Positions 1 through 64,000 of a stretch of DNA of 64,000 nucleotides are shown in pieces. The notes under the pieces are model-generated. The model made no database searches. It was not told the DNA's origin and worked only from the letters and a program-made list of their open reading frames with translations. The stretch's first letter is position 1. Each line of letters starts with the position of its first letter. The stretch covers positions 42,876 through 106,875 of the forward strand of contig CAWBMV010000021.1 in NCBI GenBank assembly GCA_963789955.1, written 5' to 3'. The position numbers were made by a program, and so were the translations under genes. Origin of the DNA: an uncultured Candidatus Rokubacteria bacterium. GTDB taxonomy: Bacteria; Methylomirabilota; Methylomirabilia; Rokubacteriales; CSP1-6.

Positions 1-1477
1 GCTCCAGCCACGGTGCCGCAAAGCCTGGCCGGGCCGTCAGCGCCATCAGGATCCGGTGGTGCGCAACGGCGCGCGCCAGGTGCGCGAGGATCTCCAACGA
101 GCTGGCGTCGGCCCAGTGCACGTTCTCGACCACCAGCACGAGCATGGCCGCGGCGCTGGCACGGACGAACACCTCGCACAGGAGATCGCGCGTCCGCTCC
201 TTCAGCTCGGCGGCGGAGACGCGCGTGAGGAACTCGGCCGGCGCGGAGACGCCGAGGAAGTGCGCGAGCAGCGTGAGGCGCTCCTCATCCTCGAGATCGA
301 GACGCGCGAGGCACTCCGCGCTGCGCGCGCGGATCTCGTCGGCGGCCATGCTCTCGGTCAGGTTCAGGTAGCGGCGAAGGAGCTCGAGAACCGGGCGATA
401 GGGAATCGTGCGGCCGTACGAGACACAGATCGTCTCCAGCTCGAGCACCATCGTGTCGTCGAGACCACGTAAGAACTCGTAGAGGAGGCGCGACTTCCCG
501 GCGCCGGGTTCGCCGACCAGATACACGACCGCGCCCTGCCCGTCGTCGGTGCGCTGGAAGACATCGACCAGGCGGCCCAGCTCCGCCGAGCGTCCCACGA
601 GCGGCGTCAGACTCCGCTCTCGGGAGACCTCGAGGCGCGTGAGTTGCTGGATAGCACCGGTCAAGGCCCAGGCCCGAACCGGCTCGGCCTTCCCTTTGAG
701 AGCGTGCTCGCCGAGGTCCTCGAATGTGAAGGATCGGCCACGAACACGCCGCGTGCCATCGCTGACGACGATCTGACCGGGGCCGGCCAGCGCCATGAGG
801 CGCGCAGCGAGGTTTGTCGTGTCTCCGACCGCGGTGTAATCCATCCGGAGGTCTGTGCCGATGGCGCCCACCACGACGAGACCCGTGTTGAGGCCCATGC
901 GCATGCGAAACTCCGCGCCGTGTGCGCGGCGGACGTCGTCGGTCAGGGGGATCAGCGCCCTCTGGATATCGAGGGCGGCGCGGAGCGCCCGATGAACGTG
1001 GTCCTCGTGCGCGATTGGCGCGCCGAAGAGCGCCATGACCCCGTCGCCGAGGAACTGGTTGATCGTGCCCTCATAGCGATGCACGGCGCGGAGGATCACC
1101 TCGAACGCGCGGTCCATGATGTGGTGGACTTCTTCGGGGTCCAGCCGCTCCGACATGCTGGTGAATCCCGTCACGTCGGCGAACATCACCGTGACGATCT
1201 TGCGCTCGCCCTCCAGGGCGGCGCGCGAGGTCAGGATCTTTTCGGCGAGATGCTTGGGGGTGTAGTCCTGGGGCGATGCGAAGCGGTCGGGCCGTGATGA
1301 CGACGGCTCGGCGACCCGGGGCGCGCCATCGAGCGGCGCGCCGCACTCGCCGCAGAACTTCTGCCCGGGCGGGTTGGGGGTCTGGCAGGCCGCGCACACA
1401 ACCTCGAGACGCGCGCCGCACTCACCACAGAACTTCTGGCCGGGCGGGTTCTCCTGACTGCAGCTCTGACACCTCAT
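1..1477 (-). CDS. Class III adenylate/guanylate cyclase-domain protein with N-terminal double zinc ribbon and AAA ATPase; runs off the left edge
   Basis: Own translation from ATG at 1477: MRCQSCSQENPPGQKFCGECG...CAACQTPNPPGQKFCGECG, then YTPKHLAEKILTSRAALEGERKIVTVMFADVTG, and a P-loop GEPGAGKS near 510. Absent from the ORF track because the stop lies outside the window. Confidence 0.9.
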   Translation of the reverse strand, partial: MRCQSCSQENPPGQKFCGECGARLEVVCAACQTPNPPGQKFCGECGAPLDGAPRVAEPSSSRPDRFASPQDYTPKHLAEKILTSRAALEGERKIVTVMFADVTGFTSMSERLDPEEVHHIMDRAFEVILRAVHRYEGTINQFLGDGVMALFGAPIAHEDHVHRALRAALDIQRALIPLTDDVRRAHGAEFRMRMGLNTGLVVVGAIGTDLRMDYTAVGDTTNLAARLMALAGPGQIVVSDGTRRVRGRSFTFEDLGEHALKGKAEPVRAWALTGAIQQLTRLEVSRERSLTPLVGRSAELGRLVDVFQRTDDGQGAVVYLVGEPGAGKSRLLYEFLRGLDDTMVLELETICVSYGRTIPYRPVLELLRRYLNLTESMAADEIRARSAECLARLDLEDEERLTLLAHFLGVSAPAEFLTRVSAAELKERTRDLLCEVFVRASAAAMLVLVVENVHWADASSLEILAHLARAVAHHRILMALTARPGFAAPWLE

Positions 1478-1544
1478 CAGCCGATGGCCAGAGTAAGCCT
1501 TCGGCGCGCCAGGAGGCAAGCGCGGAGGACGCTCCGGCGGCGCC

Positions 1545-2390
1545 CTAGCCCTTGACGGCGCCGGCCGTCAGGCCCGCGACGTAGTACTTCACGAAGAACG
1601 AATAGATGAGCGCGACGGGGATGGAGCCGAGCAGCGCGCCGGCCATCAGCTGGCCCCAGTAGAACGCATCACCGCGGATCAGCTCGCCCACGACGCCGAT
1701 CGGCACGGTGCGCACGTCGGAGCGGCTCAAGAACAGCAGCGCGTACAGGAACTCGTTCTGCGCCAGGGTGAACGCGAAGATGCCGGCCGAGATGAAGCCG
1801 GGCATGCAGAGCGGAAGGATCACGCGCGTCATCGCGCGCCACCGGCTGGCGCCGTCGATCAGCGCCTGCTCCTCGAGCTCCTTCGGCACGGTCTTGAAGT
1901 ACCCCATCAAGAGCCACGCGATGAAGGGCACGAGCAAGGTGGGATACGTCAGCATCACGGCGCTGAGCGTGTTGCCAAGCTTCATCCGTCCGATGAGATC
2001 GGCCATCGGGACGAACAGCAGCGACTGCGGAATCAGATAGGTCACCGCCACCGTGATGGCCAGGAGCGGCGCGCCGCGGAACCGCATGCGGGCCAGCGGG
2101 TACGCCAGCATGGTTCCGAGCAGCAGCGAGATGCCGGTCGCGACCACCGCCACCAGCATCGTGTTGCCGACCCACGTCAGGAAGTTGGTCTCCTGCAGCA
2201 GGCTGATGTAGTGGACGAGGGACGGATGTTGGATCGAAAGCGGATTGGCCTTGGGGTTGTAGAGCTCGGCGTTCGTCTTGAGCGAGGTCGCGGCCATCCA
2301 GGTGAACGGGAACAGCGCCACGACGAAGAACAGCGACAGCGGGACCCAAAGGCCCAGGAGCCGCTTGCGCCACGTCAGCTCGCCGACCAT
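1545..2390 (-). CDS. Carbohydrate ABC transporter permease (MalG-like)
   Basis: EAA-type motif (ELEEQALIDGAS), multiple TM segments, C-terminal GLTAGAVKG. Confidence 0.93.
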   Translation of the reverse strand: MVGELTWRKRLLGLWVPLSLFFVVALFPFTWMAATSLKTNAELYNPKANPLSIQHPSLVHYISLLQETNFLTWVGNTMLVAVVATGISLLLGTMLAYPLARMRFRGAPLLAITVAVTYLIPQSLLFVPMADLIGRMKLGNTLSAVMLTYPTLLVPFIAWLLMGYFKTVPKELEEQALIDGASRWRAMTRVILPLCMPGFISAGIFAFTLAQNEFLYALLFLSRSDVRTVPIGVVGELIRGDAFYWGQLMAGALLGSIPVALIYSFFVKYYVAGLTAGAVKG

Positions 2391-2391
2391 C

Positions 2392-3339
2392 TCAGTCCTT
2401 CCGCACGTAGTAGGTGAGCAGCACCAGCAGCAGGCCCAGCACCGGCACCATGCTGAGCGCCACCGCGGAGCCGAGCCCCATCTGGCCCGCGCCCATGCTG
2501 AGGCTGTAGGCGTAGGTGGCCATCAGGTGCGTCGAGTTAGCCGGGCCGCCGCCGGTGAGCACGTAGACCAGCTGGAAGTCGAAGAACGTCAGGATGACCG
2601 AGAACGTCGTGACGATCAAGATCACGGGCAAGAGCGACGGCAACGTGACGTGACGGAAGCGATCCCAGGTGCCCGCGCCATCGATCGTGGCCGACTCGTG
2701 CTGCTCGACGGGAATGGTCTGCAGGCCCGCCAGGATCGAGATGCCGAAAAATGGCAGGCCGCGCCACGTGTTGACGATGATGACCGAGATCATCGCCATG
2801 GTCGGCGAGCCGAGCCAGGACGGTCCGGTCTTCGCCAGCCCGCTCTCCACGAGCAGGCGGTTGAAGAGACCGAGGCCCGGGTCGTAGATCCACTGCCACG
2901 CGACGGTACTGAGCACGGTCGGCACGATGAACGGCAGCAGCAACAGGGCGCGGGTGATCGCCTTGAACTTGAAGTTCTGATTCATCACCAGCGCCATCCC
3001 GAGCCCACCGAGGGCTTTCAGCACGGTCGCGGCGCCGGTGAACTTGACCGTGTTGCCGACCGACTGCCAGAAGATCGGATCGTTCGCGAGCGTGACGAAG
3101 TTGCCGAGCCCCACGAAGATCGCGGGGCCCGTCACCTCTCGTCGGTAGAAGCTCAGGTACACGCCGTAGAAGAACGGGTAGCCCAGGAACAGCAGCAGGA
3201 AGAGGATCGGCGGCGTGAGGATGAGCCAGCTGAACACGGACTCCCGCTCCACGAATTCGCGGAGCCGGCCGAACCGGAGCGGCCGGTAGTCGCGCGCTTC
3301 GAGCGCGGGAGCCCGCGACGCCTCGACGGCTCTACCCAT
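2392..3339 (-). CDS. Carbohydrate ABC transporter permease (MalF-like)
   Basis: FVGLGNF, ESATIDGAGTWDRFRHVTLP and LTGGGP motifs. Confidence 0.93.
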   Translation of the reverse strand: MGRAVEASRAPALEARDYRPLRFGRLREFVERESVFSWLILTPPILFLLLFLGYPFFYGVYLSFYRREVTGPAIFVGLGNFVTLANDPIFWQSVGNTVKFTGAATVLKALGGLGMALVMNQNFKFKAITRALLLLPFIVPTVLSTVAWQWIYDPGLGLFNRLLVESGLAKTGPSWLGSPTMAMISVIIVNTWRGLPFFGISILAGLQTIPVEQHESATIDGAGTWDRFRHVTLPSLLPVILIVTTFSVILTFFDFQLVYVLTGGGPANSTHLMATYAYSLSMGAGQMGLGSAVALSMVPVLGLLLVLLTYYVRKD

Positions 3340-4633
3340 AGATCTGCTTGAGCTGCGTGACGGCCTCCGCGATGGCGTTCTTGGTCGGCGTGCCGGTGCA
3401 GGCCTTGGTGAACATGTCGATGACGATCCAGCGATTGATCACGGCACCGTGGGCGCGGTTGGCCGGCGCCGGCCACGAGGTGAGCTTGCCGGTCTCGAGC
3501 ACCTTCTGGAACGGCTTCACCCGCGGCTCGATGTCCCAGTCGGGGAACTTGTCGAACGCGTGCAGGTACGGGGCGAAGTACATGTCGCCGGAGGATATCC
3601 ACGGCCGGTACTGCTTGGGGTCCATGATCCAGCGCAGGAAGTCCTTGGCGGCCTGCGGATCGGGACCGTAGGCGAACACGCCGTGGGTCACGGGCACCAG
3701 CGCGTGGAAGCGACCGGCGGGGCCTTTGGGATTCAGCCCGTGGTCGATCACCTTGCCCATGTCCGGCAGGTCGCGCTTGGCCGACACCATGATGCTGTAG
3801 GCGTTGTTGGTGCACGAGATCTGGCTCGTCAGGAAGGCCTTGTTGTTGTGCGGGTCGAGCCAGCCGATGCAGTCCTCGATGCAGGCTTCCTTGTAGAGCC
3901 GCTTCACGTACTCGACGACCTTCACGGTCTCGCTGCTGTCGAGCGCGACCTTCTTGCCGGCCTTGTCCATGACGGTGACGCCGTGGGACCAGAGCAGCGG
4001 GTAGAGCCAGGAGTAATTGTCGGCGAAGCCGTGGCCCATCGACATGCCGAACGGATGGCCCTTGGCCTTGAGCTTGATGCCGGCTTCCAGGAACTCGTCC
4101 CAGGTATCGGGGAATTGCTTGATCCCGGCCTCGTCGAACCAGTCCTTGCGGTAGACCATCAGCTGCCCGATGTTCGCCTGAGGCACCGACTTCCACTTTC
4201 CGTTGTCCACGGACAAAAGCTTGATCTCGTCGTACCAGCCGCCTTGCTCCTTGCCCACCGCCTCGGCGATGTCGGAGACGTCCACCAGCGCGTCGCGATA
4301 GAGCCACTCTTGCTGCACCCAGGCCAGGTCGGCGCCGGACTTGTTCTCGACCATCGAGACGATCTGCGGCACGGCACTGCCGCCGGCGGCCTGGATCTGA
4401 TAGTCGATCTTGATACCGGTCGCCTTCTGATAGGCCGGGATCAGGACTTTCTGGAAGTGCTCGTCGAAGTTCTTCACGTAGGAGCTTTCGCGCGCGAACA
4501 CGATGGTCGTCGGCTTGGCCTCGACATTTCGGGAGATCCAGGGAGCCCCGATGACACCTGCGGCGCCAGCGGCCCCGGCGGCGAGCTTCAGGAACTCACG
4601 ACGGCCGGTCTTGGACTTTGCGGGTTTCGCCAT
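3332..4633 (-). CDS. ABC transporter substrate-binding protein (sugar family) with Tat signal
   Basis: GRREFLK twin-arginine signal; FPDTWDEF and YRKDWF motifs; operon with two permeases. Confidence 0.92.
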   Translation of the reverse strand: MAKPAKSKTGRREFLKLAAGAAGAAGVIGAPWISRNVEAKPTTIVFARESSYVKNFDEHFQKVLIPAYQKATGIKIDYQIQAAGGSAVPQIVSMVENKSGADLAWVQQEWLYRDALVDVSDIAEAVGKEQGGWYDEIKLLSVDNGKWKSVPQANIGQLMVYRKDWFDEAGIKQFPDTWDEFLEAGIKLKAKGHPFGMSMGHGFADNYSWLYPLLWSHGVTVMDKAGKKVALDSSETVKVVEYVKRLYKEACIEDCIGWLDPHNNKAFLTSQISCTNNAYSIMVSAKRDLPDMGKVIDHGLNPKGPAGRFHALVPVTHGVFAYGPDPQAAKDFLRWIMDPKQYRPWISSGDMYFAPYLHAFDKFPDWDIEPRVKPFQKVLETGKLTSWPAPANRAHGAVINRWIVIDMFTKACTGTPTKNAIAEAVTQLKQIYG

Positions 4634-4853
4634 GCCTTTTCCCCTTATGTGTGAGGCCAGTTCGCATCACGCGGGCCCCGGAATGCTCTCTGGAGCCGCA
4701 ACCGCCCGGCGCGGTCGGGCTACCGGCTGCTACAACGCTTGATCGTGCGCCCTGGACCGACGGATCGTCAAGTATCGCATGGTGAAACGGACGGGCGGGG
4801 GCCGACGTTCCCTGGGCCTGGACCCTCCCGGCGACCACGTATAATCCCGCCGG

Positions 4854-5672
4854 GTGAACTCGACGGGTGACGACCGCGCCGCATCACGTCCGCGCCAGGC
4901 GCTGCGCTCGCTGGCGGTGATCGGCGCGATGGCGGTGATCTGGGAAGCCGCCAAGGCCCTCTTCGCGCTGCCCAGCTACCAGCTTCCCCATCTGCACGAG
5001 ATCGCGGCGGACTTTCTGCGCGAAGGCGCGGGCGGCGAGCGCTGGTTCTGGATCATGACCCAGAATGCGGCGTACACGGCGCTCGAGAGCCTCATCGGCT
5101 TCGCGCTGGGCGGGATCACCGGCCTCGTTCTCGCCGTCGCCTTCGCGCACTCGCGATGGCTCGAACGCGGCCTCCTGCCCTACGTGGTCGCCTCGCAGAC
5201 GGTTCCGATTCTCGCGATCGCGCCGATGATCGTCGTCTGGCTCGGGACGTCGTGGTTCTCGAAGGCGGTGATCGCGGCGTACCTGACCTTCTTCCCGGTG
5301 ACCGTCAACATGTCGCGCGGGCTCCGGGCCGTCGATGCCGACGCCCTCGCCCTCATGCGCGCGCTGTCGGCGAGCTCCCGGCAGATCTTCTTCAAGCTCC
5401 GGTTCCCGGCCTCGCTGCCGTACTTGTTCACGGCGCTGCGCATCTCGGCCACCGCCAGCGTCATCGGCGCCATCGTGGGCGAGCTGCCGGTGGGCAGTCG
5501 CTACGGCATGGGCGTCGTGATCATCAACGCCGCCCAGTACTACAACTGGCGCCCGGCCAATCTCTGGGCCGCCATCCTCGTCTCCGCGGTGATCGGGATC
5601 CTCTTCTATCACGCCGTCGCCGCCGTCGAGCGGCGCGTCGTGAGCTGGTCGCGCACCGCGCCGGCGATCTAG
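4854..5672 (+). CDS. NitT/TauT-family ABC transporter permease
   Basis: SQTVPILAIAP, FFPVTVN, KLRFPASLPYLFTALRIS, IGAIVGE. Confidence 0.9.
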   Translation: MNSTGDDRAASRPRQALRSLAVIGAMAVIWEAAKALFALPSYQLPHLHEIAADFLREGAGGERWFWIMTQNAAYTALESLIGFALGGITGLVLAVAFAHSRWLERGLLPYVVASQTVPILAIAPMIVVWLGTSWFSKAVIAAYLTFFPVTVNMSRGLRAVDADALALMRALSASSRQIFFKLRFPASLPYLFTALRISATASVIGAIVGELPVGSRYGMGVVIINAAQYYNWRPANLWAAILVSAVIGILFYHAVAAVERRVVSWSRTAPAI

Positions 5673-5679
5673 ACGATCG

Positions 5680-6470
5680 TTGGCCTCGCCGATCATCGCG
5701 CTCGACGGCGTCGCCAAGACGTTCGAGAGCCGCGCCGGCGCCACCGAGGCGCTCCGGGCGGTCTCGCTCGCCGTCGACGCCGGCGAGTTCGTCTCGATCA
5801 TCGGCCCCTCGGGGTGCGGCAAGTCGTCGCTGCTGCGCATCGTCGGCGATCTCGTCGAGCCCTCGGCCGGGACGGTGCGCGTGAACGGCAAGAGCGCGCG
5901 GCAGGCCCGTCTCGACCGCGACTACGGGATCGTGTTCCAGACGCCGGTGCTCTACGAGTGGCGCACCGTGCTGGAGAACGTGCGGCTGCCGCTCGAGCTG
6001 GCGGGCCGGCCGCGCTCCGAGCGCGAGCAGCGGCCGCGCGCGCTCCTGCGCCTGGTCGGCCTCGAGGAGTTCGCCGGTCACTACCCCTGGCAGCTCTCGG
6101 GCGGCATGCAGCAGCGCGTGTCGATCGCCCGCGCGCTCGCCCTGAACCCGTCGATCCTGCTGATGGACGAGCCGTTCGGCGCGCTCGACGAGATGACCCG
6201 CGAGCGGCTCAACCAGGAGCTGCTGCAGGTCTGCACCGAGACGGCCGCGACCGTGCTCTTCGTCACGCACAGCATCGCGGAGGCGGTCTTCCTGTCGAGC
6301 CGGATCGTGGTGATGAGCCCGCGTCCGGGCCGCATCGATCGCGTCGTGACGGTCGACCTGCCGCGCCCGCGCGTCGACAAGACCCGCGCGCTCCCGCGGT
6401 TCTTCGAGCTGGTGACCGAGGTCCGCCAGAGCCTGCGCGAGGATCCGGGGCTCGCCGGCGAGCCGCCGCG
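5680..6470 (+). CDS. NitT/TauT-family ABC transporter ATP-binding protein (end approximate)
   Basis: Walker A GPSGCGKS, LSGGMQQR signature, LLMDEPFGALD. Read-through into the next permease is probably an indel artefact. Confidence 0.88.
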
Positions 6471-6489
6471 CCCGGACGGGTCGGGCTGC

Positions 6490-7258
6490 GCGAGCTCGCA
6501 TGGGCTCGTGCGCGAATACGTGCCGGCGGCGCTCGTGCTCGTGGCGGGCCTGCTCCTGTGGGAGGCGGTCGTCTACGTGTTCTCGATCGAGTTCTATCTG
6601 CTGCCGGCGCCCCACGTGATCGTGCAGAGCCTGCGCGAGACCTATCCCGTCCTCGTCGAGGCGGGACTCTACACGTTCACCGAGGCCGTGCCTCGGCTAC
6701 GCGCTCGGTTGCGGCGGAGGGATCCTCGCGGCCATGGCGGCCAGCCGTCGCCGGGCTTCGCCGACCTCGTCCTGCCGTACGCGGTGGCGTCGGCGTCGGT
6801 GCCCGATCATCGCCCTGGCCCCGCTGGCCATCGTGTGGTTCGGCGTCGAGCAGGGCTCGAAGATCGCGATCGTCATGCTGATGACGTTCTTTCCGACGTT
6901 CGTCAGCACGCTCCGTGGGCTCTCAGCGTGACGCCTCAGTCGCTCGAGCTGATGCGCAGCTATGCGGCGACCGAGCGGCAGATCTTCCTGAAGCTTCGGC
7001 TCCCGCACAGCTTGCCGATGGTGTTCACCGCCCTGCGCGCCTGCGCGACGCTGGCGATGATCGGCGCGGTCGTGAGCGAGTTCTTCGGGGGGCCCGTGAA
7101 ATCGCTCGGCGTCTACATCAAGAGCACGGCCAGCCTCTTCCAGACGCGGCAGGCCTGGTCGGCGATCCTGGTTGCGTGCGCCCTGGGACTCGCTGTTCTA
7201 CTTCGCGGTGGCGCTGGTCGAGCGCCTGACCATGCCGTGGCAGCTTCGAGCGACGTGA
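6490..7258 (+). CDS. Second NitT/TauT-family ABC permease, frameshifted (start approximate)
   Basis: LLPAPHVI, PIIALAPLAIVWFG and IFLKLRLPHSLP...AVVSEFFG segments in alternating frames; TGA at 7256-7258. Confidence 0.75.
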
Positions 7259-7285
7259 ACGCTGAACCGAGGAGGGACGCACTCC

Positions 7286-8295
7286 ATGGCGAAGAGACTG
7301 GCTCCTGGTGTCGATCGTGGCCGCGCTGCTCGCGGTCGCCATGCTGCCCGAGCACGGTCTGACCCAGGCCGGCGACAAGGTCACGCTCCAGCTCAAGTGG
7401 GTGACCCAGGCTCAGTTCGCCGGCTACTACGCCGCGAAGGCCAAGGGCCTCTACGCCGCCGAAAAGCTCGACGTGACCATCCGCCCCGGCGGGCCGGATA
7501 TCGTGCCCGAGCAGGTCGTGGCCGGGGGCGGCGCGCAGTTCGGCATCGACTGGCTGCCGAGCCTGCTCTCCGCTCGCGACCAGGGCGCGCCACTCGTCAA
7601 CATCGCCCAGGTCTTCGCCTACAGCGGCATGCGCGAGATCGCCTTCAAGTCCTCCGGCATCAAGGGCGCCGCCGACCTGAAGGGCCGGAACGTCGCCGTC
7701 TGGTTCGGCGGCAACGAGTTCGAGCTGCTCGCCACGCTCGACAAGTACAAGATCGACCGGAACAAGGACGTGACCCTGATCCAGCAGCCGTTCGACATGA
7801 ACCTGCTGCTCCAGAAGAAGGTCGACGCCGCGGCGGCCATGACCTACAACGAGTACAAGCAGGTGCTGGACGCCGGCGTGAAGGCCGACGACCTCGTGGT
7901 CATCGACTTCAACAAGGAAGGCACGGCGATGCTCGAGGACGGCGATCTTCGCCAAGGCCGACTGGATCGCGGATGCCAAGAACAAGGACATCGCCGCTCG
8001 CTTCCTGCGCGCGTCCCTCAAGGGCTGGGAGCTCTGCAGGGACAAGCCCGCCGAGTGCGTGGAGATCGTGCTGAAGGAGAGCCCCGTGCTCGGCCGCGAC
8101 CATCAGACCTGGATGATGGCCGAGATCAACAAGCTCATCTGGGGGCCGCCGGCGCCCAAGAGCCCGCTCGGCAAGATGGATCCGGCGGCGTTCAAGCAGA
8201 CGGCCGAGATCGCGTTGAAGTTCGGCGTGATCAAGAAGCCCGCCGGTGACGGCGCCTACACCCACGAGATCTGGGAGCTGGCGCAGAAGAAATGA
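7286..8295 (+). CDS. NMT1/THI5-like ABC substrate-binding protein, frameshifted near 7300 and 7945
   Basis: VTLQLKWVTQAQFAGYYAA motif and AMTYNEY; C-terminus continues in another frame to ...IWELAQKK; GGAGG RBS before 7286. Confidence 0.85.
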
Positions 8296-10199
8296 GCGCT
8301 CACGCGCCCGACTTCAGTCGCGCCGGCGGAATCCACGAAGTCGACGTCGGCGTGATCGACGCCGGCGAGCGTGCGATAGCCCGGACCGCGATCGAAGAAC
8401 GGCAGGCGGCCGCGGGCGACGCGTAGCCGCTCGCGGAGCGCGCGGGTCGCGTCGGCATCCACTCGCGGGGCGGCCGCGGGCGACGAGCCTTCGGAGCCCG
8501 CGAGCACCACGCCGTATGTCGTCGCGCGCCGCTCGGGCGCTGATCTTTCCCTCGAGCATGTCCAGCGCGACCAGCTCCGGCTCGCGCTCGAGCGGATCGC
8601 CCCACCCGCCGCCGCCCGTCGTCTCGACGCGCACGAGCGTGCCGGCCGGGATCGGCTCGTCGTCGACGAGCCCGGGCAGCACGCGCTCGTTCGGACCGCC
8701 GGGATCGACCGTGACGCGGAACGGCGCGCCCGCCTTGCCGCCCGCGCAGGCCCCAGCACGAGAGGATCGCGCGGTCGGCGACGCACAGAAACGCGCTGTC
8801 GCGCAGCGCGCGGAACTCCTTGAGGTAGCCGAGCCCGCCGCGGCGGATGCCCGGCGCCGCCCGAGTCGGTCGCGAGCGCGAGCCGCTCGATCACGAGCGG
8901 AAACCGCGTCTCGGTGAACTCGACGGGCAGGTTCTTGCTGTCGGGGACGACGTGGATCGTGTCGGAGCCGTCGGCGTAGTAGCGCCCGCCCGAGCCGCCG
9001 CCCAGCACCTCGCGCATGAGATAGAACTGCCCGTCGGCGTCGGCCCCGTGGAAGCCGGTGTAGCGGATCGTCTCCTGGTCGGCGGGCATGCGCCCGCCGA
9101 CCGCCTTGGCGATGACACCGGCCAGGATGCCGAGCAGCCGCAGGATGACGAACGTGCGCGCGTTGGTCGGCGCCGGGAACACCGGGCGTGAGCAAGGTGC
9201 CCGGCGGTGGGAACTCGCAGCTCGATCAGCGGAACGACGCCCTCGTTGACGTCGAGCTCGGCCATGCGCTCGGGCGTGTCGGCCAGATTCCTCAGGATCG
9301 GCGCCAGCCACTTCTTGAGGAACACGCCGTCGGCGTAGTCGCCGGCGTGGTTGATCGGACCCTTCGCCTGCGGGCTGGTGCCGGCGAAGTCGATGATCAA
9401 GCGGTCGTCGCGCTTGGTGAGCGTCATTCGCTGCGTGTGCAGGCGCGGCGGATCGACGCCGTCGTGCTCGGCGTAGTCTTCCCACACGTACGTGCCGTCG
9501 GGGATCTTGGCCAGGAGCTCGCGCCGGAACGTCTCGGTGGTCCGCTCGAGGATCGCGTCGAAGCACGCCTCGACGTGCTCCCGGCCGTAGCGGCGGAAGA
9601 GATCGCCCAGCCGCTCGGCGCCCATGCGGCACGCCGCGACTTCGCTGTCGAGATCGCCGCGCAGGCTGTCGGGCAGCCGCGAGTTCCGCACCATGACCTT
9701 GATGAGGTCGTCGTTCGGCACGCCGGCCTGGTAGAGCCGCACGGGCGGGACGATCAGCCCCTCCTGGTAGGCGCTGGTCGCGTGCGAGGGCATCGAGCCG
9801 GGCACCGCGCCTCCGATGTCGTCGTGATGGCCGAACGCCTGGACGAACGCGACCACGATCCCGTCGGCGAACACCGGCACGGTCACGCACAGATCGGGCA
9901 GGTGCCCGATCCCGCCCTCGGAGCCGTAGACGTCGTTGTGGAAGAAGACGTCACCGGAGCCGCATCGTCTCGAGCGGGAAATCGCGCACGATCGGCTGGA
10001 CGAGCGCGGAGTACGAGCGGCCGGTGAGCTTGCGGCACTGCCGGTCGTGGATGCCGGCGCGGAAGTCGCGCGCCTCGCGGATCATCGGCGAGCGCGACGT
10101 GCGCTCGATCGCGGCCTCGACCTCGGCCTCGACCGACGCGAGCGTGCCCTCGACGATCTGGAGGACGATCGGGTCGATCGCAGGCTCGACGCTGTTCAC
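8256..10199 (-). CDS. Hydantoinase B/oxoprolinase family subunit, multiple frameshifts
   Basis: IDPIVLQIVEG, RSPMIREARDF, GHHDDIGGAVPGSM, NLPVEFTETRFP, DSGGAG, TTGGGGWGDP spread over three frames. Confidence 0.88.
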
Positions 10200-12325
10200 G
10201 CCTGTCCCGCTACGCGGTCGCGCGTGAGGATCAGGTTGCCGAAGCGATCCGCCACGACGCGCTGGCCGGGATAGACGACCGTGGTCGCGCCGTACTCCTC
10301 GACGATCACCGGGCCGTTCAGCGTGTCACCGGGCGCGAGGCGCGTGCGCTCGTACACCGGCACTCGAGCGGCTTCTCCGCGAAGACGACCGTCCGCTTGC
10401 CGGTGAGCGCGCGCGCCGGCCGCCCATCGCCCGGCGGGAGCTCGCGCAGCTTGGGCCGCGCGATCGGCCCGATGCCGGTGACTCGCAGATTCACCCACTC
10501 CATCGTCTGGCGGCCCGTCGTCCCGCGATCGGTCGCACGTCGGTAGCTGTAGCCGTATCGCTGCTCGTGGGCTTCGTGGAAGCGCTCTCGCGGCCACGGC
10601 TGCGCTCCGCTCGTCGATCACCCCCGCGTGGCAGCTCCACCGCGACCTCCCAGGCCTGTCCGAAGTATCGCAGATCGGCGCTGCGCTCGACGCGCATCTC
10701 GTGCTCGGCGAAGCCCTCGCGGCGAGCGCCGCGCGGGCCAGCGCTTCGAGTCGCGCGAGGTGGGCGTTCACCATCGCGTAGTCGAGACGATCGTGGCGCT
10801 GGACGAACGTCTGCACGTAGTCGTTCTTGAGGTCGACCGTGAGCAGCCCGAAGGCGGACACGTTCCCCGGCGACGAGCGGGAATCAGCGCCGCGCGCAGG
10901 CGCAGGAGATCCACGAGCCGCCCGGCCAGCAAGGGACCGGAGCCGCCGAAGGCCACGAGCGTGTAGTCGCGCGGATCGAGCCCGCGCTTGACCGACACCT
11001 GCTGGATGGCGTTGGCCTGGTTCCAGGCCGCGATCTCGAGGATGCCCTCGGCCGCGCGCGCGGGCTCGAGGCCGAGATGCGCCGCGAGTGCCGCGATCCC
11101 CTTCTCGCGCCCGCTCGACGTCGAGCTGGATTTCTCCGCCCAGCAGGCGCGGCGGGATGCGACCCAGCAGCAGGTGCGCGTCGGTCACCGTCGGCTCGGT
11201 CGCCGCCGCGCCCGTAGCACAGCGGGCCCGGATCGGCGCCCGCGCTGCGCGGGCCCGACCTTGAGCCCGCCGTCGGGCGCGATCCACGCGATGCTGCCGC
11301 CGCCGGCGCCGACGGTGACGATGTCGATCATCGGCACCTTGACCGGGAATCGGCCCACCGCGCCGTCGGTGGTGAGGCCGGGCACCCCGTGCTCGACGAG
11401 ACAGACATCGGTGCTGGTGCCGCCCAGCATCCGCGGTGAGCACACGGTCGAAGCCCGCGGCCCTGGCGAGCAAGCTCGCGCCGAGCGCGCCCGCCGCGGG
11501 GCCGCTCAGGATCGTCGTGATCGGCTGCGCCGCGACTTCGCGCGCCGAGATCACCCCGCCGTTCGACTTCATCACGTAGAACGGCACGCCCGCGCGAGCT
11601 CGGTGTCGAGGCGCGCCTGGATGGCGCCCACGTAGTCGGACACGCGCGACTTCACGAACGCGTCCACGAGCGTCGTCACCGTGCGCTCGTACTCGCGGTA
11701 CTCCGGCAGCACCTCGGAGGAGATCGACACGTGCGCCCCGGGATGCTCGCGCTCGAGGATCGCGCGCATGCGCTGCTCGTGCTCGGGATTGGCGTAGGCA
11801 TGGATGAAGCTCACGCCGATGGAGTCGATGCCGTGTCCCGGAACCAGCGCGCCACCTCCACGGCCTGCCGCCTCGTCGAACGGGCGCAGCACCTCGCCGC
11901 GGAAATTCAGCCGCTCGGGCACCTCGCGCACCAGGTGGAGCGGAACGATGCGTTCGGGCTTGACCCAGAAGTAGGAGTTGCCGTACCCGCGCGGCACCGC
12001 CTGCCGCGCGATCTCCAGGAGGTGACGGAAGCCCTGGGTGGTGACGAGGCCCAGCCCGGGAACCGCTCCTGGAGGAGCGCGTTGGTCGCCACGGTGGTGC
12101 CGTGGGAGACGGAGGCGACGCCGGTCGGCACCGCCGAGCTGGCGCGACGCGGTGTGGTCGACGAGGCGCAGGATCTTGTGGATCCCGTCGAGCACGCCGA
12201 CCGACGGGTCGTGGGGCGTCGACGGTGTCTTGGTCGTGAAGATCTCGCCGGTGCGCCTCGTCAACGGCGACGACGTCGGTGAACGTGCCGCCGGTGTCGA
12301 TGCCGATCCGGAGGAGGCGACTCAC
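10196..12325 (-). CDS. Hydantoinase A/oxoprolinase family subunit, multiple frameshifts
   Basis: IGIDTGGTFTDVV, HGTTVATNA, EYREYER, SGPAAG, GGTSTDV, VGAGGGSIA, AFGGSGPL. Confidence 0.9.
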   Translation of the reverse strand: MSRLLRIGIDTGGTFTDVVAVDEAHRRDLHDQDTVDAPRPVGRRARRDPQDPAPRRPHRVAPARRCRPASPPSPTAPPWRPTRSSRSGSRAGPRHHPGLPSPPGDRAAGGAARVRQLLLLGQARTHRSAPPGARGARAAEFPRRGAAPVRRGGRPWRWRAGSGTRHRLHRRELHPCLRQSRARAAHARDPRARASRGARVDLLRGAAGVPRVRAHGDDARGRVREVARVRLRGRHPGAPRHRARAGVPFYVMKSNGGVISAREVAAQPITTILSGPAAGALGASLLARAAGFDRVLTADAGRHQHRCLSRRARGARPHHRRRGGPIPGQGADDRHRHRRRRRRQHRVDRARRRAQGRARAARAPIRARCATGAAATEPTVTDAHLLLGRIPPRLLGGEIQLDVERAREGDRGTRGASRPRARARGRGHPRDRGLEPGQRHPAGVGQARARSARLHARGLRRLRSLAGRAARGSPAPARGADSRSSPGNVSAFGLLTVDLKNDYVQTFVQRHDRLDYAMVNAHLARLEALARAALAARASPSTRCASSAAPICDTSDRPGRSRWSCHAGVIDERSAAVAARALPRSPRAAIRLQLPTCDRSRDDGPPDDGVGESASHRHRADRAAQAARAPAGRWAAGARAHRQADGRLRGEAARVPVYERTRLAPGDTLNGPVIVEEYGATTVVYPGQRVVADRFGNLILTRDRVAGQA

Positions 12326-12409
12326 AGCTGGCTCGGTTCCTTTGGTCGAGATACGCGGCCGTCGACGCGCGCTCGTTCGGCCAGAGTATATGAAGCGGGA
12401 GTTGAGCGG

Positions 12410-12751
12410 TCAAACGTCGCGACGCGCGAACTGTACGATCACCTTGGCCACCAGCTCGCCGTCCTGGGTGACCTCGCCCTCGGCGACCGCCAGTCGTTTT
12501 CCCTTTCGCAACACCCTACCCTTGCCGACGAGCGGAGCTCGCCGGGCCCGTGAAGGCAGATGCACGGTGACCGTTGCCGGCACCACCGGCGCCTCCACCG
12601 CGCGCGCCGCCGAGATCTCTCCCAATGCGGTGAGGACGGCGAAATGACCCACGTCCGGAGCGATCTCATGCTCCGGCCGCGGATCGAGGACCAGCGAGCC
12701 GGGCTCGTCTCCAGGGCGCACGCCGAGGGTGGCGTTGAAGTCGTTCGCCAC
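12410..12751 (-). CDS. PaaI-like hotdog-fold thioesterase
   Basis: FNATLGV N-terminus; GRVLRKGKRLAVAEGEV hotdog strand pattern. Confidence 0.7.
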   Translation of the reverse strand: MANDFNATLGVRPGDEPGSLVLDPRPEHEIAPDVGHFAVLTALGEISAARAVEAPVVPATVTVHLPSRARRAPLVGKGRVLRKGKRLAVAEGEVTQDGELVAKVIVQFARRDV

Positions 12752-12767
12752 GCGCGTTCTCCTTCCG

Positions 12768-13682
12768 CTAGCTCGGGAAGAATCGGGCCGCGGTGAAGTT
12801 CAGGATTCGATCCAGACCCGCCTGGGGGAACTTCTGCTTCATGGCGGCAATGAGCTCCCCCGCGTTGTGGGATGCCGCCAGGGCCGCCTCGAATTCGACG
12901 AGATAGGCCGTGTTGAACGTGAGCACGTCCGGAGCGTCGGGAAGCTCGGGGTGGTTCTTGTGTCCGGCCACGACGATGCGCGGATTTCGCTCCTGGACCA
13001 GGCGAAGGGTCTCTTGCCAGGCCTTCCGGGATCCCGCATCCGTCGCCCGGAGCGAGAGGTGCACCTGGTTGAACGCGATGTCTCCGACGATCGCGGCGGC
13101 CAGAGAAGGAACCCAGACGACATTGTTCCGCGGCCCGGGCCCCACATCGCCCTGCAAGCCCGCGATGACGTCCACGGACTGACCGTCCACGGTGAAATGG
13201 GTGCCCGGCCACGGCTGCGGGATCAGGATATCCGTGGGAATCGTCTCGGCCCCGAAGCGCGCGCGGATCTGGGCCACCGTGTTGGCCAGGTCACCCTTGA
13301 TGTACTCGATATCCGAAGCGCTCGCGTAAACAGGCGTGCCCGGAAAGCGCCTGAGTAGCACCGAGGCGCCATAGAAGTGATCGAAGTGTGGATGCGTGAC
13401 GAGAATGGCCTTGAGGCGCCGCCCCTTTCCGGCGATGCGGTCGGCCAGCTTTTCCGCGTCGCTGATCCGGAACTGCGTATCGACGAGGATCGCCTCGGTG
13501 TCGCCATAGACGAGGGTCGAGGTCACGCCGATCCCCTGGGCGTCCGCGGTGTAGATATCGAGCGCGAGCGGCGTCGATGCTGCGCGGGCGATGCGGCTGC
13601 CGCCGCCGGTGCACACGATGGCGATCGCGACGATGACCGTCGCGCCGAGGAGCCCGAGCGTACGCAGGTTGTACCGGTTCAT
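12768..13682 (-). CDS. Secreted MBL-fold metallo-hydrolase
   Basis: THPHFDH metal motif, ILVDTQF, GDIAFN, VVAGH; signal peptide; start moved to ATG 13682 (MNRYNL). Confidence 0.85.
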   Translation of the reverse strand: MNRYNLRTLGLLGATVIVAIAIVCTGGGSRIARAASTPLALDIYTADAQGIGVTSTLVYGDTEAILVDTQFRISDAEKLADRIAGKGRRLKAILVTHPHFDHFYGASVLLRRFPGTPVYASASDIEYIKGDLANTVAQIRARFGAETIPTDILIPQPWPGTHFTVDGQSVDVIAGLQGDVGPGPRNNVVWVPSLAAAIVGDIAFNQVHLSLRATDAGSRKAWQETLRLVQERNPRIVVAGHKNHPELPDAPDVLTFNTAYLVEFEAALAASHNAGELIAAMKQKFPQAGLDRILNFTAARFFPS

Positions 13683-13802
13683 ATTGAGGATCCTTTCTGG
13701 CGGAGCGTGAGGCCTCGCTTCAGCGTGCAGTATCATTCCGGCATGCCGCGCTCTCAATGCCCGAACGGCCGAGTTCCATGTCCATTCGTTCTCGGATCGG
13801 TC

Positions 13803-14777
13803 ATGTTTGACGTACTCACGGACGTGCTGGAGCAAGTCCGGCTGGCAGGGACGCTCTACTTCAGCGCCGAGCTACGCGCGCCCTGGGGAGTGAGCGTACG
13901 GCCGGAGGGCCGAGCGCCGTTCTACATCGTGGCCCGCGGCGGCTGCCTCCTGGAGGTCGACGGCGAGCCGGGAGCGCTCACCTTGGCCGCGGGAGACCTC
14001 GCTCTGCTGCCCCGCGCGCATCCGCATATCATTCGCTCAGACGCGAAAGCGCCGCCCGTTCCATTCGGCAGATTCGTGAAGGAGCATCCGATGGACGAGC
14101 GCGGGTTCGTTCAGTGCGACGGCGGCAAGGGCCCGACCTCGACGCTCGTGGGCGGCTTCTTCCTGTCCCAGGAGCTCGAAGCGACGCCGTTGCTCTCGGC
14201 GCTGCCGGCCGTCGTCCATCTCCGAGCGGATGATCGCGATGTCGGGAGCTGGCTCGAGCCGACGCTGCGCTACATCGGGGTAGAGATGAGCTCGCGTACG
14301 CATGGCTCACGCTCTGTACTCAACCGGCTCGCCGACATCCTGTTCATCCAGGCGGTGCGCACCGTTCTGAGCACGGGCGCGCCCGTCCACGCGGGATGGC
14401 TCAAGGGCCTGAGCGACGGACAGGTGGCGAGAGCGCTGGCGCTGATGCACGAGCACTACGCCAAACCGTGGACGCTGACCTCGCTCGCCCGCGAGATCGG
14501 CACCTCGCGGACGGTTCTGGCATCGCGATTCCGGACGCTGGTCGGCGTGTCGCCCATGGCCTACCTCACACGATGGCGGATGCTCCACGCCGCCAGGCTG
14601 CTGCGCGAGCCACGCGCAGGCGTGGCTCAGGTCGCCGAGAAAGTCGGCTACACGTCCGAGGCGGCCTTCGCGAAGGCCTTCAAGCGGACCTGGGGCGGAC
14701 GCCCGGAAAGGTCAGGCGACCGCCCCAGTGACCGCGACGTCGCTCAGCGCATGTTGCCGGTGTGGCCGAGCGAGTAG
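13803..14777 (+). CDS. AraC-family transcriptional regulator with cupin N-terminal domain
   Basis: MFDVLTDVL...APWG; PWTLTSLA...YLTRWRM...VGYTSEAAFAKAFKR HTH; divergent from the MBL gene; extreme C-terminus possibly frameshifted. Confidence 0.9.
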   Translation: MFDVLTDVLEQVRLAGTLYFSAELRAPWGVSVRPEGRAPFYIVARGGCLLEVDGEPGALTLAAGDLALLPRAHPHIIRSDAKAPPVPFGRFVKEHPMDERGFVQCDGGKGPTSTLVGGFFLSQELEATPLLSALPAVVHLRADDRDVGSWLEPTLRYIGVEMSSRTHGSRSVLNRLADILFIQAVRTVLSTGAPVHAGWLKGLSDGQVARALALMHEHYAKPWTLTSLAREIGTSRTVLASRFRTLVGVSPMAYLTRWRMLHAARLLREPRAGVAQVAEKVGYTSEAAFAKAFKRTWGGRPERSGDRPSDRDVAQRMLPVWPSE

Positions 14778-15892
14778 CGACCGGGCTGTGGCCACACGGT
14801 GAGGCCGTGCGGCTCCTTGCCCACGGGAATCGTGACGACCTCGCCCGAGGTCGTGTCGATCACGTACACGACGTTGTCGTAGCGCCCCGAGAGCCAGAGT
14901 CGTTTGCCATCGGCGCTCACGTTGCCCATGTCGGGGCTGCCGCCGTTCGGGATCTTCCACGTCGTGACCACCTGGCGCGTGGCGAAGTCGAGCACGGCGA
15001 CGCTGCCGGGGCCCTTCGGCTTGCCACCGATCACGGACGAGCCGCGGTTGGCGACGTAGAGCTTCGTCCCGTCGCGGCTGGGATAGAGGCCGTGCGTGCC
15101 GACGCCGGTCTTGACGAAGCCGATTTCCTTGAACGCGTCGCCGTCGATCAGATAGACGCCGCCGCGCTTGAGCTCGGCCACGTAGAAGACCTTGCCGTCG
15201 GGACTGATGCGGATGTCCTGGGGAATGCCACCGCCCGATAGCTTGAGGTAGCCGAGCACCTTGCGGTTGATCCAGTCGATCTTCACGAGCCGGCCCTGGT
15301 ACTCGCAGGTCATCAGCAGGTACTTGCCGTCGATCGAGTAGTCGCCGTGGTTGATGCCGGCGCACCCGGGCGCCGCCACCGAGCCCTGAAGCGCCATCGT
15401 CTTCGGATCGCGAAAGTCGAGGCGCTTGAGCGCTTCGGCGACGACGATCGCCGAGCGCCCGTCCGGCGTGAAGTACATGTTGTACGGATCGTCGACGGCA
15501 ACGGGCGGGCCCGGCTTGCCCGTGACCGGGTCGATCGGGGTCAAGGTACCGTCGGTACGGTGCTCGGCATTGTTGGTGACCCACAGGGTGGTGAGGTCCC
15601 AGGACGGCACGACGTGCTGCGGATTCACGCCCACGGGAAATTTGTCGATCACCTTGAGCGTCGCCGGATCGATCACGCTGACGTCGTTGGATTGCAGATT
15701 GGGCACGTACACGCGCGGCAGCGCCTTGGCGACCGCGGGGCTGAGCTTATCGGCCGTCGTCTCGCTGTAGAGGTTGGCCGGATCGGTGACGGGTGGCATT
15801 CCAGGTACGGTCTCGATGGCCGCCACGGCTGCGGCGGTGACGACGAGGAGACCGAGCGCAAGCGCAAGCCTCGTGAGAGGAATTATTGGCAC
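14744..15892 (-). CDS. YncE/YVTN beta-propeller repeat protein, secreted
   Basis: Repeated VSVIDP, SPDGK, VYVIDT, IPVGKEPHG motifs; signal peptide; GTG start inferred. Confidence 0.85.
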   Translation of the reverse strand: MPIIPLTRLALALGLLVVTAAAVAAIETVPGMPPVTDPANLYSETTADKLSPAVAKALPRVYVPNLQSNDVSVIDPATLKVIDKFPVGVNPQHVVPSWDLTTLWVTNNAEHRTDGTLTPIDPVTGKPGPPVAVDDPYNMYFTPDGRSAIVVAEALKRLDFRDPKTMALQGSVAAPGCAGINHGDYSIDGKYLLMTCEYQGRLVKIDWINRKVLGYLKLSGGGIPQDIRISPDGKVFYVAELKRGGVYLIDGDAFKEIGFVKTGVGTHGLYPSRDGTKLYVANRGSSVIGGKPKGPGSVAVLDFATRQVVTTWKIPNGGSPDMGNVSADGKRLWLSGRYDNVVYVIDTTSGEVVTIPVGKEPHGLTVWPQPGRYSLGHTGNMR

Positions 15893-15896
15893 GCTT

Positions 15897-16706
15897 TCAC
15901 CTCTTTGAGGTTTCGATTGATTTTCGAATCGCACTGACTGACTTGCTGACGATCAGGTCGACGCCGAGCTGGCCCAGCTCGGCGCTGGCCCGCTTGGGAT
16001 CGCCCTCGACGCCGCTGGCCTCGCCGGCTGCCGGCTCCACGCGCGACGTGCTGCGAACCAGCCGCGGCTCGAGTGCCAGCGTGAGCGAGGTGTCGGCGAG
16101 GCCCGCGTGCTGACCGATCTCTTCAGCCCGGTAGCCGCGTGTTTTCAGTAACGCATCGTAGTCGGCCGTCGCGGCGCGATAGTACTCCTCCACGGCGTGT
16201 ACGCGGACTGGTGACGCCGCCCACTCGCGGTTGAGGCGAGCGGCGACGGCTCGCTCGCCGGCCTGGGTCGAGCCGTGATCACCGAGAAACACGATGTCGC
16301 GAAAGCCGTGATGGCGGAAGCTCCGCGCCGCGGACTCGAGTGTCTGACGAAATGTCTCCTCGCGCACCGTGATCGTCCCCGGAAACCGCATGTGGCCGGT
16401 CGGCGGCTCGATCGAGCCTTCGGGAACGTACGCCACGACCGGCGCGACGATCGCATTACCGAGCTCACGCGCGATCCGCTCGGCCAGCGCCTTGACCCGT
16501 GCGTTGTGCTTGCCCAGCGCCATGTGAGGGCCGTTCTGCTCGGTGCCGCCGATGGGCAGGAGCACCGTCGTCTTGCCGGCGCGGACGAGAGCCCGAAGCT
16601 CGGTCCACGTCAGATCCTCGAGCAGGATCGTATCAGGGGGCTGTGCGTGGGCCGGCGTGGTCAGAGCCAGGGCGAGACAGAGCGCCGCCAGGCGTGACGT
16701 CCTCAC
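15897..16706 (-). CDS. Creatininase family protein with signal peptide
   Basis: LEDLTWTE, PIGGTEQNGPH, HMRFPGT, GDHG, HAGLADTS. Confidence 0.88.
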   Translation of the reverse strand: MRTSRLAALCLALALTTPAHAQPPDTILLEDLTWTELRALVRAGKTTVLLPIGGTEQNGPHMALGKHNARVKALAERIARELGNAIVAPVVAYVPEGSIEPPTGHMRFPGTITVREETFRQTLESAARSFRHHGFRDIVFLGDHGSTQAGERAVAARLNREWAASPVRVHAVEEYYRAATADYDALLKTRGYRAEEIGQHAGLADTSLTLALEPRLVRSTSRVEPAAGEASGVEGDPKRASAELGQLGVDLIVSKSVSAIRKSIETSKR

Positions 16707-16777
16707 CCTTCGTACTTAGCGCACCGGGGCGCGTAGCGTCTAGAAATTAGTCTTCGTTGGCAGCGAAGTTCGTTCGA

Positions 16778-19700
16778 TCAGTACGTCATGCCGATCTCGC
16801 GATATCTGGCGGTCGCGATGGCCATGTGCTCGTGAGCCGCCTCACCCGGGCCCGTGCGCCGGTACAGCTTGCCCAGACCGAGGTGGCAGTGAGCGACGAG
16901 GGGGCGCATCGCGCCCGGCTCGGCGAGCGCCAGCGCCTTGCGATAGTGGGCCTCGCCTCGTGAGGCGTCGAACTGGTCGGGATGCGTGGCGATATCGCCG
17001 AGCAGCTGGTGGGCATGGGCCGCGCACCCGCGCTGAGACGGAGAATGCGTGAGAGCGCGGTCGGCCAGCCGGTACGCCTCGTCGAGCTGGTCGAGCCGCA
17101 GGGCGGCCCGACCCAGCGCATAGCAGGCTTCTCCGTGGATCCCGACGATGCCTCGCCCCGCCTCACGCTCGAGAAGGTGCTCGCCCTCGCGCAGGAGGGC
17201 CAGCGCCTCGCCGGCCTCGCCGACCTGCGCCAGCGCCCAGGCCGAGCACGCGACGGCATGAGGAAGGTTGAGGACGACGTTGCCCGTCCGGTACGCCGCC
17301 AGCCCTTGCTCGACCAGTGCGCGCGCCTGCGTCCAATCAGCTTTGAGAAGGTGAAGCCAGCCGGCGGCCAGGTACGCCATCCCGACGGGGTAGGCATGAC
17401 GCGTCGGCTCGGCAAGCCGCAGCGCCTCGGTCTTGTACTGCAGAGCCTCGTCGAACCGGCCGAGCTGAGCGAGCCCCCTGACGAGGAGATAGCGATCGTA
17501 GATGGACAACGGCATCGCGGCCCCGAACGACTCGTAGCTCGAGGTCGCGGGCAGCGCCGCGAGGTTATCCATCATGAGCTCGACCACGCGCTCGTACTCA
17601 CCGCGGAAGTAATTGGCTTGCGCGAGATAGGTCGCGGTCAGGAGGCGCAGGCTCAGGTCGCCGCGGCGCCGGGCGATCCGCAGCGCGCGCGCGCCGGTCG
17701 CCAGCGCCTCCTCCAGCTCGCCGAGCTGAGAATGGGCGTTCGTCATGACCGCGCAGACCCGACCTCGCCGGCCGTCGTCGTTCAACGCTTCGGCGATGGC
17801 CTCGGCCTCGCGCAGGCGCTGCATCACACGCGGATACTCACCGAGCTGGCCCAGCAGCGGCCGCAGCTCGAGGCGGATCTCGAAACCCTGCTCGAGCGTG
17901 GACGGGCTCTCCGGCAAGGTCGCGAGGATCTCCAGCGCCTGCTCGAACCAGCTGCGGGCTTCCGGGAGCGCCGACCGCGCAGCGGCTTTCAGTCCCGCCT
18001 GCCGCAGATAGGGCACCGCTTTGTCCCACACTTCGCCGCGAACCGCATGGTGCGCGAGCCGTTCGATCTGCTCGCCGAGGCGATCGCGATGGAGCACCTC
18101 GATCGCGTCCACGAGACGTCGCGTGAAGATCGCGACGCCGCTCCTGCAGGAGGCCCCCGTACGTGACCTCGTGCGTGAGCGAGTGCTTGAACGTGTACTC
18201 GAGATCCGGGAACAGTCGCGTCTCGTAGAGCAGCTCGGCCGCCTGCAGATGCGCGAGCCCGCGCCGCAGCTCTTCTTCAGCGAGGTCGGCCACCGCCAGC
18301 AGAAGCGCGAACGGCACGCCCTTGCCGATGACCGCGGCCGCCTGGAGCAGCCGTTTGTCCTCGGGCGACAGACGATCGATGCGCGCGGCGAGGATCGCCT
18401 GGACCGACGTCGGCACCTGGGCCGCCGTGGCGTCGCGGGCGAGCTGATAGGCCCCGCGTTCGCCGACGAGGGCCTTGGTCTCCACCAGCGCGCGCACGCT
18501 CTCCTCGAGGAACAACGGGTTACCTTCGGTCCGGGTCACGAGCGTGCGCTTGAGCGCGTCGAGGCTCGTGTCGGTGCCGAGCACGCTCGTGAGGAGATCG
18601 TCGGCGCCCCGTTCCGGCAGAGGGTCCAGGCGCAGCTGCCGGTAGTAGGTCTTGCTCCCCCACCCGTGCTGGTGCTCCGGCCGGTAGTTCACGAGCAGCA
18701 GCAGCCGAGCGGTCGGGAGGCTCTCGACGAGGCTATCCAGCACCGCCTCGGTCTCGGCATCGATCCATTGCAAGTCCTCGACGAGCAGCAGGAGCGGCTG
18801 CACCTGACTCTCTCGCAGCAGCAATCCCTTTCACGGCCTCCATGGTCCGCTGCCGGCGCTGGGAGGGATCGAGCCGGGCCCACGCGGCATCCTCGACCGG
18901 CACGTCGAGCAACGCGAGCAGTGCCGAGAGAGCGGGCTCCAGAGCTCGGTCGAGCGACAGGACCTTGCCGGTCACCTTTTCGCGGATGGTCCGTGTCTCG
19001 TGCCGCTCTTCGATGCGGAAATACGCCTTGAGCAGATCGATGATCGGGAGATAGGCCGTGGCCTTGCCGTAGGAAGCCGAGCCGCTCTCCAGCACGTGGC
19101 AGCCTTGCAAGCGATGGGAGTGCGTGAACTCCCAGTACAGGCGAGATTTGCCGACCCCGGGCTCGCCGACCACCGCGACCACCTGGCCGTGTCCGCCCTG
19201 GGCGCTTTCCAGCGCCTGATGGAGCTGCTCGATCTCGCTGTCGCGCCCGACAAAGCGGGTCAAACCGCGGGCGGCGGCGGCGTGCAATCGTGAGCGGACC
19301 GCGCCGGGCCCGACGATCTCGTAGACTTCGATCGGCTCCGAGAGGCCCTTCACCGGGACCGGCCCTCGCGACGTGACCTGGATGTAGCCCTCGGCGAGCT
19401 GCAACGTCATCGGTGCCAGCAGGATGCTGCCGGGTGCCGCCAGCTGCTCGACGCGAGACGCGAGATGGGTCGTCTGGCCCACGGCGGTGTAGTCCATTTG
19501 CAGATCGGAGCCGATGGCTCGAACGACCACGCCGCCCGAGTTGATGCCGACACGAATCTGGATGAGGACGCCGTGCGAGCGGAACATCTCGTCGGCGTGA
19601 CGCTTGACCGACTCCTGCATCCTGAGCGCCGCGTAGCACGCGCGCACGGCGTGATCCTCGTGCGCCACCGGCGCTCCGAAGAGCGCCATGATTCCGTCGC

Positions 19701-20171
19701 CCAGCACCTGGTTCACCGTCCCCTCGTAGCGGTGGACGGCTTCCATCATGAGCTCGAGGACCGGGTCGAGGAGCTTGCGGGCGTCCTCGGGATCGCGGTC
19801 GCCCAGGAGCTCCATCGAGCCCTTGAGATCCGCGAAGAGAACGGTCACCTGCTTGCGCTCGCCCTCGAGCGCGGACTTCGAGGTGAGGATTTTTTCGGCG
19901 AGGTGCTTGGGGGTGTAGGCGTTCGGGGAGGCGAAGCGCGGCTGGGGGGTCGCGGCGGCGCCGTGGCGGGGTGCGCGGTGACGCCCGCGCGGTGACGGGA
20001 TTCGTCGAGATTCGCGGGACGCGTCGGATGCGCGCACTCCAGGCAGAATTTCGCGGCCGCGGGCAGCTGGGCGCCGCAGCTCACGCAGCGGGCCTCTTTG
20101 AGCGGAGTCGCGCACTCCAGGCAGAACTTCGCCCGCGAGGGATTCTCGGTCTGGCAGCGAGGGCAAGTCAT
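16778..20171 (-). CDS. Zinc ribbon + class III cyclase + AAA ATPase + TPR protein, frameshifted near 19950, 18825 and 18115
   Basis: MTCPRCQTENP..KFCLEC; ERKQVTVLFADLKGS; GDGIMALFGAP; GEPGVGKS; EGNPLFLEE; YTFKHSLT; C-terminal TPR-like helices. Confidence 0.88.
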
Positions 20172-20197
20172 CGGGTGGGAGCAGTATAATCGCCGCC

Positions 20198-20602
20198 ATG
20201 GTCGCCGGCCCACGGCTGACGCTCGGCGGTTTCCTCGCCCGCTTCGCGCTTGCAGTTCTCGTGGTCGGCGCCACCTACAATCCCACTCCGTATTCGTATT
20301 ACGCGTGGGTCAGGCGCACCGGGTTCGAGTGGAGTCCGCCGACCGTATTCGGCGGCGTCGTCCTGCTGATCGGATGGTTCATCTGCGTGCGCCTCGCCTT
20401 GCGCTCGATGGGCGGCATGGGCCTGCTGCTCGCCAATGCGTTCCTGGCTGCGCTTTACTGGCTCGTGGGCAGCTGGGGGTGGCTCCCGATTCAGAACGTC
20501 GCGGCGATCTCGTGGCTCGGGCTGTTCAGCGTCGCGGCGATTCTGGCTATTGGGATGTCGTGGACGCACTGGCGGCGGCGGTCGATCATGCCGCCGGGGT
20601 GA
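20198..20602 (+). CDS. Small membrane protein, DUF6524-like
   Basis: ATYNPTPYSYYAW and LAIGMSWTH motifs; about four TM segments. Confidence 0.65.
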   Translation: MVAGPRLTLGGFLARFALAVLVVGATYNPTPYSYYAWVRRTGFEWSPPTVFGGVVLLIGWFICVRLALRSMGGMGLLLANAFLAALYWLVGSWGWLPIQNVAAISWLGLFSVAAILAIGMSWTHWRRRSIMPPG

Positions 20603-20806
20603 TTGCGCGCTCGTCGGGCTGATCTGGGCATCACCTCGACGCTGCTGCGCTCCGGAGCCGCGTTTTCGCGCAGATGTAGGACGAGCCGTCTCGGAGCGCG
20701 CGTGGCACGCCGTCCGGCGACTCATGAATACTTGCCGCTTCGGCATGGTCGAACAATGTGCGAGGTGAGGACTATGGCAATTAAGGAACTCTGATCGATC
20801 GCGCTT

Positions 20807-21145
20807 GTGGCGGTCGCGATCATGCTTGCGGCCGCATCGTTGAGCTACGCCGCGCCGCGCGGCGGGCCTGGCATCCCGGGGCATCCGCCGGTTCCGCACT
20901 TCGATGGCCATCATGCGTTCCGTCCCGGCTTCGACGCCCGCCACCATTTCGTGCGCGGGCCGCACGTCGGTGTGTTCGTCGGTGTGCCGCTCTTCGTGCC
21001 GCCGGCGTACCCGGCGTACTACCCGCCGGCGTACACGTACGAGGCGCCGGCGCCGAGCTACTGGTACTACTGCCCGAGCTACGGCGCGTACTACCCGAAC
21101 GTGTCCAGCTGTCCGGAGCCGTGGGTCCCGGTACCAGCGCAGTAG
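20807..21145 (+). CDS. Pro/Tyr-rich secreted hypothetical protein
   Basis: Signal peptide; C-terminal YWYYCPSYGAYYPNVSSCPEPWVPV motif; true start may be ATG 20774 with a frameshift. Confidence 0.7.
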   Translation: MAVAIMLAAASLSYAAPRGGPGIPGHPPVPHFDGHHAFRPGFDARHHFVRGPHVGVFVGVPLFVPPAYPAYYPPAYTYEAPAPSYWYYCPSYGAYYPNVSSCPEPWVPVPAQ

Positions 21146-21278
21146 CGTAGCGAGCTCTTCTCGCGTCAGTCACTCGAGCGGCGCGGCCCGAGAATCCGGG
21201 TCGCGCCGCGTTTCGCAAGCCTTGACAGCCGTGGTGGGCTCCCGAATAATCACGCCACTTCGGGAAGGAGACACGCCC

Positions 21279-22574
21279 ATGAAGCCCACCACTCGACGGA
21301 GCTTTCTACAGACGACCGGTCTCCTTGGCGCCTCGGCCGTCCTCGCCGACGGGTTGCTCAGCGAGGCGCGCGCCGACAAGCCGATCAACCTCGCCGGCTG
21401 GGTCTTCAAGCCCGATACGGTCAAGGACTACGTCAACGTCTACAACCAGAAGTTCGGTGGCCAGGTGAAGTACGAGGCGATTCCGTGGGCCCAGTACCAC
21501 CCGTCGATGGAAACGCGCGCGTTCGGCGGCGACATGTTCGACGTCATGTACTGCGCCCACAACTTCCGTGAGCGCTGGTACGAGAACGGGCTCATCCGAC
21601 CACTCGACGACCTGCCCGGCATCGACGAGCTGAAGAAGAAGATGACCCCGCAGAACCTCGAGAGCCTCAAGACCAAGGACGGCAAGCTCTCCGGCCTGCC
21701 CTACTTCACGAGCCTCTTTACCCTCATCTACAACGAGCCGATGCTCCAGCAAGCAGGGATCAAGGCGCCGGCGAAGAGCTGGGACGAGCTGGTCGAGCAC
21801 AGCGTGAAGCTGAAGAAGGACAAGGTGAGCGACCATCCGTTCCTTCCCAACTGGAACAACAGCCCCTCGGGAACCATGCCGCAATTCATGACCGACGCCT
21901 TTTCCGAGGGCGCGAACGTCTTCGACGCCAAGAACAAGGTCATCGTCGATCAGGAGCCCGGCGTCGCGCGCGCCATGGAACGCTGGCAGAAGGTGTGGAA
22001 GGCCGAGCTGGTCAACCCGGAAGTGCTGACCAAGACCTCGTCGACCGATACGCACCGTCTCTTCTGGACCGGGCGCTACGCGTACCACACGAACCATTCC
22101 TACTACCTCAAGACGATCGCCGGCGAGCCCGAGAACTCGAAACTCGCGCCCAAGAAGGCGAAGATGACGATGTACCCCGGCACCGGCCAGACCTACATGT
22201 GGACGGACTCCTACACGATCAACGCCAAGACGAAGAACATGGACGATGCCTGGAAGCTGACCCGTTACCTGGGCGGCAACCTCGCGGGCGACTGGTACGT
22301 CCAGCGTCAGTGGTGCCTCATCTCCGGCCTCGACAACCCCTATCCCGAGATGTACGAGCACCCGGAGATCATTGCGTCCTACGACCGCTGGGTGGACCTG
22401 AAGCTGCTCCGGAAGCAGTACGAGAAGGGCAAGGTCATCGCCGCGTACAAGGAGCCCTGGTACAGCGAGTACGACGTCAAGGCCGTGCCGATCGTCCACA
22501 ACATGATTCGCGGCGGCACGACCGTGCCCCAGGCGCTCAAGGAGCTCGTGAAGCTGCAGAAGTCGCTCGAGTAG
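21279..22574 (+). CDS. Sugar ABC transporter substrate-binding protein with Tat signal
   Basis: TRRSFLQ Tat motif; GLPYF, PAKSWDEL; AGGAG RBS. Confidence 0.9.
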   Translation: MKPTTRRSFLQTTGLLGASAVLADGLLSEARADKPINLAGWVFKPDTVKDYVNVYNQKFGGQVKYEAIPWAQYHPSMETRAFGGDMFDVMYCAHNFRERWYENGLIRPLDDLPGIDELKKKMTPQNLESLKTKDGKLSGLPYFTSLFTLIYNEPMLQQAGIKAPAKSWDELVEHSVKLKKDKVSDHPFLPNWNNSPSGTMPQFMTDAFSEGANVFDAKNKVIVDQEPGVARAMERWQKVWKAELVNPEVLTKTSSTDTHRLFWTGRYAYHTNHSYYLKTIAGEPENSKLAPKKAKMTMYPGTGQTYMWTDSYTINAKTKNMDDAWKLTRYLGGNLAGDWYVQRQWCLISGLDNPYPEMYEHPEIIASYDRWVDLKLLRKQYEKGKVIAAYKEPWYSEYDVKAVPIVHNMIRGGTTVPQALKELVKLQKSLE

Positions 22575-22587
22575 GCCGCTCGGCGAT

Positions 22588-23577
22588 ATGGCGTCGGCCC
22601 CGCCGGACCGCATCGTGAGTCCGGTCCTCGCCCCAGGCCTGACCGCCCGCCGGTTCCGACTCTCGGAGCGCTCGTTCGCGTCGCTCCTGATTCTCCCGGC
22701 CTTTCTCGTCATTTCTCTCGTCGTACTCTTCCCGCTCGCCTATTCGCTCTGGATGAGCTTCGCCGACGTGAATCTCCTGCGCGCGACGGGCCCGGCGGTG
22801 GAGCTCTTCGGCGTGCGCATCCCGCTCTTCCGCTATGTCGGCCTGCAGAACTATCTGCGGCTCTTCGCCGACCCGAACTACTGGGACTCGTTCTGGCGCA
22901 CCGCGTACTTCGTCGGCGCATTCGTCTTCGAGACCACAGTGGTCGGGCTCGGGATGGCGCTGGCGCTGCAAGAGCGCTTCGTGGGGCGGCCGATGATGCG
23001 AAGCCTGCTCCTCATCCCCTGGTCGCTGTCCCGCGTCGTCGTGGGCCTTCTCTGGATCGGCATCCTCGACGTCGAGTTCGGCGCGCTGAACGGTCTTCTC
23101 TACAGAGCGGGGCTCATCGAGAGCTATATCTCGTTCCTCAAATCCGGCTTCAGCGCGCTCAACGTCCTGGTCTCTGTCTACATGTGGAACCAGGCGCCGT
23201 TCGCGACCTTGTTGTTGCTCGCGGGAATGCAATCGATTCCCGTGGAGCTCTACAGTGCAGCCGAGGTGGACGGCGCCGGCTACTGGCAGCGCTTCCGGCA
23301 CGTGACCTTGCCCGCGCTGCGCGGCATGCTGTTCCTGATCCTCGTCGTGTCCACCGTCAATGGGTTCCTGATGCTGGACCTGATCTACGTCCTGACGATG
23401 GGCGGCCCGGGCAACGAGACGACGACGCTCTCCTGGCTCGGCTTCCAGACCGCGTTTCAGTTCTTCAAGTTCGGGCCGGGCACGGCGATCCTCTACACGA
23501 TCACGGTCTTCTGCCTCATCCTGGCGATCATCTACCAGAAGGTGGTCTTCCGAAAGCTCGAGGCCGAGCAAGCGTGA
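22588..23577 (+). CDS. Sugar ABC transporter permease
   Basis: YVGLQNY, ELYSAAEVDGAG..QRFRHVTLP, LTMGGPG. Confidence 0.92.
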   Translation: MASAPPDRIVSPVLAPGLTARRFRLSERSFASLLILPAFLVISLVVLFPLAYSLWMSFADVNLLRATGPAVELFGVRIPLFRYVGLQNYLRLFADPNYWDSFWRTAYFVGAFVFETTVVGLGMALALQERFVGRPMMRSLLLIPWSLSRVVVGLLWIGILDVEFGALNGLLYRAGLIESYISFLKSGFSALNVLVSVYMWNQAPFATLLLLAGMQSIPVELYSAAEVDGAGYWQRFRHVTLPALRGMLFLILVVSTVNGFLMLDLIYVLTMGGPGNETTTLSWLGFQTAFQFFKFGPGTAILYTITVFCLILAIIYQKVVFRKLEAEQA

Positions 23578-24434
23578 GACTCGAGCGACGCGTGCACCGA
23601 ACGGCGGTCTACGCGCTGGTCGCCGTGATCGCGCTCTGGCTCGTCGGCCCGTTCGTCTGGCTGTTCATCACGAGCGTCTCGTACCAGCGAAACTTGTTGG
23701 CGCGCCCGCTGGCATTGATCCCATCCGAGATCACGTTCGACAACTACCGGATGGTTCTCGGCATGGTTCGTTTCCACGCCGAGGGGCAGGCCGCCAAGAT
23801 CCTGCCCTCGATGCTCAACAGCTTGATCGTCGCCGCGGCGGTGACGGCCGTGAATCTGGTCATCGGCACGACCGCCGGCTACGCCTATGCCCGCTTCCGG
23901 GTGCCGCTCAAGACGTTCTCCCTCTTCGCGCTGCTCTTCACCCGCATGCTGCCGACGGTCGTCTTGATCCCGGCGTACTTCCTTCTGTTCAAGGCCCTCG
24001 GGCTCCAGAACACGCTGACGGGCCTGGTCCTCGCGTACTGCTCGTTCACCCTGCCGTTCACGGTTTGGATCATGAAGGCCTACTTCGAGACGATCCCGAC
24101 CGATCTCGACAAGAGCGCGCTCGTGGACGGGTGTAATCGTCTGCAGGCGTACTACTGGATCGTTCTGCCAGTGTCCGGCCCGGGGCTGGTCGCCAGCGGC
24201 GCCTTCACGTTCATGCTGTGCTGGAACGAGTTCATCGTGGCGCAGGTGCTCAACACGAAGCTCGGGACGACGACCTTGCCACCGGTCATCGCGGGCATGA
24301 ACGGGCAGATCAACATCGACTACTCCGTGATCGCCGCGTCGGGGTTCCTGTCCGCGCTCCCGGCGGTGCTGCTCGTGCTCGGATTTCAGAAGTACATGGT
24401 GCAGGGCTTGACGGCGGGATCCGTCAAGGGATAG
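23574..24434 (+). CDS. Sugar ABC transporter permease
   Basis: GTG start overlapping the upstream stop; DLDKSALVDGC; GLTAGSVKG. Confidence 0.92.
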   Translation: MRLERRVHRTAVYALVAVIALWLVGPFVWLFITSVSYQRNLLARPLALIPSEITFDNYRMVLGMVRFHAEGQAAKILPSMLNSLIVAAAVTAVNLVIGTTAGYAYARFRVPLKTFSLFALLFTRMLPTVVLIPAYFLLFKALGLQNTLTGLVLAYCSFTLPFTVWIMKAYFETIPTDLDKSALVDGCNRLQAYYWIVLPVSGPGLVASGAFTFMLCWNEFIVAQVLNTKLGTTTLPPVIAGMNGQINIDYSVIAASGFLSALPAVLLVLGFQKYMVQGLTAGSVKG

Positions 24435-24906
24435 GTGTCGTCCGCCCGCGGCGACATAGGCCTGCGCCTCATCGCGGCCTTCAAGCTGCTGAAGGCGCTC
24501 CTCCTCATCGGCGTGGGATTCGGCGCGCTGCGCCTGATCCACGCCGACGTATCGGTTCTCGCGACCTCGTGGGCGGACCGGCTCAACATCGACCCTCAGA
24601 ACCGTTACCTCGTGTGTAATTCTTAGCCGACTCGTGGCCGCCGATCCTCGTACCTTTGCGACGATCGCCGCGGGGTCGTTCGTATACGCGGCCGTGTTCA
24701 TCACCGAAGGGGTGGGCCTCTGGTTCAGGCGCCGATGGGCGGAGTACTTTACGATCATCGTCACGAGCTCATTGATCCCGCTCGAGCTCTACGAGGTCTG
24801 CAAACGCTTCGCGGTATCACGGGTGGCGATCATCGCGGTCAACGTCGCGATCGTCGCCTACCTGGTGCGACAGCTACGTGTTGTTCGGGGGTCGAGCGGG
24901 GAATGA
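24435..24906 (+). CDS. DUF2127-like membrane protein, split by a frameshift near 24620
   Basis: GLRLIAAFKLLKA N-half; EGVGLWFRRRWAEYFTII..LIPLELYE C-half. Confidence 0.75.
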
Positions 24907-24938
24907 AAAAGGGGCCGCCCCTTGCGGAGCGGCCCCTT
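24906..24938 (-). terminator. Intrinsic terminator downstream of the TPP-enzyme gene
   Basis: Minus strand GGGGCCGCTCC-GCAA-GGGGCGGCCCC followed by TTTTT (GNRA tetraloop). Confidence 0.85.
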
Positions 24939-24962
24939 ACCGTCGAAGCGTCAGCCGATCAG

Positions 24963-26618
24963 CTATGCCACTTGAACTGCTGCGGCTTGCGCGCAGATTC
25001 CTGCGAGATCATGACGTTGACCAGCGCCGGACCTTTGAACGCGGTCGCCTGCTCCAAGCGCACTCTTCAGATCCTTCGGGTTCTCGACGAACCAGCCCTT
25101 GCCGCCGAACGCTTCCATCATCTTGTCGTAGCGCGCCCCATAGATCAGCGCGTTCGGCTTCATGGTCTGAAGCGGGTTGGCCGGCGGTGTCGCGTGTCCA
25201 GGCCCGATGCCGCCGTTGTTGAAGACGACGATCTTGACCGGTAGCTGATAGCGGCAGGCCGTCTCGATCTCCATGCCGGAGAAGCCGATCGCCGAGTCGC
25301 CCGAGACCGAGATGATCGGCTTGTCGGGATGCACCACCGCGGCGGCGATGACGAAGCCCATGCCGATGCCCATCGTGCCGTAGCTGCCGGCGTCGAGCCG
25401 GTGCCGCGGCCTCGAATTGAAGAGCTGGGTGCGGCCGATGTCCATCGTGCTGGCGCCCTCGCCGATGATGATCGCGTTCTCCGGCGCCCACGCGGCCACG
25501 TCCTTCAGCGCGCGGTAGTAGTTGGCCGGCGCCGTGTCGTCCACGAGCTGAGGCGCGATCTGGGCCGCATTCGCCGCCGCCTTTTCGGCGATCGCGGCAT
25601 GCCAGGCCGATTCCTTGGGGTAGACCCACTCGCGCTTGCCGAGCGCCTGGTTGAGCTGCCCGACGATCGCCTTGCCGTCGCCGACCAGCGCGACCTGGGT
25701 CGGCGCGTTCTGGCCGATCGTCTCCGGCGCGATGTCGAGCTGGATGATCTTCACGTCCTTGCTGAAGCGGGGCGGCAGGCCGAAATGCATGATCCAGTTG
25801 AGCCGCGCGCCCATCAGGAGGACGACGTCGGCATTCTGCAGCGCGTGGCTGCGCGCCGCGCCGACCGACAGCGGATGGTTGTCGGGCATCACACCCTTGC
25901 CCATCGGCGAGGCCAGGAACGGCACCTTCGTGCGCTCGATGAAGGCCCGAACCTCGTCTTCGGCGCGCGAGTAGGCCATGCCCTTGCCGACGATGACGAG
26001 CGGCCGCTCGGCCGACCGGAGCACGTTCAGCGCCTTTTCGACATCCTCCGGCATGGCCTGGGTGCGCGGCGGGTCCGGGCAGCGTCCCGGCTCGTCCACC
26101 CGCGCCTCATCGACTTTTCCGGTAATGATGTCGTCCGGCATGTCGAGGTAGCTCGCACCGGGCCGTCCGTAGATCGCGTTCCTGACCGCCATCTCGACAT
26201 AGAACGGGATGCGGTGAACGTGCTCGATCCCGTGGGCGAACTTGCAGAACGGCGTCGCGATCAGCACCTGGCGCTCTTCCTGGAACGCCCCCATGCCGTT
26301 GCGCCACGACTCCGACGCGCCACCGATGAGAATCATCGGCCAGCCGTTCTGCTGCGCGTTGGCGAGGCCGGCGAGCGCGTGAACGACGCCGGGGCCCGAC
26401 ACCACGAGGCAGGCGCCGGGGCGCCCAGTCAGATAGCCGACGGCCTGCGCCGCATACGAGGCGGACTGCTCGTTGCGCATGCCGACGTAGGTGATGCCTT
26501 CCTTCTGCGCGGCCGCGGCGATCGGCTGCACCGGAAACCCGACGATTCCGAACATGAACTGGACGCCCTGCTTTTTGAGACTTCTCGCGACTAGTGTTGC
26601 GCCGTCGACTTCGGCCAT
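24963..26618 (-). CDS. Oxalyl-CoA decarboxylase / 2-hydroxyacyl-CoA lyase (TPP-dependent); C-terminal frameshift near 25055
   Basis: FGIVGFPV, MRNEQSASYAA, GARLNWIMHFG, RLDAGSYGTMG, GDSAIGFSGME...NNGG TPP motif. Confidence 0.88.
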   Translation of the reverse strand: MAEVDGATLVARSLKKQGVQFMFGIVGFPVQPIAAAAQKEGITYVGMRNEQSASYAAQAVGYLTGRPGACLVVSGPGVVHALAGLANAQQNGWPMILIGGASESWRNGMGAFQEERQVLIATPFCKFAHGIEHVHRIPFYVEMAVRNAIYGRPGASYLDMPDDIITGKVDEARVDEPGRCPDPPRTQAMPEDVEKALNVLRSAERPLVIVGKGMAYSRAEDEVRAFIERTKVPFLASPMGKGVMPDNHPLSVGAARSHALQNADVVLLMGARLNWIMHFGLPPRFSKDVKIIQLDIAPETIGQNAPTQVALVGDGKAIVGQLNQALGKREWVYPKESAWHAAIAEKAAANAAQIAPQLVDDTAPANYYRALKDVAAWAPENAIIIGEGASTMDIGRTQLFNSRPRHRLDAGSYGTMGIGMGFVIAAAVVHPDKPIISVSGDSAIGFSGMEIETACRYQLPVKIVVFNNGGIGPGHATPPANPLQTMKPNALIYGARYDKMMEAFGGKGWFVENPKDLKSALGAGDRVQRSGAGQRHDLAGICAQAAAVQVA

Positions 26619-26737
26619 GAGTTCCCTCCCTGTCAGATTGGGGCCTAAGATCGCGCCCCCAGAGGCCGGAGTCAAGCCCCGCGGAATACGTGGTTCAGGC
26701 GCAGGCGACGACCAAATCTCGAGCGGGGAAATCGACG

Positions 26738-27550
26738 CTACCAGGCGCGCAGAGACAACAGAGCCGCAGGCAAGAACCTCCGCGCGCCGAACCGGATCAG
26801 CTGCACGGTGATGTTGTCCGGACCGCCGCGCTCATTCGCCAGCGATACCAGTCCCTCGCAGGCTCGGTGCGGCGCTTGGCTCTCGGCCATCCGACGAATC
26901 TCGTGCGGCCTCACCTGGCGCGTGAGGCCGTCGGTGCAGAGCACCAGCATGTCCCCACTGCGGAGCGGCAGCGGGCCCTGCGCCTCGATCGCGACGTCCT
27001 GCGCGAGTCCCAGGGCCCGCAGGACGACGTGGGCGCTCGGATGATGCTCGGCCTCGGTCGCGCTGAGGACACCCTCTCGTACCAGCTCGGCGACGAGCGA
27101 GTGGTCCTCGGTCAGCTGACGGATCTGGCGGCCTCGGATGAGGAAGGCCCGACTGTCTCCCACATGGGCCAGGAAGGCGTCGTGATCGTGGACGACCAGC
27201 GCGGTGAGCGTCGTTCCCATCGGCTCTTGGCCCGCGGCGACTCCGCTCTCGCGATAGACGGCCTCGTTCGCGATCTGGACGGACGCGCGCAGCGCCTCCG
27301 GCAACGGCTCCGAGCGCCTTGTGTCGTAGTAGGCGTCGTGCAGCGTCTGGACCGCGAGGCGACTGGCCACGTCTCCGCGCGTGTGGCCCCCCATCCCGTC
27401 GGCGACGACGAAGAGACGCCCGCGCGACCGGAGAAGCTCGGGGTCGTCCGGCTCGAAGGCGCCGAGGAAGTCTTCGTTTCGCGCGCGAACGCGGCCGATG
27501 TCGGTGAGATGAGCGAACGTGACGGTCGTCGTCCGACGAGCGTCACCCAT
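26738..27550 (-). CDS. PP2C-family Ser/Thr phosphatase (Stp1-like)
   Basis: TDIGRVRARNED, VADGMGGH, HVGDSRA, LCTDGL, GGPDNIT. Confidence 0.93.
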   Translation of the reverse strand: MGDARRTTTVTFAHLTDIGRVRARNEDFLGAFEPDDPELLRSRGRLFVVADGMGGHTRGDVASRLAVQTLHDAYYDTRRSEPLPEALRASVQIANEAVYRESGVAAGQEPMGTTLTALVVHDHDAFLAHVGDSRAFLIRGRQIRQLTEDHSLVAELVREGVLSATEAEHHPSAHVVLRALGLAQDVAIEAQGPLPLRSGDMLVLCTDGLTRQVRPHEIRRMAESQAPHRACEGLVSLANERGGPDNITVQLIRFGARRFLPAALLSLRAW

Positions 27551-28275
27551 CACTCGGCGCTCCGCTTGGTGAACCTCGCCTCGCTCGCCTCCACGGCGCT
27601 GATGAGCGTTCGGACCGGTGGCGGCGCCTGACGGCGGCACGACACCGTCGCGCCGTCCAGCCCGGTCAGCTGTCGCACTTCCTGGCCCGCTCGATCCGAT
27701 CGGCCGAGCGCGAAGTACGCGAGCACCAGATGACAGCGGGCGTCCACCAGCGACTTCAGTCTCACGGGCGTCGGAGACAGGCCTTCGAGCTCGACCAGCG
27801 CCTGACCGAACGCGGTCACCGCCTCGCGGAACTGAGCGGCCTGATAGACGGTCTTGGCCTTGGCCAGCACGGCCTCCGGCGATGCGGATCCATCCTCGCG
27901 CCGCCGGTACTCGACCAGTGCCCGCGCCAGCGCGCGCTGCTCCTCGCTCCACTGAGTCTTGCCGAGGCCGGTGTAGGCCTCGGCCAGACTCTGGTGGATT
28001 TCGACCAGCTCCTCCAGGCGAAGCGAGGGCTCGTCGATTTGCTCGACGTCCCACGTGGCCTGGCGCAACGAGCGTACGGCGGTGTCGTATTCACGGGCGC
28101 GGAGCTGGCTCAGCCCGCGATCGAGATTCGCGCGCAGCTCGCGGTCGGCGCCCGCCCAGGTGTACTTCATGAACTTGACGCCGGGCCAATCGCGCGTGAG
28201 CTCCTGCGTCGAGGCGCAGCCTGCGCTCAAGAGACAGGCGAGACCGAGAAGCCCGAAGGTGCGGTTGGGGTTCAT
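27550..28275 (-). CDS. TPR-like lipoprotein
   Basis: MNPNRTFGLLGLACLLSAGC lipobox; helical TPR-like repeats. The ORF track joins it to the kinase only because of the kinase frameshift. Confidence 0.7.
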   Translation of the reverse strand: MNPNRTFGLLGLACLLSAGCASTQELTRDWPGVKFMKYTWAGADRELRANLDRGLSQLRAREYDTAVRSLRQATWDVEQIDEPSLRLEELVEIHQSLAEAYTGLGKTQWSEEQRALARALVEYRRREDGSASPEAVLAKAKTVYQAAQFREAVTAFGQALVELEGLSPTPVRLKSLVDARCHLVLAYFALGRSDRAGQEVRQLTGLDGATVSCRRQAPPPVRTLISAVEASEARFTKRSAE

Positions 28276-29832
28276 TGCTCGATGAACCGCCCGGTATTGA
28301 AATCGTAGCTGATCCGCATGGGCGCGTTGGGCGTGTGTCGAGCGGTGATGCGCAGCAGCCGTTCGGGGCTGCGTTGCCCGTCCATCTCGAAGCGGATGCG
28401 ATGCTCGCCCATCGGCACCCGCAGGCACGCCGCGGGTGTGTATCCCACGGACCGGTCGTCGACGTAGACCTCCGCGAACGGCAGCGCATTCACGCTGAGG
28501 CACCGTCGCCTCCTGGGATACCGCGGCGACGGGAGAGGCCGCCGGCGGGGCGGTCGCGGCTTGGGCCACCGTGGCTGAAGCCGTCGCGGTCGGCGTCGCG
28601 ACCTTCGGCGCCGCCGGGCGCGGCGCGGGAACTGTCGAGGTCGGGAGCGCCTTTCGCTGCGCCGTAGGCGTCGCGGTCGGACTCGCCGGTCGCGACTCCG
28701 TGGGTATCGCGGTCGGAGTCGACGGTCGCGGCTCGGCGGGTGCGCCAGCCGGAGTCGACGGCCGCGCGGTCGGTTCCATCTCACGCGTGACGCTCGACGC
28801 CGGCGCGACGGTCCGCGGAAGGTCCGTCACGCGCCGAAAAGTCGACCACGTTCCGGCCGCGAGCGCGAGCAGACACATCACGCCTGCCGCGACGCGGACG
28901 GGACGCGAGAGAACCGCCCGCCGCACGTCCCGCGCGGTCTCGCGCACGAGACGAAGCGTCCGCGTCCGCTGCTCATCGCTCGCCGCGTCGCGCAAGGCGT
29001 TGGCCAGGTCCGTGGCCGTCGCGTAGCGCGCCTCCGGATCCTTGGCCAGCGCGCGCCGCAGGACTCGGTCGAGCGCGAGGGGAAGCTCCGCGTTGTGGCG
29101 GCGCACGGACGGCGCGTCGGTGTTGACGATGCGGTAGAGCACGGCGGCGAGGTCGGCGGCGTTGAACGGGTTGATCCCGGTGAGCGTTTCGTAGAGCACG
29201 ACGCCGACGGAGAACAGATCGCTACGCGGATCCGCGGCCTGGCCGCGGACCATCTCGGGAGACATGTAGGCCGGCGTCCCCAGCATCGTGCCCGTCTGGG
29301 TGTGACTGGCCCCCAGGATGCGGGCCGTACCGAAGTCCGTGACCTTCGTGACCCCGGGCCCCACGAGGATGTTGCGCGGCTTGATGTCGCGATGGACGAC
29401 GCCGTGCCGGTGGGCATAGTCGAGCGCCGCGCACACCTGGACGACGATCGCCACCGCGTCCGCCAGCGGAAGCGGCCGGCCGCCGAGCAGCAGATCGGCG
29501 AGCGTGCCCCCCTCGCTGTATTCCATGACCATGAACGGCCGACCCTCGGCCTCTCCCACGTCGTGCACGGCGACGATCGCGGGATGCGTGAGCCGGCCGG
29601 CCGCCACCGCTTCCTGATGAAAGCGCTGCTTCAAGCTGACGCCCGACTCCTCGAGCGAGACCAGCTCCGGGCGGAGGATCTTCAAGGCCACGAGGCGATC
29701 GAGCTTGGGGTCGTGCGCCTTGTACACGACGCCGCTCGTGCCGCGGCCGAGCTCCGAGATCAGCACGTAGCGGCCGCACAACGGTGGCCGCTCGGCCGGC
29801 TTCCGCGCAGCCGGCCACGTCTCCTCGATCAT
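28272..29832 (-). CDS. Membrane Ser/Thr protein kinase with Pro/Thr-rich linker and PEGA-like C-terminus; frameshift near 28500
   Basis: LGRGTSGVVY, VALK, HRDIKPRN, DFG, GTPAYMSPE, TM helix; C-terminal LSVNALPFAEVYVDD..GYTP in a shifted frame. Confidence 0.9.
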
Positions 29833-30533
29833 CGGAGGTCGTCCTTGAATGTGAGCCGCAGTCCCCCGATGACGATCTCGTCGCCGTCGCTGAGCGTCGC
29901 GTGGCGCGTCGGCTTGTCGTTGACCCGCATGCGGTACCACCAGGATGTGTTCCGCACCTCGTACTGCGACCCGGTGCGGCTGATGTGCAGATGATGGTTC
30001 GGCCCGCGGCAGTCGACCTGCAAGTCGCAGTCGTCGTCGCGACCGATCACGACCTCGCCGTCGGTCAGCGTGAAGGTCCCTTCATCGCCGCCGGCCTGCC
30101 AGCGCACGTGGGCCCGGCGCTTCTCGACGACGCTTGCCCGGATCTTGGCCAGCTCCTCCGGTCGCATCACCAAGGTGCGACCCGGCTCGGCGTGCCCGGT
30201 CCTGGGAATGTAGAGCGGTGGTGCCGGCTCGGCCGGCACGTGGTCGAAGAAGAGGGAGAATTTGCCGAAGGAGATCTCGTCACCGCGCTTGAGCGGTGCC
30301 GAGCCCCCGAGGCGCCGCCCGTTGAGAAAGGTGCCGTTGCCCGACTCGAGGTCGCGAACGAACCACAGCGCATCCTGGAGACGGATCTCGGCCTGGTGGC
30401 GGGATACAGCGACGTTGTCGATGACGACCTCCAGCCCCATCTCGCGCCCGACCCGTATGACCGGGTGCTCGATGTGGTCGATGTCGTACACCTTCAGCGC
30501 GGTTCGCTCGACGACCAAGGTGAGCTTTGGCAT
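29829..30533 (-). CDS. Protein with two FHA domains
   Basis: VGR...VSRHQA...DLESGNGTFLNG (canonical FHA); second degenerate FHA (VIGR...LSDGDEIVIG). Confidence 0.88.
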   Translation of the reverse strand: MPKLTLVVERTALKVYDIDHIEHPVIRVGREMGLEVVIDNVAVSRHQAEIRLQDALWFVRDLESGNGTFLNGRRLGGSAPLKRGDEISFGKFSLFFDHVPAEPAPPLYIPRTGHAEPGRTLVMRPEELAKIRASVVEKRRAHVRWQAGGDEGTFTLTDGEVVIGRDDDCDLQVDCRGPNHHLHISRTGSQYEVRNTSWWYRMRVNDKPTRHATLSDGDEIVIGGLRLTFKDDLR

Positions 30534-30768
30534 ATGCCCCTCCCCCTCTCCCCCTTCAGGTACAGCAACAGATGGGCCACACCGGCTCATCCAGAAAAGC
30601 TTTGCTCCGCTGACGGTTACAAGGCAGGGCTCTGGAATATCCCCGTCCCGGTGACCATGAGCGGGCCTGCCGGTGACGGAAGTGACACACTGGCGGCATT
30701 CGGGCAGGTTCTCGATCGGTTGCCCCGGGCGGATGGCAAAATCCGGGGGAAAGGGGCTCACGAGATCT

Positions 30769-31714
30769 ATGCCGAAAACGGTGCCGGCGGACTACCAGTG
30801 CAGGGTGCGCAAACCGGATGACTTCGACGCGTTCTGGCAGGACGTGGTGCGGCAGGCCGCCGCCATTCCCCTGGAACGTCGAGGTCGTGCCCGATCCGCT
30901 GCGGACATCGGACGACGTCGAGGTCTTCGAGGTCTTCTACACGAGCCTCGACGATGTCCGGATCGCGTGCTGGTACTGCCGCCCGACTCGCCGGGCGGAG
31001 CGCTCACCGGCGATCATGTTCTTGCCGGGCTATCAGATGGACCCGCCCATTCCCAAAGAGTGGGCGCGGAAGGGCTACATCGCTCTGTCCGTCGCGCCGC
31101 GGGGCAAGCTTCGGAGCAATCGCCAGTTCAACCCCGGATATCCGAATCTGCTCACGCACAACATCGTCGATCGGCACACGTACGCCTATCGCGGCTTCTA
31201 CGTGGACACCTGGCGCGGTATCGATTTTCTGCTCTCGCGTCCCGAGGTCGACGGCACGCGCATCGGCGTGGTCGGCAGCAGCCAGGGCGGCGGTCTGGTC
31301 ATCACGACGGCCGCGATGCGGCCGGAGGTGCGCGCGGCGGCGGCCGGGGTGCCATACCTCTGTGGCTTCATGGATGCCATCGAGCTGACGCACACCTATC
31401 CGTACGAAGAGATCAACGACTATCTTCGACTTCATCCGGACCGTCGCACCGAGGTCGAGGACACGCTCGCGTACTTCGACGGGATCAACTTCGCCGACGG
31501 GATCACCTGCCCGATCGTCGTGAACATCGGACTGCAAGACAACGTGTGTCCGCCGGAGACGGGCTACGCGCTGTTCAACCGGATCGGCGCCGGCGACAAG
31601 CAGCTCTACCCCTACGATGGCCACGGCCACGACGGCGGGCGCGCGCGCCACGGCGCCATCGTCGACCGATTCTTCGCCCAGCATCTCCAGAGCGGACAGG
31701 TGAGCGACCGATGA
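30769..31714 (+). CDS. Acetylxylan esterase / cephalosporin deacetylase (CE7), frameshift near 30875
   Basis: PDDFDAFW, GSSQGGG nucleophile elbow, PYEEI, GLQDNVCPP, GHGH. Confidence 0.88.
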
Positions 31715-32622
31715 GCCAGGCGCCGCAGACCTTTCGTGAGTACTGGCAGGAGACGCTCGGCAGTCTGGCGCGCTATCCCGCGTGCCCCGAGCTCGACCCG
31801 GTCCCGCTGCGCAGCACCGCGTTTGCCACCTTGTACGGCGTCCGCCTCACCAGCGTCGGCCCCTACCGCCTGTTCGGCTATCTCAGCATCCCGACCGGCA
31901 CGGGGCCGTTTCCCGCGATCTACTACGCGCCCAAATACCAGAGTGTTCTCGAGATCATTCCACAGGGCACCGCGAATCTGATCCGCAGCCGGTACATCAT
32001 CTTCTCTCTCGCCGGGCGCGGGCAGCGCAACGCCGACACACCGTATGCGGCGATGTTTCCGGGCTTGCTCACCGAGGGGATCGACGATGCCGCGGCCTAC
32101 ATCTTTCGGGGCATCGTTGCCGACAGCGTCAGAGGTCTGGAGTTCCTGTCGACCCGGCGCGAGCTCGATCCGAAGCGAGTCGCCGTGGTGGGCAACGACC
32201 TGGCGCTCATCACCGCCGCGTTGACGTCAGGCGCGACGCACGTGGTGGCGGCGCCGGCGCTGTTCTACAAGACAGCCGACCTTGCCGCGAAGACGCAGAC
32301 GTACCCGCTCGAGGAGATCAACGATTACCTGCGGACCTTCCCGGCGCGCGCCGAGGCCGTGCGCCGCACGCTCGCCTACTACGACCTCCTCGCCTTTGCT
32401 CCCCGCGTCGCGGCAGAGACGCTCCTGATGGCCGGCGCGCCCGGCACCCTGCTCGGCGGGCAGGCGCTGAAGCCACTCGTCGACGCGATTCCGGGCCGCG
32501 TGACGGTCCACGAATCCGAGCACTCCACCTACCGGGACGGCCTCTACGCCGAGCAGTGGATCGCCGCGCAGTGCGGGATCGGCGATCTACAGAGCATCCT
32601 TCCGGAGCACTGGCGCGACTGA
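31711..32622 (+). CDS. CE7 esterase homolog lacking the catalytic Ser motif
   Basis: FREYWQETL, GPFPAI, YIFRGIVAD, YPLEEINDY, TLAYYD; VAVVGNDLA at the GxSxG position. Confidence 0.75.
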   Translation: MSQAPQTFREYWQETLGSLARYPACPELDPVPLRSTAFATLYGVRLTSVGPYRLFGYLSIPTGTGPFPAIYYAPKYQSVLEIIPQGTANLIRSRYIIFSLAGRGQRNADTPYAAMFPGLLTEGIDDAAAYIFRGIVADSVRGLEFLSTRRELDPKRVAVVGNDLALITAALTSGATHVVAAPALFYKTADLAAKTQTYPLEEINDYLRTFPARAEAVRRTLAYYDLLAFAPRVAAETLLMAGAPGTLLGGQALKPLVDAIPGRVTVHESEHSTYRDGLYAEQWIAAQCGIGDLQSILPEHWRD

Positions 32623-32634
32623 CGCTTCGCGGAA

Positions 32635-33408
32635 CTAGACGCCGCGCCGCACGCGATAGTCCACGTTGTCCCTCACCCACTTCCAGAATCGATCCTGGCT
32701 CGGAAGATCGGCGTCCGGCTTCATCTGGGCGCGCCAGCCCTTCATGACGTCGTGCTCCACGGCCCAGAAGCGCACCCGGTCGCGCTTCACCAGCTTGCGC
32801 CAGTTGTCGCCGACCTTGGGGCTGGCGTAGACCAGGCGGACCGTGACGCTCTTGGAGAGGTAGTCGAGCGGACTGAGATCGATGCGCTGGTACGACGCGG
32901 GCGTCCCCGACTTGATCGTCCCGTCGGGCACGTCGGGCACCCCGTCGCTGACCACCATCACGGTGATCGGCGCCAGCACGAGATTGCGCTCCTTCACGTG
33001 GCGCGAGACCTGCTGGAAGAAGACGTTGAAATCGGTGAGCGTGTCCGTGGGCGGAAACCACTTCCGGAGGTCGGCCTCGATCTGCTTGACGTCCTTGTTG
33101 TTGAACTCGTGGATCGGGTGGAAGGACTTCGGCTCCTGGTTGTCCCGCCCGCCGATGGCCGTCACGAACAGATCGCGCGGTTTCGAGAGGCCGCCGAGCT
33201 CGTGCATGTGGCCGTACAGGTAGTGGGCGACAAACGTGATGGCATCGTCGTAGGCCGGTCGGAACGATCCGCTGGTGTCGATGCCGACGAACAACGTCGA
33301 CCGCGGCCCCTTGTTCTCCTCCGTCTCCGCCGCCGACGCCACCACGGCGATACTGAGCAGAGCGGCCACGACCAGGCGAGTGGCGAGGGAACGACCCAGG
33401 TACCTCAT
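32635..33408 (-). CDS. Secreted vWA-like domain protein
   Basis: Signal peptide; GIDTSGS (DxSxS), TDF and VVSDG MIDAS-like elements. Confidence 0.65.
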   Translation of the reverse strand: MRYLGRSLATRLVVAALLSIAVVASAAETEENKGPRSTLFVGIDTSGSFRPAYDDAITFVAHYLYGHMHELGGLSKPRDLFVTAIGGRDNQEPKSFHPIHEFNNKDVKQIEADLRKWFPPTDTLTDFNVFFQQVSRHVKERNLVLAPITVMVVSDGVPDVPDGTIKSGTPASYQRIDLSPLDYLSKSVTVRLVYASPKVGDNWRKLVKRDRVRFWAVEHDVMKGWRAQMKPDADLPSQDRFWKWVRDNVDYRVRRGV

Positions 33409-34640
33409 AGCGTGGCCGGCTTCCGCGGCGGCGTGTGCATGTGCATAGTCTGCAAGATGTGCCAGGTCTGCGTGATCTCACTACCGTCCTTGAAGGGCAG
33501 CGAGAAGACCTGACGGGAGGACACGAGGACCATGCCGAAGTTGACCGCGGCGGCCGCGAGCTGCAAGACCGGCAGCACCAGGTAGTCGAGGAGCTCGGCG
33601 CTCTTGGCGTGGAGCCATTCGATTTCCTGCTTGAGCTCGGCCACCGGCTGTCGCCACCACGCCGGCGTCGGCTTGCCGTTGGTGGGGCGCTGGGCGGCGT
33701 CGTCCACCATCGGCCGCCGCGAGATGAAGGCGAGCATCGGCGGGGTTCCGAACTGGCCGAACAGGAACCACGTCATGCCGCGGATACCGATCCAGCCGAA
33801 CGACGACAGGGCGAGCGTGACCGTGAGGCCCAGCTTCATCCCCGTCTGCTGCGAGATCCATGGCGTCAGCGCGTCGATGAGCTCGCGATAGAGGAAGATG
33901 ACCTCGAAGAACATGACGAACAGCTCGACCACGACCATCTGGACGATGAACTTCCACTCCCGCTTCTTCACCGCGTCCATCAAGGTCTGCACGCACGCGA
34001 AGCTGCCCATGACGAGCAGCAGCAGGAAGAAGTAGAGGATCGGGGTCGTGTAGTGTGCCGTCGACTCGCCGCCGACGAGGTCGGCGAGGAGCTCGGTCAC
34101 CGTGGGCATCAAGGTGTACGTGAAGATGGCGGCCTCGAGCGCGCACCAGAAGATGAGCATCACGAACGCGACCCAGGGCACGCCCGGCGTGAAATAGCTC
34201 TGCGTCATGCGGCCGGTCATCGTGAAGGGCATCAATAGTATCTGGCGAATCACTTCGAGCACGAGCTTCGCCACGAAGGTGCTGAACGTCACGGCCCATC
34301 CCAGGGCCACCCCGACGAACCGGAACATGCCCACCCAGTAGAGCCACACGGCGCGCACGGCATCCCACCACGTCAGCATCATCGTCGGGATGAACTGCGC
34401 GCGCCCCGAGCGGAACGGCAATGTATAGATCGAGAGCTGGGTGCACCAGACCGCCGCGACGGCGAGCAGCGCCGGGAAGACCAGGAAGAGATATTTCGCG
34501 GTGACGAGCCACCAGGGACCCGGGGCGAAGAAGAAGTCCCAGAGCATGTGCTGCATCCGCGGGATCCACGCCAGCGGCGCAATCAACACATCCACCAGCT
34601 GACGCCAGGGTTCGGGAATCTGTTGAAAGAGCTCAAACAT
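33405..34640 (-). CDS. Polytopic membrane protein of unknown function
   Basis: About 8-9 hydrophobic segments; AGGAGG RBS; overlaps the vWA gene by 4 nt. Confidence 0.75.
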   Translation of the reverse strand: MFELFQQIPEPWRQLVDVLIAPLAWIPRMQHMLWDFFFAPGPWWLVTAKYLFLVFPALLAVAAVWCTQLSIYTLPFRSGRAQFIPTMMLTWWDAVRAVWLYWVGMFRFVGVALGWAVTFSTFVAKLVLEVIRQILLMPFTMTGRMTQSYFTPGVPWVAFVMLIFWCALEAAIFTYTLMPTVTELLADLVGGESTAHYTTPILYFFLLLLVMGSFACVQTLMDAVKKREWKFIVQMVVVELFVMFFEVIFLYRELIDALTPWISQQTGMKLGLTVTLALSSFGWIGIRGMTWFLFGQFGTPPMLAFISRRPMVDDAAQRPTNGKPTPAWWRQPVAELKQEIEWLHAKSAELLDYLVLPVLQLAAAAVNFGMVLVSSRQVFSLPFKDGSEITQTWHILQTMHMHTPPRKPATL

Positions 34641-34679
34641 TGACGCCTCCTTGGGCCTGGGAGCATGGCGAACGAGCGC

Positions 34680-35770
34680 CTAGCGACTTAGCAAGCCTTC
34701 GGCCGCGCGCGTAAGATGACGATTCCTCGACGATGACCACCTTTCGCCGGTGGCTGTTTGGCATCGCTGAGCGAAATTGGCACGCCCACGCAGGCACGAG
34801 ACGCCTGAGTCGTGGGTCTCGGGTCGTCTATCGAGTCGTACCGGTCTTACCACGCCGCGGATCCCGGCGAGCCTATGGCCGATCACAACCCGAAGGTGCT
34901 GAAGGATTCGTGCGCATCCGGGGAGCGGATCGCGCCACGCGAAGAGCAGTTGACGGGCTCCCAGCCATTGCCACAGCCAGGTGCGCGAACAATCGGTCGA
35001 GGGATTCGATGGCTCCCCGAACGCGATCGAGCGGCACGCTGACCATGTAGGTGCTGTCGCCGAAGTCCGGGGGAAACATGCGCAGGCGCTGCCTGACGAA
35101 GCGCGTGATGGGACGTCCGAGCCGGTCGACGAACCCTTCCACCATGTAGTGGCAGGTCGGCGGCCCCGGGATATATTCTGTAGCATGACGTCGAGCCCCC
35201 GCCGCTGGGCATCGAGCGCGAGGGCAATCGCCTCGGACGGCGTCTCGAAGTGCAAGCCCTTGGCGCCGTAACCACGACGGAAGGCCTGAGAATGGCGCGG
35301 CTTCAGGAACGCGTTCACAAAAGCATCGGTGCGGACAGCAGCCCAGTCGCCCTCGTTCTCGAACAACACCGTGCGAGGGTGCGGCACGTCGAGCTGGTCC
35401 AGGAGTCTCGCGAAGCGCCCCTGGTCGATGAGAGCGTCGAGGCTCTCCGCGGACGCGAGACTCGCCGGGAACCTCGCGGCGACTGTCGGATCGACCTGGG
35501 CCATCGCGAGGGCCCACTCATCGCTGCAGGGGATGACCACCATGCGGTCCACGGGCAGCTTCGCCAGAAACGCGGACAGCGTCGTGGGCGTGGGTTGTCC
35601 CACTCTGCCGGCGCCGCGCGGTGCCACCTGGAGTACGACACAAAGCTGCCGTCGGTCCCGGTCGCGAAAAGCGGAATGCGCTTTCGGCCCAGGCTTCGGA
35701 TCGTGCTCAACGTCAAGATCCAGGGACCGCCGATGATCAGGACAGGAACGCGAGGGGTGAAATCGCGCAC
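34680..35770 (-). pseudogene. ATP-grasp/carboxylate-amine ligase-like gene, frameshifted and internally deleted
   Basis: IRSLGRKRI, VVIPCSDEW, LDVPHPRT, FLKPR, EYIPGPP, RLRMFPPDFG, WRDPLPG across three frames; the catalytic E-x-N segment is not present. Confidence 0.6.
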
Positions 35771-35851
35771 GGCTGCACTCCGGTGAGGCGTAAAGTCGAC
35801 CGTCCCCACTATAGCTGGTTTCCGAGTCGTGGCCGGGCGGGATGAAGGGAC

Positions 35852-36610
35852 ATGGTGAGACCTGAAGGAGCCTACAGCATTTCGGCGGAGACACTGATCC
35901 TCGCGGCGCTCGTGATCTTCATCGGGTACACGATATTCGGCGCCACCGGCTTCGGCGCGTCGCCGATCACGATCCCCGTCCTCGCGCACGTGCTTCCGCT
36001 GACCCTGGTGCTCTCGCTGGCCGCGCTCCTCGACTTCGGCTCAGGTCTGGCTCTCGGGTTTCATACGCGCAAGCAGGCCAACATGCCGGAGCTGCTGACG
36101 CTCGTGCCGTTCACCGTGATAGGGCTCACCTTGGGCGTGACGCTCCTCGTCAACATGCCACGCGACGTGACCGTGCGGGCGCTCGGGTTGTTCGTGTGCG
36201 TGTACGCGCTCTACGTGATGCTTCGGCGCGCGCCGGTGCGACGACTGAGTCGGTGGTGGGCGGCGCCTGCCGGCGTGCTCGGAGGCATCGTCGGAAGCCT
36301 CTTCGGTATGGGCGGTCCGCCGTACGTCGTGTACATCTCCGGCCGAATCCCGGACCCGGCGGCCCAGCGCGCGACCATCTCCCAGATGGTGATCCTGAAC
36401 GTCGGCCTGCGGGTCCTGGCCTTCGCTCTCGCCGGCCTGCTGCTCTCGCGCCCGCTCTGGATCGCCGTGATGGTCCTGCTGCCCGTGGCATGGGCCGGAG
36501 TGTGGGCCGGCAATCGAGCGCACGTGAGCGTCGCGCCGGCGACGATGGCCCGCACGATCGGCGCAGCGCTGTTCATCACCGGCGTCGCGCTGATCGTGCG
36601 AACGCTCTAG
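35852..36610 (+). CDS. TauE/SafE sulfite exporter family protein
   Basis: GATGFG, FGMGGPPYVVY, RAT; about eight TM segments. Confidence 0.88.
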   Translation: MVRPEGAYSISAETLILAALVIFIGYTIFGATGFGASPITIPVLAHVLPLTLVLSLAALLDFGSGLALGFHTRKQANMPELLTLVPFTVIGLTLGVTLLVNMPRDVTVRALGLFVCVYALYVMLRRAPVRRLSRWWAAPAGVLGGIVGSLFGMGGPPYVVYISGRIPDPAAQRATISQMVILNVGLRVLAFALAGLLLSRPLWIAVMVLLPVAWAGVWAGNRAHVSVAPATMARTIGAALFITGVALIVRTL

Positions 36611-36628
36611 AGCGCGCCGCGCGTCACG

Positions 36629-37111
36629 TCACAGGCCGACGGTTGTCCGAATGCTCCCCATGTGCTCGTCAATGTGCGAGAGCAGGCCGAGATTGATGAG
36701 CTGCTCGGCCGTCATGGGCGGCGCATCGGTGAAGACGGTTCCGCTTTTCGCCAGCTGATCGTCGGACAAGCCGCGGAGCATGGCCGATGCCGTCGCGGCC
36801 CCCTTCTGGAAGAGCGCGAGCGTTTCCGCGCGCGTGCAGTGGGCGTGCTCCACGGCGTGCTGCGCGTTCATCTGGTCCAGCATGGTCCGCGTGAAGTTGC
36901 CGCGTGGCGGCGCGCCGGCCACGAGACCTGTCACGATGCCGGCCACCGCCTCCAGTCCCCCCGCCAGATGATGCGCGGTCACGCCTACCGTCCACTTCTC
37001 CGCCGCCGTAATCTTCTGCCAGTCCGCGTCGCCTAGCTTCTGAAGCGTCGCCACGGCGTCCCGGGCCTTTCCCTCGAGCTGTGCGGCCAGTGCCCCTGTC
37101 TTCGCTCCCAT
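36629..37111 (-). CDS. DinB/MDMPI-like protein
   Basis: WTVGVTAHHL and HIDEH metal-binding His pattern; GGAG RBS before ATG 37111. Confidence 0.7.
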   Translation of the reverse strand: MGAKTGALAAQLEGKARDAVATLQKLGDADWQKITAAEKWTVGVTAHHLAGGLEAVAGIVTGLVAGAPPRGNFTRTMLDQMNAQHAVEHAHCTRAETLALFQKGAATASAMLRGLSDDQLAKSGTVFTDAPPMTAEQLINLGLLSHIDEHMGSIRTTVGL

Positions 37112-37213
37112 GGATCTCTCCCTCCTCTTACCTATACGTCGAACGCGCCCGGCCGAAATCGACACTCGGCAGACGGATAGGCAACGACGGAGGACGCGCC
37201 TGGGGTGCTGTAG

Positions 37214-38434
37214 CTAGCGCAGCCGCGGACCCGGGTCCATCTTCATGAGGGCCCGGCCGCCGATCGGGTACCACTCCGGCGCGATCGTCACCGCCTGGCC
37301 GACCACGTGGAGATCGCGCCAGCACTCGGCCAGCCGACTCTCGCGCCGGTAGGACGTGCTGCCGCCGAGCCGGTACATCAAATCCATCGCCTCACGAGCG
37401 CAGTCGGCAGCATGCACCGCGGCCAGCCGGCAACGAGCTCGCTGCTCGAGTGTGGTCTCCTCGCCGGCCGCGACGGTCTTCCACAGCTCGGTGATCATCG
37501 CGCTGCGATGCGCGCGACCGGCGTTCAGGATCGCGTCGGCCCGACCGACCGCGTCCTGAACTTGAGGACTGTCGCAGAGGCGACCGGTCCGGCCGCGCGG
37601 CGTCTTCTCGCTCGCCAGCTCGATCAGCGCGTCGATGCCCGCGCGGGCGATGCCGGTGATCACGGCGCAGTGATGGGGTCCGACCCAGGCCTGCGCGGGC
37701 AAGGCGTACGAGATCCCGGGCCAGCGCTGCCATTGGTTGTCGAGCGGGATACCGGCGTGGACCATCATCCGCCGCTCCGGCAGGAAGACATCGTCGACCG
37801 TCCAGTCGAAGCTGCCGGTTGCCCGCATCCCGGCCACGTCCCAGCTGCCCTCGACGATCCGCGCTTCTGAACGCGCGAACAGCCCGCGCCAGTAGACCGA
37901 GCTCCCATCCGGGCTGCGGCGCGGCTGGTCGCCGTCGAAAATCTGGAAGCTTCCCAGCATCCAGGAGCTCTCCTGGCAGCCGGTGCCGAAGGGCCAGCGA
38001 CCCGTGACTCGATAGCCACCGTCGACGGGCAAGGCCCGGCCGCCGCCCATCACGGCGGTGCCGGCGATGACGGTGTCGGGCCTCTGCGCGTAGATCTCGT
38101 GGACGCCCTCGTCCGGCAACCCGAGCGTGACGAGCTGGCCGATGCTGTTGTTGGCCACGTTCCAGCCGGCCGAGCCGGCGGCCTCGGCCAGGAGCTCCAC
38201 GACCCGCACGTAGGTCAGCGGGTCGGCCTGCAGGCCGCCCAATGCACGCGGCATCACGAGGCTGTAGAAGCCGGCGGCATGAAACTGCTCGACCAGCGCC
38301 TTGGGCAAGCGCTGCTCTCGCTCGATCTCGTCGTGATAGCCGCGGATGACCGGCTGCAGCGCGGCCGCCGCTCGCACCGGCGGCTGCGCGTCGATCTCGT
38401 CCGGCAGGCGTTGCTCTTCCGAAATCTCCCGCAT
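37214..38434 (-). CDS. Acyl-CoA dehydrogenase-fold flavin monooxygenase (HsaA-like)
   Basis: GYRVTGRWPFGTGC, WDVAGMRATGS, CWRDLH. Confidence 0.85.
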   Translation of the reverse strand: MREISEEQRLPDEIDAQPPVRAAAALQPVIRGYHDEIEREQRLPKALVEQFHAAGFYSLVMPRALGGLQADPLTYVRVVELLAEAAGSAGWNVANNSIGQLVTLGLPDEGVHEIYAQRPDTVIAGTAVMGGGRALPVDGGYRVTGRWPFGTGCQESSWMLGSFQIFDGDQPRRSPDGSSVYWRGLFARSEARIVEGSWDVAGMRATGSFDWTVDDVFLPERRMMVHAGIPLDNQWQRWPGISYALPAQAWVGPHHCAVITGIARAGIDALIELASEKTPRGRTGRLCDSPQVQDAVGRADAILNAGRAHRSAMITELWKTVAAGEETTLEQRARCRLAAVHAADCAREAMDLMYRLGGSTSYRRESRLAECWRDLHVVGQAVTIAPEWYPIGGRALMKMDPGPRLR

Positions 38435-38513
38435 GTGGAGCGGATGTTCCGCTGGCGGAGCGAAGGTGTCAAGAGGTACTGTCGCTGATCATCACCACCC
38501 AGGAGACCTGCCC

Positions 38514-39737
38514 ATGTCGCGTTTGAACTTTGGCGCGTTCCTCGCTCCGCACCATCCCATCGGGGAGCACCCGATGCTGCAGTTCCGCCGCGATCTCGAC
38601 CTCGTCGAGCACCTGGACAAGCTCGGGTACGAAGAATTCTGGTGCGGCGAGCACCATTCGAGCGGCTGGGAGATGATCGGCTCGCCCGAGATGTTCCTGG
38701 CCGCGGCGGGCGAGCGGACGAAGCGCATCAAGCTCGCCACCGGCGTCGTCTCCCTGCCCTATCACCATCCCTTCAACGTGGCGCAGCGGATGGTGCAGCT
38801 CGACTACATGACCGGTGGACGGGTGATCTTCGGCTCCGGGCCGGGCGCCTTGGCCTCGGACGCTCACACGCTCGGGATCGATCCGATGCTGCTGCGCGAC
38901 CGGCAGGACGAGGCCATCGGCGTGATCCGCCGCCTGATGCGCGGAGAGCGCCTGACCGTCAAGTCTGACTGGTTCACCCTGCAGGACGCCGCCCTCCAGT
39001 TGTTGCCGTTGCAGGAGGACATGCCCTTCGCGGTCGCCTCGCAGATCAGCCCTTCCGGCATGACCCTGGCCGGAAAGCACGGCATCGGCATCATCTCGAT
39101 CGGCTCGCTGTCCGAGGAAGGTCTCAATGCGCTCCCGACGCAATGGGGTTTCGCGGAGGCCGCCGCCGCCGAGCACGGCCAGACCGTCGATCGCAAGAAC
39201 TGGCGAGTGCTGATGAGCTGGCACATTGCGGAGACCCGCGATCAGGCGCGCGCCGAGGCCCGCGAGGGTCTGCTCCGACACCACAACGAGTACATCACGG
39301 CGACCCTGCAACGGCCCGGCGCACATCCGTACAAGAGCGCCGACGAAGCCGTGGACAAGACCGCCTTCGTCCCCGGCGCCGTCGCCACGATCGGCACACC
39401 GGACGATCTCGTCGCTCGCATCAAATCGGTGCTCGAGATCTCCGGCGGATTCGGGACGGTCGTCGGCTTCGTGCACGACTGGGCCAATCCGGAGAACTCG
39501 AGACGGAGCTGGGACATGGTGGCGCGCTACGTGGTGCCGGAGATCAACGGCTATCTCGCCGGCCTGCGCACGTCTCGCGAATTCGTCGCCGACAACCGCG
39601 AGTATTTCAACCGCGCCCGCCAGGCCGTGATGGCGAAGATCACCGAGAATCCGGCCGCGGCCGCCGCGCTCAAGGTCACGAAGTCGCCGCTGCTCGCCGC
39701 TTCGTCCAGCAGCGTGCCGGATCTCACGCAGGCATAA
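38514..39737 (+). CDS. LLM-class flavin-dependent oxidoreductase (limonene monooxygenase-like)
   Basis: FGAFLAPHH, WCGEHHS, LATGVVSLPYHHP, SQISPSG. Confidence 0.88.
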   Translation: MSRLNFGAFLAPHHPIGEHPMLQFRRDLDLVEHLDKLGYEEFWCGEHHSSGWEMIGSPEMFLAAAGERTKRIKLATGVVSLPYHHPFNVAQRMVQLDYMTGGRVIFGSGPGALASDAHTLGIDPMLLRDRQDEAIGVIRRLMRGERLTVKSDWFTLQDAALQLLPLQEDMPFAVASQISPSGMTLAGKHGIGIISIGSLSEEGLNALPTQWGFAEAAAAEHGQTVDRKNWRVLMSWHIAETRDQARAEAREGLLRHHNEYITATLQRPGAHPYKSADEAVDKTAFVPGAVATIGTPDDLVARIKSVLEISGGFGTVVGFVHDWANPENSRRSWDMVARYVVPEINGYLAGLRTSREFVADNREYFNRARQAVMAKITENPAAAAALKVTKSPLLAASSSSVPDLTQA

Positions 39738-39747
39738 TGGCCGGCAG

Positions 39748-40785
39748 ATGACGATCGCCTTGCCGAAACGCCTGGGCTTCTTCACGCGCCTGCTCGATCA
39801 GGCGGACCCCGCCGAGCGGTACCGACTGGCGACCGAGCAGATCATCCACGCCGAACGATTCGGGTTCGATTCGGCCTGGATCGCCCAGCACCATTTCCAT
39901 GAAGACGAGGGCGGCCTTCCCGCGCCGTTCGTCTTTCTCGCGCAGGTCGCTGCCCAGACATCGCGGATCCGCCTCGGGACGGGGATCGTGACCCTGCCGC
40001 TCGAGATGCCGATCCGGGTCGCCGAGGACTCGGCGGTGCTCGACCTGATGTGCGGCGGCCGCCTCGAAGTCGGCGTCGGAGGTGGCGGCAACCTTTCCTC
40101 CTATGCGGCCTTCGGTCGAAACAGCGCCGAGCGCACGACCTTGCTCGTCGAGCACCTGCAAGTGCTACGCGACGCCTGGGCAGGGCGGCCGCTCCCCGGA
40201 GGGAAGGATCAGATGTATCCGGTAAATCCGAGCCTGGTCGAGCGCGTCTGGCAGGCGACGTTCACGGTCGATGGAGCCAGGCGTGCCGGCGCGGCGGGCG
40301 ACGGTCTCATGCTGTCGCGCACGCAACCCCGGCCGGCCAACGCGCCCGATCTGTCGCTGGTCGAGATCCAGAACCCGATGATCGACGCGTACCTGGAGGC
40401 GCTGCCGGAAGGCCGCGAGCCCCGCATCCTCGCGTCGCGCACCGTGTTCGTCGCCGATGACGGCAACGAGGCCCTGCGTCTGGCCGAAATCGGGCTGGGG
40501 CGGCATCGCGCGCGCCTCGCCAGGTTGGGCCGCGCGACCGGAGACGGATCGGGGCTAGACGCGATGATCACCGCGATGGATGTTCATCTCGGCACGCCGG
40601 ACACTGTGATCGCCTCGCTCAAGACGGACAGCACCCTCGCCCGGTCGACCGACCTCGCGGTGCAGGTGCATTCGATCGATCCGCCGCATCCCTTCATCCT
40701 CAGATCGATCGAGCTGGTCGCCGAGGTGGTGGCGCCCGCGCTCGGCTGGGGACGAGATGCCGCGGGAGTTCGGCGAGTCGCGTGA
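39748..40785 (+). CDS. Putative FMN-dependent luciferase-like monooxygenase
   Basis: RLGFFTRLLD, AQHHF, GLMLSRTQPR, QVHSIDPPH. Confidence 0.88.
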   Translation: MTIALPKRLGFFTRLLDQADPAERYRLATEQIIHAERFGFDSAWIAQHHFHEDEGGLPAPFVFLAQVAAQTSRIRLGTGIVTLPLEMPIRVAEDSAVLDLMCGGRLEVGVGGGGNLSSYAAFGRNSAERTTLLVEHLQVLRDAWAGRPLPGGKDQMYPVNPSLVERVWQATFTVDGARRAGAAGDGLMLSRTQPRPANAPDLSLVEIQNPMIDAYLEALPEGREPRILASRTVFVADDGNEALRLAEIGLGRHRARLARLGRATGDGSGLDAMITAMDVHLGTPDTVIASLKTDSTLARSTDLAVQVHSIDPPHPFILRSIELVAEVVAPALGWGRDAAGVRRVA

Positions 40786-40808
40786 CCACCTGAATCGAGG
40801 ACGATGAA

Positions 40809-41411
40809 ATGGCAGGAACGGACGCCGACATTATTGATGCGCTGGTCGGGATCACGCCGGGCTCTCCCCTGGATGCGATCCGCGCCCGGAGACCGGAGGC
40901 GCGTGCTCACGCGCAGGCGACGTACCGAGCGCTGTTCACGCCGGAATCGCTGGGCAACGTCAGCGCACAGGAACGTTTCGCGGTGGGCGAATTCGTCGCT
41001 GGCCTGCATGGCGCCACGGCGATCGCGGATCGCTATGCCGCGCGGCTCGTCGAGAGCGGCGCGCCGGCGGCGCTGAAGGAAGCGGTCGACGCGGCGATCA
41101 AAGAGGCCAAGACCCACGGGCCTTACGGCAGCTACCCGGCGGGGCCGCTCAGCGGTGAAGATACGGCCGGTCCGGTCTATCGCGTGGGAGCAGCAACCCG
41201 CCGCGCGCTCGGTCCGCGCCTCGCCGCGGCATTCGAGCACGTGCACATGCTGGTCTTCCACCCGCGTGACGCCGCGCCGGCGGCGCTGCAAGCGTTGCTG
41301 GACGCCGGCTGGTCGACGACCGACATCGTGACGCTCTCGCAGATCGTCGCCTTCCTGTCCTTTCAGATCCGAGTGGTCATTGGATTGCGCACTCTGGCCG
41401 GCCGTCCCTGA
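40809..41411 (+). CDS. CMD/AhpD-like domain protein (Avi_7170-like)
   Basis: DIIDALVGI, GPYGSYPAGPL, LVFHPRDA, IVTLSQIVAFLSFQIR. Confidence 0.8.
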   Translation: MAGTDADIIDALVGITPGSPLDAIRARRPEARAHAQATYRALFTPESLGNVSAQERFAVGEFVAGLHGATAIADRYAARLVESGAPAALKEAVDAAIKEAKTHGPYGSYPAGPLSGEDTAGPVYRVGAATRRALGPRLAAAFEHVHMLVFHPRDAAPAALQALLDAGWSTTDIVTLSQIVAFLSFQIRVVIGLRTLAGRP

Positions 41412-41427
41412 CGCGCGAGGTGTCGAC

Positions 41428-42036
41428 ATGACCGAGAAGGTCCTGGTTCCCCCCGATCACACGGTTCCGACCGCGTTCACCCGAGCGCAGCTCGATTGGC
41501 TTCCCTGGCTCGAGCCGCTCGCCGTGGAGGCGATGACGGAGCGCCACATGGCGAGCCTGGTGGACGCCGCGCGCATGAAATCGCCGTACTTTCGCCTGCT
41601 CGCCCGCGACCCAGACGCGCTCGAGGCCAGAACGCGAACCGATAAAGATATCTTCTACAACCCCGACGCCGGCCTGCCGCGGGCTGAGCGCGAGCTAGCT
41701 GCCGCCGCGACGTCCCGCTCCAACGGATGCCTCTACTGCGCCTCGGTGCACGCGCGCCACGCCGCGACCTACTCGAAGCGCGAGGCCGACGTTCAGCGGC
41801 TGCTCGACGGCGGTGTCACCGCCGATCTCGGAGAGCGCTGGAATGCGATCGTCGCAGCCTCGGTCGCGCTGACCGCGACGCCGAGCGCGTTCGGGCCGGG
41901 GCACGTCGACCGCCTGCGTCGCGCCGGGCTCGACGATCTGGCGATCTCCGACGTCATCCACGCCGCGGCGTTCTTCAACTGGGCCAATCGCCTGATGCTC
42001 TCACTCGGGGAGCCGGCGGCCACGGCCGGGCCGTAG
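41428..42036 (+). CDS. Alkylhydroperoxidase (AhpD) domain protein (Avi_7169-like)
   Basis: LPRAERELAA, NGCLYCASVHAR CxxC, FFNWANRLMLSLGE. Confidence 0.85.
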   Translation: MTEKVLVPPDHTVPTAFTRAQLDWLPWLEPLAVEAMTERHMASLVDAARMKSPYFRLLARDPDALEARTRTDKDIFYNPDAGLPRAERELAAAATSRSNGCLYCASVHARHAATYSKREADVQRLLDGGVTADLGERWNAIVAASVALTATPSAFGPGHVDRLRRAGLDDLAISDVIHAAAFFNWANRLMLSLGEPAATAGP

Positions 42037-42047
42037 CCACTCGGGTG

Positions 42048-42776
42048 ATGGCATCCGATCTCGAGCTCCTCGCTCTCCGCGAGCTGCCGGAGGTTCGCGG
42101 ACTGCTCCTGGCGTCGGGCGTGATGCGTCTTCGAATCGCCAGCGACTCCATGCGCCCGACGTTGCGGCCCGGCGACGAGATTGCGGTGCAACCCGAAGCG
42201 ATCGCGGCCCTTCGGCCCGGAGACCTGATCGTCTATCAGGTCGGCGGTGATCTCGTTTGTCACCGCGTCGTGCGCTCGAGCGCCGACACCGTGTGGACCC
42301 GAGCGGAGACGGCCGATTCTGCTGACGATCGGATTGCGTGGGATCAGGTCCTCGGCAGGGTGGTCGAGGTCAGGAAGCGTGGTCTCTGGGTCGGCGTCAA
42401 GGTCCTCCTTCGAGGCGCACTGAGTCCGCCGGTGCATCGCTGGCTTCGGCGCCTGCAAGGGCTCGACGCCTATCGCGCCCTCGTCGGCCCGCTCGTCGCG
42501 CCGCGCCTGTCGTACCATCTCGGCCTGGCCCGAGGCGCCGTCCGCTACGAGTGGCTCGAGCTCGCCGAACATGACGGAGTTCCTGTTCTACCCCCGGCCG
42601 CGCGTCCGCACGTGCTCGTCGGAAAGTGGCGAAAGACCGCCGCCGGGTGGAGCGTGCTGGTCTTTCGCGACTCGGCGTGGCGGTGCGAGAGTGTATATGT
42701 ACGACTCCGTTATCGCGGGTTGGGCCTCGAATCGGAGCTGAGTCGCCTGACCGACCTCCTGCTCGAGGCTCGATGA
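42048..42776 (+). CDS. S24/S26 peptidase-like protein with a C-terminal GNAT-like segment; candidate RiPP leader peptidase
   Basis: SDSMRPTLRPGD (catalytic Ser box), GDLIVY, CHRVV (His), VLGRV; C-terminal VYVRLRYRGLGL resembles an acyl-CoA-binding motif. Confidence 0.7.
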   Translation: MASDLELLALRELPEVRGLLLASGVMRLRIASDSMRPTLRPGDEIAVQPEAIAALRPGDLIVYQVGGDLVCHRVVRSSADTVWTRAETADSADDRIAWDQVLGRVVEVRKRGLWVGVKVLLRGALSPPVHRWLRRLQGLDAYRALVGPLVAPRLSYHLGLARGAVRYEWLELAEHDGVPVLPPAARPHVLVGKWRKTAAGWSVLVFRDSAWRCESVYVRLRYRGLGLESELSRLTDLLLEAR

Positions 42777-43087
42777 GCTCCCAGCCCTGGGCGGATCACG
42801 TCTACGCAAAGAGCCCGGACTATGTGTATCGGGAGGTCGCGGGCGAATTCATTCTGGTGCCCATCCGGCGCCGATTGAACGAGGTGAACAGTCTCTACGT
42901 CCTCAACGAGACGGGCGCCGCGCTCTGGCGTCGCATCGACGGCACGCACTCAGCGCGAGAGATCATCGACGACTTCACGCAGGAGTTCGACGTGACCCGG
43001 GAGCAGATCGCGCAGGACTTCGGCGTGCTGATCGAAGACTTGCTCTCTGTCCAGGCCATCGAGCGGTCGGTTCGGCCGCGCGCATGA
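42773..43087 (+). CDS. PqqD family protein / RiPP recognition element (RRE)
   Basis: REVAGEFILVP, LYVLNETGAALWRRIDG, EFDV; 104 aa. Confidence 0.92.
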   Translation: MSSQPWADHVYAKSPDYVYREVAGEFILVPIRRRLNEVNSLYVLNETGAALWRRIDGTHSAREIIDDFTQEFDVTREQIAQDFGVLIEDLLSVQAIERSVRPRA

Positions 43088-43995
43088 TCGAGACGAAGTC
43101 GCTGGTCCTGCAGGGCGACCGTGTTCCGCTGGCTTGCCAGTGGGAGATCACGTGCCGCTGCAATCTGCGGTGCGTGATGTGCTATACGGACTGCTTCAAC
43201 CGCCCCGACCTGATCCGTACCGAGCTGGCGACACACGAGATCCTGCGCATCATGGACGAGCTCGCGGCCGCGGGATGCCTCGATCTAATCCTGACCGGCG
43301 GTGAGCCGCTCGCACGGCCGGATTTCTTCGATATCTACGAGCACGCTAAGGCCAAGGGCTTCCTCGTCACGATCTTCACCAACGGCACGCTGATCACCGA
43401 GGCCGTGGCCGATCGGCTGGCCACGCTGCCCCCGCATCGGATCGAGATCAGCCTGCACGGGCTCACGGAACTGACGTTCGAGACGATCACCCGGGGACGG
43501 CGCTCGTTTCATCGCTGCCTGCGCGCCATCCGCTTGCTCCTCGATCGCGGTCTCTCCGTGGTGCTGAAGACGACCGCCATGTCGATCAACCACGACGAGA
43601 TCCTCGCGATCAAGCAGTACGCGCAGAGCTTCGGCTCGGTCGGCTACCAGCTCGGCGAAGATCTGCGGCCGGCGCTCGACGGCGACGACGCCCCGCAGCG
43701 ACTGGCTCTCTCCGAGCCCGAGAGGCTGCGCCTGATGCGCCAGGATCCGGAGCTGGAGGCCGAGAGCTGTCGAGCGCGCGCGAAGGCCGCCGAGCCGTGC
43801 GAGAGCGGGAAGCGCCGATTCCACATCGATGCGTACGGGCGGCTCCAGCTCTGCTCCGGCAACCGCCGGATGAGCTACGACCTCCGGCGGGGCTCGTTCA
43901 GCGACGGCTTTTACAATGCCCTGCCGAGCTTTCCCTGCGCCTGGAAGCGCGAGACTCCTCCGGCGCTCGGGCACGCGAGCGCTACTCGTGTCTGA
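43084..43995 (+). CDS. Radical SAM protein 1 (Twitch-like/truncated SPASM)
   Basis: CNLRCVMC, TGGEP, FTNGT; C-terminal CESG..HIDAYGRLQLC. Confidence 0.92.
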   Translation: MIETKSLVLQGDRVPLACQWEITCRCNLRCVMCYTDCFNRPDLIRTELATHEILRIMDELAAAGCLDLILTGGEPLARPDFFDIYEHAKAKGFLVTIFTNGTLITEAVADRLATLPPHRIEISLHGLTELTFETITRGRRSFHRCLRAIRLLLDRGLSVVLKTTAMSINHDEILAIKQYAQSFGSVGYQLGEDLRPALDGDDAPQRLALSEPERLRLMRQDPELEAESCRARAKAAEPCESGKRRFHIDAYGRLQLCSGNRRMSYDLRRGSFSDGFYNALPSFPCAWKRETPPALGHASATRV

Positions 43996-45097
43996 GGCGC
44001 GATCGCTGCCGACCATCGAGTATCGGGAGTTCAGCCGGCGGCTGCATGAACGCTACGGCGAACGCGATCGGGTCATCAAAGCGCAGCTCGAAGTCACGTA
44101 TCGCTGCAACCTCCACTGCGCCCACTGCTACACCGATCCCTACAACGACCCGAAGCTATTCGGCCGAGAGCTTTCTCTCGGCGAGATCCAGCGGATCATC
44201 GACGAGATGGTGGCCCTCGGAATCGTCTACCTGAATCTCACCGGGGGCGAGATCTTCTCGAGGCCCGATTTCTTCCAGATCTACGACCACGCCTACCGCC
44301 AGGGCCTGCTGCTGATGCTCTATACCAACGGCACCATGCTCACCCGCGCCATCGTCGAGCGGCTCGAGAAATCTCCGCCCTTCTCCCTCGACATCTCCTG
44401 TCATTCCGTGAACGAAGCGGCCTTCGACCGCTTTACCGGGATTCCCGGGTCGTTCCGGCGATTCATGAGCGGGATGGAGCTGCTCCGGGAGAGTCGCCTG
44501 CCCTTCTGCTTCAAGACGAAGGCCATGACGTCCAACCTGGGCGAGCTCCAGCAGATTCGGCGATTCGTCGAATCCTTCGGTCGCGGGTTCGGATTCACGA
44601 CCTCGCTGTCGCCCAGACTGAACGGCGACCTGGCGCCGCTCGCCTATCGCCTCACCCCGGCCGAGGTCCGAGCGCTGGAGGCCACCGAGCTCGAAACGTC
44701 CGGCGACGATGACTCGTGCCGGGCGACGTCCGGACTGCCCGCCTCCTCCCCGCCCGAGCAGCTGTACCGCTGCGGCTGCGCGACCAACACGATCCACATC
44801 AGCGCGTGGGGCGAGCTCGGGACCTGCACGCTGGAGTACGAGCATCGCGTCTCGCTACGCGACCATTCACTCAAGGAGGCGATCGCCAAGGTGTTCGCCG
44901 CGGTCCGCACGCGGCGATACTCGACCGACTCTCCGTGCCGGACGTGTGACATCTACGCCTTCTGCGACAAGAAACCCACGGATGCGCGCCGAGAATGCGG
45001 CGATTCCGAAGCGCCGATCGCCTACGACTGCGACATCGCGCTCGCGCGCGCCGAACGCGGCCTCGGTCGGACCTTGCCGCACCCACTAGCGCCGTAA
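43988..45097 (+). CDS. Radical SAM/SPASM protein 2
   Basis: CNLHCAHC, TGGE, YTNGT; CGC..GELGTC..CRTCDIYAFC; GTG start overlapping the upstream gene. Confidence 0.92.
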   Translation: MSEARSLPTIEYREFSRRLHERYGERDRVIKAQLEVTYRCNLHCAHCYTDPYNDPKLFGRELSLGEIQRIIDEMVALGIVYLNLTGGEIFSRPDFFQIYDHAYRQGLLLMLYTNGTMLTRAIVERLEKSPPFSLDISCHSVNEAAFDRFTGIPGSFRRFMSGMELLRESRLPFCFKTKAMTSNLGELQQIRRFVESFGRGFGFTTSLSPRLNGDLAPLAYRLTPAEVRALEATELETSGDDDSCRATSGLPASSPPEQLYRCGCATNTIHISAWGELGTCTLEYEHRVSLRDHSLKEAIAKVFAAVRTRRYSTDSPCRTCDIYAFCDKKPTDARRECGDSEAPIAYDCDIALARAERGLGRTLPHPLAP

Positions 45098-45112
45098 GGG
45101 AGATCGCGTGTC

Positions 45113-45307
45113 ATGAGCGAACGCGCCGACAAGAAACCGTACGTCCCGCCCGTGCTCTTTCGGGTCGAGCTCAATCACGAGCAGGCCATTCTCAGTGCCT
45201 GCAGCGTGGGCGTCGCCAGCACGAAGCAGGGCAACGTCGGCGGTGCGTGCAAGAGCAGCTGCAAGCAGGGCAACGGCGCCGGCGACAGCGCGGCGCGCAG
45301 CTCATAG
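45113..45307 (+). CDS. Putative RiPP precursor peptide (64 aa)
   Basis: MSERADKKPYVPPVLFRVELNHEQAILSACSVGVASTKQGNVGGACKSSCKQGNGAGDSAARSS; YxPPxL leader, three Cys, GGGAG upstream, embedded in an RRE/rSAM operon. Confidence 0.85.
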   Translation: MSERADKKPYVPPVLFRVELNHEQAILSACSVGVASTKQGNVGGACKSSCKQGNGAGDSAARSS

Positions 45308-46224
45308 TGAGGATCGACCTTCGGATCGGTGGGTACGGCATTCGGCTGGACGAGCCCGACGGCCATCCGGTCCGGCAGTGGCCGCTTCCGCCGTTCGACG
45401 CGTTCTCGGTCGCGTCGCAGCCCGACGAGCCGCCCGACATCGACCTGACGATCCGGGTCGTGCCCGAGATTCCCGAGCTGTCCGCCGGCGCGCTGATCTT
45501 CGATTCGTGCCACGGACTGTGGACGCTCCACGACGCACCCGACGGCTATGTTCTTCAGTGCGCCGACCCCAGGACGCGCGGCCCGCGGAGTCGAACAGCC
45601 CTCGCCAGGGATTTCTCGCGCGGTGAGATATGGATCTGCGGGCATCCGACCAGGCCGCCGCGGCGCTTCGCGTGGACGCCCACGTATGTCGTCAACCCGA
45701 TCGTCGAGCTCTGCCTCGTCACCAGGCTGGCGAGGGACGGCGGTCTGCTCCTTCACGCGTCCGGCGTCCTCGCCGGTCGTGAGGGATACATCTTCACCGG
45801 CCCCTCGGGAGCCGGGAAGTCGACGCTCGCCGACTTCTTCGCCGCGGCCGGCGCCGCGGTCCTGAGCGACGAGCGCGTGATCATTCGCATGATCGCGGGA
45901 GCTTTCACGGTCTGGGGCACGCCGTGGGTCGGCACCGGCCGCCACGCGACGAACGGCGCGGCATCGCTCACGGCCTTGTGCTGTATCAGCCACGCGGGCG
46001 GCGGCCACGCCCTGCGCCCGATGCATCCGCGTGAGGTGACTGAGCGCCTTCTGGCGCAGACCTTTCTCCCTCACTGGGACCCGGAGGCGATGGATCGTAC
46101 GCTCGCGTCGCTCGTCGAGATCGCCGAGCGCGTCGAATGCGCAGGCCTCGCGTTCGCGAAGGATCCTGACGTCGTCGAGTTCCTGACCGATCGGAGTGTC
46201 GGCCACGCCGGGGCCCGGTCGTGA
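45307..46224 (+). CDS. HPr kinase-related P-loop protein (ScmC/lasso-kinase-like)
   Basis: LLLHASGV, FTGPSGAGKSTLA, VLSDER, VWGTPW; GTG overlaps the precursor stop. Confidence 0.85.
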   Translation: MRIDLRIGGYGIRLDEPDGHPVRQWPLPPFDAFSVASQPDEPPDIDLTIRVVPEIPELSAGALIFDSCHGLWTLHDAPDGYVLQCADPRTRGPRSRTALARDFSRGEIWICGHPTRPPRRFAWTPTYVVNPIVELCLVTRLARDGGLLLHASGVLAGREGYIFTGPSGAGKSTLADFFAAAGAAVLSDERVIIRMIAGAFTVWGTPWVGTGRHATNGAASLTALCCISHAGGGHALRPMHPREVTERLLAQTFLPHWDPEAMDRTLASLVEIAERVECAGLAFAKDPDVVEFLTDRSVGHAGARS

Positions 46225-47279
46225 GACATCGGCCGGCCGGGGAATTCTTCGACACGCTCGCCGCCAACGCGCGGCGGGCCCGGGTGCCCGAGGGCGCGAC
46301 CTTCGAGCTGACCTACGGCTGCAACCTGCGCTGCGTGCACTGCTACAACCCCACGCATCGGGTCCTCCCGCACGAGCTGACCACGGTCGAGGTTCACTCG
46401 ATCCTGGAGCAATGCGCGGACCTCGGCCTGGCCACGATCTGCTTCAGTGGCGGCGAGCTCTTCGTCAGGCCGGACGTGTTCGAGATCTTCGAGCACGCCA
46501 GGCGCCTGGGCCTGATCCTGGAGCTGATCTCGAACGCCACGCGTATCACGCCCGAGATCGCCGATCGCTTGACGCCGATCGGGTTTCGCCATCTCGCCAT
46601 CTCGATCTACGGCGCGACGAAGCGGACGTACGAGCGCGTGACGAGCGTGCCCGGCTCGTATGACAAGTTCCTCGCCGGCCTTCGCTGCCTCGTGACCCGG
46701 GAGCTGCCGCTGACCGTGCGCATGCCGGTCATGACCGAGAACGCGCACGAAGTCGGCGAGGCTCGCGTCCTCGTCGAGGGCATGGGGATCAGATTCCAGT
46801 ATTGCCTGGACATCACGCCCGGAAGCGACGGAGATCTCGGGCCCTTGACGCACCGTCTGAGTCCTGACGCCAAGCTGCGCATCGACCTCGCCATGAAGGG
46901 CGATCGCCCGCCGGCCCGGGACGACGCGTCGTGCCGCGCGAGCGACGATTTCTTCGGGTGCGCGTGCGGGCATACCCGATTCGCGATCACTCCCTACGGC
47001 GAGATGAATCTCTGTGTGGCGTTTCCATCGCCCCGATACGATCTGCGGACCGGCAGTGTCAAGGCGGGCTGGGAAGTCCTCAAGCGAACGGTGGACGACG
47101 CCAGGCCCAGCGCGCGCTACGAATGTCCGGACTGCGACGTTCGCACCTACTGTCGCCAGGGGCGGAGCGACGCCTGGCTCGAGACGCGCGACATGAGCGC
47201 CTGCCTGCCGCACTACAAAGAGCTTGCGACTCTCGAGAAGGGCCTCGATGAGCACCGACGGCGCCGACGCGCTGATTGA
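46221..47279 (+). CDS. Radical SAM/SPASM protein 3
   Basis: CNLRCVHC, SGGE, ISNAT; CACG..PYGEMNLC..CPDCDVRTYC. Confidence 0.92.
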   Translation: MRHRPAGEFFDTLAANARRARVPEGATFELTYGCNLRCVHCYNPTHRVLPHELTTVEVHSILEQCADLGLATICFSGGELFVRPDVFEIFEHARRLGLILELISNATRITPEIADRLTPIGFRHLAISIYGATKRTYERVTSVPGSYDKFLAGLRCLVTRELPLTVRMPVMTENAHEVGEARVLVEGMGIRFQYCLDITPGSDGDLGPLTHRLSPDAKLRIDLAMKGDRPPARDDASCRASDDFFGCACGHTRFAITPYGEMNLCVAFPSPRYDLRTGSVKAGWEVLKRTVDDARPSARYECPDCDVRTYCRQGRSDAWLETRDMSACLPHYKELATLEKGLDEHRRRRRAD

Positions 47280-48249
47280 GGCGTACGCTCAGGTCAGCCT
47301 CGCCAACCAGCGGTCGTTTAGGGCGCTTGCCGTCGTCCTGTCCGAATTCAACGCGCACGGAATCGACGTCCTCGTCCTCAAGGGCGCCGACGTCCTGCCC
47401 CGGCTGTACGGGGTCTGGGGCGCGCGCCCCCTGACCGACGTGGACCTGCTCGTGCGGGACCGCGATCTGCCGGCCATCGATCGCATCGTCAGCGCGCTCG
47501 GCTACCAAGCTCTCATCGACGGCAATCCCGCCTATCGCGATCCGAACGGGTCGCTCCTGCTCGACATGGTGACGAGCCTCTGGTACGCAGAGGACTCCGA
47601 ACACGTGTGGCGGCGCGCGGTGCGACGCGAGCTGGCCGGCGTCTCGATCCGCGCGATGTGTGCCGACGATCTGCTCGTGTACCTGACGGCGTATTCGGTG
47701 CTCCACCGAGGTCACTTCGTGCCGTCCTTCGCCGTCGATGTCGGCTTGCTCGTGCGCAAGGAGCGGCTGAACTGGGACTACATCATCGAGGAAGCGCGCC
47801 GCCGGAATCTGAAGATCCCGCTGTATCACGGGCTGTCCTACGCGGCGCGACGCGAGTCCATCCCGATTCACGATCACGTCTGGCGCCGGCTCGCACCCGC
47901 TCGAGCCTCCGAGCGGGCGCTGCAGAGCTTGCTGCGAGCGCTCGTCACGGAGGAGCCCCTGTCCGATCTCGGTCACTTCCTGCTGCTCGTCTCATCACCG
48001 GGAGCGCAACGGTGGCGACGACTTCGCAAAGCCATCTGGCCGTCCGCGACGTTTCTGACCTGGCGATACGGGCCGGCGGGCGCGGCCTCGGCCCTCCGGA
48101 CGCGGTTCATCAGAGCCGTTCATCTCCTGGTGAAGGGCGTGATTCTCTCGGGCGCGATCGGCAAGCGTCTCGTTCGTTGCCGGGCGACGACCGCGCCGCC
48201 TCGGCTCACGGATCGGAAGGCGGCAGCGGAACGACCACGAAGCTCGTGA
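47248..48249 (+). CDS. Nucleotidyltransferase family protein (NTP_transf_5-like)
   Basis: LVLKGADV and RPLTDVDLLV (DxD) motifs. Confidence 0.85.
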   Translation: MSTDGADALIEAYAQVSLANQRSFRALAVVLSEFNAHGIDVLVLKGADVLPRLYGVWGARPLTDVDLLVRDRDLPAIDRIVSALGYQALIDGNPAYRDPNGSLLLDMVTSLWYAEDSEHVWRRAVRRELAGVSIRAMCADDLLVYLTAYSVLHRGHFVPSFAVDVGLLVRKERLNWDYIIEEARRRNLKIPLYHGLSYAARRESIPIHDHVWRRLAPARASERALQSLLRALVTEEPLSDLGHFLLLVSSPGAQRWRRLRKAIWPSATFLTWRYGPAGAASALRTRFIRAVHLLVKGVILSGAIGKRLVRCRATTAPPRLTDRKAAAERPRSS

Positions 48250-50746
48250 TGAAGCCGGTCCGGATCAATTCTCGGCCGTACGCTTCGGCCTCGGCTGATG
48301 TCTGGAATTGCCCGATCGAGACCGTCCCGGGCTCGGGCCCCTTCTGGCTCGGCAGGCCGGAGAGCCGAACCGTGAAGGTCTCGGGGCGAGCGGCCTCGCG
48401 AGCCAGCGGCCATGGCGCCTGCGCGCTGGCCGGAGCGGTCTGACCGATTTCCGAGCTCGACCGTGGCAGAACCGGCCGACCGGCGCGCCAGCGCCACGCT
48501 CCGGTGGTGAGAACTAGAAGCGCCAGGATGATCGCCGCGCTCCATCGGAGCACGCGCCATCGGTTCGCTACCAATCCTCGCGTCCTCCCGGGCTTGGCCG
48601 ACTCGACCTGCGATCCGTAGCGATAGCCGTACGACGCCATCTCCGCGTAGTCAGTGCTCAAGTCGGGTCGCACGCCGCTGAGGCAGACGCCGAGCAATCG
48701 AGTGCTCGTCGCGTCCAGTAAGGCCTTGGCCCGTCTGAGCGCGACGCGGGGCATGTGTCCCACCCGGATGACGAGCAGGGTCACGTCTGCGCGCGAGGCC
48801 AGGATGGCCGCGTCAGGCACCGGCAAGATCGGGGAGGAGTCGAGGATGACATAGTCGTACTTCGCGCGAGCTTCGGTCAGAACCTTGACGAGCCCCTGAG
48901 AGCTCAGAAGCTCGGATGGATTGGACGGCGAATAGCCGCTGAGCAGGACGAAGAAGTTGTCCATGCCCGGAGAGTCGAGCAGGCGCTCCATGCCGGCCTT
49001 GCCCATCATCAGCTCGGCGATGCCGAGGGTCACGTCACCGAGACTGACGGACCCGAGCACGGCCTCCGCCAATCCCGGCGCCTTCACGAGCCCGAGGGCG
49101 TGACGGATGTATGGCCTTCGGAGATCGGCCTCGACGAGCAGCGTCTTCTTGCCGAGCTGCGCGAGCGTGATCGCCAGATTGAGGGCGACCGTCGTCTTGC
49201 CCTCCATCTGCGAGCCGCCCGTCACCAGAATGGTCTTGAGGTCTCGCTCGAGGGTGGCGAAGACCACATTCGTGCGAAGACTGCGGAAGGCCTCGGCCAG
49301 CCGCGCCTTGGGAGCGAAGAGGCTCGTGAGAAACGGGTGCCGGCCGGCGTCATCCGGCGAGGCCACCTCTGTCGGCTCGTCGGCGAGATCCAGCTTGGGG
49401 TCAAGCGCGGGGATGACTCCGAGGACGCGCGTCTCCATCAATGACTCGACTTCATCGATGGCCCCGATCGAGTTGTCGAGCGCCTCGACGAGAAAGGCCA
49501 GAATCAGGCCCAAGATGAGCCCGATGAGGAGTCCGAACTGCGCCCGCGCGAGAGCGTGCACCGGATTCACCGGCGCGGTGACCGCGATCGCGGGCCTCAC
49601 GATGCTGACCTCGGCACCACGCTCCTTTTCCTTGATCAGCGCTTCCTGCAGCCGCTCCTTCAGGAGCGAGAAGATTCGCTCGTTGACCTTCACATCCCGC
49701 TCGATCCGGGTGGCTTCGAGCGCCGCGCCCGGCAGTGCTGCCTGCTTGGCCTTGACGCTCGCGATGGCGATCTGGGCCTCGGTGGCGTGGGCGCGCAGGA
49801 CCTGAAGCTTCGACGACAGCGCTTGCACGAGGGTGGCTCGGACGTTGGCGATACGAGCTTCGACGCCTTTGACCTGCGGATGGGTCGGCAAAAGGGTGAG
49901 CAGGAGATCCTGGCGCTCGACGGAGAGCTCGTTGAGAGAGGCCTGGAGCTTGGCCATCGCCGCGTCGCCGTCCGCCGAGAAGGCCGCGAGACGGTTTCCG
50001 GCGCGTCCTTCTTCGACGAGCCGCAGCTGGGTCTCCACGGTGCTGATTTCTCTCTTGATCCGGTCGTACTCCGCTTCCTGGAGCGCCCGGCGTCCCGAGG
50101 CTGCACGGAGCTCCTCCGGCACCGAAAGCCGCTGGTCGGCCTCCTGGAACACCTTCATCTGCTCTTCCGACTGGCGCAGGCGCTGCCCTACCTCTTTCAG
50201 CTGCGCCTCGATGAAGCGCCGAGCCTCCACGATCTGCTGCGTTCGGCTCGCGATGTTCTCGTCGCGGAAGGCTTCGGCCACGCTGTTGGCGACCAGCGCC
50301 GCGTTTGTGGGATCGGGAGACGTCGCGGAGATCTCGATGAGGCTCGTGCCGGCCGATCGCATGACTTGCAGCCGCCCGGCCAGGTCGCTGACGGTATCCT
50401 GATAGCGCGCGGAGGCTAGGATGTCTCCGGGCGTGACCTCTCGCGGAATCAGGCCGAGCTTGACGGCGGCGCGCCCGACGACCGGGAAGCTCGTGATGAG
50501 GGCAACCTGAGTTTCCATGTCGCCGACCGGGCTGATGTTGAGCACGTCGTTGAGGAGCAGCCCGGACACGTTGACGGCCCGCTCGAAGCGCACCGCGGCC
50601 GTCGCGCGATAGACCGGCGTGGGCGCCATCAGCAGCGTCATGGCGAGCGTGCCGAGAGTCATGACGACGCTCACCATGGCGACGAGCCACGCCCGGCGAC
50701 GGACGATCCGCCAGCAGTCCCGCGGATTGAAATCGTACTGGGTCAC
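48206..50746 (-). CDS. Wzc/GumC-like polysaccharide co-polymerase / BY-kinase with an extra C-terminal TM and small extension
   Basis: Wzz-type N-terminus, coiled coil with HPQV, AEAFRSLRTN, GKTT, EADLRRP, DSSP, Tyr-rich YAEMASYGYRYG. Confidence 0.88.
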   Translation of the reverse strand: MTQYDFNPRDCWRIVRRRAWLVAMVSVVMTLGTLAMTLLMAPTPVYRATAAVRFERAVNVSGLLLNDVLNISPVGDMETQVALITSFPVVGRAAVKLGLIPREVTPGDILASARYQDTVSDLAGRLQVMRSAGTSLIEISATSPDPTNAALVANSVAEAFRDENIASRTQQIVEARRFIEAQLKEVGQRLRQSEEQMKVFQEADQRLSVPEELRAASGRRALQEAEYDRIKREISTVETQLRLVEEGRAGNRLAAFSADGDAAMAKLQASLNELSVERQDLLLTLLPTHPQVKGVEARIANVRATLVQALSSKLQVLRAHATEAQIAIASVKAKQAALPGAALEATRIERDVKVNERIFSLLKERLQEALIKEKERGAEVSIVRPAIAVTAPVNPVHALARAQFGLLIGLILGLILAFLVEALDNSIGAIDEVESLMETRVLGVIPALDPKLDLADEPTEVASPDDAGRHPFLTSLFAPKARLAEAFRSLRTNVVFATLERDLKTILVTGGSQMEGKTTVALNLAITLAQLGKKTLLVEADLRRPYIRHALGLVKAPGLAEAVLGSVSLGDVTLGIAELMMGKAGMERLLDSPGMDNFFVLLSGYSPSNPSELLSSQGLVKVLTEARAKYDYVILDSSPILPVPDAAILASRADVTLLVIRVGHMPRVALRRAKALLDATSTRLLGVCLSGVRPDLSTDYAEMASYGYRYGSQVESAKPGRTRGLVANRWRVLRWSAAIILALLVLTTGAWRWRAGRPVLPRSSSEIGQTAPASAQAPWPLAREAARPETFTVRLSGLPSQKGPEPGTVSIGQFQTSAEAEAYGRELIRTGFITSFVVVPLPPSDP

Positions 50747-50756
50747 GAAGCGGTCT

Positions 50757-51815
50757 CTACTTGATGAGATCCCGGATCACGAAGTAGCTGGTGGCCCCCT
50801 GAAGCGGAATCGTCAGGAATTCGAGCGTGGGGCGGAGCTGCCCGAGGAACGCGTTCCAGTCGCCGATCTTGCTCCGCGGAATCACGATCAGATCGTTCGT
50901 CTGGAGCACGATGTCTTGGCTCCGGTCGGGCGCGTCGGTGAAACTCGTCGCGTAGACATCGACGATCTGCGGGCTGTGCAAATCCCCTCGGACCACTCGG
51001 ACACTGTCCAGCACCGCGGTGGGGGTAGGTCCGCCGGCCATGGCCAGGACCTGAGAGAGCCGGATATTCGGCGTGAAGGGATAGACTCCCGGGCTCTTCA
51101 CTTCGCCGATGACATACACCTTACGTTGTTCGTCCGGCGTTCTGGTCGGAACGAACACCACGTCGCCCGCGTCGAGGATCAGCTCCCGAAACCGCTGGCC
51201 CTCGGAGACGATGCGGAGCAGATCGACCGTGTAGGAATCACCCCCGCGCCGCAGCAGCCGGATCGCGCGCGGGTCGGCGTTCGACGTCAGCCCTCCGGCT
51301 TGCGCGAGGAGATCGACGAGATTCGTCTTGCCTTTCAGCGGGAACACGCCGAGCTTCGGAACCTCGCCAAGGACGGAGACCGTCTTGCTTGCGTACTCCT
51401 TGATCATCACCTCGACGGTGAGCTGCCGGTAGGTGGGCGCCAGCACCCGGCGGATCTCCTGTTCCGCCTGATCGGTCGTGAGCCCGTCGACGGCGGCCTC
51501 GAAGAAGCCAACGCTCACCTTCCCGTTGGGCTTCACCACCGCCGACATCCGGTCCAGGGCGAGCTCTCGAGCCAGCACGATGTCGAGAACATCGCCGGAC
51601 CCGATGCGGTATCGAGCCGCGCCATCGATCGTGACAAACGTTTGATTCCCCTCGACGGGCAGAGGGAGGACCAGGGGGGCGAGGGCTTCCGCCGGCGCCG
51701 CAGGAGGATTCGCCGCCGAGATGACCGTGGGGACGTGCATCGGAAAATATTCGGATGCGCATCCGGCCGCGCCGAGTAACACCAACAACAGCCAGAGTCG
51801 GGGCAAGCGCCTCAC
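50757..51815 (-). CDS. Wza-like polysaccharide export lipoprotein with SLBB domains
   Basis: AAGC lipobox; YRIGSGDVL; VLGEV..GVF; VIGEVKSPGVY. Confidence 0.88.
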   Translation of the reverse strand: MRRLPRLWLLLVLLGAAGCASEYFPMHVPTVISAANPPAAPAEALAPLVLPLPVEGNQTFVTIDGAARYRIGSGDVLDIVLARELALDRMSAVVKPNGKVSVGFFEAAVDGLTTDQAEQEIRRVLAPTYRQLTVEVMIKEYASKTVSVLGEVPKLGVFPLKGKTNLVDLLAQAGGLTSNADPRAIRLLRRGGDSYTVDLLRIVSEGQRFRELILDAGDVVFVPTRTPDEQRKVYVIGEVKSPGVYPFTPNIRLSQVLAMAGGPTPTAVLDSVRVVRGDLHSPQIVDVYATSFTDAPDRSQDIVLQTNDLIVIPRSKIGDWNAFLGQLRPTLEFLTIPLQGATSYFVIRDLIK

Positions 51816-52843
51816 AGAGCACCCATCTCGGCTTCCCGATTCAGCATCGCCTCCGTGACGAATCCTTGAATGTGGAGAAAGGGGTGTTGGCTGAGATCGA
51901 TCGCGTTCGGCTCCGTCACACGCTTGTGCTGGCGGACGAGAACGGTCAAGATCGGGCGAAGCGGAAAGCCGTCCTTCTTTGCCGCCACTCGGCAGATCTC
52001 GCCGGTGTTGAGACGCACGAGCGAGCCCACCGGAAGGGTCGCCAGGATACGAATCAGGGCTTTGAGGACCTGGTGGGGATAGGTGCCTCGCTCGCGCTTG
52101 AGAACTTCTTTGATGATCTCGGCATGCCCGACGCCCGAGCGGACCGGCCGGCGGCGCACGAGCCCCTCGATGATCCCGGCGAGCCCGACGATGTGGGCGG
52201 GCTCGCGGCTGTCCGTGTCCTCGACGTCGGCCGTGGCGCCGGCTCCGTTCGGGTGCTCCCGGAGCTGGGCGAGCACCGCCGCCGCACCCGGGTACCGGAC
52301 CTTCAAACCTTGAACAACCTGCATATCCTCCCCCGAGGCTCGAGCGACTCCGGCCTGATGGAGCAAGGCCGCCACGCCGAGCTCGAGCAGCGCATCGTGC
52401 GTATAGCTGAGCTGCGTCCCGATCTTCATCGCGAGCACGCAGCCATTCACGGCCGTTTCAGCCGCGTCGCCGGAGCCTCCGCCCGGGTTGAAGAACGGCA
52501 GCAGCAAGATGTCGCTGGTCTGGACACTCTCGAGGAGAGCCTTCAGCGGCGCCTCGAGCCCGGTGGCGGAAAACGACGTCCGAGCTCGAAGCGAGCGAAG
52601 CACCTTGTCGGTGATCGCCACGGCCCGATGAAACGCGTCATTGGAGCGCCGAAGATCTTGGGAGGGTTCGGCACCAATCGCAGGCGCGGCGCCGAAGCCG
52701 GCCGATTCGTCCGGGGCATCGCTCCAGCTTGCGTCGCCGGAGCGCGCGGGTTCAACCGCTCTCGGGATGTCCGCTGTCCGACCTCGCACGAGGTCGGCCA
52801 TCGTCATCCGGTTTCTCCCCGACGCCTTCCTGGAGCTCGTCAT
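51812..52843 (-). CDS. Degenerate HD-GYP-like protein
   Basis: LGVAALLHQAG (HD replaced by HQ), no GYP, and the typical C-terminal PVGSLVRLNTGE..PLRP domain. Confidence 0.65.
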   Translation of the reverse strand: MTSSRKASGRNRMTMADLVRGRTADIPRAVEPARSGDASWSDAPDESAGFGAAPAIGAEPSQDLRRSNDAFHRAVAITDKVLRSLRARTSFSATGLEAPLKALLESVQTSDILLLPFFNPGGGSGDAAETAVNGCVLAMKIGTQLSYTHDALLELGVAALLHQAGVARASGEDMQVVQGLKVRYPGAAAVLAQLREHPNGAGATADVEDTDSREPAHIVGLAGIIEGLVRRRPVRSGVGHAEIIKEVLKRERGTYPHQVLKALIRILATLPVGSLVRLNTGEICRVAAKKDGFPLRPILTVLVRQHKRVTEPNAIDLSQHPFLHIQGFVTEAMLNREAEMGAL

Positions 52844-52845
52844 GC

Positions 52846-53667
52846 TCAGGTGAGGGCGGCCGCCGCCATGACGAGAGGCACGTCGACCTCACGGACTTTT
52901 CGTCTCTGGCCTTCGTACAGGCAGATGTCGCTGAGCTTGTTGACGTTCCGCAGAATTCCGCCGGTCTCCTTGTAGATCGCCCGCACCGCGTCTTCGGTGA
53001 AGATGGGCCTCGTCGCCCCGGCCCGCTCGAGGCGGAAGTCGATGTATTGAGCGGTCTCGCTCTCGTCCAGAGCCTCGAGACTCAGGCGTAGCGCCATCCG
53101 CTGACGGAGGGCATCCAATCCATCGAGCGTGGCCCGGAGAATCGGCAATCCGATGAGCACGAGCGAAAGCAACTGGCGGTCGTTGGTCTGGAGATTCAAG
53201 AGCATCTGTAAATCCTCGAAGACCGCCTCGTGCCGGATGAGGTGAGCGTCGTCGACGATGAGCACCGTGGTCCGACCTTCGCCTGCGTTCGCGAGCAGGT
53301 GGTCGCGCAGCGAACGAAAGAGCGCCAGCCGCTCGGAGCTGCGCGGGGACAGCGCCAGCTGCGTCGCGACCTCGTAGAGGAACTCGTCCGGTGGGAGGGC
53401 CGGATTGATCACAAGCCCGACGTCGTACGTTTGCGTATCGAGGCTCAGCAGAAAGACGCGACTCAAGGTGCTCTTCCCGCTTCCCTCTGCTCCCGTGATG
53501 ACGACACTCCCGTGACCGCTCTCGACCGTGTAGACGAGTCTCTCGAGCGCCTCTTGATGGGTTGGCAACGGACAGAACACGCTCGGATCGGGAACATTGC
53601 GAAACGGCGGCTGGCGCAGCGCCCAGTAGGGCTCGTACACGGGCCTAGGACCTGGGACTCTGGACAC
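52846..53667 (-). CDS. ExeA/GspA-family AAA ATPase
   Basis: YWALRQPPFRNVPDP, GAEGSGKST, LIVDDAH, LVLIGLP, GGILRNVN. Confidence 0.88.
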   Translation of the reverse strand: MSRVPGPRPVYEPYWALRQPPFRNVPDPSVFCPLPTHQEALERLVYTVESGHGSVVITGAEGSGKSTLSRVFLLSLDTQTYDVGLVINPALPPDEFLYEVATQLALSPRSSERLALFRSLRDHLLANAGEGRTTVLIVDDAHLIRHEAVFEDLQMLLNLQTNDRQLLSLVLIGLPILRATLDGLDALRQRMALRLSLEALDESETAQYIDFRLERAGATRPIFTEDAVRAIYKETGGILRNVNKLSDICLYEGQRRKVREVDVPLVMAAAALT

Positions 53668-53863
53668 TACCGCGGAGATTTCGCGCGGTCGACCCGTCCG
53701 GGACGCTGTCGGCGACGAGATCCAGGATGCGTCGTCTGCTGAAGCGCCATCGGCGCCCGATCTTGTTCCCGGGAATGACCCCCTGCTCGGCGAGTCGGTA
53801 GACGGTCTTCACGTGGACCTGAAGGAGGGTGGCCACCTGAGCTGGAGTGATTATTTCCTGCAA
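53645..53863 (-). CDS. Excisionase-like helix-turn-helix DNA-binding protein
   Basis: ITPAQVATLLQVHVKTVYRLAEQGVIPGNKIGRRWRF. Confidence 0.82.
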   Translation of the reverse strand: MQEIITPAQVATLLQVHVKTVYRLAEQGVIPGNKIGRRWRFSRRRILDLVADSVPDGSTARNLRGSVQSPRS

Positions 53864-53920
53864 CGGCCTCCGATTCCTTTCAGTGCTCTCGATCTCCTTC
53901 GTGTTCCCTATTGCTCCCCA

Positions 53921-53936
53921 AGCAGGAGCTATGCCA
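53921..53936 (-). promoter_or_regulatory. Putative sigma54 (-24/-12) promoter
   Basis: Minus strand TGGCATAGCTCCTGCT = GG-N10-GC, close to consensus TGGCAC-N5-TTGC, about 60 nt upstream of the HTH gene. Confidence 0.65.
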
Positions 53937-54105
53937 GAGGGTGGCGTCAGCGAAGAAAGCTGGTTCTCCGACGGTTTCCGCTGGAGGGTCGAGCGAGAGC
54001 CTGCAAAGGGTGCGACAAAGTGCTACCGCGGCGAGACTGGACTGACAGTTTTGGGCCGCTCTCAGCGACGGCGAAACGAAAAAAACGAAAGTCGAGCACT
54101 CGACA

Positions 54106-54135
54106 CGGGCTCGCCGACGCAACTCGGCGAGCCCG
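54106..54135. terminator. Perfect 12-bp hairpin, terminator-like
   Basis: CGGGCTCGCCGA-cgcaac-TCGGCGAGCCCG; on the minus strand it is followed by a short GTCGAG/CTCGAC palindrome and a T-rich run. Confidence 0.55.
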
Positions 54136-54149
54136 CCCGAACCGCCTGC

Positions 54150-54394
54150 TCAGGACGGAAGGATAACCGCCTTGCCCGTCGTCTGCGTGTCGAAGAGCTT
54201 ATGGGCCGTGCGTCAGCTGGCGGATCGCCGCCACCACGTCGCCTGCCTTGGGGTCGATTACCTCGTGCGCGCCGAACGCCTGGGCGAGCTTGCGCCGCTC
54301 GGGCGCGACGTCGATGGCGACGACACGCGCGCCCCTGACGACGGGGAAACTGGGTCGCTGACAGACCGACCGGGCCCTAGCCGGCGACGACGGC
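54150..54394 (-). pseudogene. Decayed copy of the 3' half of the Zn-dehydrogenase gene at 61162-62214
   Basis: Long identical stretches, e.g. ccgccttgcccgtcgtctgcgtgtcgaagagctt and cgcgccgaacgcctgggcgagcttgcgccg; internal deletion; CAG>TAG stop. Confidence 0.85.
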
Positions 54395-55967
54395 TTAGCG
54401 CTGATCCTTCAGCAACCAGTCGATCGCGGCACTACCGTCGCCCGCGTCCGGTCTGGTCCGTTCGGCTTGTGCCGGCTGCTCGGTCGGGACTCGGCGCTCG
54501 ACGGAACTCACGGATTCAGCGGCGGCCCCCGATTCGATGGCGGGGCGCGGACGGCTGCCGACCGCGACCGGCGCGACCGGCTGTGGCCGCGCCACGGCGG
54601 GCGCGGGGAATGGCCTGCCGGCTCCCAGAGCAGGGCGTTCCAGGGTCGATTTGTCCGTGAGGGAGCGAGACTCCGGACGCCCCGACGTCGGTTCGCGAGT
54701 GGCCCACGCCGGCACCTCCGCCGGCGGATTCCCGTCGCGCTCGCGCCGTGACCGGACGAGCGCCGGCGCGGAGAGCGGCCTGCCGACCTCTGGAGCGAGC
54801 CGTTGGGTCGATTTCTCCGTGATCGAGCGCGGCTCCCGGAGCGTCGACGTCGGTTCGCGAGTGGCCCATGCCGGCGGTGAAGACTCGGCCGGCGGATTGG
54901 CGTCACCCTCGACCGGAACGGCTGTCACAGCGGGTGGCGTGACGCGGCTCTGGAACTGCGAGACGATTCGATCGAACCCCGCGACCCAGACGACCGCGGC
55001 GACGATGCCCGCGGTGACGATCCGCCGCCGTCATACGAAGCGTGAACACCGGCTGACGCTGGCGGACTCGTCGACGCGGATTCCCGCGCGCCTTTACCGA
55101 GCGGGGGCGAGACTCCGGTTCGGTGAGGACCGCCATCGCGCCCCAGATGTCGTTCAGCATCACGCTGACGTCTGGATAGCGATGCACCGGTCGCGCTTCG
55201 AGCGCGGTCGTGATGATCCGCTGGATCGGCGGCGACAGCGGCGGTGCCGCGGCGAACGGGCTGCCGGTCGCGCTGGCCTTGCCGGCGGTCAACAGCTGCC
55301 GTAGCAGCATCCCCAGCGCGTAGACGTCGGTCGCCGCGGTCGTCTCACCGCGCTCGATCTGTTCGGGCGCGCGATAGGCGAGCGAGAACTCGTCGCGCAG
55401 GCGAAGCCCGATCGGCGTGCGATACGCGGCCGCCAGCTCGACGCCCACGAGCCGGATACGTTCGCCGTCGTTGACCATGAGCACCGATTCGGGCCCCAGC
55501 TGGCCGTGAAGAAGCCGATTGTGATGCAGCGCCTCGAGCGCCTCGCCGATACGGATCGCGACGCGCAGCGCGGTGGCCACGGCCAGCGGACCGCCCGCAT
55601 CGAGAACTTCACGGAGGGTGGCGCCCTCGGCCCACTCGAGCGCCACGAAGAACTGGCCGGCCTCGGTCACGCCGTATTCGTAGACTCGCTGCACGCCCCG
55701 CAGGGCGTGGGCCGCCGCCGCGAGTGCTCTCGCTTGATTCCGCACGGCCGCCACGAACTCCGCATCACGGGCGAACTCGTCTCGCAGCACCTTCAGCGCG
55801 ATCGATCGACCGTGATGGATGTCCTCGGCGCTGTACACGACGACTTCGCGGCTCACCGACGCGACCGCGTTGACCCGGTAACGGGACTTGATGACGGAAC
55901 CGGCGAGGCCCAGTTCCGGTGCCGACGCAGATTCGCCCGCCGCTCCGGCCGTCACGTGGCTCGTCAC
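54395..55967 (-). CDS. Membrane-anchored Ser/Thr pseudokinase with a repeat-containing C-terminus; frameshift near 55020
   Basis: IALKVL, YRAPEQ, TDVYALG retained; HRDLKPxN replaced by HGQLGPES and DFG by GVE; TM helix; ends AAIDWLLKDQR. Confidence 0.75.
54587..54900 (-). repeat. Two imperfect ~50-aa tandem repeats in the pseudokinase tail
   Basis: NPPAE..PAWATREPTS..E.RS.T.KST occurs twice; DNA cgacgtcggttcgcgagtggccca is repeated. Confidence 0.8.
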
Positions 55968-56214
55968 GATGTTCTCAGGAGGATCGGTCCGAGGCTCGCG
56001 ATACAGAATCTCCCGCTCATACGTCCTCTCGCCGCTCGAGGGTCAGCCGTTGGAGGGCATCATCAAACCATCGCGCGCCGTCGGCGTCAAGAACGTATTG
56101 CGGAGGAGAGAAAACACTTGCCGAAGCGGCGACGATGCCCTAAATCTAAGCCACTCAGAACACTCGAACCCGACTGTGCGCACCGAAGAGACGCTGACCG
56201 CAGGAGTTCCCGAG

Positions 56215-57693
56215 ATGCAGAAGCTCGTTGAAATGGCGCGCCGCACCCTCGATATCGACCAGAAGGCGGCCGAAGCGGCCCGTCGTGACAATCCCAAGAC
56301 CTTGAGCGCCTCGCTCGACGTCACCGAATCGGAGATTTGCTCGCACTTCGTCGCGCTGGCGCGACAGCGCCGGGAAAGCTGCGAAGAGAGCCTGGCCCGG
56401 CTGCAGCTCGATCGCAAGGCGACGGCGGCGAAGATCGACCTCGAGCAAACGCGGGATTCCTTCGCGCGGCTGCTGTCCCCCGTCGAGCCGAGTCTCGAAA
56501 AGCTCAAGTCAGACCACGCGACCGCCCTGTATCAAGCCAAGGAGAACGAGGCGCGCGCGCTCAAACATCTGCGCTGGTTCCAGCAGAAGCACGGCCTGCA
56601 CTACCGGGCCGCGTCGTATCCACAATCGCAGTTCTACCACTTCGCGATCGTGGCCGCCCTGGCCCTCGTCGAATGGGTTTCGCTGGCGGCGTTCTACGCC
56701 GAAGGCAGCGACTTCGGTCTGTTGGGCGGCGTCCTGATCGCCATGACGCTCTCCATCGTCAACGTCAGTCTCGCGATTCTCTCGGGGAGCCTTCTGCGGT
56801 ACGTCAATCACCGAAGCCCGCGCCGGAAGGGTCTCGCGTTGACCGGCGTTGCCGTGCTCTACACGTGCTTTCTCCTGGTGACGCTCGCGGCCGCCCACTA
56901 CCGCGTGGCCACCAACGACGTCGCGCAGTCCCAGCCGGGGATGTCGACGCCGAGCGCGACGTCGTTGCCGCCGCCTCAGGTCGCCCAGGACCTGGATCAA
57001 TGGCGAGCGGCCAGACTGGCGTGGCAGCGCTTCGCCAGGAACCCCGTCGGCTTCGACGACGTCTTTTCCTGGATCCTGGTCGTGCTCGCGGTCATCTTCG
57101 GGATCTTCGCCTCGTACAAGGGGTACCGGCTCGACGACGCCTACCCAGGCTATGGCGAGCTCGATCGAGAGCTCAACGCGAGGCGGACGAGCTCCGAGGC
57201 GGCCAAGGTCGACTACTGCCGCCGGGTGGACCAGGTCTTCGATCGCATCCTCCAGGAGCAGGGTCGCCTGCTCTCGGATGTGAGATCGAACATCGAATAC
57301 TATCAGCAGCTGATCAGCCGGAGCGTCGACGAGCGTCGAACGTTCGTGCACGACGCGGCCGAAATCCAGGACGCGTGCAACATCGTCCTGAAGCGCTACC
57401 GGCAGACGAACGCCCGCGTGCGCCAGTCGCCGGCGCCGTTCTATTTCAACAACAGCTTCACGTTCGACGGCCGCCTCGTCGGGCCGCCCGAGGCCATCTC
57501 GGAAAACGAGGAACGACTGTCGCAATCCTACGAGAGCGCCATCAAGGACTTCAGCGATATCGCCCGGCAGAACGACGCGACGGTCCAGAATCTGCGTACC
57601 GCCGAGATCCGGCGCCGCGACTACTATTTCAACAAGCTCGAGCGCGACATCCGGGAAAAGCTCATTCGCGAGGCCTGGGAAGTCAAGAGCTGA
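56215..57693 (+). CDS. Hypothetical membrane protein with about four TM segments flanked by coiled coils
   Basis: AGGAG RBS before ATG 56215; hydrophobic segments; GYRLDDAYPGYG after the last TM. Confidence 0.75.
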   Translation: MQKLVEMARRTLDIDQKAAEAARRDNPKTLSASLDVTESEICSHFVALARQRRESCEESLARLQLDRKATAAKIDLEQTRDSFARLLSPVEPSLEKLKSDHATALYQAKENEARALKHLRWFQQKHGLHYRAASYPQSQFYHFAIVAALALVEWVSLAAFYAEGSDFGLLGGVLIAMTLSIVNVSLAILSGSLLRYVNHRSPRRKGLALTGVAVLYTCFLLVTLAAAHYRVATNDVAQSQPGMSTPSATSLPPPQVAQDLDQWRAARLAWQRFARNPVGFDDVFSWILVVLAVIFGIFASYKGYRLDDAYPGYGELDRELNARRTSSEAAKVDYCRRVDQVFDRILQEQGRLLSDVRSNIEYYQQLISRSVDERRTFVHDAAEIQDACNIVLKRYRQTNARVRQSPAPFYFNNSFTFDGRLVGPPEAISENEERLSQSYESAIKDFSDIARQNDATVQNLRTAEIRRRDYYFNKLERDIREKLIREAWEVKS

Positions 57694-57697
57694 CGCC

Positions 57698-58516
57698 GTG
57701 CCGTTGAGCCACCTGGATCGGCGGGGCATCTGGATTCTGAGCGGCATCGGCGCCTTCGCGGTCGTGTTGCTGGCCACCGTGGTCGGTGTCACCTGGACCC
57801 GCCCCATCATCGGGGCCGACAACTGTGTCTACCGGGACAAGCGATTCCTCAGTCGAGCGCCCGCCGATCAAACCGTGATCCTGGTCGACCAGTCGGAGGC
57901 CTTGACGGACACTCACCGGCGATTCGCCCTGACTTTCATCAAGGACTACGTCGCCGACGACTCGAAGTTCAGCGTGCGCTCGCGCATCGCGTTGTTCACC
58001 TTCAGCAAAGCGACATTCGAATCTCCGAACGGCCCGCGGCTGAGTCCGAGCTCCGACTTGTGCCGGCCGCCGTCACATGGCAACGACCTGTACGAAAACA
58101 GCCGGAAGATCACGAAGGACTTCTACCAGCGATTCCTGATCCCGGTCACCGCCGCGCTCGACGAAAGCCTGACGACCGAGGTCGGCGAGCAATCGCCCAT
58201 TCTCGAGACGCTGCAGCTCATCTCGCGGTCGCAGGAAATCGGCGACGGCGGGAAAAAGACCCTCATCGTCGTCTCGGACATGCTCCAGCACACCGCGGCG
58301 TTCAATCAGTACGGGCCTCGCCGCAGCTACGAGGACTTTCTGCGATCGGGATTCGCCACCGATGTGAAGGCAGATTTCCGCGACTGGAACGTCATCGTGA
58401 TCTATCTCCGGCGCTATCGGGATCGCCAGCTGCAGCAGGCCGCACACATCGACTTCTGGCAGCGATATTTCCACGAAGCGGGCGCCAAGATCACTCGCTG
58501 GGCCGGAGTCGACTGA
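57698..58516 (+). CDS. Membrane-anchored vWA-like protein
   Basis: N-terminal TM; VILVDQS, SPILETL and LIVVSDMLQH MIDAS-like elements; FWQRYF C-terminus. Confidence 0.65.
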   Translation: MPLSHLDRRGIWILSGIGAFAVVLLATVVGVTWTRPIIGADNCVYRDKRFLSRAPADQTVILVDQSEALTDTHRRFALTFIKDYVADDSKFSVRSRIALFTFSKATFESPNGPRLSPSSDLCRPPSHGNDLYENSRKITKDFYQRFLIPVTAALDESLTTEVGEQSPILETLQLISRSQEIGDGGKKTLIVVSDMLQHTAAFNQYGPRRSYEDFLRSGFATDVKADFRDWNVIVIYLRRYRDRQLQQAAHIDFWQRYFHEAGAKITRWAGVD

Positions 58517-58518
58517 GC

Positions 58519-60210
58519 ATGACGCGCCTCGCCGCGAGTCTGGCTTCCACGTTCCTCGGCTTCATCGCCGCCGGGGTCGGCGTGATCGTGGCGTTCAGCT
58601 GGTGGTCCGGGGGCGCCTCGGGCGGGTCGCGGCATTGGACGATGACCGCCCTGGTCGTGGGACTCATGGTGGTCTACGGAATCGTCCTCTGGGTCAGGTC
58701 GGGGACGGCGTACGCGTCCGAGACCGATGGCGAGACGTTCTACTACCTCGGCTTCATCTACACCCTGGCGACCCTGGTCGCCACGTTTGCGCCGCTGCTC
58801 AACTCAACGGAGCGACCGGACAGCCGACAGGTGCTGGGGTTCTTCGGTCTGGGTCTCATCACGACGTTCGTCGGGCTGGCCGGGCGCATCGTCTTCGCCC
58901 AGGCCTCGTCCGGCGCGCTCGCGAGCCCCGAGAACGACGCCCGTCGACTGGGCGACGCGTATACGGAAGCGGCGCGCGCCATCGAGCGGAGCACGGTTCG
59001 AATCGTGCATGCCCAGCAGCGCGCCGAAGGACACCTGAGCGAGTCGTATTCGGGCGCAGTCGAGACGATTCGCATCCTGTCGGGCCGGGTCACGCAGCAG
59101 TTCGAAACGATGAGCGCCCAGGTGTTGAAGGACTTCGCCTCGGTCATCGAGCGCGTCAGCGCCGGCGCCGAATCGGCGTTGGGCGAGGTCCGCGATCGCG
59201 CCGTCCGGGACATCGACGTCGCGTCTCGCCAGGCGGTGAAGACTCACGAGATGGCCAAGGAGCAGGTCGAGCAGCTCACGACCGGGACGGCTGGTGCGGT
59301 GCGCACCGTGACGGAGCAAGCGGTTCAAGAGGTGGCGCGGGTGGCGCGAGAATCGTCGGCCGAGGTGACCGAGTTCTTCCGTCACACGAGCGGCCACGTC
59401 GCCGCGACCCTGCAGCAATTCGAGACGCGTCTCGGGGCATTCCGATTGCCGCCGGAGGAGCTCGGCGAGAAGCTCGTCGTGGTCTTGACGGAGCTCGCCG
59501 AACGCGCCGATCTGCTGCGGCGAGCGACGACGATCGTGGGCGCCGCATACGGCGAGCTCGAAGCGACCTTGGCCAACGCCGTGGAGGGCGCACGTGGCGG
59601 CAGCCGAGCGTTCAGCACCCTGGCCGTCTCCGCGGATGCCGCCGCCTCGGCGGTGACGTCGGCGAAGACGAACGTCGAGCAATTCGCCACGCATCTGGGC
59701 CAGCTCGGGGAGCTGGCGACGGACCTCGAAAAGCTGCCCCGGGAGGCGGCGACCATCATCGCGACCCTCGGCGACCTGCGCACGAACATCGGGGAAACCA
59801 ACCGCGCGTGGGCCGAGGTGGCCGGGACGACCGAGGGCGCGAGCAAATCGATGGCCCGAGCGGGAGCGGCGTTGTCCGCCTTCGAGCACGGGACACGCGC
59901 GGCGGAGCAGTCGGTTCTCGACTGGAGCGGCAGCTTGACGAAGGCCGGTGTCGGCCTGCAAGCGCTGACCGAGATCACGGAGCGGGCCGTGCGGCTCGGC
60001 AAGGACGCCGTCGCCGCTCAGGTCCAGCTGTCGGCACAGATATCCGGGCCACTGGCGGATCAATTGCGCAAGCACAGTGAGGCCGCCGGCGCTCTGGCCG
60101 ATCGTTTACAGGAAGATCTCCGAACGTCGGAAGAAGCGGTGAGGAAAGTCCATCATCATCTCATCGACGCATCGCGCTTCATCCTGAGCAAGGTCGAATA
60201 CCGCCGGTGA
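58519..60210 (+). CDS. MotA/TolQ/ExbB- or ZorA-like channel protein with a long helical tail
   Basis: Four N-terminal TMs including YYLGFIYTL and GLGLITTFVGL (ALxTTxxGL-like), then about 420 aa of Ala-rich helical sequence. Confidence 0.65.
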   Translation: MTRLAASLASTFLGFIAAGVGVIVAFSWWSGGASGGSRHWTMTALVVGLMVVYGIVLWVRSGTAYASETDGETFYYLGFIYTLATLVATFAPLLNSTERPDSRQVLGFFGLGLITTFVGLAGRIVFAQASSGALASPENDARRLGDAYTEAARAIERSTVRIVHAQQRAEGHLSESYSGAVETIRILSGRVTQQFETMSAQVLKDFASVIERVSAGAESALGEVRDRAVRDIDVASRQAVKTHEMAKEQVEQLTTGTAGAVRTVTEQAVQEVARVARESSAEVTEFFRHTSGHVAATLQQFETRLGAFRLPPEELGEKLVVVLTELAERADLLRRATTIVGAAYGELEATLANAVEGARGGSRAFSTLAVSADAAASAVTSAKTNVEQFATHLGQLGELATDLEKLPREAATIIATLGDLRTNIGETNRAWAEVAGTTEGASKSMARAGAALSAFEHGTRAAEQSVLDWSGSLTKAGVGLQALTEITERAVRLGKDAVAAQVQLSAQISGPLADQLRKHSEAAGALADRLQEDLRTSEEAVRKVHHHLIDASRFILSKVEYRR

Positions 60211-60866
60211 TCGGGAGGAGCCGACTCGCCCGGAATCGCGACATCGCGCTGACGACACTCATCGATCTCCTCGTCCAGATCATCTTCGTGTTCGCCCTCG
60301 TACTGATTTCGGCCGATGTGATGGGCAACGAGTCACCCGAGCGAGGCTGGGTGACGCCGGAGGTCTGGAAAACGCTGATCAGCATCTTCGACATCGATCC
60401 TCGCAGCATCCGCGATACGAGCGCCCAGGTCGCGGAGATCAACCGTCAGCACGAGAAGCTCAAAGACGATCTGCTGGCCTGTGACGCGAGAATCGGCGCG
60501 TGCGACAAACAGGCGGGGAAAGGGCCGGGAAACGCTCCGTGCCGAAATTCGGCCGGCGTCGAAATGGTCGTGGCCGAGGCGACGATCGATCGCGACGGAA
60601 GGATCGTCGTCGCGCCGGGACACGATGCGGCGGAGCTCCAGAACCAGCGACCGCTCGGCGCCGGCGCGATCGGCGTGCCGCTCTCCGTCGAGCAGTTCGG
60701 ATCCTTGTTCCGGTCCTGGCGCGAACATGGCCTGGCCCGTCAGCCGTCGTGTGCCTTCAAGGCCGAAGTCAGCTACGACGCCCGCGCCCGAGCCGGCGAC
60801 TATGAACCGGCGCGACGGGCGATCGCGAACTACTTCACCCTGTCAGCGCCGCCGAGGCGCTTCTGA
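60207..60866 (+). CDS. ExbD/MotB/ZorB-like single-pass protein
   Basis: LTTLIDLLVQIIFVF TM with Asp (cf. ExbD LTPLIDV); periplasmic TIDRDGRIVV segment; overlaps the upstream gene by 4 nt. Confidence 0.6.
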   Translation: MIGRSRLARNRDIALTTLIDLLVQIIFVFALVLISADVMGNESPERGWVTPEVWKTLISIFDIDPRSIRDTSAQVAEINRQHEKLKDDLLACDARIGACDKQAGKGPGNAPCRNSAGVEMVVAEATIDRDGRIVVAPGHDAAELQNQRPLGAGAIGVPLSVEQFGSLFRSWREHGLARQPSCAFKAEVSYDARARAGDYEPARRAIANYFTLSAPPRRF

Positions 60867-60878
60867 GGCGTTGACCGC

Positions 60879-61145
60879 GTGGCGCGCGAGACACTCCCGG
60901 ATCTCGCGTACCAGCTGTCGGCGCTCCTGAGCGAGCTCGACGCCGCCATCCGAGCGCGGTCGCCGGAGCTCGGGAGGCAGGAGACCAGCCAGCGACTGGA
61001 GACCGCTCAACCCAACAGCGGGCTGCGCGAAGTGGTGCGGGCCACTCTCCGCTGGTTCTCCCGCCCGCCTACGCGTCAGCCCACCGTCGGGCGTACGCGC
61101 TCCGCGCGCGCGAGATCGCGAAGGTCGACGCGCCGTAGGTCCTAG
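60879..61145 (+). CDS. Small hypothetical protein
   Basis: ORF 12 nt after the operon; no recognisable motif. Confidence 0.3.
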   Translation: MARETLPDLAYQLSALLSELDAAIRARSPELGRQETSQRLETAQPNSGLREVVRATLRWFSRPPTRQPTVGRTRSARARSRRSTRRRS

Positions 61146-61161
61146 CACCGGGGCGTGCTGC

Positions 61162-62214
61162 TCAGGCCGGCAAGATGACCGCCTTGCCCGTCGTCTGCGT
61201 GTCGAAGAGCTTGTAGGCTTCCTCGGCCTGCTCGAGCCTCCAGCGGTGCGTGAAGAGCTTTTCCACGTCCACGCTCCGGTCGGCGACGAACTCGGCGCAC
61301 TCGGCCTGGCCTTGCTTCGAGAACGTCCACGAGCCGACCAGAGTGACCTGCCGACGCAGGAGATCCGGGCTCACGTCCAGGGTCACCTGACCGCGCTCAC
61401 CGACGAAGCACGCCGTGCCCCACGAGCGCACCGCGCGCACGGCCGCGGCGCGGGCGTCGGGCGCCGAGGAGGCGTCGAGCGTCTTGTGGGCGCCTTCGCC
61501 ATGCGTCAGATCGCGGATGGCCTTCACCACGTCGCCCGACTTGGGATCGATCACCTCGTGCGCGCCGAACGCCTGGGCGAGCTTGCGCCGCCCGGGCTCG
61601 ACGTCGATGGCGATGACGCGCGCGCCCATGACGACGGCGAACTGCGTCGCGGACAGGCCCACCGGGCCCTGCCCGAAGATGGCGATGGTTTCTCCACCTT
61701 GTAAATTGATCCGCTTCAGGGCGCCCCACGCCGTGCCGGTACCGCACGAGATTGCGGCGCCGGTGACGAACGAGAGCGAGTCCGGCAGCGGCACCAGGGT
61801 CGACACCGGTACCTTCATGTATTTCGCATGGCCGCCGTGGCCGCCCGAGCCGTAGACCACCGTGCCCGCGAGGCACATCTGCGTCCAGCCTGCCCGGCAG
61901 TGCTTGCAGTTGCCGCAGCCGTCATAGTGGTGGTCCATCACGCGCTGGCCGACGCGCGCCTCCTTCTCGGTGACACCGGCGCCTACCGCGGCGACGACGC
62001 CGCAGGGCTCGTGGCCGGCGATCATGCCGGCCTCCCGCTTGATGCCGCCGGTCACGGCTCCGCCCGGATTGGCCGGAGCGCGATAGTTGTGCAGGTCGCT
62101 GCCGCACATGCCCGAGGCCTTGATCTCGAGGATCACGTCCCTGGGGCCGGGTGTCGGATCGGGGAACTCTCTGACTTCCAGCTTTCGGTCTCCGAGGAAC
62201 ACAACGCCTTTCAT
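61162..62214 (-). CDS. Zinc-binding alcohol dehydrogenase (MDR family)
   Basis: GMCGSDLH, GHEPCG, CGNCKHC..C, GQGPVG. Confidence 0.93.
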   Translation of the reverse strand: MKGVVFLGDRKLEVREFPDPTPGPRDVILEIKASGMCGSDLHNYRAPANPGGAVTGGIKREAGMIAGHEPCGVVAAVGAGVTEKEARVGQRVMDHHYDGCGNCKHCRAGWTQMCLAGTVVYGSGGHGGHAKYMKVPVSTLVPLPDSLSFVTGAAISCGTGTAWGALKRINLQGGETIAIFGQGPVGLSATQFAVVMGARVIAIDVEPGRRKLAQAFGAHEVIDPKSGDVVKAIRDLTHGEGAHKTLDASSAPDARAAAVRAVRSWGTACFVGERGQVTLDVSPDLLRRQVTLVGSWTFSKQGQAECAEFVADRSVDVEKLFTHRWRLEQAEEAYKLFDTQTTGKAVILPA

Positions 62215-62315
62215 GGTTCCCTCCGTGGCGACATTCTGCCAGATTCCTTGACCGCCGGGGGACGGCGCACTACGCTCCCTCAGCGAGACCCACTAAGGGA
62301 CTCCGGAGGATCGCC

Positions 62316-62642
62316 ATGACGGTCTACGAAATGCGGACCTACACGCTGCACGTCGGCAAGATGGGCGAGGCGGTCAAGCTGTATACCGAGTTCGGCTACC
62401 CCGCGCTCCAGAAAGGCGGCCAGGACAAGAAGCTGATCGGCTACTTCCAGGCCGACACGGGCACGATCAATCAGCTCGTCCATCTGTGGAAGTTCAACGA
62501 CGATGCCGACCGTCGCGCGCACTGGGCGTCGGTGTTCGCGAACAAAGATTTCGTCGACGGCTTTGCCGTGAAGTTCCGTCCGTTGCTCGCTTCGCAAGAG
62601 GTCAAGCTGCTGACCGCGGCTCCGTGGGGACCGCATCCCTGA
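62316..62642 (+). CDS. NIPSNAP family protein
   Basis: VYEMRTYTL, GTINQLVHLW. Confidence 0.88.
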   Translation: MTVYEMRTYTLHVGKMGEAVKLYTEFGYPALQKGGQDKKLIGYFQADTGTINQLVHLWKFNDDADRRAHWASVFANKDFVDGFAVKFRPLLASQEVKLLTAAPWGPHP

Positions 62643-62681
62643 GGAGGCTGACGCATCCGGCGTGGGATGATGGGCCTAGGC

Positions 62682-64000
62682 ATGGGGACTGAGGTCAAGT
62701 ACGCCAGGAGCGGAGAGGTTCACATCGCCTATCGTGTCTTTGGCGACGGCCCGCGCGATCTCGTGGTCGTCCCGGGCACGCTCTCTCACGTCGAGCTGTA
62801 CTGGGAGCTCCCCATCAACCAGTACCTGCTGAAACGGCTCACCTCCTTTGCCCGCGTCATCGTCTTCGACAAGCGGGGCCAGGGGCTCTCTGATCGTGTC
62901 GGCGAGCAGACGCTCGAAGAACGCATCGGCGACGTGCGCGCCGTGATGGACGCGGCCGGTTCGGCTCGGGCGACGATCTTTGGCTGGTCAGAAGGCGGGC
63001 CGATGTCGCTGATGTTCTCGGCCACCTACCCCGAGCGCACATCGGCCCTCGTGCTGTGCGGCAGTTTCGCGTGCACCACGGCGGAGCCGTGGCTCGTGAC
63101 CCAGGAGCAATGGAACCAGTTCCTTGCGCTGATCGAGAGCCGCTGGGGTCAGGGTGTTCTCGTGCCCATCAACGCGCCGAGCCGCCAGAACGACGCGGCG
63201 TTCGTCCAGTGGTTCGGCCGCCTGGAGCGCGCGTCGGCCAGCCCCGGCGCCGTCCTCGCGCTGATGCGCGCCAACTACGGGATCGACGTCCGTCACGTTC
63301 TGCCGACGATCCAGGCGCCCACGTTGATCCTCCATCGCGTCGGGGACAAGACGGTTCCGGTCGAAGCGGGCCGCTACCTGGCGCAGCACATCCCCGGCGC
63401 CCGGTATGTCGAGCTCCCGGGCGACGACCACCTGCTGCAGGCGTTCGATCAGGCGACCCTGGATCTGCTGATCGACGAGACCGAAGAATTCATCACCGGC
63501 GCACGCACCGTCCCCGAGCCGGATCGCGTGCTCGTCACCGTGATGTTCACCGACATCGTGAGCTCGACCGAACGGGCGGCCGCGGTGGGTGACCGCCGCT
63601 GGCGAGCGCTGCTGGACGACTATGTCGGCGCGGCTCGCAAGCAGCTCGAACGGTTCCGCGGGCGAGAGATCGACGTGGCGGGCGACGGCCTGTTCGCGAT
63701 CTTCGATGGGCCGGCCCGCGCGATCCGCTGCGCCTGCGCCATCCGCGACGCGGTCCATCACCTGGGCCTCGAAGTACGGGCCGGCGTCCACACCGGCGAA
63801 TGCGAGGTCGCCGGCCCCAAGGTCAGCGGCATCGCGGTGCATACCGGCGCCCGCATCGCCGCGGCGGCTCGGGCCGACGAGGTCCTGGCCTCGGGGACCG
63901 TGCGTGATCTCGTGGCCGGCTCCGGCATCCAGTTCGCCGATCGTGGAAGCCACGTGCTCAAGGGCGTGCCGGGCGACTGGCGGCTCTTCGCGGTCACGTC
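62682..64000 (+). CDS. Alpha/beta hydrolase + class III cyclase fusion (LipJ-like); runs off the right edge
   Basis: Own translation: VKYARSGEVHIAY, FDKRGQGLSDR, GWSEGG, PDRVLVTVMFTDIV, GDG, GVHTGECE, LKGVPGDW. Confidence 0.9.
   Translation, partial: MGTEVKYARSGEVHIAYRVFGDGPRDLVVVPGTLSHVELYWELPINQYLLKRLTSFARVIVFDKRGQGLSDRVGEQTLEERIGDVRAVMDAAGSARATIFGWSEGGPMSLMFSATYPERTSALVLCGSFACTTAEPWLVTQEQWNQFLALIESRWGQGVLVPINAPSRQNDAAFVQWFGRLERASASPGAVLALMRANYGIDVRHVLPTIQAPTLILHRVGDKTVPVEAGRYLAQHIPGARYVELPGDDHLLQAFDQATLDLLIDETEEFITGARTVPEPDRVLVTVMFTDIVSSTERAAAVGDRRWRALLDDYVGAARKQLERFRGREIDVAGDGLFAIFDGPARAIRCACAIRDAVHHLGLEVRAGVHTGECEVAGPKVSGIAVHTGARIAAAARADEVLASGTVRDLVAGSGIQFADRGSHVLKGVPGDWRLFAVT

What the first reader, a model, noticed from the sequence alone, without database searches (positions are those of the whole stretch)
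56215..60866. Four-gene Zorya/MotAB-like operon: TM coiled-coil + vWA + MotA/ZorA-like long-tail channel + ExbD/ZorB-like partner
Seen in sequence: four co-oriented genes separated by at most 4 nt or overlapping. Gene 3 has MotA/ExbB-like TM motifs and a ~420-aa helical tail. Gene 4 has the Asp-bearing TM of ExbD/MotB but no recognisable OmpA-like peptidoglycan-binding domain. No TonB, flagellar, helicase or nuclease genes are nearby. Established knowledge: ZorA is a MotA-like channel with a long cytoplasmic tail paired with MotB-like ZorB. Inference: this is an ion-driven membrane motor whose partners are a vWA protein and a polytopic protein rather than ZorC/D/E, so possibly a new anti-phage or envelope-stress system.
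Basis: partly seen in the sequence, partly recalled or inferred. Interest (0 to 1): 0.8.

Follow-up and report, generated by a model that had tools for sequence, protein, structure and literature searches.

The report
Glutamate-type membrane motor with vWA partner
Four tightly packed genes, found in the same order in many distant bacteria, encode a sensor-like membrane pair plus a predicted ion-driven rotary motor that in relatives often carries a DNA-cutting enzyme on its outer face, so it likely guards the cell envelope against incoming DNA, although that role is untested.

Summary
The four genes are real and conserved in order across several phyla. G2 has a vWA fold (Z 11.9). G3's last two helices match the MotA/ExbB/ZorA family (HHalign 81%), followed by a 440-residue tail. 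G4 has a MotB/ZorB-type helix. G1 is an unclassified 4-TM protein with a helical rod.

(1) G1-G2 is the core (adjacent in 103 of 113 loci). The motor is an add-on: present in 61 of 113 loci, and directly behind G2 in 13 of the 14 sampled genomes that have it. (2) The "universal" motor Asp is Glu in 45 of 45 non-Rokubacterial G4 proteins, inside a PomAB-like Thr signature that hints at Na+. (3) G4's periplasmic end is swappable: a Cys-pair domain here, OmpA elsewhere. A thermonuclease is fused or adjacent in 7 of 61 motor loci and 0 of 52 others.

It is not Zorya: no ZorC-G genes, a different topology, and no OmpA domain in this copy. Defence-island enrichment was not shown (8 of 36 versus 2 of 16). 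No paper was found in nine searches. This scan noted the cassette three times before on other genomes.

The parts
56215..57693 (+). G1: 492-aa inner-membrane protein with 4 TM helices (about 143-161, 164-193, 207-228, 283-301). N- and C-terminal helices fold into a predicted cytoplasmic three-helix rod. Invariant intramembrane Glu153, near-invariant Asn183, H228-Y-R230 and Y-P311-G. No known family.
   Evidence: pLDDT 92.6, pTM 0.70; no specific structural match; positive-inside count
57698..58516 (+). G2: single N-terminal TM anchor plus a predicted periplasmic vWA domain. Variant metal site (D64-x-S66-E67, S166, D194) and a conserved Cys43/Cys122 pair.
   Evidence: 1238 clusters at 50% identity; pLDDT 96.3; best Z 11.9, rmsd 3.6, 172 aligned
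58519..60210 (+). G3: MotA/ExbB/ZorA-family A subunit. 4 TM helices with no large cytoplasmic domain between TM2 and TM3; G78-x3-T82, T115-T116, G119, R123; 440-aa helical tail.
   Evidence: (HHalign prob. 80.6, score 37.7 versus block-shuffled maximum 17.4)
60207..60866 (+). G4: B subunit. TM with T17-x-x-D20 (Glu in non-Rokubacterial homologues), a short stalk, and a periplasmic Cys112/Cys182 domain of no known family. Relatives swap in OmpA domains, some fused to nucleases.
54395..55967 (-). Divergent membrane kinase-like gene that lacks the usual catalytic motifs and travels with the cassette in this genus. Split here by one extra base near 55021; a single 468-473-aa ORF in relatives. Associated; membership inferred.
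   Evidence: present in all 7 relative loci that hold upstream DNA; only 33-36% paralogues in 5 genus genomes without the cassette
60879..61145 (+). Possible small fifth ORF (88 aa); its first 70 residues are 54-64% conserved behind G4 in 4 relative loci. Weak.
   Evidence: (no family)

Best explanation
The genes encode a membrane sensor-like pair (G1-G2) and a predicted 5:2 ion-driven rotary motor (G3-G4) that together likely guard the cell envelope against DNA crossing the periplasm. Shown: the four genes, their folds or families, their conserved residues and their nested co-occurrence. Inferred steps: (1) G2's periplasmic vWA domain would bind a ligand through its variant metal site, and G1 would hold it and relay across the membrane through invariant Glu153. 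(2) Five G3 would ring two G4 helices, and ions (H+, or Na+ given the Thr signature) would pass G4 Asp20/Glu20 and turn one part against the other. (3) G4's periplasmic end would fix the shaft to the wall (OmpA versions) or to another partner (Cys-pair version, as here), while the long G3 tail would work on G1's cytoplasmic rod. (4) In many relatives a nuclease carried on or beside G4 would cut DNA at that site. This copy has no nuclease and would need another output. I put the motor architecture at about 0.85 and the defence role at about 0.4.
For: Motor: HHalign of the G3 TM profile against 22 MotA/ExbB/TolQ sequences gives prob. 80.6, as high as MotA versus ZorA (82.2), with controls at score 17.4 or less. 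T82 and T115/T116 align with the ZorA pore residues. T82 is kept in 33 of 33 rows and a Ser/Thr pair in 61 of 61. G4 has an acid at position 20 in 58 of 58. OmpA hits 8 of 30 G4 proteins. Coupling: G1 is next to G2 in 103 of 113 loci; G3 lies directly behind G2 in 13 of the 14 genomes that have it among 601 sampled. DNA link: thermonuclease fused (L046, L144, L149) or adjacent (L051, L098, L100, L148) in 7 of 61 motor loci versus 0 of 52, with about 0.07 expected from 3 such genes per genome. These loci fall in at least two starred clades plus one lone branch. An HNH-type GmrSD_C domain is fused in L047; a PLD nuclease with a signal-like N-terminus lies upstream in L145; a viral contig carries all four genes plus a thermonuclease. 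Accessory pattern: 7 of 16 genus genomes, 24 plasmid records with G2, transposase and integrase neighbours.
Against: No nuclease lies near this copy or in any of 13 Rokubacterial loci. Defence neighbours were seen in 8 of 36 non-Rokubacterial four-gene loci, 2 of 16 arbitrary windows and 2 of 15 two-gene loci (Fisher p = 0.7), and in none of 9 Rokubacterial loci scanned. G1-G2 sit at one fixed chromosomal place among housekeeping genes in about 20 Bosea-group loci. There is no cytoplasmic effector gene. The G3 TM profile alone found no solved motor in PDB, and only 1 of 33 members hit a PADLOC ZorA model (E 4e-4). The Thr pair also occurs in ordinary MotA/ExbB references, so Na+ is only a hint. 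One sampled genome (G380) has G3-G4 with no G2 upstream, at a contig start. Secreted nucleases also serve nutrition (own knowledge).
Confidence: 0.4

Rival explanations
1. A non-defence force transducer of the Ton/Tol kind. The G3-G4 motor would energise G1-G2, whose vWA domain would pull on an outer-membrane or periplasmic protein for uptake or breakdown of macromolecules (including extracellular DNA as food), for adhesion, or for surface-polymer handling.
For: Motor-linked membrane vWA transducers are proposed in PMC12204202 (section 8). One G2 homologue (P0175) ends in a TolA-like domain (33% over 87 aa, pairwise E 0.002). No defence-island enrichment. Fixed housekeeping context in the Bosea group. 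The nucleases are extracytoplasmic.
Against: G2's TM has no conserved SHLS or Asp and no long Pro-rich linker. No outer-membrane receptor gene is conserved nearby. Long A-subunit tails are a Zorya and GldL trait. The P0175 fusion is a single case without a Pfam hit.
Confidence: 0.3
2. An envelope-stress or membrane-integrity system. G1-G2 would sense damage, the motor would report the ion gradient through its tail, and the linked membrane kinase-like protein would act as regulator in Rokubacteria.
For: All four products are membrane-bound, with long helical rods and no enzyme in this copy. The divergent kinase-like gene is co-gained or co-lost with the cassette in this genus. G1-G2 work without the motor in many genomes.
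Against: It does not explain the repeated recruitment of three unrelated nuclease folds. No regulator is conserved outside Rokubacteria. G1 matched no PspA/ESCRT or flotillin family.
Confidence: 0.15
3. An ordinary, very divergent Zorya system whose soluble effectors are encoded elsewhere in the genome.
For: The top PDB hit of the full G3 profile is ZorA (8vvn, E 1e-11, mostly coiled coil). HHalign to 5 ZorA sequences gives E 3e-4. Tail lengths of 136-460 aa. OmpA-type G4 in relatives.
Against: No ZorC/D/E/F/G hit among 120 neighbours scanned. G3 has 4 TMs and lacks ZorA's cytoplasmic domain. G3 scores higher against MotA/ExbB/TolQ (37.7) than against ZorA (28.5) in one run. Near-obligate link to G1-G2.
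Confidence: 0.07
4. G3-G4 are not a rotary motor; the resemblance is a convergent small-residue helix pattern in an unrelated channel.
For: No direct Pfam or PADLOC hit for this G3; the TM-only profile finds no motor in PDB; Glu replaces the conserved Asp.
Against: The profile match is far above shuffled and G1-TM controls, in the correct register. One homologue hits MotA_ExbB (E 2.5e-4). The atlas's top named cluster is MotA-like (score 0.94; the family is on 13% of members). A gene then B gene, with an acidic TM and OmpA domains.
Confidence: 0.08

Closest known systems
Zorya ZorA5B2 motor (types I-III; PMC11946911, PMC11890865, passages read)
   Same: MotA-type pore helices with Thr/Ser ring, long C-terminal helical tail, B subunit with an acidic TM residue, OmpA domain in part of the family, association with nucleases.
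   Different: Four TMs and no membrane-proximal cytoplasmic domain; Glu instead of Asp in most members; B-subunit periplasmic domain swappable and non-OmpA here; nucleases are extracytoplasmic and optional; fixed partners are a 4-TM rod protein and a vWA protein, not ZorC-G.
Na+-driven PomAB stator (PMC10374538, passages read)
   Same: Spacing G-x3-T, small residue-x2-T-T in the A subunit and T-x-x-acid in the B subunit matches PomA G154/T158/A182/T185/T186 and PomB T21/D24.
   Different: No torque domain, no flagellar context, a long tail, usually Glu, and in this copy no OmpA domain.
Motor-linked vWA force transducers (PMC12204202, section 8 read)
   Same: Inner-membrane-anchored periplasmic vWA domain encoded beside a TolQ/MotA-type motor.
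   Different: G2 has neither the SHLS helix with long linker nor an Asp-bearing transpore helix; it is tied to G1 and often occurs with no motor; the motor has its own B subunit and a long tail.
ExbBD-TonB and TolQRA
   Same: Same A-subunit pore family; B subunit here is non-OmpA with a compact periplasmic domain.
   Different: No TonB/TolA gene; Thr at -3 of the acid (MotB/PomB style) rather than the Thr-Pro at -4 seen in the ExbD references; periplasmic domain not matched to ExbD.
GldLM / PorLM motor (PMC9389320, passages read)
   Same: Long cytoplasmic tail on the pentamer, proposed there as an anchor so that the periplasmic dimer turns; a useful model for the OmpA-less version here.
   Different: No sequence evidence of kinship beyond coiled-coil hits; no type IX secretion genes.

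Membership tests
MotA/ExbB/TolQ/ZorA A subunits | Last two TM helices with G-x-x-x-T and A-L-x-x-T pore motifs, matching the family profile | tested here: met
   HHalign prob. 80.6, score 37.7 versus shuffled maximum 17.4 and G1-TM control 11.1; T82 33 of 33, Ser/Thr pair 61 of 61
MotA/ExbB/TolQ/ZorA A subunits | Pfam PF01618 at the curated cut-off | tested here: not met
   No hit for G3; 1 of 22 homologues at 21.3 bits against a cut-off of 22.9
5:2 ion-driven motors | Adjacent B subunit with one TM bearing a conserved acidic residue | tested here: met
   Acid at position 20 in 58 of 58 G4 (13 Asp, 45 Glu)
5:2 ion-driven motors | Pentamer-around-dimer assembly, ion flux and rotation | not testable with these tools
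   The complex tool holds six chains at most, so a seven-chain 5:2 assembly cannot be built; needs a purified complex
Zorya | ZorA with a long helical cytoplasmic tail | tested here: met
   440-aa helical tail; 136-460 aa, median 318, in 61 loci (some cut by contig ends or insertions)
Zorya | ZorA topology: three TMs with a membrane-proximal cytoplasmic domain before the pore helices | tested here: not met
   Four hydrophobic helices with about 15 residues between TM2 and TM3; ZorA references have a long insert there
Zorya | ZorB with an OmpA-type peptidoglycan-binding domain | tested here: not met
   No OmpA hit for this G4; met in 8 of 30 homologues at E of 1e-3 or less
Zorya | ZorC/D, ZorE or ZorF/G genes in the operon | tested here: not met
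   PADLOC finds none among G1, G2 or 120 selected neighbours
Zorya | Anti-phage activity | not testable with these tools
   Needs a phage challenge; the neighbourhood proxy was inconclusive
vWA domains | vWA Rossmann-like fold | tested here: met
   The top rows of the wide structural search are vWA/I-domain-containing proteins, best Z 11.9, rmsd 3.6, 172 aligned; Foldseek agrees
vWA domains | Canonical MIDAS D-x-S-x-S...T...D (motif recalled) | tested here: not met
   D64 132/132, S/T66 131/132, D/E67 129/132, S/T166 132/132, D194 131/132, but position 68 is variable: a variant site
vWA force transducers of PMC12204202 | TM helix with an SHLS motif and long linker, or a transpore helix with Asp | tested here: not met
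   No conserved His, Ser or Asp inside the G2 TM in 132 rows; the vWA domain starts about 25 residues after the TM
ExbD/TolR | ExbD-type periplasmic domain | tested here: inconclusive
   HHalign score 12.6 versus shuffled maximum 14.7 against only 9 references; no Pfam or PDB match; no structure predicted
Na+-coupled stators (PomAB type) | Three hydroxyl residues in A plus Thr at -3 of the B-subunit acid | tested here: inconclusive
   Pattern present (Thr/Ser at -3 in 56 of 58), but a Thr pair also appears in several ordinary MotA/ExbB references

The most novel reading that the evidence does not exclude
A widespread, undescribed periplasmic immune machine: a vWA sensor and 4-TM transducer gate a naturally glutamate-based, Na+-driven 5:2 rotary motor whose shaft carries exchangeable payloads (wall anchors, thermonuclease, HNH nuclease) and destroys phage or plasmid DNA while it crosses the periplasm, before it reaches the cytoplasm.
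Probability: 0.2. Interest if true: 0.9.

Novelty: new variant of a known kind. Interest (0 to 1): 0.62.

Why it matters
Two points hold whatever the function. First, the B-subunit aspartate is called universally conserved (PMC11946911), and Asp-to-Glu slows flagellar motors (PMC6663468). A natural family that uses Glu, with one lineage using Asp, is a ready test case for how 5:2 motors couple ions to rotation. Second, G1-G2 is an unannotated membrane module found in 22 of 301 sampled genomes of one proteobacterial class, and a motor has been grafted onto it in about half of them. If the nuclease link reflects function, this would be a motor-driven defence acting in the periplasm rather than the cytoplasm. 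Cultured, harmless hosts carry it on plasmids (Rhizobium, Microvirga, Paracoccus), so it can be tested now.

Tried and rejected
Family libraries: nothing at cut-off for G1-G4; G2 family 1 of 132 weak VWA hits. PDB sequence searches: only coiled-coil or chance hits; the ZorA hit of the full G3 profile is largely coiled coil and was not relied on. G1 fold searches in PDB and viral libraries: generic helical bundles only, best Z 12.4 to a designed protein; the atlas gave unnamed clusters only. G1 is not a MotA paralogue. Complex prediction of four G3 TM domains with two G4 helices returned no verdict (score 0.09); it is not used for or against. No G1-G2 fusion among longer proteins, a weak search. 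No G2 relative among 50,697 phage records; one viral contig found. G3 was not found in 5 genomes with G1-G2 only; the single hit was a cytochrome oxidase subunit. Defence-island enrichment was tried and not shown; the scans used different E cut-offs (1e-8 and 1e-15), my own gene calls and a selected subset of neighbours. Expression: contigs from 4 RNA libraries cover parts of all four genes, but one also spans the divergent intergenic gap, so DNA carry-over cannot be excluded and expression is not claimed. Promoter and terminator scan: nothing above shuffles. The careful tree did not finish; the quick tree was used and its deep branches are unresolved. The PADLOC 'mad8' hit in L018 proved to be a HerA/TrwB-like ATPase.
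Full report
1. Observation. None reaches a Pfam, PADLOC or NCBIfam cut-off. The nearest named relatives are Rokubacteria/Methylomirabilota records (85% identity for G2). The cassette is in 7 of 16 other genomes of the genus and in 0 of 44 further genomes of the family and order (many are incomplete).

2. G2. A profile search found 1238 clusters at 50% identity. The model from 132 of them is confident (pLDDT 96.3) and matches vWA/I-domain structures (best Z 11.9, rmsd 3.6, 172 aligned; Foldseek agrees). The N-terminal TM is a poorly conserved anchor. Cys43 and Cys122 are each kept in 131 of 132 rows, which points to a periplasmic disulfide (inference). Four of the five recalled MIDAS positions are kept, and an acid at 67 replaces the second serine: a variant metal site.

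3. G1. A confident model (pLDDT 92.6, pTM 0.70) shows four TM helices flanked by long N- and C-terminal helices. Structure searches return only generic bundles. Glu153 inside TM1 is invariant in 48 of 48 rows, Asn183 in 47 and Arg230 in 46. Charge bias puts both ends in the cytoplasm (inference). It is an unclassified family.

4. G3. Direct searches fail, so I aligned the TM part of 33 homologues. Against a profile of 22 MotA/ExbB/TolQ sequences taken from genomes, HHalign gives prob. 80.6 and score 37.7. Block-shuffled controls reach 17.4, the G1 TM block 11.1, and true MotA versus ZorA 40.4. The register puts T82 and T115/T116 on the pore residues, also against five ZorA sequences (E 3e-4). 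ZorA T147 and S184 contact ZorB D26 (PMC11946911, passages). G3 differs from ZorA and MotA in having four helices with only about 15 residues between TM2 and TM3. The tail is 440 aa here and 136-460 aa in 61 loci; as one continuous helix 440 residues would span about 65 nm (arithmetic), close to ZorA's 70 nm. Against this: the TM-only profile finds no motor in PDB and only 1 of 33 members hits a ZorA model.

5. G4. All 58 G4 helices called carry an acid at position 20: Asp in 13 of 13 Rokubacterial loci, Glu in 45 of 45 others; Thr/Ser stands three residues before it in 56. The pattern across G3 and G4 has the spacing of the PomAB sodium sites (PomA G154, T158, A182, T185, T186; PomB T21, D24; PMC10374538, passages), and one ZorAB structure binds Na+ (PMC11890865, passages). 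A Thr pair also occurs in several ordinary references, so Na+ is a hint only. Asp-to-Glu reduces but does not abolish flagellar motility (PMC6663468, passages). The periplasmic end is exchangeable. This copy and many others have a domain with two invariant cysteines that matches no family and not ExbD above controls. Others have OmpA domains (8 of 30 scanned; more, weakly).

6. Co-occurrence. Of 113 loci fetched through G2 (80, 3 plasmid regions; they include many close kin and a few repeats), G1 is adjacent in 103, G3 in 61 and G4 in 58 (two more G4, one locus cut by a contig end). Of the 10 without G1, 3 are at contig edges and 7 are weaker, distant matches. In samples not chosen by neighbourhood, G2 was found in 22 of 301 and 8 of 300 genomes of two proteobacterial classes (each count includes the centre genome), and G3 in 13 of 301 and 1 of 300. 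Thirteen of these 14 lie directly behind G2; the exception is at a contig start with non-G2 DNA upstream. Five genomes with G1-G2 only had no G3 elsewhere by this profile. The quick G2 tree needs four changes of the two-gene/four-gene label, with one origin not excluded.

7. Nucleases. A thermonuclease domain is fused to G4 in L046, L144 and L149 and encoded next to it in L051, L098 (convergent), L100 and L148: 7 of 61 motor loci, 0 of 52 others. Five genomes checked hold 3-5 such genes each, giving about 0.07 expected by chance; the rows are not independent, but they sit in two starred clades and one lone branch. L047 has an HNH-type GmrSD_C domain fused behind OmpA, L145 has a PLD nuclease upstream, and a viral contig has all four genes plus a thermonuclease. 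Fusions lie at G4's periplasmic end, and the stand-alone genes begin with signal-like hydrophobic stretches (judged by eye). No Rokubacterial locus, including this one, has such a gene.

8. Defence context. Recognisable defence genes lie within about 7-9 kb of 8 of 36 non-Rokubacterial four-gene loci (L018, L032, L042, L046, L047, L146, L148, L164; hand count, with 120 selected neighbours scanned). The figures are 2 of 15 for two-gene loci and 2 of 16 for arbitrary windows from carrier genomes (1-3 depending on borderline hits). The difference is not significant (p = 0.7). None of 9 Rokubacterial loci scanned had one. Mobility is evident: 24 plasmid records with G2, of which the 3 opened have the full operon, plus transposase and integrase neighbours. 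In the Bosea group G1-G2 are fixed among housekeeping genes. In this genus a divergent kinase-like membrane gene comes and goes with the cassette.

9. Mechanism. My best reading is an envelope guard. G2 would bind a periplasmic ligand, G1 would relay it, the G3-G4 motor would turn on ion flow, and a nuclease on or near the shaft would cut DNA in transit. The motor architecture is well supported by homology (about 0.85); every interaction and the defence role are inferred (about 0.4). A Ton/Tol-like uptake or adhesion role (0.3) and an envelope-stress role (0.15) remain open. For the OmpA-less version here, the GldLM model in which the pentamer is held by its tail and the dimer turns (PMC9389320, passages) is an alternative geometry, with G1's rod as the candidate anchor.

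10. Relation to known systems. It works like ZorAB but fails Zorya membership on topology, on effectors and, in this copy, on the OmpA domain. It resembles the motor-linked vWA transducers of PMC12204202 (passages and section 8) but G2 lacks both of their helix types. PMC12505986 (passages) notes many uncharacterised non-flagellar motors; the passages I saw do not mention this one. Nine literature searches (listings and abstract starts only, apart from the seven papers cited) found no description of the cassette. The library lacks most subscription papers and I read no supplements.

11. Earlier notes of this scan. Three AI notes describe the same cassette on other genomes. They agree on a Zorya-like motor with new partners, and one mentions secreted nucleases. 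I had the nuclease fusions before seeing them, and they are not counted as support. Two call the motor proton-driven, which my residue analysis leaves open. The nested dependence, the Glu/Asp split, the Thr signature and the background control were not in the lines shown to me.

12. Verdict. A real, widespread, apparently undescribed variant of the 5:2 motor systems with an unclassified membrane core. Interest 0.62.

Noticed in passing
window 54395-55967 (-): The membrane kinase-like gene is split by one extra base near 55021. Three relatives have one 468-473-aa ORF, and contigs of 3 of 4 laid runs lack that base, so it may be an assembly error or a strain lesion. It lacks the usual catalytic Asp and DFG motifs (motifs recalled).
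   Followed up: partly
window 47224-53863: Exopolysaccharide export cluster (Wzc-like kinase, Wza-like export protein, AAA ATPase, nucleotidyltransferase, HTH gene). Not beside the cassette in 8 relative loci, so probably unrelated.
   Followed up: partly
L093 7892-13112; L097 behind G2: G1-G2 are followed directly by a type IV secretion coupling protein and a resolvase, suggesting carriage on a conjugative element.
   Followed up: no
L025 3893-5368; L146 3874-5342; L053 10892-12157: ADP-ribosylglycohydrolase genes, twice with a dual-specificity phosphatase, lie near the cassette in three separate loci.
   Followed up: no
P0175 (residues about 290-395); P0397: G2 homologues with added C-terminal domains: one TolA-like (weak), one with ankyrin repeats.
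   Followed up: partly
L018 8709-9916: An insertion sequence interrupts G3 within its tail.
   Followed up: no
L248 (viral contig) 1202-9890: Prophage-like contig with umuDC-like genes (read from the ORF sequences) followed by all four genes and a thermonuclease.
   Followed up: partly
L050-L085, Bosea-group loci, gene just upstream of G1: A conserved, unannotated membrane protein of about 200 aa precedes G1-G2 in these motor-less loci; it may be a lineage-specific partner.
   Followed up: no
L148 15244-17591: A PP2C phosphatase plus Ser/Thr kinase-OB pair with strong PADLOC hits lies near the cassette.
   Followed up: no
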